From: Azolla caroliniana
Lineage: Eukaryota > Plantae > Polypodiophyta
DNA length: 64,000 nucleotides
Direction: 5' to 3'
NCBI GenBank assembly: GCA_043228905.1
Contig: JBHGNT010000009.1
Coordinates: 7,192,001-7,256,000 of the forward strand
In this document: positions 1 to 64,000 of the stretch, piece by piece
Numbering within the stretch: the stretch's first letter is position 1
Layout of the letters: every line of letters begins with the position of its first letter
Notes under the pieces: model-generated
Database searches by the model: none
Seen by the model: only the letters and a program-made list of their open reading frames with translations
What the model was told of the DNA's origin: nothing
Translations under genes and position numbers: made by a program

Positions 1-2
1 GG

Positions 3-2702
3 ATGAAGAGGCTTGCAGAGGACAACCTTATTCCAGTGAAGCATGTGCACCTGGAGAAGTGCACCGACTGTCTGGCCGGTAAGCAAAACCGGACCTCCTT
101 CCACTCAAGGCCACCGACGAGACGTAGCGCACCATTGGAGCTGGTGCACACTGACGTGTGTCAAGTAGAAACGAAGTCACATGGCGGAGCCCAGTACTTC
201 GTGACATTCATTGATGACCACAGCCGGAAGCTGTGGACGGCACCGTTGAAGACAAAGGACCAAGTATTGTCCGTCTTCAAAGAACTCCACGCGAGAGTGG
301 AAAGAGAATCCGGCAAGAAACTGAAAGCGATACGAGCGGATAACGGAGGAGAATACCGAGGGCAATTTGAGGAGTATTGCCGTTCGATGGGAATCCGGCT
401 CGAGTTTACTGTGCCGAAGACGCCGGAACTGAACGGGCTGGCCGAGAGGATGAACCGGACCATAATGGAGAGGGTCCGGAGTATGCTGGCGCATGCGAAA
501 TTACCCAAGGGGTTTTGGGCTGAGGCGATGTCGACGGCGACATATGTGATAAATAGATCACCCTCAGTACCTTTGGACGGAGACACGCCGCAGAAAGTGT
601 AGACCGGTAAGGAAGTGTCCTACCGGCACCTGAAGGTGTTCGGGTGTCTCGCATACGTGCATGTGGCAAAGGACCGGAGAGGAAAGCTAGATCCAAAGAC
701 CCGGCCATGCATATTCCTCAGTTACGGCAACGACGAGTTTGGCTACCGAGTATGGGACCCGGTCGACAAGAAGATATTCAGGAGTCGAGATATCATCTTC
801 ATGGAGGACAAGACACTCGCCGACTGGGAGTCGGAGAAGAAGATGAAGAGCTCCAAGTCGACCGGTGAGGATCAACTCTACAAGGAGCAGTCCCGACCGG
901 CAAGAGACCGGTTAGCACTCGAGGATCCGGCCGAAGACGGTGAAGAAACAGAACCGGCCGAAGAAGATGAAAATGATACCGGAACCGGCCCCGATCCCGA
1001 AATGGATTCGGATGAAGAAGAATCGGAAGAACCGGTTACCGAAGCTCCGGAACGGAGATATCCTCTAAGAGAGAGAAGGGCCCCCCGGAGATTTCCGGAA
1101 CCAGAGCACGTGCTGCTAACCGACGAGGGGGAGCCGGAGAGCTTTGAAGAAGCGAAGCATGACACCCAGAGCCGCAGGTGGTTGAGTGCCATGCAGGACG
1201 AGATGGATTCCCTGCATGAGAACCACACATATGAACTTGTGGAGTTGCCGAAAGGAAAGCGGGCACTTCGAAACAAGTGGGTGTTCAAGCTGAAACCGGG
1301 AGATGCCGGAAACCCCCCGAGATACAAAGCCAGGATCGTGGTGAAGGGGTTCCAGCAGAAGAAGGGCGTCGACTTCGACGAGATATTTGCCCCGGTAGTG
1401 AAGATGACCTCCATCCGGACGGTGCTGAGCATAGCGGCAAGCATGGACCTCGAGGTAGAACAGATGGACGTGAAGACGGCATTCCTTCACGGTGACCTCG
1501 AAGAAGAGATCTACATGCAGCAACCGGAAGGATTCGAGAAGAAAGGAAAGGAGCACCTGGTATGCCGGTTGAAGAAGAGCCTCTACGGTCTGAAGCAGGC
1601 TCCCCGGCAATGGTACCGGAAGTTCGACTCCTTCATGACAGACGAAGGGTACCACAAAACGCAGACTGATCACTGCGTGTTTGTGAAGAAGTTCGAGGGA
1701 GGAGACTTTCTAATACTCCTTCTGTACGTGGACGACATGTTGATCGTCGGACGGGACCAGGGCAAGATACGGATGCTGAAGAAGGCTCTTCACCGAACCT
1801 TCTCAATGAAGGACCTGGGTCCGGCGAGGCAAATACTGGGGATGCACATCATCCGGGACCGGAAGAAGAAGCAGTTGTGGCTGTCACAGGAGAAGTACGT
1901 GACAAAGGTGCTTCAACGGTTCAACATGTCGGAAGCAAGACCGGTCGGATCAACCCTCCCGGCAAACTGCAAGCTGTCCAGGAAGCAAAGCCCCAAGACA
2001 AAGGCTGAGAAGGAGGACATGATGAAGGTACCATATGCCTCTGCCGTCGGAAGCTTGATGTACGCAATGGTGTGTACAAGACCGGACATAGGATATGCAG
2101 TCGGAGTGGTGAGCCGGTACATGAGCAATCCCGGAAAAGAGCACTGGAACGCGGTCAAGTGGATACTCCGATACCTGAAGGGCACGGCAAACGTGTGCCT
2201 CCGATTCGGCTCCGGTAAGCCCGAACTCGACGGCTTCACTGATTCGGATATGTCGGCTGATGCAGATACCAGCCGGTCCACATCAGGGTATGTGATGACG
2301 TATGCAGGGGGAGCTGTTTCGTGGCAGTCGAGGCTGCAGAAGACGGTTGCGTTGTCAACCACGGAGGCGGAGTACATGGCGGCTGTTGAAGCCGGCAAGG
2401 AAATAATATGGATGAAGGACTTCATTAGAGAGCTCGGTATCCGGCAGGAGGAGTACCGACTCTACTGCGATAGTCAGAGTGCCATCCACCTTGCGAAGAA
2501 CGCGGCCTATCACTCCCGGACGAAGCACATCCAGCGAAGATATCACTGGATCCGGGAAAGGATAGAAGACCAGGAGTTCGTGCTGACGAAGATCCACACG
2601 GACGAAAACGGCTCAGATATGCTGACCAAAGTGCTCACACCCGACAAGCTGGAAGCATGCCGGAAGAGGATCGGATTGGAGAGACATCCCATGCCGAAGT
2701 GA
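3..2702 (+). pseudogene. CopA pol (integrase, RT, RNase H) with one in-frame stop
   Basis: Motifs HTDVC, IRADNGGEY, NGLAERMN, YVDD, TDSD, SDMLTK. TAG at 600-602 where sister copies have TGG. Confidence 0.93.
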
Positions 2703-2712
2703 AGGGGGAGTT

Positions 2713-3371
2713 TGTTGGGATTTACGGTCCCTCCGGATGGGATGTCCGGAGATGAATGACGGCAAGCCCGGTTGCGGTTACGGAACCGGAGGATGAAGAG
2801 TACCCGGCTACGGAGCCGGATGATGAAGACCCGGCTACGGAGCCGGATGATGTAGACCCCGGCTACGGAGCCGGATGATGTACGTACCCGGAGAGAGATC
2901 CGGATGCGGGGACATATTTGTGAATATGTTTGCCAAGGGCCCTTGAGGCTATATTTGTAAATAGCCCGAAAGTCATATGTGTATAAATATGACTTAGGGC
3001 AAACAGTTTTATGTTGCTGAAAAGTTTGCTGCTCATTTTCTGTTTTTCCACTCAAGAGGAGTGAAGAGAGAGCAGCCGAGAGAGAGAGAGAGAGAGAGAA
3101 ACGAGGAGGTCGTTGCCTCTGTGTATTACCGCCGTCTGTGGCGAGAACAGCGAGCTCAAGGTCGTCGCCTTGCAGCTCGCCATTGTATACTTCTCTGTAT
3201 AGTGTTGGTTTGGAGTCTTGAACTCTCGTGGTTTTTCCCGTTTAGGGTTTTCCACGTTAATCACGGTGTTATCGTGTCTTTCTCTGTGTTTCCTATTTTC
3301 TGCTGCATTGATTCGTGATTTCTCGGTTGTGGCCGAACGGTGAAGGCGAATCGGAGCGTAGATTCTCAACA
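2713..3371 (+). repeat. CopA 3' LTR (659 bp) with ~27-30 bp U3 tandem repeats
   Basis: TG..CA termini directly after the PPT. CCGGCTACGGAGCCGGATGATG units at about 2776-2890. Homologous to the CopC and CopG LTRs. Confidence 0.9.
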
Positions 3372-3636
3372 AAGAGGTCACGGGCTGGGGGAGCAGGTTC
3401 TTCAGTGGCTTCCTGGTATAACATGAAGAGGGCGAGGGCGTGGTTGTCTTCGGGGAGTACTCAGATGAAGGTCTGTCGGTCTGGGGGTGTGATTTCGTCA
3501 AAGAATATGCGACGCGTGGCGGCTAACGACCGAAGGACGCACGTTGCTTGGATGAGGAGGGTGCGTGCTGTGCGTGGTGCAGTGAAAAGTTCGGAGAGCA
3601 GGGAGGTCGAGGTCACGTACACCGAGAGTGCCTGGA

Positions 3637-5715
3637 TCATATTCGGAGAGCCAGCTGGGGTAAGGAGAGGGGTCTGAACGGTGGAGGGGTCCGTCGCACC
3701 GGGGGTGAGGGCATGTTCAAGGCGGCTTTGGACGTGCGGAGTTGAAGGATGTCCTTTTCGAGGTCGGCGCATTGGCGACGGTGTTTGATGAGGAGACATC
3801 GATTTCGTTCATTGGCGACTTCGACTTGGTGGATCATGGCGTCTCGTTCAGCCTTGAGGGTGGTGATCTCGCTCGTGAGTTGGTGAGTGGTGGCCATGGC
3901 GGTGGCCAGGGCTTCGGACCGTTCGGAGAGATCAGCCGTCACGGCTGCGAGGCGGGCCTCGGTCAGTTGGTGTTGGGTGGTGAGGCGGACGTACTCGGCC
4001 GAAAGTTCGGCATGTGTTTGCACTGCGCGTTCCTGGTCGTGGTGCCAGGTTGTCCGAGCTTGTTGGAATTCGTCAGCGAGTTGTTGGTGTTGGGTTTGCG
4101 TTGTCAGGAGTTCTTGCTTGAGGAGGTCGTGGGCGGCCGCTTGGCATGCGTTGGTATGGAGGGCGCTCCGTACCTCAGCGACCAAGATCTCGTTCCGTGT
4201 AGTCGTCTCATGTTGGTCGGTGGCAGTCTGTTGGGCCTGTGCCTGAACTTGAAGTAGGCGACGGTTCACGACGACAGTCATCTTTAGGAGTCAGCCACCA
4301 TGTCGGTTAAGGGTTTGGGGGGGACAGTGAGGGAGGGGGTAGGGTGGGTAGTAACTGTAGTGAGGGAGGTCGAGTAGGGCACGGAGGTCGAGAGGGGGGG
4401 TGGCGGAAGCGCGGTTGTCATTTGGGCGGGGGCGATGGTGGGCTGGAGGGGAACTACCGGGGTTGCGGTCGGGGGCCGGTCGGGGGTTTCAGTGTCGGGA
4501 GCGGCGTGGCGGGCGAGTTTATGGGGTCGGGGTTGTGGGATGTCGTCGGTGGTGGTGGACGGGAAAGGTGGGGTAGTTGTGGCCGGAGCGGGGGGAGAGG
4601 ACTTGTGGGGTGGAGGGGTTGGCGAGGTGGGTGGAGGCGGGGTTGGCGGGTTCTGTTGGTCGCGTAAGATTGACTCAGTGGTGCAACTGCGGGAACGCGG
4701 AGTCGTGGTTGTGGTCTGATGTGACACATAGTGGAAAGTGGTGGACAAGGCTTGGATTTTGGTGGGGGTGAACTCGTGTGTCTGGAATTCCTTGACACGA
4801 TTCGTGATATCCTCAAGGGTGTCGAGGTTAGCTTCGGCTGACACGTGGGTGATCGGGGGTTGTTTGTGTGATGGTGGCCGTGCTTGTTCACCTTGGTGTA
4901 CTTGTCGTAAAAAGTTGCGTTCGGGGAGACGAAGGCGTTCGAGTTGGCCTGGGACAGTGATCTTGCAGAAGCGTTCTTGGCAGCGTACAAAGGGAGGGGC
5001 GGGGGGTCCGATGCAGAACTTTGCGCACAAGTACCAGGTGAGGAACCACGCGAAATTGACAGTCGATTTGGGCCGTGTGTGCCATTCTCAGACCCGGCGG
5101 ACAAGCTCGTGAGCCCACTGGACTGGTTGTGGGTCATGTGCCCACTTGAGGTACTCACCGATGATACGAGCGGTGGCATCGGTAGATGCGGTGTCGCCGA
5201 TTTGGGCTATGGCGCTACAACGGTCATGGAGATGGAGAGGGATTTCGGTGTAACGCCACCCTTCACGACCAGAATATTCGGCGTAGGCAACAGGAATGAT
5301 GTCGGGGACAACCCCAGGTCCTCATGGTGCGGAAGGGGGCGCCCTCGAGGGGTAAATGTAGCGTAGCACAAACGTCGGCCGTGGTGAACTGGAATGCGAC
5401 GGGGGGGGGGGGGAGTCTACGAAAGGCTGCATATTCACGTGGCTCGTATCGGGGTTGTACCTGATGAGGAAACGATTGACCAGTTCGGGTAGGACGCCCC
5501 ACGGCCCGATCCCAAGGAAGAACTTGAGGCCAACTCGTGAGAGAGTGATGAACACGTCGGGTTCGAGGTACTTGAGCTGCGTGGCGGCCACAGGAACCCG
5601 GTAAGTACATCGGGTATTGTTGAACACCTCTGGAATGACTAAGGAACCGCACCCTGCGTTGGGGTAGTATGCGTGGAGGAGTTTGATAAATTGGGGAGGC
5701 GTCATCATTGGCAAC
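3637..5715 (-). pseudogene. GypI accessory ORF (Athila ORF2/'env-like' position): globular N-terminal domain, Pro-rich linker, coiled coil; has frameshifts and stops
   Basis: Segments LPELVNRFLIRY, FTTADVCATLHLP and PVQWAHELV..NFAWFLTWYL resemble Athila-type accessory proteins (from recall, not searched). Pro/Thr-rich at 4284-4700, heptad-rich at 3637-4281. Splice-acceptor-like CTAAT-ATTTTTCTCGCAG precedes it. Confidence 0.6.
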
Positions 5716-5989
5716 CTGCGAGAAAAATATTAGTATAGGTAAATGTGGTCAAGAATTAGCAAGTATGGGTAGTTTCAATAGATTCCCCCGCTGTTTTTTT
5801 TTTGTTTTTTTTTTTTGTTTTTTAGGGAGCGGGACGTGGAGTCCTAACTACGGAGTAACTCGGTAAAATATGGTGACGAAGCAACGAGTTCGGGTAGTTT
5901 CAATAGATTCCCCCGCTGGGTTTTTTTTTTTTTTTTGGGTCCTAATTTCGTAGTAACGTTACAACGAAGGGTTATCTGGTCTAGGAGTT

Positions 5990-6370
5990 GGACTCCTCGA
6001 ATGACGTGTGGTTTGAGTAGGTGGGCTCCTCGAACAACGCGTGGTTCGAGGAGTTGGGCTGGGTGGGGACTCCTCGAACAATGGGTAGTTCGAGGGGTTG
6101 GGCTGGGTGTGGTTCGAAGAGTTGGGCCCCTCGAACACTGTGTAGTTCGAGGGGTTGAACTCCTCGAACAACGGGTAGTTCGAGGGGTTGGGCCCCTCGA
6201 ACAACGGGGAGTTCGAGGGGTTGGGCCCCTCGAACGCTGTGTAGTTCGACAGGTTGAACCCCTCAGACAACGGGGAGTTCGAGGGGTTGGGCCCCTCGAA
6301 CACTGTGTAGTTCGAGAGGTTGGGCCCCTCGAACAATGGGTAGTTCGAGGGGTTGGGTCCCTCGAACCAC
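5990..6370. repeat. 33-bp tandem array (~11 units), each with a ~10-bp inverted repeat
   Basis: Unit CCCCTCGAAC-N8-GTTCGAGGGG-TTGGG read directly at 6127, 6160, 6193, 6226, 6259, 6292 and 6325. Confidence 0.92.
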
Positions 6371-6949
6371 GAGGTGGAGTGCGCTGGAAACGGCCAATGA
6401 CGTGGGGAGGGTGAAACGACGAGGCGGCTGTCGCGGCCACCTCGGGGGGAACGAAAGAAAGAAGAGAAAGAGAGAAAAAAAACGTCGGGACGGTGGGGCA
6501 GCGTGGACGGGCAGCGCCACGAGGAGGGGCGACGGCTATGGCTGCCACGGGGGGAGTGTAGACGTAGTGTGCCGGCTATAGTCGCCACGGCTGGGAGGCC
6601 CGTAGTGTGCCGGTGACAGGAGGAGGAGGACAGCGTCGTGGCGGCAGCCATGGCCCACGCAGAGGAATGAAGGGCAGGTACGAGGGGAGTGTAGTGTGGT
6701 GTGTCAAAATGAGAGAGGGGGGGGGGGGGGGGAGGGCCTACCCGAGGCGTGGGAAAGCAAGGTGTGGAGGAGGCGAGGCGGCGAACGGTGCAGGCAACCG
6801 GTGGAGGAGGGGCGGGGATGCTGAGGGTGGGAGAAAGCCACGAACAGAGATTGGGGGGGGGAGGGGAGGAATAGTGTGAGCAAGGAGGGGGGGGAAGAGT
6901 GCTGCAGAGGGTGGAAGCGTGGAGTGAGAAGGGAAGGGACAAGCAGAAA

Positions 6950-7520
6950 GAGGAGAGCTAAAAAAGGAGGGAGGGGAGGTAGAGCAGAGAAGAAGGAGAA
7001 AAAAGAAGAAGGAGAAGAAGAAGAAAAACGAAAAAAAGAAAAAGGAAAAAGGAAAAAGAAAGATAAAAAAACACCACTCAAAAAACGAAAAAAAAAAAAA
7101 AAAAAAAAAAACATAACAAAAAACAAAACAAAATAAGGATAATAACAACCGGTATAGAAAAAAAATAAAAAAAATCATAAAAATAAAATAAAAATAAATA
7201 AAAAAGAAAGAAACGGATACTGACAATAATAGTCATTACAAATAAAGTAAATCAATAAAATAATGGTAAAGATCATAAAAACTAAAATAACATAAATAAA
7301 AATAAAAAAATAAAAAATAAAAAATAGAAAATAAAAATAAAAAATAAATAAATTTTAAAACAAATTTAAAAAAAGTTTTAAAAAAATAAAAAAATAAAAA
7401 TAAAAAAATATAAAAAAACAAAAATAACTAGAAAAAGAAAATTAAAATAAATAAAAATAAATAAATAAATAAAAATAAAAAATAAAAAATAAAAAATAAA
7501 AACTAATACAATTAATAGAA
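6950..7520. repeat. Low-complexity A-rich tract (T-rich on the element sense strand)
   Basis: About 570 bp of almost pure A/AG followed by A/AT. Confidence 0.9.
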
Positions 7521-7626
7521 CACAAATCACGGCAACGAGGGACAACCGACGGGGATGCGAGGTCGGGAGGGTAGGGAGGAATCGATGGAGAAGATTCGGG
7601 ATGGTGAGGGGGGTCTAAACGGCGGT

Positions 7627-9116
7627 CTACGGGGAACGTGGTAGGGGATTGGGTAAATTAAGGGCTTTTGAGGAACCTTGAGGATGCGACTGTGGAGGGA
7701 GTGTCACTCGGGTATCGTGTGAGGGTCCAGGTCCGTGACTTTTAAGGATCCAAACCTGCGGCATGTTTGTTAAGGGGGTGGGGAGGATTTGTGAAACCTT
7801 CCTACGGGGTGTTCGGTCTCTCAGTTGTTTAGGCTTGTCGCTTCCTGTGGCTTTAGCGTGGGCAGGATACTGGGCTGATGTGTGTGCTTTTCGGGTGTCC
7901 CCTGCAGGCGTGGTATGATCGCGACTGGGGAGTGGCGCCTTTGTACCAACCTTGTGCTGTTGTGAGTGTCTTTTTGACTTGCCAAATGGCGGATTCTCCA
8001 CAACGTTGCCCGTCAGCAAAAACAGCGTGAACATTCACCCATTCCCGTGGTTTGGGTGTCCGTGTTTTGACGTCAACGTCGCGCTGGTCTTGGGTGGCCA
8101 GTGGGTGTTGGCATTCGGTTTGGTTGAGCAACTCCGTGCCTTGGGGTTCATCGATGTCCCCTGCAGGCGTGGTATGATCGAGATTGGGGAGTCGGCTTCG
8201 TTTCGGAACCCAGAAGCTAGTGGCACCATTGTGCCAACCTTGTGCGGTTGTGAGTATTTTTCTGACTCGCCACACCGCACGTTCTCCGTAGCGTGGGCCT
8301 TCAGCGAACACTGCGTGGACGTTCACCCATTCTCATGGTTTGGGTGTCTGTGTTCTATTGTTAGTGTCGCGTTGGCTATGGGCGGCCAGTGGGTGTCGGT
8401 GTGTTGCTTGTTTGGGTAGCTCCACGCTTTGAGGATCAGCGAGGACAGCGAGATGTGATTCGAGTGTTGTTGCGAGGAGGTCCTCGGACTTCAGTCCACC
8501 TCCTGTTTGAAAAGAGACGATGTGTTTGCTGGGTGATAGGAGACATTCGCTTATGCGACACCAATCTAAACCAAGGAGGCATTGTGTGTGCATCACTCCG
8601 GGTGGGAGTACCCAAACTTACATTAAGTGCACACTGTATTCTGTCTTGATGTTACACCCGAAGATTCCCAGGCAACATGACGTAGACCCATCGAAGCCAC
8701 GGAAGTTGTTGTTGCACACTTCGAGGTTTGGGCAACCTAGACGTCGCCATGTTTCAAAGGAGAAAAGGGTTAGCGATACTCCTGTGTCGATTACCGCCGT
8801 CAAAGGCATGTCGTCGACACAGCATTGTAGTTGTATTGTTCCATCATTAGAGTTGGCCGCCCGAGCCATGGCTGTCGGATGGGCGTGTCCCTGTCGCTTC
8901 AATTTCGCTTGCATGTTGCGCAGGTCGGTTTCGAGACGGGCCATTCGGCCATCGGAGGCTTTAAGTTTGGCCTCTACCTCTCGTTGTCGAGCCATGAGTA
9001 GAGCCTCGTGTGTGAGGGGTCCATAGTAACATTTGAGCTTGCTCCCATTAATGAACCTGGGGATGTCAAAACCTTCGATCGTGCGTAGGCGACATGCTCC
9101 TGTCTTGGTAACCTCC
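7627..9116 (-). pseudogene. GypI pol C-terminal extension: integrase GPY tail, coiled coil, second retropepsin domain, duplicated ~96-aa repeat
   Basis: In frame with 14416-14670 across TSD CCTCC. AVIDTGVS at 8780-8788 and LLGLDW at 8561-8578 are in the same frame, separated by one TAA (8618-8620). TGA at 8333-8335. Late frameshift near 7930. Confidence 0.8.
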
Positions 9117-12100
9117 TGTTGAGAGACAAGCTCAACATCGGCCGGATCGGCTGAAGAAGCCAAGGACCGGATCGGTTGGGACCGATCGGTTAGGCCGGTA
9201 GGAAAGATATTCCGTGAGGAATATATTTGGGAGTTAGTGTAAGAGCTCTTAATGAGCATTGAAGTACTGTCAATACTTCGGTCAGTCCTCCTAGGACTTG
9301 TACAAAGTGTTCATTGAACACATATATGGTTGTTGTTGTTTTTTCCTTTAGAAAAAATATACACATATTCTTTTTGGTGTCTTCTCTCTCACTCTCTCGG
9401 TCTCTCCCGCGTATACTGTGTAAGCTCAAGCTCTCCATTAAACGTGAGTGTTCTTCCTTCTGTTCTGTCTTTATACTTGCTTCCGCATGCTACTTTCTAC
9501 ATGGTATCAGAGCGCGAGGGTTGAGAACCACAGTCAGGAAGCTTCAGCTCCGATAGGAGTTGAGCAACCTACGACAACCCGACTTGTCGGTGGCGGACTA
9601 TACCTCGAAGATCAAGGATATCTGCGACTCCCTCGCCTCCATAGAGGTGAACATCGAGGAGAGCGAGATGGTCCAGATCTTTCTCAGAGGTTTGGCGTCG
9701 AAGTTTGGAGCGTTCCGAACGGCTGTGTGTACCCAGGAGAATACGCCATCCTTTTTTGACTTAAAGTAAATGCTCCTGGTAGAGGAGAACCACGCGGGTG
9801 TGTCTACAAGCACGCACACCGACAGCAGAATGCTATACACGGAGGGAGATAGGCCTCGTGGACGTGGAGGACAAGGCGAGTCGGTGCGCAATGGAGGCGG
9901 CCGACGAGATCAAGGAAGAAGGCACCAAACTGATGCCGACAGCAACTCCGGACCCTCCGGAAACAGGGGGAGTCGAAGCGATGAGAACCGGCAAGGGAAG
10001 GCCATCGCGGAGTGCTGGTACTGTGGCAAGAAAGGCCACAGGGAAAGTGAGTGCTGGAAGAAGCGCGCCGATTCGGAGAGAACCGATTCCGGAAACGACT
10101 CCAGACATACCGACAAGGGAGATCGACAGCGATCACACTACGATGAAGACTCCGGGAGAGCCGGAGAAGGGTCTGCCTTCGTGACGAGACATGAAGCAAA
10201 CTCAATGAAACAGATCACCCCGAGATCGGACGAGGTGTGGTACGTAGACTCCGGAGCGTCAAACCACATGACGAGCCATAAGGAGTGGTTCTCGTACCTT
10301 GAAAAACTGATACAACCTGGAGTAGTCTCAACTGGAGACGACACTCCGCATCCGATCGCGAATGTTGGAGAAGTTCCCCTTAGCCATGTCGTGCAGAAAG
10401 GGAAACTCATGAACGTGTTGCACGTCCCGACAATCACGAAAAACTTGGTCTCGGTCGGACAGATCGTCGACCAAGGGATGGAGGTTCGGTATACACACCT
10501 CGGGTGCTTCATTAAGGAAGAAGGCCGTGTGATTGCGCAAGGGCGCAGAGACGGGAGGATGTTCATCCTCGACTCCCCTGACGGCGGCACCGCAATGTTC
10601 GCGAAGGGACAAAAAACCGAGCTGGACATCGACTTGTGGCACAAGCAGATAGGCCACGTCAACCACCAACGGCTTCAAGATCTGCAATCGAAACAGGTAG
10701 TGTTCGGATTGCCCAAATTTAGTGGCCGAAAGGCACAAATTTGTGAAGCCTGCCAGCTCAGGAAGCAACACCGACTTCCTTTCCCAAACGAACGAAACCG
10801 GAGCCGGAACAAGCTCGACCTTATACACTCTAATGTATGGGGGCCGGCACAAAATGTTAGTCTTGGTGGGAGCCGATATTTCGTCTCCTTCATCGACGAC
10901 CACACGCGGCACACGTGGATCTACCTCATTGAGAGGAAGAGCGAAGTCTTCGACTGTTTCCGGGACCTCAAAGGGTTCGTGGAAACGGAAACGGGACGAA
11001 AGATCAAGTGTCTGCGGTCGGATGGCGGGAAAAAGTACTTTTCCGGTCAATTCAACGGTTACCTACAAAAAATGGGAATTCGCCGCGAATTCAGTTGTAG
11101 ATACACGCCGGAGCAGAACGGCGTGGCCGAGAGAAAGAATCGGTCAGTTGTGGAAGCGGCACGGGCAATGCTGGAGGAGAATGGCTTGCCCAAGTTCTAC
11201 TGGGCCGAGGCAGTAAGGACCGCAATATACATCCAGAACCGGATCGGAGACAAGGTGTCGGCGCACGAGCTATACTTCGGAACGAAGCCGAACATACGAC
11301 ACTTGAGGGTGTTCGGTAGCATTGCGTATGTGCATATACCGAAGGAGAAAAGGAGGAAGTTGGACGCAAAGGCCGAGAAATGCATCTTGGTTTGTTACTC
11401 GGACGGGCAGAAGGGTTATAAGTGCTATAAACCTCGCACCAAACAAGCACGTGTCAGCCGCGACGTTGTCTTTGACGAGTCTGCGTCCTGGTACCTGCAC
11501 CCGACTACGAACCCCGACTCCAATCCAAGCTCTGACGATGAGGTCAGCGAGGCCGAGATGCCTCCGGATGAGCCCGAAATTGAGACTCGCGAAGAGAGTC
11601 CGATTTCACTCCAGTTAAGTGGACCGATTGGACGGCTGAGTCGGTACAACCAGTCCGATAAAGAGTCGGCGAGTAGTGGAGACTCGGCCGTGCATTCCCC
11701 GTGCAGGAAGCCGAGGAGACGGCTTACACGCAAAGAGAAAGGGAAGAAGAAGGTGTCGGATTCCGGCATGGATAGGAACGAGTCTGACCGACGCGAGTCT
11801 GACTCTGAGGGAACCGGTGACGGGTTTTTAAAGTGAAGTCCGCGTTGATCGAGAAGGCCTCGACATCGGCTAATGCGAAATTACGCCGATCTACCCGCTA
11901 GAAGAATCCTGTTTTGCCGTTCGGATACAACGAGTACATGGCGCATCATTATGCGTACATGACCCGTGTAGCGGATGTGCGTGAGCCGGAGAACTACGCA
12001 GAAGCGGCTAAAGATGCGAATTGGCGTGCCGCGATGTAGGAAGAGATGCACGCATTGGCGGAGAACGAGACCTGGGACATGGTTGATGCACCAAGAGGGG

Positions 12101-14410
12101 TAAAACCGATCGGGTGTAGGTGGATGTACAAAGTCAAATACAACACCGATGGCTCGGTGAACCGGTACAAGGCTCGGCTAGTGGCAAAGGGCTACGCGCA
12201 GAAGTACAGCATCGACTACGATGAGACATTTCCGTCGGTCGCGAAAATGACGACCGTCCATGTTTTGCTCGTAGTAGCCGCGGCCAAGGGGTGGCACCTA
12301 CATCAAATGGATGTAAAGAATGCGTTCCTGCAAGGTGACCTTGAGGAACAAGTGTACATGGTACAGCCCCCCGGAACAAATTCCTCAGCAGTATGCCGAC
12401 TGAAGAAGTCCCTTTCCGGACTGAAGCAAGCTCCGCGTGCCTGGAATGCGAAGATCACGCAACAACTGCGTCGGATGGGCTTCGTCACGTCAACATCGGA
12501 CTCTTCCCTGTTCATCCGGAAAGGTCGACTCCGACCGGTTAGTATTCTACTATATGTCGATGACTTGGTCATCACCGGCACCGACCTAGGCGAAATCGAC
12601 CGCATGAAGCTCTAGCTTGCGGCATCGTTCGACATGAAGGATCGGGGGGACCTTCATTACTTCCTCGGGATCGAAGTGATCCGTACCCCCGAAGGCATAT
12701 TGATCAGCCAACGTCATTACGTGCTGGGTATGCTCTTCAAACTCGGGATGGCCGGCTGTAAGTCCGTCTCGACTCCCCTAGACAAAACCATCAAGCTTCG
12801 TCCCGATACGGGAGAGGTATGCGACCCGACGAGGTTCCGACAAATTGTCGGAAGCCTCATATACTTGACCATCACCCGGCCCGACCTCAGTTATCCGGTC
12901 GGGGTGATCAGTCAGTTCATGGCGCGACCTACCAAGGAGCACCTTCAATGTGCGCAACGCGTACTGCAGTACGTAAGTGGCACTAAGGACCGAGGACTGC
13001 TATATCGGACCGGTGCAGCCGCGCAGTTAGTCGGCTACACCGATGTTGATTGGGCTAGCAACGCCGCCGATCGCCGATCCACGTCCGGATACGCGTTCTC
13101 CCTCGGGAGTGCCGCGATCGCTTGGAGTAGTAAGAAGCAGTCGACAGTTGCACTGTCGAGCACCGAAGCTGAGTACCGAGGAGCGGCTGTCGCGACATGC
13201 GAAGCCATATGGTTGAAGCGGCTACTTAAGGACCTGCAAGCGGAGGTGTCAGATCCGACGACGATCTACTACGACAACCTCAGCAGCATCCAGCTTGCGA
13301 AGAACCCCGTTTTCCACACACGGACCAAGCACATTGAGGTAAACTACCATTTCATCCGTGAGCATGTCCTTTCCGGTGAAGTCGAACTTCAGTACGTGCC
13401 AACGGATCGGCAGACTGCTGACATCTTCACAAAGCCTCTTGGTCTGGACAAGTTGCGGCAATTCTCAGGTGCGCTCGGGTTGCGTCACCTCGATGTGCCG
13501 AACTTGAGGGGAAGAACAGTCCCGAACGACCAAGCAAGGCAATAGGAAAGGAGCGGAGACCGCGACACCGAGTCGGTTGACAAGTTCGACTTCGGATCGG
13601 CTGAAGAAGCCAAGGGCGGACGCGCAGAAAAGTCTGGAAGCGGAAAGAAGGGGAGCAGCCGAAGGAGAGAGCCGAAGCCAACCATGCATGGGGGAGATGA
13701 CGCCATCGAGGGCGAGAAGACTGAAGACAAGTTGGAGACAGCCAACTCGGACGAGAGCGAAAATCGATCGGAGGTAGCCGAGTCGGTTCGGATGTTTGAT
13801 TCAGACACGTTGAATCAACCGAGGCCCAAGCGGAAGAAAAGTCAGCAGAAGAAGTGTCGACACCGCAACAGCAGAAGAGCTGATAAGGGCCACATGAGCA
13901 GACAAGCCGACCGGAAGGGTCGAAGTGCGCGGAGTCGAACAGGTCGAGGAGCGCGAGCGAGGCGTGAAGCCAGGAGGAACCGGAGCTGTGAAGATCCCGA
14001 AGAGCCTCAAGTTGAGCTTGAGGGGGAGTGTTGAGAGACAAGCTCAACATCGGCCGTATCGGCGGAAGAAGCCGAGGACCGGATCAGTTGGGACCGATCA
14101 GTTAGGCCGATAGGAAAGATATTCCGTGAGGAATATATTTGGGAGTTAGTGTAAGAGCTCTTAATGAGCATTGAAGTACTATCAGTACTTCGGTCAGTCC
14201 TCCTAGGACTTGTACAAAGTGTTCATTGAACACATATATGTTTGTTGTTTTTTCCTTTAGAAAAAATATACACATATTCTTTTTGGTGTCTTCTCTCTCA
14301 CTCTCTCGGTCTCTCCCGCATATACTGTGTAAGCTCAAGCTCTCCATTAAACCTGAGTGTTCTTCCTTCTGTTCTGTCTTTATACTTGCTTCCGCACGCT
14401 ACTTTCTACA
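9117..14410 (+). mobile_element. CopB: full-length decayed Ty1/copia element
   Basis: LTRs at 9117-9501 and 14029-14410. TSD CCTCC at 9112-9116 and 14411-14415. PBS TGGTATCAGAGC at 9502-9513. PPT AGGGGGAG at 14021-14028. Confidence 0.97.
9523..13545 (+). pseudogene. CopB gag-pol; N-terminally deleted, several stops and a frameshift
   Basis: Motifs CWYCGKKGHRESEC, WYVDSGAS, LRSDGG, YVDD, ADIFTK. Stops at 9554, 9767, 11899, 12037 and 12613. Confidence 0.92.
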
Positions 14411-14415
14411 CCTCC

Positions 14416-17400
14416 GAAACCACATACGGGCCTTCGCCCCGTAGCTTCAACTTCTTCTTGTGTCGTTGAGAGGAGAATTTGAGGGCCATGTCGCCTTCCG
14501 CGAGGTCTTTGTTCTTGACTTTATTGTGGTGCCACACCTTTCTATTAGCTTTCTCTGGCAAGAGTGCCTGGAATGCGAGAAGGCGAGTTTCTGTCAGTCG
14601 TTCTAAGTTCTTTAGGCGTGATGGGAGGGGGTCCCCTTCCCATCGTTCCTGTACGGCGATCCTGAGGCTGGGTAAAGAAACTTGATGGGTAATATTGCTT
14701 CTTGCCCGTACACCAGTTTGAATGGTGTGTGGCGAGTTGCGACTTTGTAGGAAGTACGGAAAGCCCATAATGTTGCTTGGAGTTTGGTGCTCCAATCAGA
14801 TCGGGAGGCAACGACTATCTTTGTGAGTACTGCACATAGCACCTTATTCGTGCTTTCCACTTGTCCGTTGCATCGAGGGTAATAAGGAGAATTTTTGCGA
14901 TGTGTCACCATAAACTCGCCTAATAAATGTGCTATCACCTCGTTCAGGAAATGTGAGCCTTGGTCACTAATGATTTCGAGCAGACATCCAAACTGTACGA
15001 TGACATTTTCATATAGGAATTTGGCATTACTACGCGCGTCGGCGTTAACGCAAGCTTTGGCTTCAACCCACTTGGTGGCGTAGTCGGTGGCGGTTATTAT
15101 GTATCGGTTGAGGTTGGAAGCTGGGCTGATTGGGCCGATAAAGTCGATACCCCATTTCTCGAATGGTTGCCATGCCACCACCGAGTTTAACGTATTAAAA
15201 TCCGCTTTTAGCGGGTGTTTGAAATGTTGGCACTCGTCATAGCGACGTACGTACGTGTATGTGTCTTTGAAGAGTGTTGGCCACCATAGGCCGGACTGAA
15301 GGATCTTGCGCGCAATGATCTCGTGATTGAAATGACCACTTCCGCTCCCGCAATGAGCTTGTTCGAGGGTGGTGACGATGTCATGGTCTGTTATACACCT
15401 CCGAAGTAGATCGTCGTTACCCCGACGGTACAGATTGCCTCGGAGCATCGTGAAGGGGCCACATTTCTTTAGCAAGGCACGCGCATGTGTTCGTGGTAGT
15501 TGTTTTAGGAAGGACGCTCCTTCGGTTAGGACGTGAACTATGTCTGATGCCCATGCTGGTACGGTATCAATCGTGAATAATGCTGCATCTGGTGTTTCGT
15601 CATCGACCCCAGTGGCTTCTTCTTCATTGGGAATCCGGGAGAAATGATCGGCGAGTACATGGTCTTTCCCTTTTCTCATTACTACCTTGAAGTCGAGTAA
15701 CGTTACGATCCATCGTGAGATGCGTCCAGTGGCGTGAGTTTTGTTTACTAAGTAGAGTAGGGCCTGATGGTCTACAAAAAACGAGAACCAGGATGCCAAC
15801 AGGTAGTGGCGGAATTTCTTTATGTTGTAGACCATGGCCAAAGCCTCCCGTTCCGTCGTGGAGTAATTTCGTTCCGCGGCATTTAGCTGGCGACTAGCGA
15901 AGGTGACCGGTAGGTCGAGTGCCCCTTCACCGGGTTGGGCTAGCACTGCACCAATCGCGAAGGCGAAAGCGTCGGTGTGCACATGGAATTCTTTGGTCCA
16001 GTCGGGAGGCTGGAGGATGGGGGCCTTAGTTAGGCACTCTTTCAAGAGCTTGAAGGAGTATGTGCATTCCTCTGTCCACACGAACTGCTTTAATAGGGAG
16101 TAGAGTGGTCTAGCCTTGTCCGTGAACATCTTAATGAAGCGTCTATAGTAACCCGCGTATCCCATGAACCCTTGTAGTTGTTTCTCGTTCGTGGGGGGTG
16201 GCATGTCGAGGATGAGTTTTACTTTTGCCTCATCGGTCGAGATCCCGTGGCGGGACACGACGTGTCCTAATATTATTCTGTGCTTGACCCAGAACTGACA
16301 CTTGAGCGGGTTGAGAGAGAGTTGATAGGTTCTGCATTTTTCGAACGTCAAACGGAGTAGCCCGAAGTGGTCATGCCATTTCGAATTGCAACATAAGTCG
16401 TCAACATAAGACTCCACCCCTTGTCGTAACCTTGCGGCAAAGATATGGTCCGCTGCTCTTTGGTAGGTGCTCAAGGCGCTCGTGAGTCCGAAAGGCATCT
16501 GTTTATACGCGAACGTACCAAATTCCGTGGCGAAAGCTATCTTGTGTTGATCCTCAGGGACCACCGAGATTTGGTTCCCGTGGTTCTTTCGAGTAAATGT
16601 TCGATGTAGGGTACCGAGTAATTGTCCTTGATAGTGGCTTCGTTAACTTGGTGGTAGTCTATACATATGCGGATCTGGCCGTTTTTCTTTGGGACAACCA
16701 CAATTGGGGAGACCCAAGTAGTTCGTTTGATTGGGTAGATAATGCCTGCAGCTAACATTTTGTTGATTTCGGCTTTCACTTGTTGGGCGTAGTTAGGATT
16801 CATTGGACGTGGCCTTTGCCGGATTGGGCGGGCGTCGGCTCGCATGGGGATACTATGTGTGACGACCTCGGTTGGAACTCCCTTCATGTCGATGTACGAC
16901 CATGCAAACACATCGCTAAATTCCGTGAGGAGAGTGATCAAGGACGCCTCCTCGTCCGGTTGGAGATCTGTAGCTATAAACACCGGTTTGGAGTCTGTCC
17001 CTTTCCCAAGGTTGATTTCTTTCACCCTTGTTGGTCCATTATAGACTTCTCCTAGGCCTTGGGGGTTGCGTTGCGGTCTCTTACAAGCCACTGCCCTACT
17101 CCGTTGTTCATAGAGTTTGAAATGCTCTGGGAAGTCCGCTTCCGTCACCGCCTCTTGAGTGGTCGTGATGTCACCTGGACATGTGACTCGTTGTACCAGT
17201 TCTTCGTCCTCTACATCTACGTCTTTTCGCCGGGGACCTAGGGTGGTGACGTTGAAGCACGAGATTGTCTCTCCGTTCTCGTCACAACACTTTGTACCTA
17301 TAGGGTACATTGCGTCGGTTGTGGCGAGAGCGTGCACCCAATTCATTTTTGACGTCTCGGAGGTGACGGATTGGTCGTCTCTCTCACGTGCGTTCTCCTC

Positions 17401-20400
17401 TTTGGAAGTGGTGGGGCTTTGAGGAAAGTGTTGGACTCTGGTCAAGAGTTGAACTGTCTTCGTGGGGTTGCACGCTAGGAGGTTGGTGTCGAAGTCAGTG
17501 GTTTCTGACCAATCGTCTACGAGAGGGCTGCCTTCTTGTTCATGCACTTTTTGTGTGTACGCTTTGATGCGAAAGGTTTTGTTGTCCTTTCACATATAGA
17601 TTACATCGTTCCCAAAATCCATGACCAGGCGGCTTATATGTAGGAATGGTCTTCCTAGTAAGCACTCGTAGGCTACATGGTTGGACGATCTTGTGACGAC
17701 AAAGGTGAGATTGAACTCCACTCCGTGGATAGTGAAGTGATGCGCAGGAATCATGCCTTCCGGTCTTTGGATGGACCCGTCTGCCATTCGTAGTTTGACC
17801 TCGGAAGGCATCATTTTTGGGCTCCCCCACTTAGTACGCCAACATTCGTAATTGACGATACTTACCCCTGCTCCGGTGTCAATGATGGCGTCACACGTCT
17901 TACCATTGACACAGACTGGTAGAGTGAAACTAGTGTCGTCGCTCTCGAAGTGGGCTTTGTGGACATCAACTGGCGGTCCTTCGGGTTGTTTGAGGACTGT
18001 GGACGTGCGAGGAGTGTGGGTGTGTATCCCTTCACCATATCCCGCTGATAGGCCACCATTGAGGCGTCGGAGGACGTCATGCCACGGTTGAACGTCGAGT
18101 TTGAGTAGTTCTTCGAGCGTGAACTCTATTTCTTTGGCGAGTAGTGGTCGTAGCAGGGGGTTGTCGGTGGTGAAGGTGCCAATGTAGCTCTGCACTTCGC
18201 GTAATGTGAGTCGCAATCTTAAATTTAAGATTTGTTGGAGTAGAGTTGTGTTGACCTCTTTGATCAAGGTAGGATGGCAAACGGGGGTGTCAGTTGGTGT
18301 GACAAAGGGGGGAGGTGAGGGGTTTACCCATTCTTCTAGTTGCTCGAAGTTTAAGCTTGGGAGGCTAAGTGATTTTTCAAACTATTCGTGGTCTATGAGT
18401 TTGATGTATTCTTCTACTTTTTGTTTCTCAGATACTGGATTTGGGTATGCCGCTAGGTGCACCGGTAGTTCTTGATTCGGATTGACGGGTAATGTTTCTG
18501 TGTCTCCCTCTGGTTCTTGATCTTGTTTTGAGGTCTTAGTGGAATTATTCTTCCTAGATTTGCGTCTCTTACGCGCGGTCACGGGGAGACCTTGATCTTG
18601 GTATTTTAAATTGTGCGCTACTCATTGGGCTCGTGTGATGACATTGGCACCGATCGTGGATGGCACAATGGACAACAGATTTGTGCCGACCCTTTTCTTC
18701 TTTTCCGGGCAATCAGGTACTAGGTGTTCTTTACCGCACCCTGGGCATGATGCTTCTCTTTGGAACCATTCGATGAGGGCTTGTGACTGTTGGGTGGGCC
18801 CTTGCGCCAATGGTTGCGGGGGCGTGTCGAGTGGGAGGTGTCGTGGTCGTTGGGCCATCCGGTTGTAGTACTCATGTTTGGTTGGGCACTCGCTAACCAT
18901 ATGTGGGCCTTGGCAGTTGAAGCATTTCAATTCTAACCTCCTCAGACCATTGTTGTTGCAGTATCCCATAGGGGGTCCACGTTGTTCCCCTCTCAAGACC
19001 TACACTAGTATTTGGTCGCCTTCAAAATCCACAAAATGGGACAACACCTCTTCGTCAATGCCATACTCCTTGTACGGGTCTTCATATTCGGGGGTGCTCG
19101 TTCCGACCTGGGTTTGGTTATCTGTGGTATACTCCAGTTCAGCGAGGCGGGCACCGATGCACGGTAGTGGGGGTTGTTGAGGGAGTATCGCTGGTAGTGG
19201 TGGGCGGCTAAGTGGTGGGGGGGAGCGTGGGTGTTCCACCATTGGCGTTTGGCCATATCTTCCAGTGGGGGCTTGCCAACAGTTCTCTTGTGTATGCATT
19301 ACGAAAGCTTTGCACCACTTATAGTATTGCGGTCATCGTTGATGAAGGAGGGGACACTCATGTCCTGTGTGGTGTCTGTGACATACCGTGCACCTTACAT
19401 TTTCTCGTTGGGCGTATGCTTGGGGTCTTTCTATACGGGGTGTTCGCGGTGGTGTGGGTAGAGCAGGGGTGGGGTCGGAGGATTTCTCGCGGTTGTTCGT
19501 GGGTGTGTGAGTGGGTATGTGTAATCCACTCATCGAATCTTCAAAGGTCATCACTACTGTGCAGGCTTCAGCAAACGATCGACACATCCAGGCAATCAGG
19601 AAATTTTGGAGTGTCGTATCAAACAACCCATTAATGAAACGGCTCATCAACTTGTCATCCGACATCTTGTCGTTCGGACTACAACGATGATGCAAGCTTT
19701 TCGTGCAACGTATGTAGTCCCTGACCATTTCGTTTGCTTCTTGTTTGAGGGCGAAAAGTTGGTCAATCGGGTTCCATTTATTCCATCTACGAGCAAAGTT
19801 TATCAAGAAATCCTCGATGACGTACTCGAAATCGGCGGCGATGTCTTCATTCAAGGTTCAAAACCAGATTCCGGCTTGGTCGTCAAGTGTGAGTCCAAAC
19901 GCGGCTACCTTGGTGATCTCTGTGAGGGGTTCATAAGCGCGGCAAATCTGTTTGAACTTCTCGACATGGTCATAGGCATCGCCGAAACCGAGGAAACGGG
20001 GTACTAGTTTAGAAATGGAAGCACTCTTCCCACTGTCATTTGTGAGGTTTCTCGGATGGTATATGGGTGCTCGCTCTTTTTCCATCAATGCTACAAGAGT
20101 TTGTATGGATTGTAGCGCTAGTGCGAGTTCGGCATTTGGAAGTGTAGGGGTAGCTTGGTCAGGTGTAGGGATTGTGCCCATGTGTGGTGGTATCGGGTGT
20201 CGTTGTGCACGGGTTTCGTTCGGGCTATCGCCCGTTGTGCTCGAATGCGGTACGGGGCTGTGCTCCTGACTTCGGCGGTGTATGTGCGACGAAGTTTCTA
20301 GGCGGTGAAGTTTTTGTTGCACTCGTGCGAATCTATCCTTCCTTTCTGCCAAAACAGCTTCGATATCTCGAGTGGTGCTTTCCGGTTGTCCTCCTTTCGC

Positions 20401-20709
20401 AATTTGTACCGTCGATAGATTGATTTTGTGTTCTATCACTCGTAACTCTTGCGATGCGTCTCGTATATGTCGTTCTACACTGAGTGGGTCTGCCATTGGG
20501 CTCTCTTGTAGTGGGGGTGTGTTGAGAAGTGCTTTAGTTCCTGGGCTCGATGGGAGGTTCTTGTTTGGTAATATCCCCGGAGTTAGCCACCCTTCGTGGT
20601 ACTGAGTCGGGTTAGGCGGGCCAGCCTCGCGGGTTTGGTCGGTTTGTGTGGACTCTTCCAGGCGTGCGGGTCGGGTTTTGAACATTTCTGTCCACGAGGA
20701 TCCGGCCAT
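14416..20709 (-). pseudogene. GypI gag-pol (Gag, zinc knuckles, protease, RT, RNase H, integrase)
   Basis: The ORF pieces from 20709 to 16537 share one frame broken by stops. Motifs LKQEANEMVRDY, IIDTGAG (17872-17880), WVSPIVVVPKKNG, YVDD, HTDA..EREAL..DHQAL, KWGIDFIGP, SDQGSHF, GPY. Frameshifts near 16565 and 14675. Confidence 0.93.
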
Positions 20710-20734
20710 GTTTTCTGGTCAAGCTTTTTTATAG

Positions 20735-20995
20735 GTTCGTCGAAGGGTGAATCTTCGTCGAAGGATGAATCTTCGTCGAAGGATGAATCTTCGTCGAAGG
20801 ATGAATCTTCGTCGCAGGTTGAAGATTTGTCACAGGTTAAATCTTCGTCGAAGGATTAATATTCGTCGAAGGATGAATGTTCGTCGAAGGAGGAAGCTTC
20901 ATCGCAGGTTGAACCTTCGTCGAAGGACGGATGTTCGTCGAAGGTTGAATGTTCGTCGAAGGTTGAGTCTTCGCCGAAGGTTGAATCTTCGACGA
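20735..20995. repeat. 18-bp tandem repeat (~14 units, TGAATCTTCGTCGAAGGA) in the GypI leader
   Basis: Read directly from the sequence; lies immediately upstream of the gag ATG at 20709. Confidence 0.9.
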
Positions 20996-21136
20996 GCTTT
21001 GCATGGGAAATTCAAACTTTTTGGCGCCAACGGTCGCTTCGTGACCCGTGGAGTGATCGTAAGCCGCGAGACTCGCGGTGATTATGCTTGCCCCGTAACG
21101 ACCTAAACCTCCACAATGTTTAATGTTAACCGAGCG

Positions 21137-21441
21137 AAAAAACAGAAAATGGAACTTAATTAAACTATGAAACGATGAGAAAATAGAAAATGGAACTTAA
21201 TTAAACTATGAAATGATGAAAAAACAGAAAATGGAACTTAATTAAACTATGAAATGATGAAAAAAACAGAAAATGGCACTTAATTAAACTATGAAATGAT
21301 GAAAAAAACAGAAAATGGCACTTAATTAAACTATGAAATGATGAAAAAACAGAAAATGGCACTTAATTAAACTATGAAATGATGAAAAAAACAGAAAATG
21401 GCACTTAATTAAACTATGAAATGATGAAAAAACAGAAAATG
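21137..21441. repeat. 43-45 bp tandem repeat (~7 units) in the GypI leader
   Basis: AAAAACAGAAAATGG(A/C)ACTTAATTAAACTATGAAATGATG repeated. Confidence 0.93.
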
Positions 21442-21528
21442 GTGGTTCTCTTGCGATTTCTTCCTTCGTTGAGTGGTTTGCCTCCGAGTTTTTGACTACT
21501 CGAAAATGGGCTTCAAGCGTCGGTCGTA

Positions 21529-21546
21529 TCCCTGGCAGCGGCACCA
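21529..21546 (-). promoter_or_regulatory. GypI primer-binding site, tRNA-Asp type
   Basis: TGGTGCCGCTGCCAGGGA versus the Athila consensus TGGCGCCGTTGCCGGGGA (3 transitions). It sits 6 nt inside the LTR end. Confidence 0.8.
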
Positions 21547-22705
21547 AATAGATGTTAAGGATCTATGTATCAATGGAGTAAGCTCCTCGATTTCGTGGCG
21601 GGATTCGGACCGGCGTATACCATCTTGATGGCGAATCGGGCGGAGATGGTTGTCGGATACCTCCGAGCCTCACACTCACTCAACGATTAGTAAATGATTA
21701 AGCACGATATCTCTCTCACTCTCTCAAGCTCTCTCTCATAAACAATAGATCAATAGTATAGACAATAAGAAGCAAGAGTATGTCTATTATTAACCCTCTT
21801 TGCTAAGAGTTCTAGCACCAACAAGGAGAGAGATTAGTGTTCTCTAACTCAACACTTCACTAATCTCTCTTAAGCTCAAAGGTTACAAGAAAGAGGGGAG
21901 GAAGCTCTAGCTCTAATCAATAGGAGATCTTTACAAATGGGAGAACCCCCACAAACCCACTACTATGTGGTTTATATAGCTTTCACGTTTAGGGTACGAG
22001 CCTTTCACATTTGGCCGTCTCTTTGCTTTCCTTTCCTCTTGCTGTTTCCTCTTCGTACTACGTTGTCGCGTTACTACGCGCGCGCGTGGAGAAACGAGGC
22101 GGGACCACCGGGGTCTTGAACCGAAGAGCAGGTGATAGGAGGGGAAAGAGAAAGAGAGAGACGACCAATTACGTATGAGCAAAGAAACACAGGGACACGG
22201 CCCGTCAACGCAAAAAACACGAATGGACACAGAGACAGAGAGACACGAATGTTTGTATATTAACGAATAACAAATACACAACAGAGCACGCGAGCAGTTA
22301 CAACCGAACAAGCCGGTGAACAGATGCTGATGCCTGTTCGTCTGCGCACAAAAGGGGATAGGATGGAGGTGCTTCCGGAAGCACACGGGCGTTCCTCGAA
22401 GCAGCGCGAGCCTCCCGAAAACCTGCAGAGAAGAGCAATAGAGAACAAACAGAGGAGAAGCGTTCGGTTACGGTCCAACAGCACTTCGTCCTCCTCAATG
22501 CGCGATGCCCTTCTCCCCGTGTCTCCCTCTCTTTTATAGCTTCAAGAAGGGAGCCGTCTCCCTCATTTACTTCCCACCTACCGAATCTAACTACCCAGGA
22601 TATACCTATGTACCTAATTCTCTATTATATACATTAAGGGGCGCGCACGCGTGAAGAGCCGGTTCACGCGCGATATGCACCGATTGCTCTAAGGGAAGGT
22701 TTTCT

Positions 22706-25700
22706 TCACGACATCCACCCCCACCTAACCGCGCATCCACCGGTATGCGCCAAAATTGTGTTCTGGTTGGAGAAAACCGGTCCGGGTTTCGGTTCCTCGT
22801 CCATCGGTTCGTCCTCCGTCTCGGACCGTTCGTCGTCGTTGTCCAGGCCTCTTAGATCCGGTTCGCCGTCGTGGCGCTTCTTGAACGCTTTGATCCGCTT
22901 CCCTGCTACCAGTATCGCCATCCTCGTATCGTCGAGTTCCACCAGGTGATACATCCCGTGGTCGTTGGCGCTCATTACCACGTAAGGCCCGAACCACCGC
23001 TTTGCAAACATCAGTGTTGCCCGGTGCTGGTTGTCGAGGCTGCTGTCGTAAACTAGCACCCAGTCGCCTTCCTCGATTTTCTTTGGTCGGAGCCAGTGCG
23101 TTCGGTTGAACCGGGCTTTGTTCTTCATCCTCGCCATCCGAAGTCTCTCCGCCACTCGTTCCATGTCCTCTCGCCTCCGCTCGAGCTGCCGTATACGCGC
23201 GGCTAGCAGTTCTTCCCGACTCATCTCGTCTCTCCAGTCTATTGTCGCCCAAGAGGAGATCGTCTGTTCCATCAGCATGATCGGTTTCTGGCCGAACATG
23301 AGCTCTGACGGCATGAACCCAGTTACCGAACTGTGCGTTGTCCGGTCCGCCCACAAGGCATAAAGTAACAGCCGTGGCCAGTTCCAGACTTGGCCTCCGC
23401 ATGCCCGGACTAGTGCTTTGACGATCGGTCCGTGTCCGCGCTCCACCTTCCCGTTCGCCTCCGGATTGTACGTTGTGGTGAGCGAGAGCTTCACCCCTAA
23501 CCGGTCAAACAGCTCCTCGGCCTCTTCGGCGTCCAACTCCCCGCGGTCAGCCACGATCTTCCCGACGCACCCGTACCGGTATATCACGTCCTCGATCAGG
23601 AACCGACACACGGCCGCGGTCGTTTTGTTCTGCAGGGCTCGGCCTTCCACCTGGTTCGTCAGGTCCTCCCGGGCCAGCACCAGATATCGCATCTGCCGTA
23701 CGCCCAGCGGCTTCGTCACCAAATCTACCATCCATTTGAAGTGGATGGCTGGAGGGTATGTAGGGTGAAGCTCGTCCCGATGTCGAACTATGGAGTGCAT
23801 CTGACAGCTCTCACAAGTTGTCACGAACCGATGCACGTCCCGGTATAGTCCCGACAACCAGTACTTCCCCTTCAGTTTCTCGAACGTGGCCCACGTCCCA
23901 CGGTGTCCAGCCCAGGGGCTGTCGTGGTAGGCCTTCAGCAACTCCTTCTGTTCCTCCTCCATAGCCACCACTCGGAGCGGGATGCCGTTTCTCTTCTTCG
24001 GGTGCTTCCATAAGTATCCGTCCCGGACAAAGAATCGGTATGCTTTCTTCCGGATCCGGTTGGCCTCGTTCTTTGTCCATGACGCGTCCAGCGTCATCGT
24101 CCTCAAGAATCCCCCAATCTGCAGCCACTCCCCGTTGTACTTGCTCTCGTCGAAATCGTTAAGCGCCGGAGTGCTCCCTCCCTCGGTTGTTATGTAACCC
24201 GCCTCGAAGAAGTCCACGCCGACTTCCTCGTCCTCCGAAACCATGCCGCCCTCGTCGTCGAATCGCGCCCTTGAAAGCATGTCGGCCATGGCATTGTCTT
24301 TCCCGGAAATGTGTCGTATTTCCGGATCCAGGGACTTGATGTACGCTATCCACCTGAGCATTGCCAGGTCCGGGGTTGCGCATCCAGAAACCATGCCGAG
24401 AATCGGCAGGCAGTCCATCTCGATAATCACCTCTGTCCCGATCAGATAGTCTTTATCGGCCTTCACTGCCGAAACAATACCCCAGAGTTCGCGTTTAACC
24501 TGGGCGTATCCTCGCTGTCGCTCACTGAGGACCTTCGCGCCGAACCGAATTGGGAACCGAATGTCGTCCTCATCTTCTTGGTTGACGACCCATCCGATCC
24601 CGGTCAGACTTGTATCTACCGTTATGTAGATGGGAGTACCTTTCTCGTAGACACCCTTCCGGAGTGCCGGAGTTGCAGCAAGAGCCTCCTTCATCTTTCG
24701 GACCGACTCCGTATGCTCGTCTCGCCACTCAAATTTTCGCCCCTTTTTCAGCAACCCATATAGCGGCTCGGCAACGTGGGCGTAGTGCGGGATCCATATG
24801 TGGTAGAATGCGCATGCTCCCAAGAACCTTCGTACCTCCGTGACCGAGTTACAGTCAAGCTTCATTGCGGATATGGCTTCCACCTTAGCCGGAGACGGTT
24901 TCCGGCCATACGGTCCGCATAGATATCCGACGACCATGATCTCTGATTGCCCGAAGGCCGATTTCTCCCCGGAGAAGGTGAGCCTCACGTCCTCTAGCCT
25001 CTGCAGCACCCTCTCGCAGTCGTCAATGTGTGTCGCCACGAATCTCCGGCATCCGTCCGGTCCGATCGTTTCGTCCTTTTCCATCACCGGACATCCCTTG
25101 ATCGGGATGTCGTCCAAGAATGGCATGGTCATGTCCGGGATACAATCCCTCAGCACGTTGTTCATCGCATTCGCCATGTGGGCCACCGAGTTCGTCCCTC
25201 CTTGTGGTAGGGTACACATCCGCACTAGGCCGAGAGGAGTCCACATCGTCGTAATGTCTCTGCTCTCTATAGCTAGTTGGAACTGATCGTACCCTGAGTA
25301 CAGATCACCGATCGAGTAGATCGACCTTCCGGCGAAGGCCTCCGCGAACTCGTCTATCATTGGTCCGATTCCTGCGTTCCGAATGGTCACTCCGTTGACC
25401 GGTTGCAGGTCTTGAATGAAGCGCAACGTCCCGTTCTTCTTTGGTACGGTAAACCACCGGTTCGAGTACGGGGCACTCGACGGTTCGAGGATGCCCATAT
25501 CGACTTTCTGCCTCAACAGCTCCATCAGCTCCGGGATGTGAGCTCTCGGTACCGGAATTGGTTTGAGATTCCACGGTACATGCGGTACCGTGAATATCAC
25601 CATCGGCTTCACGACTGTCGGGTCTACGCACCCGATCTCTTCCGGTGAGAATGCGAAGGCTTTCCCGTGCCTTCCGAGCATTCTCCGAAACCGGTCTTCT

Positions 25701-26293
25701 TCCGCCGGCAGTAGGAACCCGCCCCCACCGATTTTGAGCTCCCGTAGCGTTCTGTCGGTGAAGGTGTGTCCTATGCAGGCCCGATCTCGTAAACTGGGGT
25801 CCGACGCGACCCCCTTGATTCGCAACTCGCTGCCCTCCGGTAAGGGTGCCGCGACTGGCCTTACCTTCCGGTCCACAGTCTTGTACTTTGTGTTAACTCG
25901 GGCCGTCCAATCCGACTCGAGCCCTCGACTGAAGTCCGCGATGACTTCGTACATCTCTTCTGAACAAACCGGTATCGTCCGGTCCTCTTTAAGGCCCTCT
26001 CCGACCACCTCTCGCAGTATTCCCAAGGTATCGTCGAAGGAGACCGCCTCCACGGCTCCGTTGATTTCCTCGCTGGGCCCGAGAACTCCGCACGCCCGAA
26101 GTCGCTCTTCCGCCCTTGTCTTTTCTCAGCCTACGACGCCGACTATTGTACACCCTCCGTTGTCGGAGAACCAAAACTTCCTACTTATGGTACAAGGTTT
26201 CTTCGGTTTCGCCTCTATCGTACATTTGTGGGGTTTTCCCGGAGTGTCCGGTCTGTCGTGGCCCCACGCCTTGACAGCCCTCTCTAAAAATCC
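22706..26293 (-). CDS. GypII-a pol (RT, RNase H, integrase); 1115-aa open stretch, with one stop at 26126-26128 in the N-terminal spacer
   Basis: Motifs NRWFTVPKKNG, LPQGGTNS, PFLDD, KRELWG, HDSPWAGH..CESC, KWMVDLV, ADRGE, NGKVERGH, RWFGPY. Confidence 0.9.
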
Positions 26294-28410
26294 TCTCGGT
26301 TCTGGCCACCGAGGGACTCGCGGTTTCGCTCGTGGTTCGGTCGCACCGTCAGGAACTGGACCGTATGACGCCCGTCCTACCTCTTGACCCTCGCGTAAGC
26401 CGACCCATTGTCTAGCACCTTGGTCTCCATTCACGCTGCCGTAATGTACGGTTCTCCCAGTATGACCGGGTGCGAGGACGTCTCCTGCACAAAGAAGTGT
26501 TGGTCTATCTCGACGTCGCCGATCTTGACTCGAACGTTTGGGCAGGCCCCGTGTAGTTCCTCAGTGGCGCGCGTCGCCGCCTGTATCTTCCACATGTGCT
26601 TGGTGTTGATCGGCCATTTCCCCTTCTTGTAGAAGTCCATGGACATCAGGTTTACTTCCGAACCGTGGTCCACCAACGCCACCACCGGTTCCTGAACATC
26701 TCCGATCTTCACCGGGGTTTCCGTGGTCGCTCGGGCCCAGTGTGGCCTCGAATAGTGGCTCTCCGCCCACTTGTCTTCCAGCGCCATGTCCTCTATGTGC
26801 GTCATTCGCACCTCCACCGGCCTTTCCGGTTCTGCCTCCGTCAACAGCCTCTTCCTCTTCACCAAGTCTATGATGGAGTCGTGGAACTCCTTCTTGGCGA
26901 TTCCGAGCACCTCCCGCAACGACAGTTCCACCTTGTTGTCGAGGATTCGTTCTTTCAGGACCGTTCGTAGGTCCGTGGTCCTTTCGATCTCCGTGCCCAA
27001 ACGGTATCCGCCCTTCTTGTGGTTATCCCGGGCACAGGACTCACCGGCCTCGTTCCATTTCGGCCCGAATCGGGTTTCGTATCTTTGTGAGGGTCCGGCC
27101 CCTCCGGTTTTACCTACCCGTTTGTCTTCAACCAGAGCCTCGTAGTTTTGGCGAGCTGCTTCGACGAAACCCGTCTTTTCTTCGACCGGGTCACTCCACC
27201 CGGTTACCCCCTGGACCCGTTTCTCCGCGTGGTCCGCCTCGTCTTTCTTTAGTCGGGCACCGGCGAGGCCTTCCAGCACCGTCAGCCAGAACCCGGCTTT
27301 GCTCTCCTTCCGGGCCTCGCTGCCTCCGACCCGAATATCGGCTGACGCTGAGTAGTGGACGGTCTCCACGTGCCGGGCCGCCGACTCTTCCATCAGCCTT
27401 TTCATTCCTCCTCGCCCGTCGTTCTGGTTCAGGGCCCTCCGGGTATCGCTGGCGTGCACCCGACCTTCCCACAGGTACACTACCCGGTTTCTCAAAGCCT
27501 CCGTAAAGTCCCCACAGTCTTTCCGGATGTGGCCGACCTCGTCGCACCACATGCACCTATTTCCTGCCGGAGGCCGTCGGTCACGAGCCTGATCGTCGCC
27601 TTCCCTCCGAGCCTGGGCGATCTGGAGATCCTTTCCCACCCGTGTCAACTCCTCCAAAGTTGTCCCCCCGGACGAGCCTCTAACCACGCCAGTCGAAGCC
27701 GAACCGGTTTCGAGCCACTCCCGGGTCTCTTCCCGTCGCGCCTGCGGTATCGGTTCGAGATTCCTTGCTGCGACAGGACCCGCCCCGGTCGCCCGTGTAT
27801 CAGCCCACTCCCACCGTTTGTCAAAACGACCGCAGACTCTTTTTACCGCAGCCCAGTCGGCCGTCAGCCCGTCTTCGGTTTCTAGTAAGGAGCCCACTTG
27901 CTCCCGATCCCGTGCGTCAACCGATTTGACAAACAGTAGGACATGACTTGTGTCCAGAACGGTCTGATCGAGCGCCGAAAGGCGCGCAAAGCGATCCTCA
28001 AACTCCCGGAGGAGTGCCGACGCATTTCTTCCTTTGTCGGGGGACTCCACCCACTCCATGAAGCCTCGCTTCGAAAGTTGAAGCGCGTCATCCAGCCCGT
28101 ATTTCTCCTGGAGCCGTCCTTCAAACTCCTCCCAGGTCCGGCTCTCCGCCTGGACCTCGAGCACCTCCGCATGGATGCCCGGCATTGCCACTCGAGGGAA
28201 TCCGGCAAGACGCCTCTCTTCCGGAATATCCCTCATCAACATCTCCGCCGGGTAGGACGCCAAATAACTCGTGGCATCCTTTCCACTGAACCGGCCGATC
28301 ATACCGACGATCGCCTGAATAGCCCTGTCAAGGGCGTCGGTGCCCTCGCGCGCGCTTACTATCCGGTCCACGGCTGAAGCCATGGCCTCTGCAAGATCCG
28401 ACCCCCTCAT
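26284..28410 (-). pseudogene. GypII-a ORF1: Gag, CCHC knuckle, DUF4100-like region, aspartic protease; two late stops
   Basis: Motifs CMWCDEVGHIRKDC, ALVDHGSEVNLM, ILGEPY. Reading through TGA at 26431 and one TAG reaches the natural end ..EDF* at 26284-26286. Confidence 0.85.
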
Positions 28411-28432
28411 CTTCTGCTCCTCTGCCGCCTGT

Positions 28433-28450
28433 TTCACGTCGGGTTCACCA
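28433..28450 (-). promoter_or_regulatory. GypII PBS complementary to tRNA-Trp
   Basis: The plus strand reads TTCACGTCGGGTTCACCA, matching the plant cytosolic tRNA-Trp 3' end as I recall it. Identical at 54877-54894. Confidence 0.82.
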
Positions 28451-29225
28451 AATATGTCGTTTTACTACGCGCGCGCGTGGAGAAACGAGGCGGGACCACC
28501 GGGGTCTTGAACCGAAGAGCAGGTGAAAGGAGGGGAAAGAGAAAGAGAGAGACAACTAGTTACGTATGAGCAAAGAAACATAGGGACACGGCCCGTCAAC
28601 GCTGAAAACACGAATGGACACAGAGACAGAGAGACACGAATGTTTGTATATTAACAAATAACAAATACACAATAGAGCACGCGAGCGGTTACAACCGAAC
28701 AGGCCGGCGAACAGATGTCGATGCCTATTCGTCTATGCACGAAAGGGGATAGGATGGAGGTGCTGCCGGAAGCACACGGGCGTTCCTCGAAGCAGCGCGA
28801 GCCTCCCGAAAACCTGCAGAGAAGAGCAATAGAGAACAAACAGAGGAGAAGCGTTCGGTTACGGTCCGACAACACTTCATCCTCCTCAATGCGCGATGCC
28901 CTTCTCCCCGCGTCTCCCTCTCTTTTATAGCTTCAAGAAGGGAGCCGTCTCCCTCATTTACTTCCCACCTACCGAATCTAACTACCTAGGATATACCTAT
29001 GTACCTAATTCTCTATTATATACATTAAGGGGCGCGCACGCGTGAAGAGCCGGTTCACGCGCGATATGCACCGATTACTCTAAGGGACGGTTTTCTTCAT
29101 GACAACGTCCTTGTTGATGCGTTCTTATTCGTGATTGGTTGTGTTGTTATCCCAACGCTTAACAATTATTATTATCGTTTCTCTCTCATATACATGTGTT
29201 TGTGTGTGTATGTGTTCGAGAAGGG

Positions 29226-32200
29226 TGTTGGGAGAAAGGTCCCTCCGGATGGGAAGGGAGAAGAATAGTGCCGACGAACTCCGGATGGAAACGGTATGAG
29301 GAGTACCCAGCTACGGAGAGCCGGATGATACAGGCCCGGTGTGAACCGGATGAGGAGTACTCGGCTACGGAGAGCCGGATGGTGCAGGCCCGGTGTGAAC
29401 CAGATGAGGAATACCCGGCTACGGAGAGCCGGATGGTGCAGACCTAGTATGAACCGGAGGAAGAGACATATTCGTAAATATGTTTCTGAGAGCCCATTGT
29501 GGCTATATTTGTAAATAGCCGAAAAGTCATATTAGTATAAATATGACTTAGGGCAAACTAATATATGTTGTTGTTACTTTCCTTGTTTGTGCAAGAAGAA
29601 GAGAGAGCACGTAATAGTGTACAGAGAGAGAGAGAGAGAAAGAGGTCGTTGCCTCTGTTGTAACCGCCGCGTGTGGCGAAGATCTATGAGCACGAGGTCG
29701 TTGCCTCAGTGAACTCACTGTTGTACATTCTCACATAGTGACAGTTTGCAGCCTGTGGGCTGCCGTGGTTTTTTCCCTTGTTGGGTTTTCAACGTAAACC
29801 TCCTGTGTATCTTCCTCTCCTTTGTGTCGTGTTTTATTTCCCGTTTTCTGTGTATCATTCTACGCTCGGTTGTGGCCGAGCGTCGCGCATAAGGAACGTT
29901 GGGTTCCCGACAAGTGGTATCAGAGCGAAATCGACACAGAAAATGGACAAATCGTTCGGCGGCATGTTCAAGCTCACCAGCTCCAACTATTCAGTGTGGA
30001 AGTCGAAGATGAGGGACATGCTCGTTGTTAAAGACCTCTGGCTGCCGGTTCAGTTCGGGGACAAGAGACCGGACAAAATCGACGCCGCGATATGGGAGGT
30101 GATGCACATGAAGACAACGGCGTACATACGGTGCTTCATCGACATGAGCCTATACAACAACTTCAATGAAGAGAGCAAGGCTCATGAGCTCTGGGAGAAG
30201 ATCGACATAATGTTCCAGAACAAAAATGTTGTCAATCAGGTGTCGGTATTCCGGAAGCTAGTAAGACTCCGGTACCAAGATGGCTCCAGCATGGCGGAGC
30301 ACATGAATGCCTTCCAGGGGCTGATCCACCAGGCAACGTCATTGGAAGTACCTCTTGCCGACGAGGTACTAGCGCTACTCCTGCTCGGTTCCCTCCCGGA
30401 TAGCTGGGAGACGTTGGTTGTCACTTTGGGCAACGCCGGGCCGGAAGGAAAGCGATTATCCCTAGCAAGAGTAAAGTCGAGCTTGCTAGATGAGGAGGCG
30501 CGTCGGAAGGATAAAGATACGAGCTCCGACTCCAAAGCGCTCCTTACCGAATCGGAACGCAGAAGACATAGAAACCATAGTCCCCAGAACCGGGAGAAGT
30601 CGGGGACACGGTCAAAGTGAAGGGGGAGGCCCACTTGCTTCTATTGCGGCAAGCCGGGTCACTTCCAAAAGAACTGTCGGCATTTCCGTAAAGACAAGGA
30701 AACCGACGGTACCAATTCGAAGCAAACCCCGGACCGGAACGGTAAAGACCGAAGGGGGCCGGACCGGAAGGGAACGACGGCAATCGCGGCAAGTGAAGAA
30801 GAGTTGATGCTCATCACTGAGGAGAGTGAGATAAACCTTGCCGGCGACGAGATGACCTGGGTGGTAGACTCCGGAGCATCGTTCCACCTTACCCCGGACC
30901 GGAAATGCTTCGCATCCTACTCAGCCGGTGACCACGGCTGTGTCCGGATGGGGAATGAAGGTACATGCCGAATTGTCGGCATAGGAGACGTGTGGCTGAC
31001 AACACCAACCGGATGCAAGTTGCTGCTGAAGGATGTCCGACACGTTCCGGAAATTCGTCTGAACCTGATATCAGCCGGTCGGCTAGATGATGAAGGTTAC
31101 ACGGGTAGCATCCGAAACGGTGTCATGAAGTTCAGCAAAGGGAGCCTGATTGTGGCTCGGGCACGGAAGATAAACACGTTGTACCTGATGAATGCCCGGT
31201 TATGTCCGGAAGAAGTGAACGTGGCATCCGACACTGCCGGTGAGTTGTGGCACAAGAGGCTGTGTCATATGCGCGAGAAGGGGATGAAGAGGTTTGCAGA
31301 TGACAACCTCATTCCAGTGAAGAATGTGCACTTGGAGAAGTGCACTGATTGTCTGGCAGGTAAGCAGAACCGGACCTCCTTCCGACCAAGGCCACCGATG
31401 AGACGTAATGCACCACTGGAGCTGGTGCATACGGATGTGTGTCAAGTAGACACGAAGTCACATGCCGGAGCGCAGTACTTCGTGACGTTCATAGATGACC
31501 ACACCCAGAAGCTGTGGGCCACACCACTGAAGAAGAAGGACCAGGTGCTATCCGTCTTCAAAGAGCTCCACGCGAGAGTGGAAAGAGAAATCGGTCGGAA
31601 GCTGAATGCAGTTCGAGCAGACAACGGAGGAGAATACCGGGGGCAGTTCGAGCAGTATTGCCGCTCGAAGGGAATCCGGCTCGAATTTACCGTGCCGAAG
31701 ACGCCGGAACTAAACGGACTGGCCGAGAGGATGAACCGGGCCATAATGGAGAGGGTCCGGAGTATGCTAGCGCATGCAAAACTACCAAAGAAGTTTTGGG
31801 CTGAGGCACTGTCGACGGCGACGTACGTGATAAATAGATCACCCTCAGTACCCTTGGACGGAGACACGCCACAGAGAGTGTGGACCGGTAAGGAAGTATC
31901 CTACCGGCATCTGAAGGTGTTCGGGTTTCTCGCATACGTGCATGTAGCTAAGGTTCGGAGAGGAAAGCTAGATCCAAAGACCCGGCCATGCATATTCCTC
32001 AAGTACGGTGACGATGAGTTCAGCTACCGAGTGTGGGACCCGGTCGACAAGAAGGTATTCCGGAGTCGAGATATTATCTTCATGGAGAACAAGATGCTCG
32101 CCGACTGGGATTCGGAGAAGAAGATAATGAACTCCGAGTCGACTGGTGAGGATCGACTCTACGATGAGCAGACCCAACCGGCAAGAGACCAATTAGCACT

Positions 32201-34737
32201 CGAGGAACCAGCCGGTTACGGTGAGGATACCGAACCGGCAGAAGAAGAAGTAGAGGAAGCTGAGACCGGAACCGGCCAGGACCCCGAATCGGATTCGGAT
32301 GAAGAGCAAATGGACGAGCCAGTTACCGAAGCCCGAAGACGTAGATATCCTCTCAGAGAGAGAAGGGCGCCCCAGAGATTTCCGGATGCAGAGCATGTTC
32401 TACTGACCGATGAGGGGGAGCCGGAAAGCTTCGAAGAAGCGAAGGAAGACACCCACAGCCGAAAATGGTTATGTGCCATGCAGGATGAGATGGATTCCCT
32501 GCATGAGAACCATACGTACGAATTGGTGGAGTTGCCGAAAGGAAAGCGGGCACTCCGAAACAACTGGGTGTACAAGTTGAAACCGGGAGATGCCGGCAAC
32601 CCCCCGAGATACAAAGCCAGGATCGTGGTGAAGGGGTTCCAGCGGAAGAAGGGCGTGGACTTCGACGAGATATTTGCCCCGTTAGTAAAGATGACCTCCA
32701 TCCGGACGGTGCTGAGTATAGCAGCAAGCATGGACCTCGAGGTAGAGCAGTTGGACGTGAAGACGACATTCCTTCACGGTGACCTCGAAGAGGAGATCTA
32801 CATGCAGCAACCGGAAGGATTTGTGGAGAAAGGGAAGGAGCACCTGGTATGCCGGTTGAAGAAGAGCCTGTACGGACTGAAGCAGGCTCCCCGGCAATGG
32901 TACTGGAAGTTCGACTCCTTCATGACCGATCAAGGGTACCACAAGACGCAGGCTGACCACTGTGTGTTTGTGAAGAAGCTCGAAGGAGGGGACTTCCTGA
33001 TACTCCTCCTGTACGTGGATGACATGTTGATTGTCGGACGAGACCAAGTAAAAATACGGATGCTGAAGAAGGCTCTCAACCGGACCTTCTCAATGAAAGA
33101 CTTGGGTCCGGCAAGACAGATGCTGGGGATGCACATCATTCGGGACCGGTCAGTGAAGCAATTATGGCTGTCATAGGAGAATTACGTGACAAAGGTGCTT
33201 CACCGGTTCAACATGTCAGATGCGAAACCGGTCGGATCGACACTTTCGGCAAACTGCAAGCTATCCGGCAAGCAAAGCCCGAAGAAGAAAGGAGAGAAGG
33301 CAGATATGATGAAGATTCCAGATGCCTCTGCCGTCGAGAGCTTGATGTACGCAATGGTTTGTACCCGACCGGACATTGGATACCCAGTCGGAGTGGTGAG
33401 CCGGTTTATGAGCAATCCCGGCAAGGAGCACTCGAACGCGGTCAAGTGGATACTCCGGTATTTGAAGGGCACTTCAAATATGTGTCTCCGATTCGGCTCC
33501 GGAAAACCTCAACTAGACGGTTTCACCGATTCAGACATGTCGGCTGATGTGGATACCAGCCGGTCTACATCCGGGTATGTGATGACATATGCAGGGGGAG
33601 TTGTTTTGTGGCAGTCGAGGCTGCAGAAGACGGTTGCATTGTCAACCATAGAGGCGGAGTACATGGCGGCTGTGGAAGCCGGCAAGGAAATATTATGGAT
33701 GAAGGACTTCATCGGAGAGCTCGGTATCTGGCAAGAGGAATACCGACTCTACTGTGACATTCAAAGTGTCATCCACCTTGCTAAGAATGTGGCCTACCAT
33801 TCCCGGACGAAGCATATCCAGCGGAGGTACCACTGGATCCGGGAAAGAGTAGATGACCAGGAGTTCGCACTGACGAAGATCCACACGGCCGAGAACGGGT
33901 TAGATATGCTGACCAAAGTGTTGACACCCGACAAGCTGGACGCATGCCGGAAGAGGATCGGACTGGTAAGACCATGCCGGAGTGAAGGGGGAGTTTTGTT
34001 GGGAGACAGGTCCCTCCGGATGGGAAGGGAGAAGAACAGTGCCAACGAACTCCGGATGGAAACAGTATGAGGAGTACCCGGCTACGGAGAGCCGGATGAT
34101 ACAGGCCCGATGTGAACCGGATGAGGAGTACTCGGCTACGGAGAGCCAGATGATACAGGCCCGGTGTGAACCGGATGAGGAGTACCCGGCTACGGAGAGC
34201 CGGATGGTGCAGGCCGGGTGTGAACCGGATGAGGAGTACCCGGCTACGGAGAGCCGGATGGTGCAGACCCGGTATGAACCGGAGGAAGAGACATATTCGT
34301 AAATATGTTTCTGAGAGCCCATTGTGGCTATATTTGTAAATAGCCGAAAAGTCATATTAGTATAAATATGACTTATGGCAAACTAATATATGTTGTTGTT
34401 ACTTTTCTTGTTGGTGCAAGAAGAAGAGAGAGCACGTAATAGTGTACAGAGAGAGAGAGAGAGAAAGAGGTCGTTGCCTCTGTTGTAACCGCCGCGTGTA
34501 GCGAAGATCTGTGACCACGAGGTCGTTGCCTCAGTGAACTCACTGTTGTACATTCTCACATAGTGACAGTTTGCAGCCTGTGGGCTGCCGTGGTTTTTTC
34601 CCTCTTTGGGTTTTCCACGTAAACCTCCTGTGTATCTTCCTCTCCTTTGTGTCGTGTTTTATTTCCCGTTTTCTGTGTATCATTCTACGCTCGGTTGTGG
34701 CCGAGCGTCGCGCATAAGGAACGTTGGGTTCCCGACA
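29226..34737 (+). mobile_element. CopC: full-length Tnt1/Tork-like copia
   Basis: LTRs at 29226-29912 and 33997-34737. TSD AAGGG. tRNA-iMet PBS at 29915-29926. PPT at about 33984-33993. Confidence 0.97.
29943..33985 (+). pseudogene. CopC gag-pol with stops at 30618 and 33174 and a terminal frameshift
   Basis: Motifs CFYCGKPGHFQKNC, WVVDSGAS, integrase core, YVDD, RNase H. Colinear with CopG. Confidence 0.93.
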
Positions 34738-35292
34738 AAGGGGATATATAAGTATACACATATAAAATATTTATTATGGATCTCATTCAGTTTTTAGTGG
34801 ATTCAAGTGTAGCATTTGGCTTGAGGATATGGCTCAAGGGTGTAGCTCGAGTATCTAGCTTACGATTTTACTTGAGGATTTGTGTTAGAGACTAGTTAAT
34901 AATTAAGAATAAATATGACAAAAGATGGACCAAAGAAAGGAAAGAGGGTGCCAAACCACTCAACCACCCCTAATAATGATCTAACTAGACTTGAATCGAA
35001 AGAGCCATAGCCACATTGCCAACGCTTTGATATAGGTCAAGTCTCCCCCTCAAAAGATAACTCTAGTAACCTTCTAATATAGGTAGAAACTATAGGCCTT
35101 GGTGAATTCACACACTTGACTACATCATATGAAGTCGTCAAGTGATAACAGACCTAATTGTTTATCTCGGAATGTAGAATTGTAAATACTCAATTAATTC
35201 AGATATCATAACTCAGGATTAGTTATAGTTATCCCATCATAAGATCAAGGAAAACGTCATAAATCTTAATTCATGGTTAGTTATGTTATCCT

Positions 35293-38200
35293 TGTTGAGA
35301 AGCAAGCTCAACATGGTATGTGATGCTTATGAGAAATAAGCTATAGTAGCTATTTAGCTACTAGTGAACAAAAAGGTAAAACAGCTATTTAGCTAGTGAC
35401 AGCTAATTAGCTAGTGAACAGCTATTTAGCGACTGACAGCTAATTAGCTACTGGCAGCTAATTAGCTGCATGTGTAATAACTTATGACTTAGGTAAAAGT
35501 AAGAGTGAGTGAATAGAAAGGTAGTAGTAAGAAAAAACAGAGAACAGTGAGTAGAGAACTCTGAGAGAGAGTGAGAGACCAGAAGACTGACGAGAGCAAG
35601 TTGAGCTCTACATGTAATAGAAGAAAACCATTTTGCTACTACAGAGGTAAGTCCCCTTTCCTTTCTCTGTCTGTTTAGAGCACGCTAACGATCCAGCACA
35701 CTACGATCCGCCGCGCATACAAAAGAAGAGCCCGAGTGCCTTCTTCACGTTTTCTTAACATGGTATCAGAGCAGAGTAGCTCGTAAGGAAGAGTATAGCA
35801 GTGCCTTAATCTGAGAAAGTTATTTCCCTGGTTGCTGATCAGAAATCAGAAAGTTACTTGTTGAAGTAACTAAAGCAAAACCCTGGTTTTTTGGAAGAAA
35901 AAAATGGTTGCAGAGAATGTAGGCCAAATGGTCACAGAGAAATTAGATAAAAACAATTTCCCGGCGTGGAAATTCAGAATGACAAACTTTCTGATGGGGG
36001 AAGGATACTGGGATTACATTGAAGGAGACCTAGAAGAGGCTCCAGAGATCCCAGAAGAGAATGCAACAGCTGCACATATTAAGGCATTTAAAGATTGGAA
36101 TCAAGGGGCAAGGAAAGTAATGCATTGGCTATCACTCAGCATCTCAGATTCAATGCTTGGGCATATACAAGATGCTATGCTCCCAAAAGAAGCTTGGGAC
36201 AACTTGGTAAAACTGTTTGCTGTGAACACAAAGGCTAGAAAGCTCCAGTTAAAGACTGAGCTAAATACCTTGGAGAAAGGTAAGATGTCAATAAATGAAT
36301 ATGCCCTAAAAATCAAGAGTATATGTGAATCACTTGCTTCTATCAATGTGAAGATAGAAGATGATGACAAAGTGGAAATATGCTTAAGAGGCTTAGGACC
36401 TCAATACAAGAGTTTTAAAACTTCTATGCTCACAAGGGATAGTATCCCAAGTTTTTCAGATCTGGTCTCAATGCTTGTGGTAGAGGAAAGGAATCAGATG
36501 GATGATGCAAATAAAGGAAACTCAAAGAACGAGGGGCAAGCCCTCTATAATAATGCCGGAAGAGGCCGAGGAAGAGGCCATGGAAGATTTGGCTCAGGAA
36601 GAACCAATAATAATGGCTTTCAAGGAAGAGGACAACAAGCTCATAGAGGAGGAAACAACAACAGAGGCAGGGGGAGCAACCGAAGTAGAGGTAAGCAAAC
36701 TTATGTAAATGATGATGGCTGTTGGTATTGTGGTAAACCAGGCCATACACAGGCTGAATGTTACAAGAAACAAAATGATGAGAAAAGAGGAAAAGGACAA
36801 CAGAGTAACTATGCCTCTACTAGTGAAGATTGTGAAAAGGAAGGTGGTTTTGTAGTGCAACATGAGATAGCAGCAGTGGCTGAAAGCTCACAGAAATGTA
36901 ATGAAGAGTTTACGTGGTATGTAGACTCGGGGGCATCTAACCATATGACTGGACATGCAAATTGGTTTGAGAGTTTAAGAGAACCAGAGGTTCCTGGTTA
37001 TGTACAAACAGGTGATGACACAACTCACCAAATAAAACATGTTGGAGATATCCCATTGTGGGAAGAAAGAGGAAAAACCAAGTATATGTTGAATGTGATG
37101 CATGTTCCAAACCTTGCTAAGAATCTGATTTCTGTTGGACAGATTGTAGAGCAAGGTATGCAAGTGAAGTTTAAGCAAAGTGGATGCTATATAGAAAAGA
37201 ATGGGAAGCTCATTGCAAAAGGGAAGAGACAAGGAAGAATGTTTATCTTGGATGTAGAAATGCCCAAACAGATTTCAGCCATGTTTGCAAATGGAACGAG
37301 TGTAATCTCAGATGTGGAAATGTGGCATAAAAGGATTGGCCATATAAGTATGCAAACATTAAAGAATATGTTGAGAAAAGATGCAGTGGCTGGACTGCCG
37401 AACTTGAAAAAGTGTGAAATGGGAAAAGTATGTGAAGCATGTCAATATGGTAAGCAAAACAGGTTGCCATTCCCTCATGAGAGACATGTAAGCAAAAATC
37501 TGTTGGATTTGGTACATACAGATGTATGGGGACCAACAAAGAATGCATCTATTGGTGGATGCAGATTTTATGTTACATTTATTGATGATTGTTCACGGAA
37601 GACATGGGTGTACTTCATGAAGGAGAAAAGTGAAGTATTTGACTGTTTTCGTAAGTTTAAATGCATGGTAGAAAAGCAGGCTGGTACAAGGATAAAATGT
37701 TTGAGATCTGATGGAGGAGGAGAGTATTTCTCCAATGAATTTTCTGATTTTTTGTGTAATCAGGGAATAAGAAGACAGTTCACATGCCGATATACTCCAC
37801 AGCAAAATGGAGTTGCTGAGAGGAAAAACAGAACTTTGGTGAACATAGCAAGGGCAATGATGACTGAGAAGAACATGCCATTATACTATTGGGCAGAAGC
37901 TGTAAATACAGCAAATTACATTTTAAATAGATGTATTACATCAGGAGTACATGAGGCAACTCCTGAAGAGTGTTTTTATGGCAGGAAGCCTAGCTTACAA
38001 CACTTGAAAGTGTTTGGATGCCTTGCATATGTACATGTGCCTGCAGAAGTAAGAAGTAAGTTGGATCCAAAAGCAGAAAAATGTATCTTTGTTGGATATT
38101 CAGAAGAACAAAAAGGGTACAGATGTTATAACCCTGTGACTAAAAAGATTGTGACAAGTCGAGATGTGATATTTGATGAGTTGGCTAGTTGGTACAGCCC

Positions 38201-40736
38201 AAAACAGAATCTAGAGACTGATGAAGACTGTCAAAATGAAGACAAAGACAGATCAGAAAATGTAGAAGACTGTCACAGAGATGGAGACAAGGTTGGACAG
38301 CAAAGTCCAACATCAACAGAATGTTCTGGACCATCAAAAAGCTCAGATGGTAAATCTGATTCAAATTCATGGAGTGGAAAAACTGGACAGAAAAAATCTG
38401 ATGACAAAAAAGGAAAACAGAAAATGCCAGAGTATGAAATCCCGGATGACCTATCAAAAAACATGGAAGATGAAGATTCAGATATGTCTTTGGATGATTT
38501 CCTTGGAATACAGGAAATGAAAATCCCTGGTATGGAAAAGGCAATAAAGAATGCAAATCAGAAACTGAGAAGATCAGATAGAGAGAAAAAGACCGTGGAA
38601 AGATTTGGGTATGATACATATATGGCTATGCACTATGCATATATGTCTAAGGTGGTACAGATCCCTGACCCAAACAGCTTTGAAGAAGCAAAATCTGAGA
38701 AGAAATGGATGGATGCAATGCAAGAAGAGATTGATGCATTGGCTGAGAACAAAACGTGGGATTTGGTGAAGTTACCAAAAGAGAAAAATGTGGTAGGCTG
38801 CAAATGGGTCTACAAGACAAAGCATGACTCCAATGGGAATGTAAGTAGACATAAAGCAAGATTGGTTGCAAAAGGATATGCTCAGATGCAAGGGATTGAT
38901 TATGATGAGACTTTTGCACCGGTTGCAAAGATGGCAACCTTGAGAACACTACTTGCTGTAGGAGCAGCCAGAAAATGGATTTTGCATCACATGGATGTAA
39001 AAAATGCCTTTTTACATGGTAACTTGGAAGAAGAAGTGTATATGAGTCAACCACCAGGTTTTGAAGATAAGAAACATCCTGATTATGTATGTAAGCTGAA
39101 AAAAGCTCTCTATGGACTGAAACAGGCACCAAGAGCATGGCACAGAGAACTTTCAGATTCTCTGAAAAATCTTGGTTTCAAAATGTCAAAAGCTGATCCT
39201 TCTTTGTATGTAAAAAGTGAAAATGATTGCATTGTTATTATTCTGATTTATGTAGATGATTTGATTATTGGAGGAGATTCTGTGGATGAAATAAGAAAGT
39301 TGAAAAAAAATCTGGAAATGCAGTTTCATATGAAAGATTTGGGAGATCTGAGATATTTTCTTGGTATTGAAATCATCAGATCTGAAAGTGGTATATGTAT
39401 GTTGCAAAAACAGTATGCAACAACTATGTTGAAAAAGTATGGTATGCTTGGATGCAAACCTATTGCTGTACCACTTGATAAAAACTGCAAGTTGAGGGCT
39501 GATTTGGGAGCCAAGATAGAAGATGTAAACATGTACAGGTCTATGGTGGGCAGCCTTATTTATTTGACTATAACAAGACCTGATTTGAGCTATGCTGTTG
39601 GATTAGTCAGCCAGTTTATGCAACAGCCAACAAAGCCACATTTGGACTGCATCAGAAGGATTCTGAGGTATGTAAAAGCAACTCAGAACTTTGGACTATT
39701 TTACAGGGCTGATCTAGACATAAATCTGGAAGGATATACAGATGGTGATTGGGCTGGAAGCCAAACAGACAGGAGATCCACAAGTGGATACATGTTTACC
39801 TTGGGAAGTGCAGGAATTTCATGGAGTAGCAAGAAACAGGCTACTGTTGCATTGTCCAGTACAGAAGCTGAGTATAGAGGGGCTGCAATAGCCACATGTG
39901 AAGAAGTATGGATCAGAAGACTGCTTGCTGATCTGGGAGTATATATAGATGGTGCTGTCACAATCTGGTGTGACAATATGAGCAGCATTCAGCTTGCAAA
40001 GAACCCAGTGTTCCATGCAAGAACAAAGCACATTGAGGTGCATTATCACTTTGTTAGAGAAAAAGTGATGGAAGGTGAAGTTGATCTGGTGTATGTGAAT
40101 ACAAATCAGCAGGTTGCTGATATCCTTACGAAGGGATTGAGTGTGGAAAAGCATACACAGTTTCGGAACATGATGGGAGTTGTAGACATTGATATGATGG
40201 CTGAAAAGCATCATGAAAAAGAAGTTGTAGATAACCCCAAGAAAGGATAAGTTGAGCTTGAGGGGGAGTGTTGAGAAGCAAGCTCAACATGGTATGTGAT
40301 GCTTATGAGAAATAAGCTATAGTAGCTATTTAGCTACTAGTGAACAAAAAGGTAAAACAGCTATTTAGCTAGTGACAGCTAATTAGCTAGTGAACAGCTA
40401 TTTAGCGACTGACAGCTAATTAGCTACTGGCAGCTAATTAGCTGCATGTGTAATAACTTATGACTTAGGTAAAAGTAAGAGTGAGTGAATAGAAAGGTAG
40501 TAGTAAGAAAAAACAGAGAACAGTGAGTAGAGAACTCTGAGAGAGAGTGAGAGACCAGAAGACTGACGAGAGCAAGTTGAGCTCTACATGTAATAGAAGA
40601 AAACCATTTTGCTACTACAGAGGTAAGTCCCCTTTCCTTTCTCTGTCTGTTTAGAGCACGCTAACGATCCAGCACACTACGATCCGCCGCGCATACAAAA
40701 GAAGAGCCCGAGTGCCTTCTTCACGTTTTCTTAACA
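35293..40736 (+). mobile_element. CopD: intact, very recent Ty1/copia element
   Basis: 468-bp LTRs at 35293-35760 and 40269-40736, identical by eye. TSD ATCCT. PBS at 35761-35772. PPT at 40261-40268. Confidence 0.98.
35904..40250 (+). CDS. CopD Gag-Pol polyprotein, 1448 aa, uninterrupted
   Basis: Motifs CWYCGKPGHTQAEC, WYVDSGAS, WHKRIGH..CEAC, HTDVWGP/LRSDGGGEY/NGVAERKN, YVDD, TDGDWAG/EAEY/CDN/ADILTK. Confidence 0.97.
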   Translation: MVAENVGQMVTEKLDKNNFPAWKFRMTNFLMGEGYWDYIEGDLEEAPEIPEENATAAHIKAFKDWNQGARKVMHWLSLSISDSMLGHIQDAMLPKEAWDNLVKLFAVNTKARKLQLKTELNTLEKGKMSINEYALKIKSICESLASINVKIEDDDKVEICLRGLGPQYKSFKTSMLTRDSIPSFSDLVSMLVVEERNQMDDANKGNSKNEGQALYNNAGRGRGRGHGRFGSGRTNNNGFQGRGQQAHRGGNNNRGRGSNRSRGKQTYVNDDGCWYCGKPGHTQAECYKKQNDEKRGKGQQSNYASTSEDCEKEGGFVVQHEIAAVAESSQKCNEEFTWYVDSGASNHMTGHANWFESLREPEVPGYVQTGDDTTHQIKHVGDIPLWEERGKTKYMLNVMHVPNLAKNLISVGQIVEQGMQVKFKQSGCYIEKNGKLIAKGKRQGRMFILDVEMPKQISAMFANGTSVISDVEMWHKRIGHISMQTLKNMLRKDAVAGLPNLKKCEMGKVCEACQYGKQNRLPFPHERHVSKNLLDLVHTDVWGPTKNASIGGCRFYVTFIDDCSRKTWVYFMKEKSEVFDCFRKFKCMVEKQAGTRIKCLRSDGGGEYFSNEFSDFLCNQGIRRQFTCRYTPQQNGVAERKNRTLVNIARAMMTEKNMPLYYWAEAVNTANYILNRCITSGVHEATPEECFYGRKPSLQHLKVFGCLAYVHVPAEVRSKLDPKAEKCIFVGYSEEQKGYRCYNPVTKKIVTSRDVIFDELASWYSPKQNLETDEDCQNEDKDRSENVEDCHRDGDKVGQQSPTSTECSGPSKSSDGKSDSNSWSGKTGQKKSDDKKGKQKMPEYEIPDDLSKNMEDEDSDMSLDDFLGIQEMKIPGMEKAIKNANQKLRRSDREKKTVERFGYDTYMAMHYAYMSKVVQIPDPNSFEEAKSEKKWMDAMQEEIDALAENKTWDLVKLPKEKNVVGCKWVYKTKHDSNGNVSRHKARLVAKGYAQMQGIDYDETFAPVAKMATLRTLLAVGAARKWILHHMDVKNAFLHGNLEEEVYMSQPPGFEDKKHPDYVCKLKKALYGLKQAPRAWHRELSDSLKNLGFKMSKADPSLYVKSENDCIVIILIYVDDLIIGGDSVDEIRKLKKNLEMQFHMKDLGDLRYFLGIEIIRSESGICMLQKQYATTMLKKYGMLGCKPIAVPLDKNCKLRADLGAKIEDVNMYRSMVGSLIYLTITRPDLSYAVGLVSQFMQQPTKPHLDCIRRILRYVKATQNFGLFYRADLDINLEGYTDGDWAGSQTDRRSTSGYMFTLGSAGISWSSKKQATVALSSTEAEYRGAAIATCEEVWIRRLLADLGVYIDGAVTIWCDNMSSIQLAKNPVFHARTKHIEVHYHFVREKVMEGEVDLVYVNTNQQVADILTKGLSVEKHTQFRNMMGVVDIDMMAEKHHEKEVVDNPKKG

Positions 40737-42183
40737 ATCCTTGTAAAGAATTCTCCCGCTTCAAAACATTTTGAACTTTTTCAATGACTATTTAAGTGTG
40801 TTTGATATGTTTTACCAACTAGAAGATTTCGCCAATTAAGAAAAGTAACCAAAATGTTTAAGGCCTATGAGTAGTCCGCAAAACTTGTGCACCTAATTTA
40901 TCACACTCACGTGTACATAAAGTATTAGAACTTGGAAATACACATAGTAATACCTTTTCATTTACGGTTAAATCCAAATGGTTGTGAATCCTAGTTTGCC
41001 TAAAAGTTATCTTATGCAATATAAAATAAGTTTATCTCGTATATAGTTTGTATTGTGTATAACTCATCATATTGAATGTCAACATTGATCGAGGCTTACA
41101 CACTAAAATCATACATCAACACTAAAGGACTATCTCCAATCCATGTATGTTCGAAGAAAACTATATAGCAAAAAGTTATTTTTCTCATTATATCAAAAGT
41201 TATCCTCATTGGTCTGATTACCTATTCAATTGGACATCAATTAGGTTTGAGGTTGGTCTCTAGAGCTTGTGGTTAAGGTAATTTCTGGTTCCAAAATAGG
41301 GTAGTAATTTGGAAATCTTTGGCACTTATTATATCCTTGGTAATCTGACCATGGTGACATTTAGTTATATAATCATTAATATCAAAATGCATCTTCAATA
41401 AAAAGAAATGAGTAGAAATTATAACAAGTGTATGATGTATTCGAAGTTGCCTTAAAGAAATCTTATTTTGATCTCACAAAATAATGGAACGTAAACCTTT
41501 CCAATACAGTTTTGCATGCCATTAATAATGTGGAAGGTTCCCTTTGAGGATGTAGCATCAAATAACATCTTCGCTAGATTAATGTAGATCCTTACATGTT
41601 TCTTCATAAAATTATCCATCTACTTGCGATTGCATATTTCGTGTGTGTTTATTTTAGATTACGTTCCGAAACCTTTGAGGCTTCCCCATTGCAATGAGTG
41701 GAGCAATAAGTGCTTTTGTGTGTTGATGTATGATGTGTGTTACCAGCATGACCATATAATATCCCGCGGTGAGATTTTACCGTAGTATTCTATACACGTG
41801 GATATGTGTGAGGGTTAAACGAGAGTGTAAACAAGGGGAGGATTACTTTTAATCCTCGGGATTGAGACAACCCATTAGCCAAGTGTGAAGTTGCTTGGGG
41901 GCCTTGGGTCCTGCAATAAATATGAGGCCTAGGTACCCTCATTTCATCATCTGTTTACTACCTCGAGACTCAAACAGTGTGGTGGGTCAACTCTTCTAAC
42001 AAGCGTGCCAACACTAGGTCCGACTCGACGCCACGTCGGTGGTATGGGATGCCGATCGAGGCTCGAGTCTGTCTCGATCCCTTCGCTTGGGGGTGGTAGG
42101 GTGGATCGGCACCCTTCTTTCTCTCGCTCCTTTCTTATTTCATATATATTATATCCTTATCATATGCTTACATTAGATCATCA

Positions 42184-42205
42184 CTCTAACAATTGGTATC
42201 AGAGC
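42184..42205 (+). mobile_element. Relic LTR end plus tRNA-iMet PBS of an old element
   Basis: CTCTAACA-AT-TGGTATCAGAGC; no recognisable gag follows. Confidence 0.55.
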
Positions 42206-43406
42206 ATGTGCAGATGGCTTCTTCGGCTCTTTCCTTTTTTTCTCTAGTAAATGGCTTTACGAAAAATGATGGCTCATTATGACGCTCATCGGGTCTATGA
42301 CATTTGATGCGTGGTTGAATTAAGGAAATTTTGTATTTGTATCAAATACGACTCAATGGGGATTGGCCAAGGAGGATTTCCTTGAATTCCTTCAGCTTTA
42401 GCTGATGACATCAGGTTGTTATTATGAGCCATTGAATGATAATTTCTAGCAAAGAAATAAGATAAGGTCAGACAAATAGTCAAAACATCATGTCATGATG
42501 TAAACATATCATGGGCAAACATTAATCAATATCATGATCGCACGTCAATACCCCTCTATACGTATGAAATGAGGTTCAAGATCAGGTTACTATGGTAATA
42601 CAAAGGTGTTTTAAAAACCGTGGGGGTGACAAATGAATGTCTTTCCCTGATCTCTATATCGATTTTTTCATGGCAACTCCCCGAGGCTCAACCATGTATG
42701 TTCATGTCATGAATAGTTTATACACGAAAAAATGCTAACAATAAATTATGTTTCTGTAACCACGAATGTGGTTTCAACTCTTTAAGTCCTATTACGAGGA
42801 CCCCGAAGTGCACTTAGACCTAAAGTCTAAACATGTGTTATAGTCATATGTATCAACAATCCCTCTAGTAGCCCACAATGAGGAGGTGACTCTTTTTCTC
42901 AGCAACACATATTATACCTCATTCTCTACTTAACAAACATTCCCATAATATATACATCATATGAGGAGAACATGCCTCTCTCATATTTCATGTTATTATT
43001 TCAGCAAATCCATGATCTTATGGTAGCCCTTGCTCTTTTAACACAGTTAATGCCATGCAACTAGTTATTGACCACTCAATATAGGGTCGAAGCATGCTAC
43101 GGTGTACCAACTTTTGGCCAAAAATTTAGTACTAAATCGAAGAAGAAAATAAACATTAAAAATTGTAAATAAATTTCAAAAAAAAAAAACAAATTCATTA
43201 TGTCACACTCGAATGCACAAAGATATTATACGTCACACTCGAAATGTCCCTAGGCCATATTTAATACATTAATTGTTGCCCCAGTCTCCTAGGTAGAGTT
43301 GTACGAAAGCACACCTGGAGAAGGTATCCATTGTGACAGTTGGTTAGTCTCAGTATCTCTCTCTCTCTCTCTCTCTCTGGTATGGGTAGTCGAACGTGTC
43401 AGTTGG

Positions 43407-43440
<34 letters not shown>

Positions 43441-44444
43441 GTCTCGACGTTGGCGAAAGTTAAAGACGACATATCTATTACAGGTCTATCTCTCTCTTTC
43501 TCTCTCTCACTCCACCTTCGAAGCTTTGTTTCTTTGTTTCTTTCTGTTTCTCTCTCTCACTCCACCTTCGATTCTCTGTTTCCCCGCGTAGCTGTTCTTG
43601 TGTTCCCCTCTGTGCCAGGTTCGATCTCTGAACTCTGTATACGCAGAGATTTTTGTTTCCCTTGCTCGTTGTATGTGTTGTTGATTTTCCTTCCTTGTGT
43701 ATGCTCGTTTGTCTCCTCTGTGTATGCTCGTTTGTCTCCTTTGCAGCAGCCTTGTCAACAACCTCTTGCATAAAGGTGATTTTGAAGGCTTGGTGTGCTC
43801 CCAAGGTGTCGAAATCAACACGGTGTGGTACCTCTGCAAGTTGTACGACCTCCAGGTATTCTCTGTGTTGCATGCCCAACTGGTATGTTTTCATTTTCTG
43901 AATGTTTCCTGTCTGTCTGTTTTTTATTTGCATGTGTATGGCCATTTTTAGGTTTTGATTATTCATAGTCTATGTGTTGCATGCCCAACTGGTATGTTTT
44001 TGTTTTCTCTATGTTTCTCTGTGTTTCTTTTAAAAATGTATGACAATATTTTGATCGAGGTGGTTGTGTGTTAGACATGTTTGTACATGCAACATAAATG
44101 GAGTTGGCTATGATGAGTTGCTATGTTTTCGTTTTGTTCTTGTTTCCTGTCCATCTGTTTTATTTTGTGTGAGTTTGACATGGATGAGTGTTTTTCCGAC
44201 TATTTTGGGTTTTTGTGTGTTTGACATGGCTTGTACATGCGATGTGATGGAGTTGGCTATGATGATTTACAATGTTTTCGTTTTCTTTGACTTTCCTATC
44301 CGTCTGTTTTTATTGTCTGTGTGTTTGACATGGATGAGTTTTTTTCGGACTATTTAGGGTTATTGTGTGTTTGACATGGTTTGTACATGCAATGTGATGA
44401 TTTGCTATGTGTTGATGGTAATTGCTTGAGTTTTCTTCAAGTAC

Positions 44445-45515
44445 ATGCATATTCATTCCCTGAGAATTGTGTTAACTAGGACAATGACGAGAAGGACACT
44501 CATAAAGAAGACATTGATGAAAGAGAAAGTGAAGACACCAGTGAAGGAAGGAAGAAGGACACCCATAAAAGAAAGCAAGAAGACACCCACAAGAGAAAGG
44601 GTGATGAATTCATCAACACAGAGAAAGAAGATGTACCACTCCATCAGTCGAGACACGCCTCTTGGATGGAATTATTTCCTTCGAGCACGACCTGACGTTT
44701 ATCCAGAGCTGAGAGAGTGGTTGTTAAAAACCTGGGGGTCAGCACATCCCGACACAAGGGGAGGATTCCACATAAGTGGTTTGAAGAGGGAATACATGAA
44801 TTTATTGAAGACGAGATACGAACATGTTTATGATACAAATCAAATCACTAACAATGAGGTGGGTACTGTTTTTGCACGTGCTTTTGCATGTGAAGTTCAA
44901 GGTGGCATTGACGTAAATTGGGAAGATTTTAATCGGCATCGGTCAGAACATTACAAAGGGTCCTCTAGTACCAACACTGGCTTGAAGTCATCTGGAACCT
45001 CTCATGTGGATATTCCAGCTACAACACCTGTCCACCAAGTTCTAGAGGCAAAGGTACGGGCCACAATGACTGAAAAGCATGAACAGATGATGGCCGGTTG
45101 CATAGCTTCTATGAGCTCAAGAATACAAGCACTACTTGCTAATTTGGAAGCAGTTAAATCAGCTGAGATACAGGCAGAAAAGAAATTTTCTTCAATAAAA
45201 ACTATATATGAATGGATTGCATCGACAATCCAAAATTCAGAAAGTGAGGTGTTGAAAGAGGAGTTGAAGAAAGAGCTGAACAATATGGGCACTCAATTAG
45301 GTTCACAGATGAGAGACCTTGATACTTGCAGGAATGCACATGAAGAAATAGATAATAAGTTGTCAGCCTTAAAGTTGCATTCTGAGAACCTTGCATGCTT
45401 GATGCAGGATTTAAAACAAAATGGTTTTGATACTTTGTGTCCATCTGTAATTGAGCACCCAAGTGGTATAGAAAGTACCATTATTAGTATAGCTATATCA
45501 CGGTATTGGCTTTAA
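44445..45515 (+). CDS. Unknown protein, main exon (charged N-terminus, AFACE..VNWEDF domain, coiled coil); probably TE-borne, possibly a pseudogene
   Basis: 356-codon ORF in AT-rich DNA. Upstream lie a CT-rich leader, GT-rich intron-like DNA and an exon-like block at about 43747-43855. Exact exon structure is uncertain. Confidence 0.55.
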   Translation: MHIHSLRIVLTRTMTRRTLIKKTLMKEKVKTPVKEGRRTPIKESKKTPTRERVMNSSTQRKKMYHSISRDTPLGWNYFLRARPDVYPELREWLLKTWGSAHPDTRGGFHISGLKREYMNLLKTRYEHVYDTNQITNNEVGTVFARAFACEVQGGIDVNWEDFNRHRSEHYKGSSSTNTGLKSSGTSHVDIPATTPVHQVLEAKVRATMTEKHEQMMAGCIASMSSRIQALLANLEAVKSAEIQAEKKFSSIKTIYEWIASTIQNSESEVLKEELKKELNNMGTQLGSQMRDLDTCRNAHEEIDNKLSALKLHSENLACLMQDLKQNGFDTLCPSVIEHPSGIESTIISIAISRYWL

Positions 45516-45593
45516 AAGTTATTTATTTCTACTTCTCTGGTATAAATAAGTGAGCAGCTAATATATTATAACTTGTGTTTGCAATCTTCCAAG

Positions 45594-45777
45594 TGTATAT
45601 TTTGTGGCCTCGGATTCAAGCTGGAGGCTATGGATGTTGTGATTACACCATGCTTGCACACATATCATGTGCTATGTGCTAAGTATCATTTTGAGAAAGA
45701 GAATACATGTATGGACTGTAAAACTACAATTGCGGCTGAGTGGTACTATGCTTGGGGTTTAAAAGTACACCCGTATG
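45594..45777 (+). CDS. RING-H2 (C3H2C3) zinc-finger exon
   Basis: CIFC-x15-CLHTYHVLC-x10-CMDC followed by EWYYAWG. Donor-like GTATGT at 45778. Confidence 0.75.
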
Positions 45778-47052
45778 GTATGTGGCTCTACTATTCTATT
45801 GTTTGTATTATATGATGTCAATTAACATTTGGACTAGAACTAGTGTATGCCACAATTCATACTTCAAATTTAGTGTAATCTCTAACAACTATTATGTGGA
45901 ACCCTAATTATGTGGGTTAGTATTGGCAGTACTCTTAATATATAATTGGTATGTGTAGTTGAAGGGATATTTTCCAAAATTAGTAGTACTAAAGGGGAAC
46001 CAGGTACAACATCGTCCAATCTATATTGCAACTTGCCTAGTATTAGTTTAGTAAACACTATACTTATAGTTCACTGTTGACTGTTAGTATTGTTTGTGTA
46101 ACTTGGGAATTAGTACTAGTAATGTAATGCCATGCAACTAGTCATTGACCACTCAATATATGTAAGGATAGAGGTAATTAGATTGGTGCTCTTTGTAAAT
46201 AATTGTGGATGACTTGATTATAAAGAGAGTTTCAGTGCCTCAAATCAAGTGCACGAAGATGTCCATGGAGCAAAAATATCATATGAAAGACTGATAGGGT
46301 TCTACTACATCCATGATATTGAGGTAATTAGAGCACCTAAAGGGATTTGGCTTACGAAATGACAATGCATAATTAACATCCTAAAGAGATACGAGATATT
46401 GAACCTCAAATCAACTATAGTATTATTAGAATAAAGAAGCTTAAGGAATGGGCTTGATGAAGAATCAAATTCTATATTTCAACTACGCAATTCGGTTATG
46501 TATAGGAAATTAATTAGTTTCAAATAGAAAATAAAATTTATATATTGAAGAAAGGAGAAATACTTAAAAAATGGAGATGTGCAACTATATATTCCAACTA
46601 TTTAGGTCTAGAAAATAACTGATCTTTGTGTGGGAGGTTGTGCAAAGATGACTAGACTACAAAAAGAATGGAATATGATGGAAGAATGTGTCTCCTCGTG
46701 TTATGATGATGTGGAGTAAAGTAAACCAACTATTTGTGTGCTAACATTTTTAATGTGACCAATCAATATTGTCCCTTTATGTTATGTCCTAGTAGTAGAT
46801 TTATATATATAGCACGCCCACAAAAGCCCTTAGGAAGCACACCATAATGGCCAAACAATGATACCCTTATATAAATGGACATTAGCATGACATGATCCAC
46901 TAGATAAAGAGAAATTAAATTTATTAGAGGAATTTTATCCCGAGTACATCTAAGAGAATGCCACATTAGACTTGTCATTGATATTGATGACAAGTATATA
47001 TATCGAGCCTCATAGTTCCACATTGGGCCAAATTATTGACATCTACCAAAGT

Positions 47053-48698
47053 TTAGCGCCGGCAAACCATGCCACCATTGGTGGAGGAAGCGGTACAATG
47101 TGCACCAAAATCGGCACTAGGTAACATGATCAAAGACTCGAGATCCTTTTGGAACTTGGCAGCGAGGCAATCTGTGGAGAATAGGGAAGACGCCTTGAAT
47201 TTGGATTCACCGCCCATGATAGGCATAGGTACGCCCACCTTGACCGGGTTCTTGAAGTTGGGACGATAGGTTTGACCGAGCACACCATCCACATTGTTAG
47301 ATAAGCCACGGAATTGATTGAATTGGACATTCAAGTGGGCAAAGCAATTGTCGGCCGGCAATTCGTAACGATGTAGTTGATCCTCCTCTTTCGTGATGGG
47401 CACCACCTCGACCGTAATTCCCATTAAGCCACCGTCAATGTTTATCTAGGGAATTTGCACGTTAATAAACAAAAACAAAATGCACAATCAGTTGTCTGTC
47501 CATCCAACCACTACCACGATTGATCTATGAGCAAAACATGTAAATCAACGGAATGACACTCACTCGGTAAAAAGTGCGGTGAAAACGTGTACACACTAGT
47601 TACCTGCACAATGTTTGTCTCGGAAGTTCTAAATATCTCGACCTCCCCCATGTTTGAGCTCCACTTGTTGCCCGCGCCAATGTCCAAGTCCACATCTTGT
47701 CCATCATATGTGAACACCATGTGGTCATTTTGGTCGGTCCACTGGGCCACTGTTTTGGCACCAACACTGAAAGTGTGGTTATCAAACATGATACCTAGAG
47801 CTTGGACCCATGTGAAGTCGCGCGTGCGACCCTGGGGCCGGATGCCAATGAAATGCGCGTTCACATGGAGATTTGTGTCGGAGACAAGACAAAAGTCCTC
47901 GTTCGACTTCCCATGGAAGTAGAACATGACACCATCACCTCCGACAAAGCGAGGATCGTAGCAAACGGACGAGTACCCAGAGCACTTCGGCTTGCGGTCT
48001 TCTCAAGACGAAAGGAAATGAAAGGGTGAGTTTCTTAAAATCTAGGATTAAGTCATTGTGTACCACATTCTTATTATAATGGGAATCATTAGTTGGTTGA
48101 TTGGGAGATTTATATGCAAACATGGTCAAGTGCGCCATTAATTTAAATCTAGGGTTAAGACATTGTGTACACTACATTTTTATTATAATCAGAATCATTA
48201 GTTAGTTGATTAGGAGATTTATAGGCAAACATGGTCAAGCGTGCCATTTATTTGATTGCAAATTTGATCTAACTAAATACATAAAATGAGGTGATTGCTA
48301 GCTACTACATAATCAAAAAGCCATTCATCATTTGAAATGCCAAGTAAACTCATGTGATTCATCATGCTTCATATATGTGATGATTTTAAGTGTTGAAAAG
48401 CAATATAATTACTTTTGCATGTGGTCTGGCATTTGGTGGAGCAGTCGATGAAGCACGATCGCTTCCCTGCGACACGTTTTGGGCATTGCGTGGGGCATGT
48501 CAATACTTTGAGGTAGCATTTGTTGCGAGCCAGGCACCGTGCTCGTTCCTTACCCGCCACGGTCGTTTGCATCACGTATTGTGTGGTTTGTGGGTCCGGA
48601 CGCGAGGTCGCCGCATCAACGGCCAATTGGTCTATCGCCATCATTACCATTGCCCACAATATGAGAATGCCCATCATTTTGCTGAGCATCATGGCCAT
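47053..48698 (-). CDS. Root-cap / LEA-related secreted Cys-rich protein; exons 48698-48413, 47998-47604, 47445-47053 (357 aa)
   Basis: Signal-peptide-like N-terminus. Motifs CPTQCP..CFIDC..KCQTTCK, RKPKCSGYSSVCYDPRFVGGDGVMFYFHG, RDFTWVQALG, CFAHL..F.F..LS..VDGVLGQTY, C-terminal GGMVCRR. GT-AG introns give 286+395+393 = 1074 nt in frame. Confidence 0.95.
48037..48250. repeat. ~108-bp tandem duplication in intron 1
   Basis: AAATCTAGG..CATTGTGTAC..GAATCATTAGTT..GCAAACATGGTCAAG..GCCATT occurs twice. Confidence 0.85.
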
Positions 48699-48767
48699 TG
48701 TACCTTCTTCTTTTTCTTCTTCTAAAATGCTTGTTTGTATTCTTCTTCTCTCCCTACTTTGAGCCAC

Positions 48768-48775
48768 TTTTTATA
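48768..48775 (-). promoter_or_regulatory. TATA box candidate of the root-cap gene
   Basis: TATAAAAA 70 bp upstream of the ATG. Confidence 0.6.
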
Positions 48776-50099
48776 AGGTCACTACATACCCCAATCCCCC
48801 TCTTACCCCATGGAAACACTTTCTCTCCACTTTCTTTGACATATCATCGTGTCCAAAATGTGCAAACTGTACACACACCTCATCTCTCTCTCTCTCTCTC
48901 TTATTGGTAGCATTGTTATAAGGACCTAAAAACTTCCTTATATTTATCATTTCTTTTACCATGATCCTTGGAGACGCACATATCCCATAAGCCATCTCTC
49001 TCTCTCTCTCTTATTAAGAAATATGGTGGGCATCTTATATTAATTTTCATTGGCCTAGCATGATGCCTAGTTTCAAATATCATTACTCAATTAGCTAGAT
49101 AACTATTATGAAAAGTCAATCATAAGCCTCATTCACTTGGAGGAGTTTATGACATAAACCAAATATATCTTCAATGTTCTCCAACAACGTTATTGCAAGT
49201 ATTTTACGAATGATAGGCTTGAATTAACAAAGCTCTCATTTCTAGGTGTGTTGGACTTGTTCTTGGGCCCTTTCATACCACAAGGAGCTTCATCATTGTT
49301 GTAAATATATGCTTGCGACTCACAATTACTAGGAGGAACCAACATGTATATTTTATGATGATATTCGAACGTTCCCTATGACCTACATAGGCGAAGGTGA
49401 AACATTTTCACATGTATCTCCAAAGTTGAGTTGTGACTTTCAATATTCTAGAATTTTATTAGCGAACATTGCAAGTGATAGAGAAGCTTGTGACAATGAA
49501 AGAAATGTGTATAGGATTGGCTTGGATTTGGAATGCATGTAAAATATTCTGGTCGAGGTTGGAGCATTGTTTCCAAGTATGAAACTCAAACTCATGAACA
49601 GGCTCTAAGGCAAAATATAAAATATACTTAGGGAACCATTCGCTAAATCCCTAACTCATCTAGAAGAGAACGTGGAGGTAAGTTATATGAAAGTATTGTG
49701 TTTATGGTAGAGAAAGAGAAGATTGTTTTGTAATTTGGTGCATAATATGTAATATAATATGTGAAGGATGGGTCACCACATCTCTTTCAAGTGATGATAC
49801 ATTGGTGTTGGAAAATACCATTAGAGGAATCTATTGACAAATCATGAAACATGCGTAGTGCATCCCATCTTCCATAAACTGTCCTTTTTTATCATGTGCT
49901 CTCTTTAGATTCCTTTTCAAGAATTCCACGTAGACTAAAATATATTTTTCACAAAAAGTAAGAGGGATAGTGTATCTCTCTCCAAAGCCTTTTCTTTTCT
50001 TCAAGCCTTAGGGTTTAGATGTAAACCCCTATATTACCATCGGTTTGCAAAATGTTGTGTTTAATGTTAATAATGTTTCTTTGTATTTCAATAGCATGA

Positions 50100-50161
50100 A
50101 GCAATAGGTATTCAAAGGGCGGTTACAACAGAAACAAGTTCTGTGTGTGTGTGTGTGTGTG

Positions 50162-50197
<36 letters not shown>

Positions 50198-50652
50198 CAA
50201 CAATAATAATAATGACTAACCTTATATAACTCTTTAACTCTACCAAAGTGGTTGCCCTAAGTCATATTTATACTTATATGACTATTGACAAATATGGCCA
50301 AGAAATGCACACTTGAAACATATTTACAGATATGTCCCTGGATCCAGTTCACACCGGATCCGTGTGGTCCGGTTCCTTCCTTCAACTCGTCCGATCCATC
50401 ACATCTAGATTCCTAACAAGCTCCCCCTACACTCCGACATGGGATTATTTGTCCATCCGATTTGTCTCCTGCACACGTCCAACTTGTTGGCTGACAGTGC
50501 CTTCGTCAACATGTCTGACCCATTCTCCTCCGTATGAATCTTCATCAGCAAGAACTCTTTATCTTCTACCTTCTCCCAGAGCCAATGATATCTCCTTTGA
50601 ATGTGCTTGGTCCGGAAGTGGTAGGCTAGGTTTTTTGCGAGGTGGATGGCAT
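50100..50652 (-). mobile_element. CopE: old relic of the Tork-like family (RNase H end, PPT, partial LTR)
   Basis: AIHLAKN..RTKHIQRRYHW..NGSDMLTK. PPT at 50421-50428. LTR start at 50418. Left boundary approximate. Confidence 0.8.
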
Positions 50653-53051
50653 TGTCAGGAACTGCACGCTCCGATGAACATCGCTCAGCCACAACCGAGT
50701 CTAAGATCAAAACACAGAAAAATGGGAATAAAAGCACGACACAAAGGAGAGAAGAGTACACAAGATGTTTACGTGGAAAACCCAAACTTGGGAAAGAAAA
50801 CCACGACAGCCCACAAACCGCAAACTATCACTATGTCAGAATGTACAATAAGAAAGCACCGAGGCCACGACCTCGAGCTTGCTATCTTCGCCACAGGCGG
50901 CGGTTACAATAAGAGGCAACAACCTCTTCCTCTCTCTCACTCTCTCTATACACAGTTGCGCGCTCTAATCTTGCCCCTACACACACTAAAAAGTTTGCCC
51001 TAAGTCATATTTATACTAATATGACTTTTTGGCTATTTACAAATATAGCCACGATGGACTCTCAGAAACATATTTACGAATATGTCTCTTCATCCGGTGA
51101 GCACTCGTCACTGGGTCTGCACCATCCGGCTCTCCGTAGCCGGGTACTCCTCATCCGGTTCTCACCAGGTCTGCACCATCCGGCTCTCCGTAGCCGAGTA
51201 CTCCTCATCCAGTTCCGGCCGAGGCCGATAACTCATCAACATTGTTCTTCTCGCTTCCATCGGGAGGGACCTGTCTCCCAACAAGGTCCCCCTTCACTCC
51301 GGCATGGGGTGTCTTACTAGTCTGATCCGCTTCCGGCATGCATCCAGCTTGTCGGGTATCAGCACTTTGGTCAGCATATCTGACCCGTTCTCGGCTGTGT
51401 GGATCTTCGTCAGCGCGAACTCCTGGTCATCTGATCTTTCCCGAATCCAGTGATATCTTCGCTGGATATGCTTCATCCGGGAATGGTAGGCTACATTCTT
51501 AGCAAGATGGATGGCACGTAGAGCCGGTATTCATCTTGCCTGATATCGAGCTGTCTGATGAAGTCCTTCATCCATAATATTTCCTTGCCGGCTTCCACAA
51601 CCGCCATGTACTCCGCCTCCGTGGTTGACAATGCAACCGTCTTCTGTAGTCTCGATTGCCATGAAACAGCTCCCCCTGCATATGTCATTACATACCCGGA
51701 TGTAGACCGGCTGGTATCCACATCAGCCGACATGCCCGAATCGGTGAAACCATCAAGTTGAGGTTTTCCGGAGCCGAATCGGAGACACATATTGGTAGTG
51801 CCCTTCAAGTACCGGAGTATCCATTTGACCGCGTTCCAGTGCTCCTTGCCGGGATTGCTCAGAAACCGGCTCACCACTCCGACTGCATATCCTATATCCG
51901 GTCGGGTACAAACCATTGCATACATTAAGCTCCCGATGGCAGAGGCATATGGAAACTTCATCATATCCGCCTTCTCTGCTTTCGTCTTCGGGCTTTGCTT
52001 ACCGGATAGCCTGCAGTTTGCAGGAAGTGTCGATCCGACCGGTTTTGCATCTGACATGTTGAACCACTGAAGCACCTTTGTCACGTATTTCTCCTGTAAC
52101 AGCCACAGTTGCTTCATTGGCTGGTTCCGGATGATATGCATCCCCAACATCTGTCTTGCCGGACCCAAGTCTTTCATTGAGAAGGTCCGGTTGAGAGCCT
52201 TCTTCAGCATCCGGATTCTGGCTTGGTCCCGTTTGACGATCAACATGTCATCCACGTACAGAAGGAGTATCAGGAAGTCGCCTCCTTTGAAATTCTTCAC
52301 AAACACACAATGATCGGTCTGCGTCTTGTGGTACCCTTGATCGGTCATGAAGGAGTCAAACTTCCGATACCATTGCCGGGGAGCCTGCTTCAGTACGTAG
52401 AGGCTCTTCTTCAACCGGCAAACCAAGTGCTCCTTCCCTTTCTCCACGAATCCTTCCAGTTGCTGCATGTAGATCTCCTCTTCGAGGTCACCGTGAAGGA
52501 ATGCCGTCTTCACGTCCAGCTGCTCTACCTCGAGGTCCAAGCTTGCCGCTATACTCAGCACCGTCCGGATGGAGGTCATCTTCACTACGGGGGCAAATAT
52601 CTCGTCGAAGTCCACGCCCTTCTTCTGCTAGAAACCCTTCACCACGATCCTGGCTTTGTATCTCGGGGGGTTGCCGGCATCTCCCAGTTTCAACTTGTAC
52701 ACCCACTTGTTTCGGAGTGCCCGCTTTCCTTTCGGCAACTCCACCCATTTTTACGTATGGTTCTCATGCAGGGAATCCATCTCGTTCTACATGGCACTTA
52801 ACCATTTTCGGCTGTGGATGTCATCCTTCGCTTCTTCGAAGCTTTCTGGCTCTCCCTCATCAGTCAACAGCACATACTCTGAGTCTGGAAATCTTCAGGG
52901 GGCCCTTCTCTCTCTGAGAGAAAATCTCCGTCTTTGGGCTTCGGTAAACGGCTCCTCCATTTGATCTTCATCTTCATCCGATTCGGGGTCTTGGGCGGTT
53001 CCGGTTCCAGCTTCCTCTACTTCTTCTTCTGCCGGTTCGGTATCCTCACCG
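50653..53051 (-). mobile_element. CopF: 3' half of a Tork-like copia inserted in CopE (RT-RH pseudogene 51294-53051, 3' LTR 50653-51283)
   Basis: RT/RH closely similar to CopC and CopG. PPT at about 51287-51295. LTR ends ..GTTCCTGACA. Confidence 0.92.
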
Positions 53052-53055
53052 GTTC

Positions 53056-55546
53056 GGTGTTGATCGGCCATTTCCCCTTCTTGTAGAAGTCCATGGACAT
53101 CAGGTTTATTTCTGAACCGTGGTCCACCAGCGCCACCACCGGTTCCTGAACATCCCTGATCTTCACCGAGGTTTCCGTGGTCGCTCGGGCCCAGTGTGGC
53201 CTCGAATAGTGGCTCTCCACCCACTCGTCTTCCAGCGCCATGTCCTCTATGTGCGCCGTCTGCACTTCCACCGGCCTTTCCGGTTCTACCTCCGTCAACA
53301 GCCTCTTCCTCTTCACCAAGTCCACGATGGAGTCGTGAACCTCTTTCTTGGCGATCCCGAGCACCTCCCGCAACGACAGTTCCACCTTGCTGTCGAGGAT
53401 TCGTTCTTCTAGGACCTTTCGTAGGTCCGTGGTCCTTTCGATCTCCGTGCCCAAACGGTATCCACACTTCTTGTGGTTATCCCGGGCACTGGACTCACCG
53501 GCCTCGTTCCGTTTCAGCCCGAATCGGGTTTCATATCTCTTGAGGGCCCGACCCCTCCGATCTTACCTACCCGTTTGTCTTCAACCAGAGCCTCGTAGTT
53601 CTGGCAAGCTGGTTCGACGAAACCCGTCTTTTCTTCGACCGGGTCACTCCACCCGGTTACCTCCTAGACCCGCTTATCCGCGCGGTCCGCCTCATCTCTC
53701 TTCAGTTGAGCACCGGCGAGGCCTTCCAGCACTGTCGGCCAGAACTCGGCTTTGCTCTCCTTCCGGGCCCCGCTGCCCCCGACCTGAATACCGGCTGACG
53801 CTGAGTAGTGGACGGTCTCCGCGTGCCGGGCTGCCGCCTCTTCCATCAGCCTTTTCATTCCCCCTCTCCCGTCGTTTCGGTTCAGGGCCCTCCGGGTATC
53901 GCTGGCGTGCACCCGACATTCCCACAGGTACACTACCCAGCTTCTCAAAGCCTCCATAAAGTCCCCGCAGTCTTTCCGGATGTGGCCGACCTCGTCGCAC
54001 CACATGCACCTACTTCCTGCCGGAGCCCGTCGGTCCCGAGCCTGATCGCCGCCTTCCCTCCGAGACTGGGCGATCTGGAGATCCTTTACCGCTCGTGTCA
54101 ACTCCTCCAGAGTTGTTCCCCTGGACGAGCCTCTGATCACGCCGGTCGAAGACGAACCGGTTTCGAGCCACTCCCGGTTCTCTTCCCTTCGCGCCTGTGG
54201 TACCGGTTCGAGCTTCCTTGCCGCGACAAGTCCCGCCCCGGTCGCCTCTATATCAGCCCACTCCCACCGTTTGTCAAAACAGCCGCAGACTCTCTTTACC
54301 GCAGCCCAATCGGTCGTCAGCCCGTCTTCGGTTTCCAGTAAGGAGCCAACTTGCCCCCGATCCCGTGCGTCAACCGATTTGACAAACAGTAGGACACGAC
54401 TTGTGTCTAGAACGGTCCGATTGAGCGCCGAAAGGCGCGCAAAGCGTTCCCGGAGGAGTATCGACGCATTTCTTCCTTTGTTGGGGGACTCCACCCACTC
54501 CATGAAGCTCCGCTTCGAAAGTCGAAGTGCGTCGTCCAACCCGTATTTCTCCAGGAGCCGTCCTTCGAACTCCTCCCAGGTCCGGCTCTCCGCCCGGACC
54601 TCGAGCACCTCCGCATGGATGCCTGGCATCGCCACTCGAGGGAATCCGGCAAGACGCCTCTCTTCCGGAATATCCCTCATCAACATCACCGCCCGGTAGG
54701 ACGCCAAATAACTCGTGGCATCCTTTCCACTGAACCGGCCGATCATACCGACGATCGCCTCAATAGCCCTGTCAAGGGCGCCGGTATCCTCGTGCGCGCT
54801 CACTATCCGGTCCACGGCCGAAGCCATGGCCTCTGCAAGATCCGACCCCCTCATCTTCTGCTCCTCTGCCGCTTGTTTCACGTCGGGTTCACCAAATATG
54901 TCGCATTGCTACGCGTGTGCGTGGAGAAACAAGGCGGGACCACCGAGGTCTTGAACCGAAGAGCAGGTGATAGAAGGGGGAAGAGAAAGAGAGAGACGCC
55001 CGGTCACGTATGAGCAAAGAAACACAGGGGCACGGCCTGTCAACACAGAAGACGCGAATGGACACAGAGACAGGGAGACACAAGTGTTTGTATATTAACG
55101 AATAACAAGTACACAACAGAGCACGCGAGCGGTTACGACCGAACAGGTTGGCGAACAGATGTCGATCCCTGTTCGTCTGCGCACGTAAAGGGGATAGGAT
55201 GGAGGTGATGCCGGAAGCACACGGACGTTCCTCGAAGCAGCGCGAGCCTCCCGAAACCTGCAGAGAAAAGCGATATAGAACAGAGAGAGGAGAAGCGTTC
55301 GGTTACGGTCCGACAGCACTTCGTCCTCCTCAATGCGCGCCCCCTTCTCCCTGCATCTCCCTCTCCTTTATAGCGTCAAGAAGGGAGCCGTCTCCCTCAT
55401 TTACTTCCTACCTACCGAATCTAACTACCCAAGATCTCTCTATGTACCTAATTCTCTATTATATACATTAAGAGTGCGCCCACGTGAAGGGCCGGTTCAT
55501 GTGCGCTATTCACCGATTGCGCCAAGGGACGGTTTTCTTCACGACA
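53056..55546 (-). mobile_element. GypII-b: truncated second GypII copy (5' LTR 54899-55546, PBS, gag, start of protease)
   Basis: Colinear with 26602-29104; breaks off after WPINT. Confidence 0.94.
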
Positions 55547-55618
55547 ACGCGACATTATACAAGGTGGGAGGAGGGTGCTTTATATATTCACTCTCTCTCT
55601 TCATTAACTACAAGACTC

Positions 55619-58600
55619 TGTTGGGAAACAGGTCCCTCCGGATGGGAAGCGAGAAGAACAATGCCTATAAACAAACTCGGCCGAGGCCGAGACCGGATGA
55701 GGAGTACCCAGCTACGGAGAGTTGGATGATACAGACCTGGTGAAGACTGGATGAGGAGTACCCGGCTACGGAGAGCCGGATGATATAGACCCAGTGAAGA
55801 CCGGATGAGGAGCACCCGGCTACGGAGAGCCAGATGACGCAGACCTGGTGAAGACCGGATGAGGAGCACTCGACTACGGAGAGCCGGATGGTGCAGGCCC
55901 GGTATGAACCGGATGAGGAGTACTCGGCTACGGAGAGCCGAATGGTACAGGCCCGGTATGAACCGGATGAAGAGACATATTCGTAAATATGTTTCTGAGA
56001 GCCCATTGAGGCTACATTTGTAAATAGCCGAAAAGTCATATTAGTATAAATATGGCTTAGGGCAAACCTTTTAGAGTGTGTTGGACGTTGTGATTTTTCT
56101 TGTTGGTGCAAGAAGTTAGAGTGTGTAACTGTACAGAGGTAGAGAGAGAGACGAGGTCGTTGCCTCTGTTGTAACCGCCTCCTATGGCGAAGATCGTGAG
56201 TCCGAGGTCGTTGCCTCCATGAACTCACGGTTTTGTACATTCATACATAGTGATAGTTTGCAGCCTGTGGGCTGCCGTGGTTTTTCCCCTAGTTTGGGGT
56301 TTTCCACGTTAACCTCATGTGTATTCTTCCTCTCCTTTGTGTCGCGCTTCATTTCTCGTTTTCTGTGTATGAAAATAATCTTGGTTGTGGCCGAGCGTTG
56401 GACATAAGGAGCATTGAGTTCTCGTCAAGTGGTATCAGAGCGAAACGACAAAGAAAATGGACGAATCGTTTGGCGGCATGTTCAAGCTCACCGGCTCCAA
56501 CTATTCAGTGTGGAAGTCGAAGATGAGGGACATGCTCGTGGTTGAAGACCTCTAGCTGCCGGTTCAGTTTGGGGACAAGAGACCGGACAAAATCGACGCC
56601 GCGATATGGGAGGTGATGCACATGAAGACAACGGCGTACATACGGTGCTTCATCGACATGAGCCTGTACAACAACTTCAATGAAGAGAGCAAGGCTCATG
56701 AGCTCTGGGAGAAGATCGGCATAATGTTTCAAAAAAAAAATGTTGTTAATCAGGTTTCGGTATTCCGAAAGCTAGTAAGACTCTGGTACCAAGATGGCTC
56801 TAGCATGGCGGAGCATATGAATGCCTTCCAGGGGCTGATACACCAGGCAACGTCATTGGAAGTACCTCTTGCCGATGAGGTACTAGTGCTACTCTTGCTC
56901 GGTTCCCTCCCGGATAGCTGGGAGACGTTGGTTGTCACTTTGGGCAACGCCGGGCTGGAAGGAAAACGGTTATCCCTAGCAAGAGTAAAGTCGAGCCTGC
57001 TAGATGAGGAGGCGCGTCGGAAGGATAAAGATATGAGCTCCGACTCCAAAGCGCTCCTTATTGAATCAGAACACGGAAGACATAGAAACCGTAGTCCCCA
57101 GAACTGGGAGAAGTCGGGGACACGGTCAAAGTCAAGGGGGAGGCCTACTTGCTTCTATTGCGGCAAGCTGGGACACTTCCAAAAGAACTATCGGCATTTC
57201 CGTAAAGACAAGGAAACGGACGGTACCGATTCGAAGCAAACCCTGGACCGGAACGGTAAAGACCGAAACGGTAAAGACCGGAGGGGGCCAGACCGGAAGG
57301 GAACGACGGCAATCGCGGCAAGTGAAGAAGAATTGATACTCATCACCGAGGAGTGTGAGATAAACCTTGCCGGCGACGAGATGACCTGGGTGGTAGACTC
57401 CGGAGCATCGTTCCACCTTACCCCGGACCGGAAATGCTTCTCATCCTACTCAGTCGGTGATCACGGCTGTGTCTGGATGGGGAACGAAGGTACATGCCGA
57501 ATTGTCGGCATAGGAGACGTGTGGCTGTCAACACCAACCGGATGCAAGTTGCTGTTGAAGGATGTCCGACACGTTCCGGAGGTTCGTCTGAACCTGATAT
57601 CAGCCGGTCGCCTAGATGATGAAGGCAACACGGGTAGCATCCGGAACGGTGTCATGAAGTTCAGCAAAGGGAGCCTGATTGTGGCCCGGGCCCGGAAGGT
57701 AAACACGTTGTACCTGATGAATGCCCGGTTCTGCCCGGAAGAAGTGAACGTGGCATCCGACACTGCCGGTGAGTTGTGGCACAAGAGGCTGTGTCATATG
57801 AGCGAGAAGGGGATGAAGAGGCTTGCAGACGACAACCTCATTCCAGTGAAGAACATGCACTTAGAGAAGTGCACTTATTGTCTGGCCGGTAAGCAGAACC
57901 GGACCTCCTTCCGACCAAGGCCACCGATGAGACGTATTGCACCACTGGAGTTGGTGCATACAGATGTGTGTCAGGTAGACACGAAGTCACATGCCGGAGC
58001 GCAGTACTTCGTGACGTTCATAGATGACCACAGCCGGAAGCTGTGGGCCACACCACTGAAGACGAAGGATCAGGTGCTATCTGTCTTCAAAGAGCTCCAC
58101 GCGAGAGTGGAAAGAGAAACCGGTCGGAAGCTGAAGGCGGTTCGAGCAGATAACAGAGGAGAGTACCGGGGGCAGTTCGAGGAGTGCTGCCGCTCGAAGG
58201 GAATCCGGCTCGAATTTACCGTGCCAAAAACGCCGGAACTAAACGGACTGGCCGAGAGGATGAACCGGACCATAATGGAGAGGGTCCGGAGTATGCTAGC
58301 GCATGCAAAACTACCCAAGAAGTTTTGGGCTGAGGCACTGTCGACGGCGACATATGTGATTAATAGATCACCCTCAATACCCCTGGACGGAGACACGCCA
58401 CAGAGAGTGTGGACCAATAAGGAAGTATCCTACCGGCATCTGAAGGTGTTCGGGTGTCTCGCGTACGTGCATGTAGCTAAGGACCGGAGAGGAAAGTTAG
58501 ATCCAAAAACCCGGCCATGCATATTCCTCGGTTACGGTGACGATGAGTTCGGCTACCGAGTGTGGGACCCGGTTGACAAGAAGGTATTCCGGAGTCGAGA

Positions 58601-61259
58601 TATTATCTTCATGGAGGACAAGACGCTCGCCGACTGGGAGTCGGAGAAGAAGATAATGAACTCCGAGTCGACCGGTAAGGATAGACTCTACGATGAGCAG
58701 CCAACCTGCAAGAGACTGGTTAGCACTCGAGGAACCAGCCGGTTACGGTGAGGATACCGAACCGGCAGAAGAAGAAGTAGAAGAAGCTGAGACCGGAACC
58801 GGCCTAGACCCCGAATCGGATTCGGATGAAAGCCCGAAGACGTAGATATCCTCTCAGAGAGAGAAGGGCCCCCCGGAGATTTCCGGATGCAGAGCATGTT
58901 CTGCGGACCGATGAGGGGGAGGGAGCCGGAAAGCTTCGAAGAAGTGAAGGAAGACATCCACAGCCGAAAATGGTTAAGTGCCATGCAGGATGAGATGGAT
59001 TCCCTGCATGAGAACCATAGATACGAATTGGTGGAGTTGCCGAAAGGAAAGCGGGCACTCCGAAACAAGTGGGTGTACAAATTGAAACCGGGAGATGTCG
59101 ACAACCCCCCGAGATACAAAGCCAGGATCGTGGTGAAGGGGTACCAGCAGAAGAAGGGCGTGGACTTTGACGAGATATTTGCCCCGGTTGTAAAGATGAC
59201 CTCCATCCGTACGGTGCTGAGTATAACAGCAAGCATGGACCTTGAGGTAGAGCAGCTGGACGTGAAGACGACATTCCTTCACGGCGACCTCGAAGAGGAG
59301 ATCTACATGCAGCAACCGGAAGGTTTCGTGGAGAAAGGGAAGGAGCACCTGGTATGCCGGTTGAAGAAGAGCCTGTATGGACTGAAGCAGGCTCCCCGGC
59401 AATGGTACCGGAAGTTCGACTCCTTCATGACCGATCAAGGGTACCACAAGACACAGGCCGATCACTGTGTGTTTGTGAAGAAGCTCGAAGGAGGTGACTT
59501 CTTAATACTCCTCCTATACGTGGATGACATGTTGATCGTCGGACGTGACCAAGTCAAAATACGGATGCTGAAGAAGGCTCTCAACCGAACCTTCTCAATG
59601 AAAGACTTGGGTCCGACAAGACAGATGTTGGGGATGCACATCATCCGTAACCGGAAAGCGAAGCAATTATGGCTGTCACAGGAGAAGTACGTGACAAAGG
59701 TGCTTCACCAGTTCAACATGTCAGAAGCGAAACCAGTCGGATCGACACTTCCGGCAAACTGCAGGCTATCCGGCAAGCAAAGCCCGAAGACGAAAGCAGA
59801 GAAGGCGGATATGATGAAGATTCCAGATGCCTCTGCCTTCGGGAGCTTGATGTACGCAATGGTTTGTACTCGACCGGATATAGGATACGCAATTGGAGTA
59901 GTGAGCCGGTTCATGAGTAATCCCGGCAAGGAGCACTGGAACGCAGTCAAATGGATACTTCGGTATTTGAAGGGCACTTCAAGTATGTGTCTCCGATTCG
60001 GCTCCGGAAAACCTCAACTGGACGGTTTCACCGATTCGGACATGTCGGCTGATGTGGATACCAGCCGGTCTACATCCGGGTATGTGATGACATATGCAGG
60101 GGGAGCTGTTTCGTGGCAGTCGAGGCTGCAGAAGACGGTTGCATTGTCAACCACAGAGGCGGAGTACATGGCGGCTGTGGAAGCCGGCAAGGAAATATTA
60201 TGGATGAAGGACTTCATCGGAGAGCTCGGTATCCGGCAAGAGGAATACCGACTCTACTGCGACAGTCAAAGTGCCATCCACCTTGCCAAGAATGCGGCCT
60301 ACCATTCCTGGACGAAGCATATCCAGCGTAGGTATCACTGGATCCGGGAAAGAGTAGATGACCAGGAGTTCGCACTGACTAAGATCCACACGGCACAGAA
60401 CGGGTCAGATATGCTGACCAAAGATCTGACACCTGACAAGCTGGACGCATGCCGGAAGAGAATCGGACTGGTAGGACACCCCATGCCGGAGTGAAGGGGG
60501 AGTTTGTTGGGAAACAGGTCCCTCCGGATGGGAAGCGAGAAGAATAGTGCCTATAAACAAACTCGGCCGAGGCCGAGACCGGATGAGGAGTACCCGGCTA
60601 TGGAGAGTCGGATGATACAGACCCAGTGAAGACCGGATGAGGAGCACCCGGCTACGGAGAGCCGGATGACGTAGACCCGGTGAAGACCGGATGAGGAGCA
60701 CTCGGCTACGGAGAGCCGAATGGTGCAAGCCCGGTATGAACCGGATGAGGAGTACTCGGCTACGGAGAGCCGAATGGTACAGGCCCGGTATGAACCGGAT
60801 GAAGAGACATATTCGTAAATATGTTTTTGAGAGCCCATTGAGGCTACATTTGTAAAGAGCCGAAAAGTCATATTAGTATAAATATGGCTTAGGGCAAACC
60901 TTTTAGAGTGTGTTGAACGTTGTGATTTTTCTTGTTGGTGCAAGAAGTGAGAGTGCGTAACTGTACAGAGGTAGAGAGAGAGACGAGGTCGTTGCCTCTG
61001 TTGTAACCGCCGCCTGTGGCGAAGATCGTGAGTCCGAGGTCGTTGCCTCCGTGAACTCACGGTTTTGTACATTCATACATAGTGATTGTTTGCAGCTTGT
61101 GGGCTGCCGTGGTTTTTCCCCTAGTTTGGGGTTTTCCATGTTAACCTCCTGTGTATTCTTCCTCTCCTTTGTGTCGCGCTTCATTTCTCGTTTTCTGTGT
61201 ATGAAAATAATCTCGGTTGTGGCCGAGCGTTGGACATAAGGAGTGTTGAGTTCTCGTCA
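55619..61259 (+). mobile_element. CopG: full-length Tork-like copia
   Basis: LTRs at 55619-56427 and 60505-61259. TSD GACTC. PBS at 56430-56441. PPT at about 60493-60502. Confidence 0.97.
56457..60494 (+). pseudogene. CopG gag-pol; stop at 56553 and frameshifts at about 58700-58925
   Basis: All copia domains are present; small indels in the INT-RT linker. Confidence 0.93.
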
Positions 61260-61264
61260 GACTC

Positions 61265-62730
61265 ATGGAGCATGGGGAATGTGAAAGCTCATAATTTATG
61301 TGTCATAGAATATGATTCTAGGACTCATACTAAATGCTAGAATACAAAGTGGTGACATAATGGTGAGTCTTGATCGTTGGAGTGTCTATTCACTCTCAAG
61401 CTGAGTTCACACACTAGACCAAGTTGAGCTTGATTCTCAACATAAATTATGCACCTAAATCTACAATCCATGTTGTCACAAAGCATCATTCAGAGTAAAC
61501 AAGGCATTAATTAGATCCCTCTTTGTAATCAACATGCCTTGTGTATGAATATTAACATACACATCATTACTTTCAACATGATTTGTTGCCATTGAAGCAC
61601 ACAAAATAGCGTCTATATCTAATGGTTCTTCAATGATGACACTAGAGGTTGCTTTGGCCTTCTCTTTGTCCTTGTCCTTAAAGTTGTTATGTGCTTCATT
61701 CTCACTATCCGTTTTCTCTTGTCACCTATGTTCTTCTTTCTTTTTAATTCAACTTTGTAATACCTACAATCAGGCTTCTTATGATCTTTCCTACCAAATT
61801 GATAAAAAGTCACTACAACGTTGCCTTTGCTTTTGCTCCTAATCTTTTGTACATTTCCACTTATCTTTTTTGCTCTTCCTCTAACCATATTGGCTGAACC
61901 ACTTCCCTTTCCACTAGCCTTCGTCCTGATTTCCTCATTCTACATAGAGCCCCTTACACCATTAAGGGTAAGATTAGGGTTATTCAATGGTGAAACAACT
62001 AATGTTTCCCACGAATTAGGTAAGGTCATCAACAATAAGATGGCCTTAAGCTTATCATCAAAGGAAGGTAATCTAAAGTCTCGCAATTGTGAGAGAGTAC
62101 CTATAAACGAGATAAGAGCTCAACTACACATTTTGACTCATCAAGTTACATACACACTAGCTTACACATGATACACACTCAATTTACAAGTGTGGTAATT
62201 TCATAAGTTACGCTTTCCGCGTCTCCCATAACTAAAACATAGTTGTCAGGCTCTTTAGATCCACTAAGATCTCATTTGGTACAACCATTTTGATGTAAGT
62301 GATGGCCTTCTTATTTAGTTTTATCCATTCTAAATCTGTCATATCTTCGGGCTTGACTTTAAAAACTGCCCCTTCACAATCGTTAAGCAGAATGTCTAAA
62401 ATTTTCCATCTTTCCATAAATCAAAACACTACCTTCAAATCTCTTTATCTCAAACAAGCTTTTGAATAAGAGGAGCTAGTAGTCATATTTGCCTCAAAAG
62501 TTAAAAAACTAATCACCAAAAAAGGTAAAATCACTTTATGTCTTGTGCACGATCACTTAACGAGACAAATTCTTCGCGATTAAACTCTCTAGCTCTGATA
62601 CCAGTTGATAGAGATGTGATGGCATGGTCAATTGCTCCAAAACACCAAGGGAGTGGGTTGTTGTGTGAGGAGAGAGAAAGTAGGGAAAATTGTGCAGAAA
62701 AATGGAGAGGAAACCCTAACCGTTAAAAGT
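61265..62730 (-). mobile_element. CopH: highly decayed copia 5' part (LTR end 62606-62730, PBS 62592-62603, gag/PR remnants)
   Basis: GCTCTGATACCA on the plus strand. Remnants WIKLNKKAITYI, LLMTLPNSWETLV and a degenerate knuckle GRKDHKKPDC. Confidence 0.78.
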
Positions 62731-64000
62731 TGTAAAAACAAATAGGGTGCGGAAGCAATAGAAAACAGAAAACAGAGAACAAGTTTAATGGAGAGCTTAA
62801 CAGTACGCGGGAGAGACACAAAGAGAGCAAAACAAGAATCACTACTCAAAAAATTATATCAAGATTCTGTACATAGTATGTGTACAACGAACACTTTTAT
62901 ACAAGTCCATACAGACTGACAGAAGTACGGTGTACTTCAATGCTCACTCGAGCCTCTAACACTAACTACGAGAGTATTAACTCCCTCGTAGTCTAGCTAC
63001 TACTAGGCTTCCGGTTACTGAAGGATCCAGCTAACCGGCTCCCCAGCTCACCAACTCTTTTGCTCACCGGGTGCTCACCAGCTCACTGATCTGTCTCGCT
63101 CACCGGCTCAGGCTTGTTCAGCCGATCCGGCTCCAATTGAGCTTGCCCCTCAACACTCCTCCTGAAGCTCAACTTGAGGTCCGGTTGTAGTGTCAACGTC
63201 TGTGGCAACTGGTCCTTCTGCTCGGCTCCTTCTGGCGTCACTCCACCTTGCTCACGCTCCTCGTCCAGTCCGGTTCTGTTTGCCCCGACCCTTCTTGTTT
63301 TGCGCACCTCGACCTCCTCGGTCAGCTTGTCTGCTCAAAAGGCCCAATTCAGCTCCCTCGCTGTTGTGACTTCGGCGCGTGCCGGTTCGCCGATTCCTTC
63401 GTGTTGGCGTTGACTTTCGCTGCCTTCTCGTCCTCTTGGCCTTGAATTGATCCAGTCCTACCGAATCGACTGTCTCTGATTCGTTCCAGCTCTTGTCCAA
63501 ATCGGTCGCTCCCGATTCGAGGCCCTTCACCACATCGAACCATGTCCAGGTCTTGGCCTTGGCCTTCTTCCTTCGGTTAGCTCTGTCCTTCTTGACTCTA
63601 CTGCCACTGCTGCTTGTTCCGACTTGTTCGGATGTGTCGACTTCCTTTGTCGATTTGGCTCCTTTCTTCTTCTTGTCTCTCCCTTTATTGGTTCTTCCCT
63701 CACCGGCGCAATCGGCAGTCTCTTAGCCTTTGCCCGTTCCGGTGTTTTTGCCCGTTCTCCCCCTCTAGTGTGGCACGTCGAGATGCTGAACACCAAGCAT
63801 TTCGGTGAAGTGCTGCAACTTGTCCAATCCGAGTGGTTTGGTGAAGATGTCGGCAACTTGCCGATCCGTGTGAACATACCAAAGTTCGACCTCACTACTC
63901 AGGACACGCTCACGCACGAAGTGATAGTGCACTTCTATGTGCTTTGTGCGACCATGGAATACAGGGTTCTTGGCGAGCTGCAGGCTGCTTATGTTGTCAC
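62731..64000 (-). mobile_element. CopI: 3' end of a CopB-related copia inserted into the CopH LTR (LTR 62731-63155, PPT 63156-63163, RNase H end)
   Basis: RNase H remnants LARTLY/FHGRTKHIEVHYHF and ADIFTK. LTR termini resemble those of CopB. Confidence 0.88.

Follow-up and report, generated by a model that had tools for sequence, protein, structure and literature searches.

Layout of the locus

The window analysed here is a 64,000-nucleotide stretch of Azolla caroliniana DNA (GenBank assembly GCA_043228905.1, contig JBHGNT010000009.1, positions 7,192,001 to 7,256,000), and all coordinates below refer to it. On its minus strand lies a Ty3/gypsy element of at least 13 kb, excluding two insertions. 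It is a dead copy that carries six stops from gag to the reverse transcriptase (RT), frameshifts and the two nested insertions, one of which is a younger copia element that breaks the coding frame. Unless stated otherwise, the features described are on the minus strand.

The 5' LTR is in two pieces. Its first part (29102..29164) aligns with positions 457-519 of a metagenomic locus, L003, and a second gypsy element lies between it and what follows; the remainder (21553..22063) aligns with L003 535-1202, the alignment resuming at 22057, and its end was placed by a CA that falls just before the primer binding site. That site (21529..21546) starts with TGG and may resemble a tRNA-Asp site. The gag region (18400..20709) contains several stops, is colinear with the metagenomic locus L002 and matches Pfam Retrotrans_gag (E 1.7e-7). 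The canonical protease, PR1 (17599..17922; Pfam PF13975, 37.4 bits), follows with its DTG at 17872-17880, and is thus still present as the initial annotation had it. A spacer of about 280 residues with no Pfam family separates PR1 from RT (about 16800-17590 in the window; residues about 980-1260 of the related protein P0010), and the frameshifted stretch at 14416..17000 covers RT, RNase H and the integrase as far as its GPY motif (Pfam RVT_1, RT_RNaseH, Integrase_H2C2 and rve).

The younger copia element (9117..14410, plus strand) sits just past the GPY motif of the minus-strand gypsy integrase. It has TG...CA ends, a CCTCC target duplication at 9112-9116 and 14411-14415, LTRs identical at 370 of 382 columns, and the Pfam domains SH3_retrovirus, gag_pre-integrase, rve and RVT_2; it is absent from the metagenomic loci L001, L002 and L003. 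The flanking gypsy frames are in register, with the integrase GPY on the far side and EVTKTGACRL... on the near side, and three contigs of a public sequencing run (X2) pass straight over the empty insertion site, so that excision at CCTCC does rejoin the gypsy frame as had been proposed.

Across this junction the frame runs from the end of the integrase through a helix of 45 residues into a second retropepsin, PR2. The final 34 residues of the integrase GPY module lie at 9014..9115, and a charged helix of predicted coiled-coil type, between integrase and PR2, at 8888..9013 (helix 512-551 in the model of a sister protein). PR2 itself (8504..8839) holds a DTG at 8780-8788, a flap at 8684-8704, one in-frame stop at 8618-8620 and LLGLDW at 8561-8578, in keeping with the initial reading of the frame beyond GPY. 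Past PR2 lies a poorly conserved linker (8336..8503; dN/dS 0.9-1.4), and the frame then crosses a second stop (8333-8335) into a module, here called AQG, that is present twice. The first AQG module (EWVNVH...AQGW) lies at 8219..8332 behind that stop, and a duplicate of linker and module follows at 7931..8154, being 75% identical to 8219-8442; the module is single in L001 and L002. It is an unnamed but conserved motif, W-x-PK-x-x-L-x-AQG-[WY]...W-x-PK, lies in a basic tail where W-x-PK words recur, and is carried by the window (7931-8442) and by the proteins P0053, P0103, P0136, P0155-P0158, P0161 and P0162; in the model of the sister protein P0005 it forms two strands and a helix (pLDDT about 80).

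A separate, frameshifted sense accessory ORF (3637..5729) would belong to the element by its position and orientation. Its middle is rich in Pro and Thr and its C-terminal part helical, and no Pfam family was found in it at cut-off. Directly ahead of its ATG stand a word resembling a branch point, a run of pyrimidines and CAG, which suggest a candidate splice acceptor and a spliced subgenomic RNA. The window yielded no 3' LTR, the 3' end of the element being interrupted by another copia near 3330. Tandem arrays occupy non-coding parts of the element at 6074-6400, 20693-21034 and 21139-21470, with periods of 33, 18 and about 41 bases, and between the 33-base array and the accessory ORF (5770-5940, minus strand) an A-run followed by CAGCGGGGGAATCTATTGAAACTACCC occurs in two copies.

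The second gypsy element (22064-29100, minus strand), which lies within the 5' LTR of the dual-protease element, has a 4-base ACGT duplication on both sides, 650-base LTRs, a DHG protease motif and DUF4100; a preference for NCGN is noted for Phygy elements by REXdb (PMC6317226). In an internal comparison, the neighbouring gypsy element of the window ends 58 residues past the integrase tail, without a second protease.

Sister copies and public sequencing runs

A search of longer proteins gave one match among 1,011 candidates, P0002 (62% identity over 257 residues, E 2.5e-105), whose cluster has 22 members. Among the 15 of these covered by domain scoring, P0002, P0007, P0008 and P0010 carry both proteases in a single chain, P0005 and P0015 begin after PR1 and hold integrase and PR2, and the remaining scored members are fragments. 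In metagenomes, five loci with the module were confirmed among 42 pattern matches. Locus L002 is a single ORF of 2,573 codons that reads GAG-PR1-RT-RH-INT-helix-PR2-AQG tail with no stop and no insertion, and at the site of the window's copia L001-L003 run on uninterrupted; these loci and their unbroken ORFs come from short-read assemblies, which may merge several copies. The dual-protease architecture proposed from the window alone is thus borne out by L002 and the single-chain public proteins, and the contrary expectation, that sister copies would stop right after the GPY module, failed, since the sisters read on into PR2. It had also been argued that the nested insertion hides PR2. This applies to the window copy; elsewhere, public proteins hold both proteases in one chain.

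The two stops in and behind PR2 were followed in four public runs. A letter other than that of the window accounted for 750/799, 360/387, 501/537 and 32/32 of contig depth at the first stop (8620), and for 1069/1532, 727/743, 512/659 and 24/24 at the second (8335). Both stops are therefore minority states in all four runs, because most contig depth carries another letter.

PR2 as a predicted retropepsin

With X placed at the stop, the PR2 of the window passed the retropepsin profile Pfam PF13650 (26 bits against a cut-off of 24.3; E 1.6e-5), as the initial annotation would lead one to expect of the rejoined frame. The rear protease of a distant relative, P0156, matched PF13975 with 35.5 bits (cut-off 28.2), and several distant PR2 copies scored below the curated Pfam cut-off. 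About a third of aligned residues are identical between PR1 and PR2 of one element, and a W-x-x-W/L-G-S-P motif is common to both. Among solved structures, the best sequence match to PR2 was human DDI1, a weak one (E 0.046).

In the predicted model of P0005, PR2 has a half-pepsin fold with flap and the hydrophobic-hydrophobic-Gly motif (pLDDT 85-96) and is preceded by the helix at residues 512-551; the integrase part of the same model is unreliable (mean pLDDT 56). Ddi1 domains were the best structural matches (Foldseek E 1.7e-8; VIA Z 15.7 against 7d66, rmsd 2.3 over 117 residues), with retroviral proteases at Z 12.7 and lower. The likeness to the Ddi1 domain (PDB 3s8i and 7d66) extends from the fold, the closest solved one, to the D-[TS]-G-A motif and to C-terminal strands that form the sheet of the modelled dimer. 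Ddi1 is, however, a cellular protein with 16-21% identity to PR2, and a shared fold is no proof of common function or origin.

Retropepsins need dimerisation to work. Two copies of helix plus PR2 were modelled as a homodimer with a score of 0.68, while none of three controls exceeded 0.00; contacts agreed in at least 83% between runs and pLDDT was at least 74. In a microbial benchmark of solved structures, 21 of 30 homodimers and none of 23 monomers attained the mark set for this score; in a eukaryotic one, 17 of 29 homodimers and none of 30 monomers did so. In the predicted interface Asp586 and Thr587 pair across, and the flap and C-terminal strands are included; from the helix, residue 534 alone is named. 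Interface positions were invariant in 24 of 37 cases against 37 of 74 elsewhere, which is no significant difference (p=0.16). The score above the controls that the proposed dimer modelling gave stands for likeness and not for binding, and the model may be reproducing like dimers that are already solved.

Selection on PR2 and the neighbouring domains

dN/dS was estimated by simple counting between the window copy and L002 (dS about 0.5-0.9), so the rates rest mainly on that one deep pair. The values were 0.04 for GAG, 0.05 for RT, 0.04 for RNase H, 0.04 for the integrase core and 0.07 for the GPY module. PR1 gave 0.06 (0.09-0.10 with transitions weighted 4-8 times) and the helix 0.06-0.10, as against 0.27 for PR2 (bootstrap 95% interval 0.15-0.47), which rose to 0.39-0.44 with the same weighting (upper bound 0.76). 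Behind PR2, the linker gave 0.90 (1.2-1.4 with transition weighting), the AQG module 0.25-0.34 and the tail 0.58. PR2 differed from PR1 at p=0.001 and from the linker at p=0.027. Among five copies of PR2, 8 of 10 pairs lay at 0.20-0.30 and two close pairs at 0.10 and 0.43 with wide intervals, the pairs being non-independent. PR2 is under purifying selection that is looser than that on PR1; it evolves about four times faster than PR1, and faster than every other enzyme domain measured.

The flap and the DTG region of PR2 are constant within the window family. Across the wider alignment, the catalytic Asp is present in all 44 rows that have a residue there (2 of 46 rows stop short), and D[ST]G at the active site is found in the window and in 32 of 43 complete rows, a count drawn with a search profile itself biased toward D[ST]G. 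The motif is missing in 11 of the 43, including three close sequences (L004, L005 and P0019, with Ile after Asp), and Ile, Leu, Phe or Met follows the Asp in several such rows. Most of these changes lie a single C-to-T step away from Ser/Thr and could represent decay, or possibly relaxed catalysis. In the four public runs no change of the Asp codon is listed at the 2% level, while an adjacent silent base varies at 2-9.5% in three of them; the Ile-after-Asp change appears in run X5 alone (29/1240 depth), in contigs, which lose rare variants.

These observations bear on a role in which PR2 mainly binds, either pairing with PR1, and so postponing or adjusting maturation, or dimerising integrase, with catalysis secondary. 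The relaxed constraint, the Ile, Leu, Phe or Met residues after Asp (in three close sequences among others), the equal amounts of PR1 and PR2 that a single ORF yields and the predicted intact dimer surface would all suit it. A pure scaffold would not need the Asp, however, which is kept in 44 of 44 rows at 16-31% identity; D-L-G occurs also in another retroelement-type protease, P0047, and need not mean inactivity, and PR1 and PR2 share only about one third of their residues. We consider a chiefly binding role improbable.

The integrase-helix-protease module in distant families

Among 1.84 billion cluster representatives a profile search returned 136 matches, and a further search gave 8 among 7,991 scored candidates; the search was designed for PR2, and its matches carry no information on the share of the lineage that has it. 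An in-frame protease lies behind the integrase tail in 25 of the 34 proteins that match the tail profile, and the other nine are short or end soon past the tail, P0153 ending on the catalytic Asp. Outside the window family the module was found in 15 clusters, or 16 counting P0153. Eight of these 16 (P0038, P0103, P0153 and P0155-P0159) had not been used in profile building; in seven of the eight, the protease is also detected independently by Pfam. Between the window family and the 16 others, identity is 16-31% in PR2; in the integrase C-terminus, against distant families, it is 35-60%. The motif W-x-[PR]K-x-x-L-x-x-Q-G-[WY] follows PR2 in the window family and in nine distant proteins, and this shared downstream AQG motif argues for a single origin of the whole module.

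Fern relatives by name are Adiantum nelumboides MCO5604957.1 and Ceratopteris richardii KAH7428004.1. P0038, a fern-like integrase-protease fragment from a contig of 1,653 bases, is assigned by NCBI and UniRef to Enterobacter cloacae complex sp. GF14B and is likely plant contamination. No DNA around distant relatives was found among viral contigs (P0018, P0156, P0157, P0160 and P0015) or genome contigs (P0038 and P0156), and the ESM Atlas gave nothing but leads under 0.9, or no match. Two further arrangements were seen: P0160 has two tandem Integrase_H2C2 domains ahead of the integrase core, and P0031, P0036, P0054, P0069, P0092, P0120, P0138, P0151 and P0060 have two or three tandem retropepsin domains. 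No RT or integrase was found in those of the latter that were scanned, and they are possibly single-chain protease dimers.

It is barely credible that PR2 is a neutral passenger, whether a piece left by some other insertion or an artefact of assembly. Such a passenger would account for the stops in and after PR2 in the window copy, for unbroken ORFs that come from short-read assemblies and possibly from merged copies, and for the nine of 34 integrase-tail proteins without a protease behind. Against it, the in-frame fusion recurs in 25 of 34 proteins and about 16 divergent clusters, the other nine being short or ending soon; PR2 is under purifying selection next to a neutral linker; Pfam finds neither gag before PR2 nor RT after it; and both stops are minority states in four of four runs. 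The suspicion that PR2 might be a one-off fragment can accordingly be set aside.

Two proteases in one element were shown for the window family alone, because the distant-family fragments start at the integrase. The rear protease might then be a relocated main protease, with many families built as GAG-RT-RH-INT-PR after loss of the front one and the window family having kept or regained PR1. Distant families are indeed known only from fragments that run from the integrase onward, and in Tat elements the original RNase H decayed after another was added (PMC6317226). In the window family, however, PR1 is the more constrained of the two proteases (0.06 vs 0.27), the opposite of the Tat pattern, and the protease precedes RT in 8,452 of 8,453 plant Ty3/gypsy elements of REXdb, a set filtered for domain order (PMC6317226). 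Relocation therefore appears quite improbable.

Origin and classification

Protease trees were built on about 112 columns. In a tree of 146 rows made with a quick method, 31 PR2 or PR2-like rows grouped together (SH-aLRT 96), with the window family and P0159 outside. In AU tests on 37 rows picked from the 146, a single PR2 clade was not rejected (p 0.53), and neither was placement of PR2 with PR1 (p 0.44 and 0.36). The phylogeny of PR1 against PR2 that had been called for is thus compatible both with one PR2 clade and with descent from PR1.

By Pfam, the window pieces and P0010 show the Ty3/gypsy order GAG-PR-RT-RH-INT. The integrase has the GPY/F motif; no chromodomain was found by Pfam after the integrase in the window, P0002 or P0010, and no additional RNase H was detected, Pfam finding the native RT_RNaseH alone in P0002 and P0010. 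The distance from the end of RNase H to the integrase HHCC is 102 residues. By these sequence features the element fits a non-chromovirus of Athila-like type. It resembles the OTA superclade (Athila; Tat 'zero') as described for REXdb (PMC6317226) in its GAG-PROT-RT-RH-INT order without chromodomain or added RNase H, and in its large size, extra 3' ORF, tandem arrays in non-coding parts and tRNA-type primer binding site; it differs in having a second PROT after INT inside the polyprotein.

Other elements also extend the integrase C-terminus, the closest precedents being the post-integrase RNase H of Tat elements and the OTU/Ulp1 proteases behind GPY in Ginger1. Chromoviruses likewise have an extra domain there, theirs a chromodomain and here a predicted enzyme. 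Those Tat elements in which an additional RNase H follows the integrase (TatIII; structure 3 in PMC13468544) share a second copy of a core enzyme class at that place, but their added domain is an RNase H and the original is said to decay, whereas the window family adds a protease and PR1 stays the more constrained. Ginger1 elements (Bao et al. 2010, PMC2836005) have a protease C-terminal to a gypsy-like integrase with GPY/F; unlike the window family, they are DNA transposons with cysteine proteases (OTU, Ulp1) and have no Gag, RT or first protease.

A full-text literature search, with GyDB, Repbase and subscription journals outside its scope, returned no description of a second aspartic protease after the integrase. 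REXdb (Neumann et al. 2019, PMC6317226) recognises eight domain types and removed elements with multi-copy domains as likely mispredictions, and the word fern is absent from its main text. Its supplement was searched over 5 files (17,418 characters), the large element tables lying outside this set, and these may bear on novelty.

Discussion

We read PR2 as a likely active, dimeric protease that has a limited part in the maturation of the polyprotein of the element itself, general processing being left to PR1, and we give this reading a probability of roughly 0.45. Because retropepsins work as dimers, PR2 would become active at places where polyproteins or multimers of integrase accumulate. Gag and pol form a single ORF, so that PR2 would be produced as part of each polyprotein and packaged along with it; PR2 would then dimerise where polyproteins concentrate in the particle, perhaps aided by multimerisation of the integrase through GPY and helix. 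PR2 might cut a few C-terminal sites, for example in the hydrophobic strand that separates it from the helix and in the linker that leads to the tail; the integrase would then keep the helix, and PR2 and the basic tail would be set free. The hydrophobic strand after the helix recurs across families, and we infer from sequence that it could be a cleavage site.

With few substrates, PR2 could evolve about four times faster than PR1 and yet keep its active site. The helix likely stays with the integrase, because it is constrained as strongly as the integrase, and PR1 likely still makes most cuts, because it is tightly constrained. Self-release alone would leave PR2 dispensable, so this model needs a use for the tail or the helix. 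Two of its components have precedents, in that PR processes the polyprotein of LTR retrotransposons (PMC6317226) and GPY/F mediates multimerisation (PMC2836005).

PR2 could instead act on host proteins, being freed with the basic tail or entering the nucleus with the integrase, and cut a silencing, repair or chromatin factor. The OTU and Ulp1 proteases of Ginger1 stand at the same place behind a gypsy-like integrase, and an action on host ubiquitin/SUMO pathways has been proposed for them (PMC2836005). PR2 also evolves faster than all other measured enzyme domains, with 16-31% identity between families, its nearest solved fold is that of the cellular protease Ddi1, and W-x-[PR]K words recur in its basic tail. 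Yet there is no sign of positive selection, dN/dS lying clearly below 1, with a flap and a DTG region that do not vary within the window family; the W-x-x-W/L-G-S-P motif is shared with PR1, as expected of a retroelement protease; and the Ddi1 match may merely reflect which relatives have been solved. Host proteins as the main targets thus seem rather unlikely.

A broader picture, which we regard as doubtful, would join several of these elements: an old and widespread fern lineage with two proteases that divide the labour, in which PR1 would mature the particle and PR2, switched on by integrase multimerisation through the helix and steered by the AQG tail, would travel with the integration complex and cut host chromatin or silencing proteins.

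Judged by its recurrence in sequence, the second protease behind the integrase is a real, conserved, lineage-level architecture of Ty3/gypsy elements. The literature describes LTR retroelements with one aspartic protease before RT, as far as the sources consulted here extend, and the PR2 lineage forms a conserved exception, its catalytic Asp intact at under 30% identity. Current annotation would filter out dual-protease elements, as the main plant reference set drops duplicated domains (PMC6317226). The lineage would offer a natural two-enzyme system for the timing of polyprotein processing and for the action of a retrotransposon protease on host proteins. In Tmesipteris, Athila-type elements can be the main gypsy class (PMC9916801), and the PR2 module may serve as a structural hallmark of a group of elements that is poorly classified in fern genomes.
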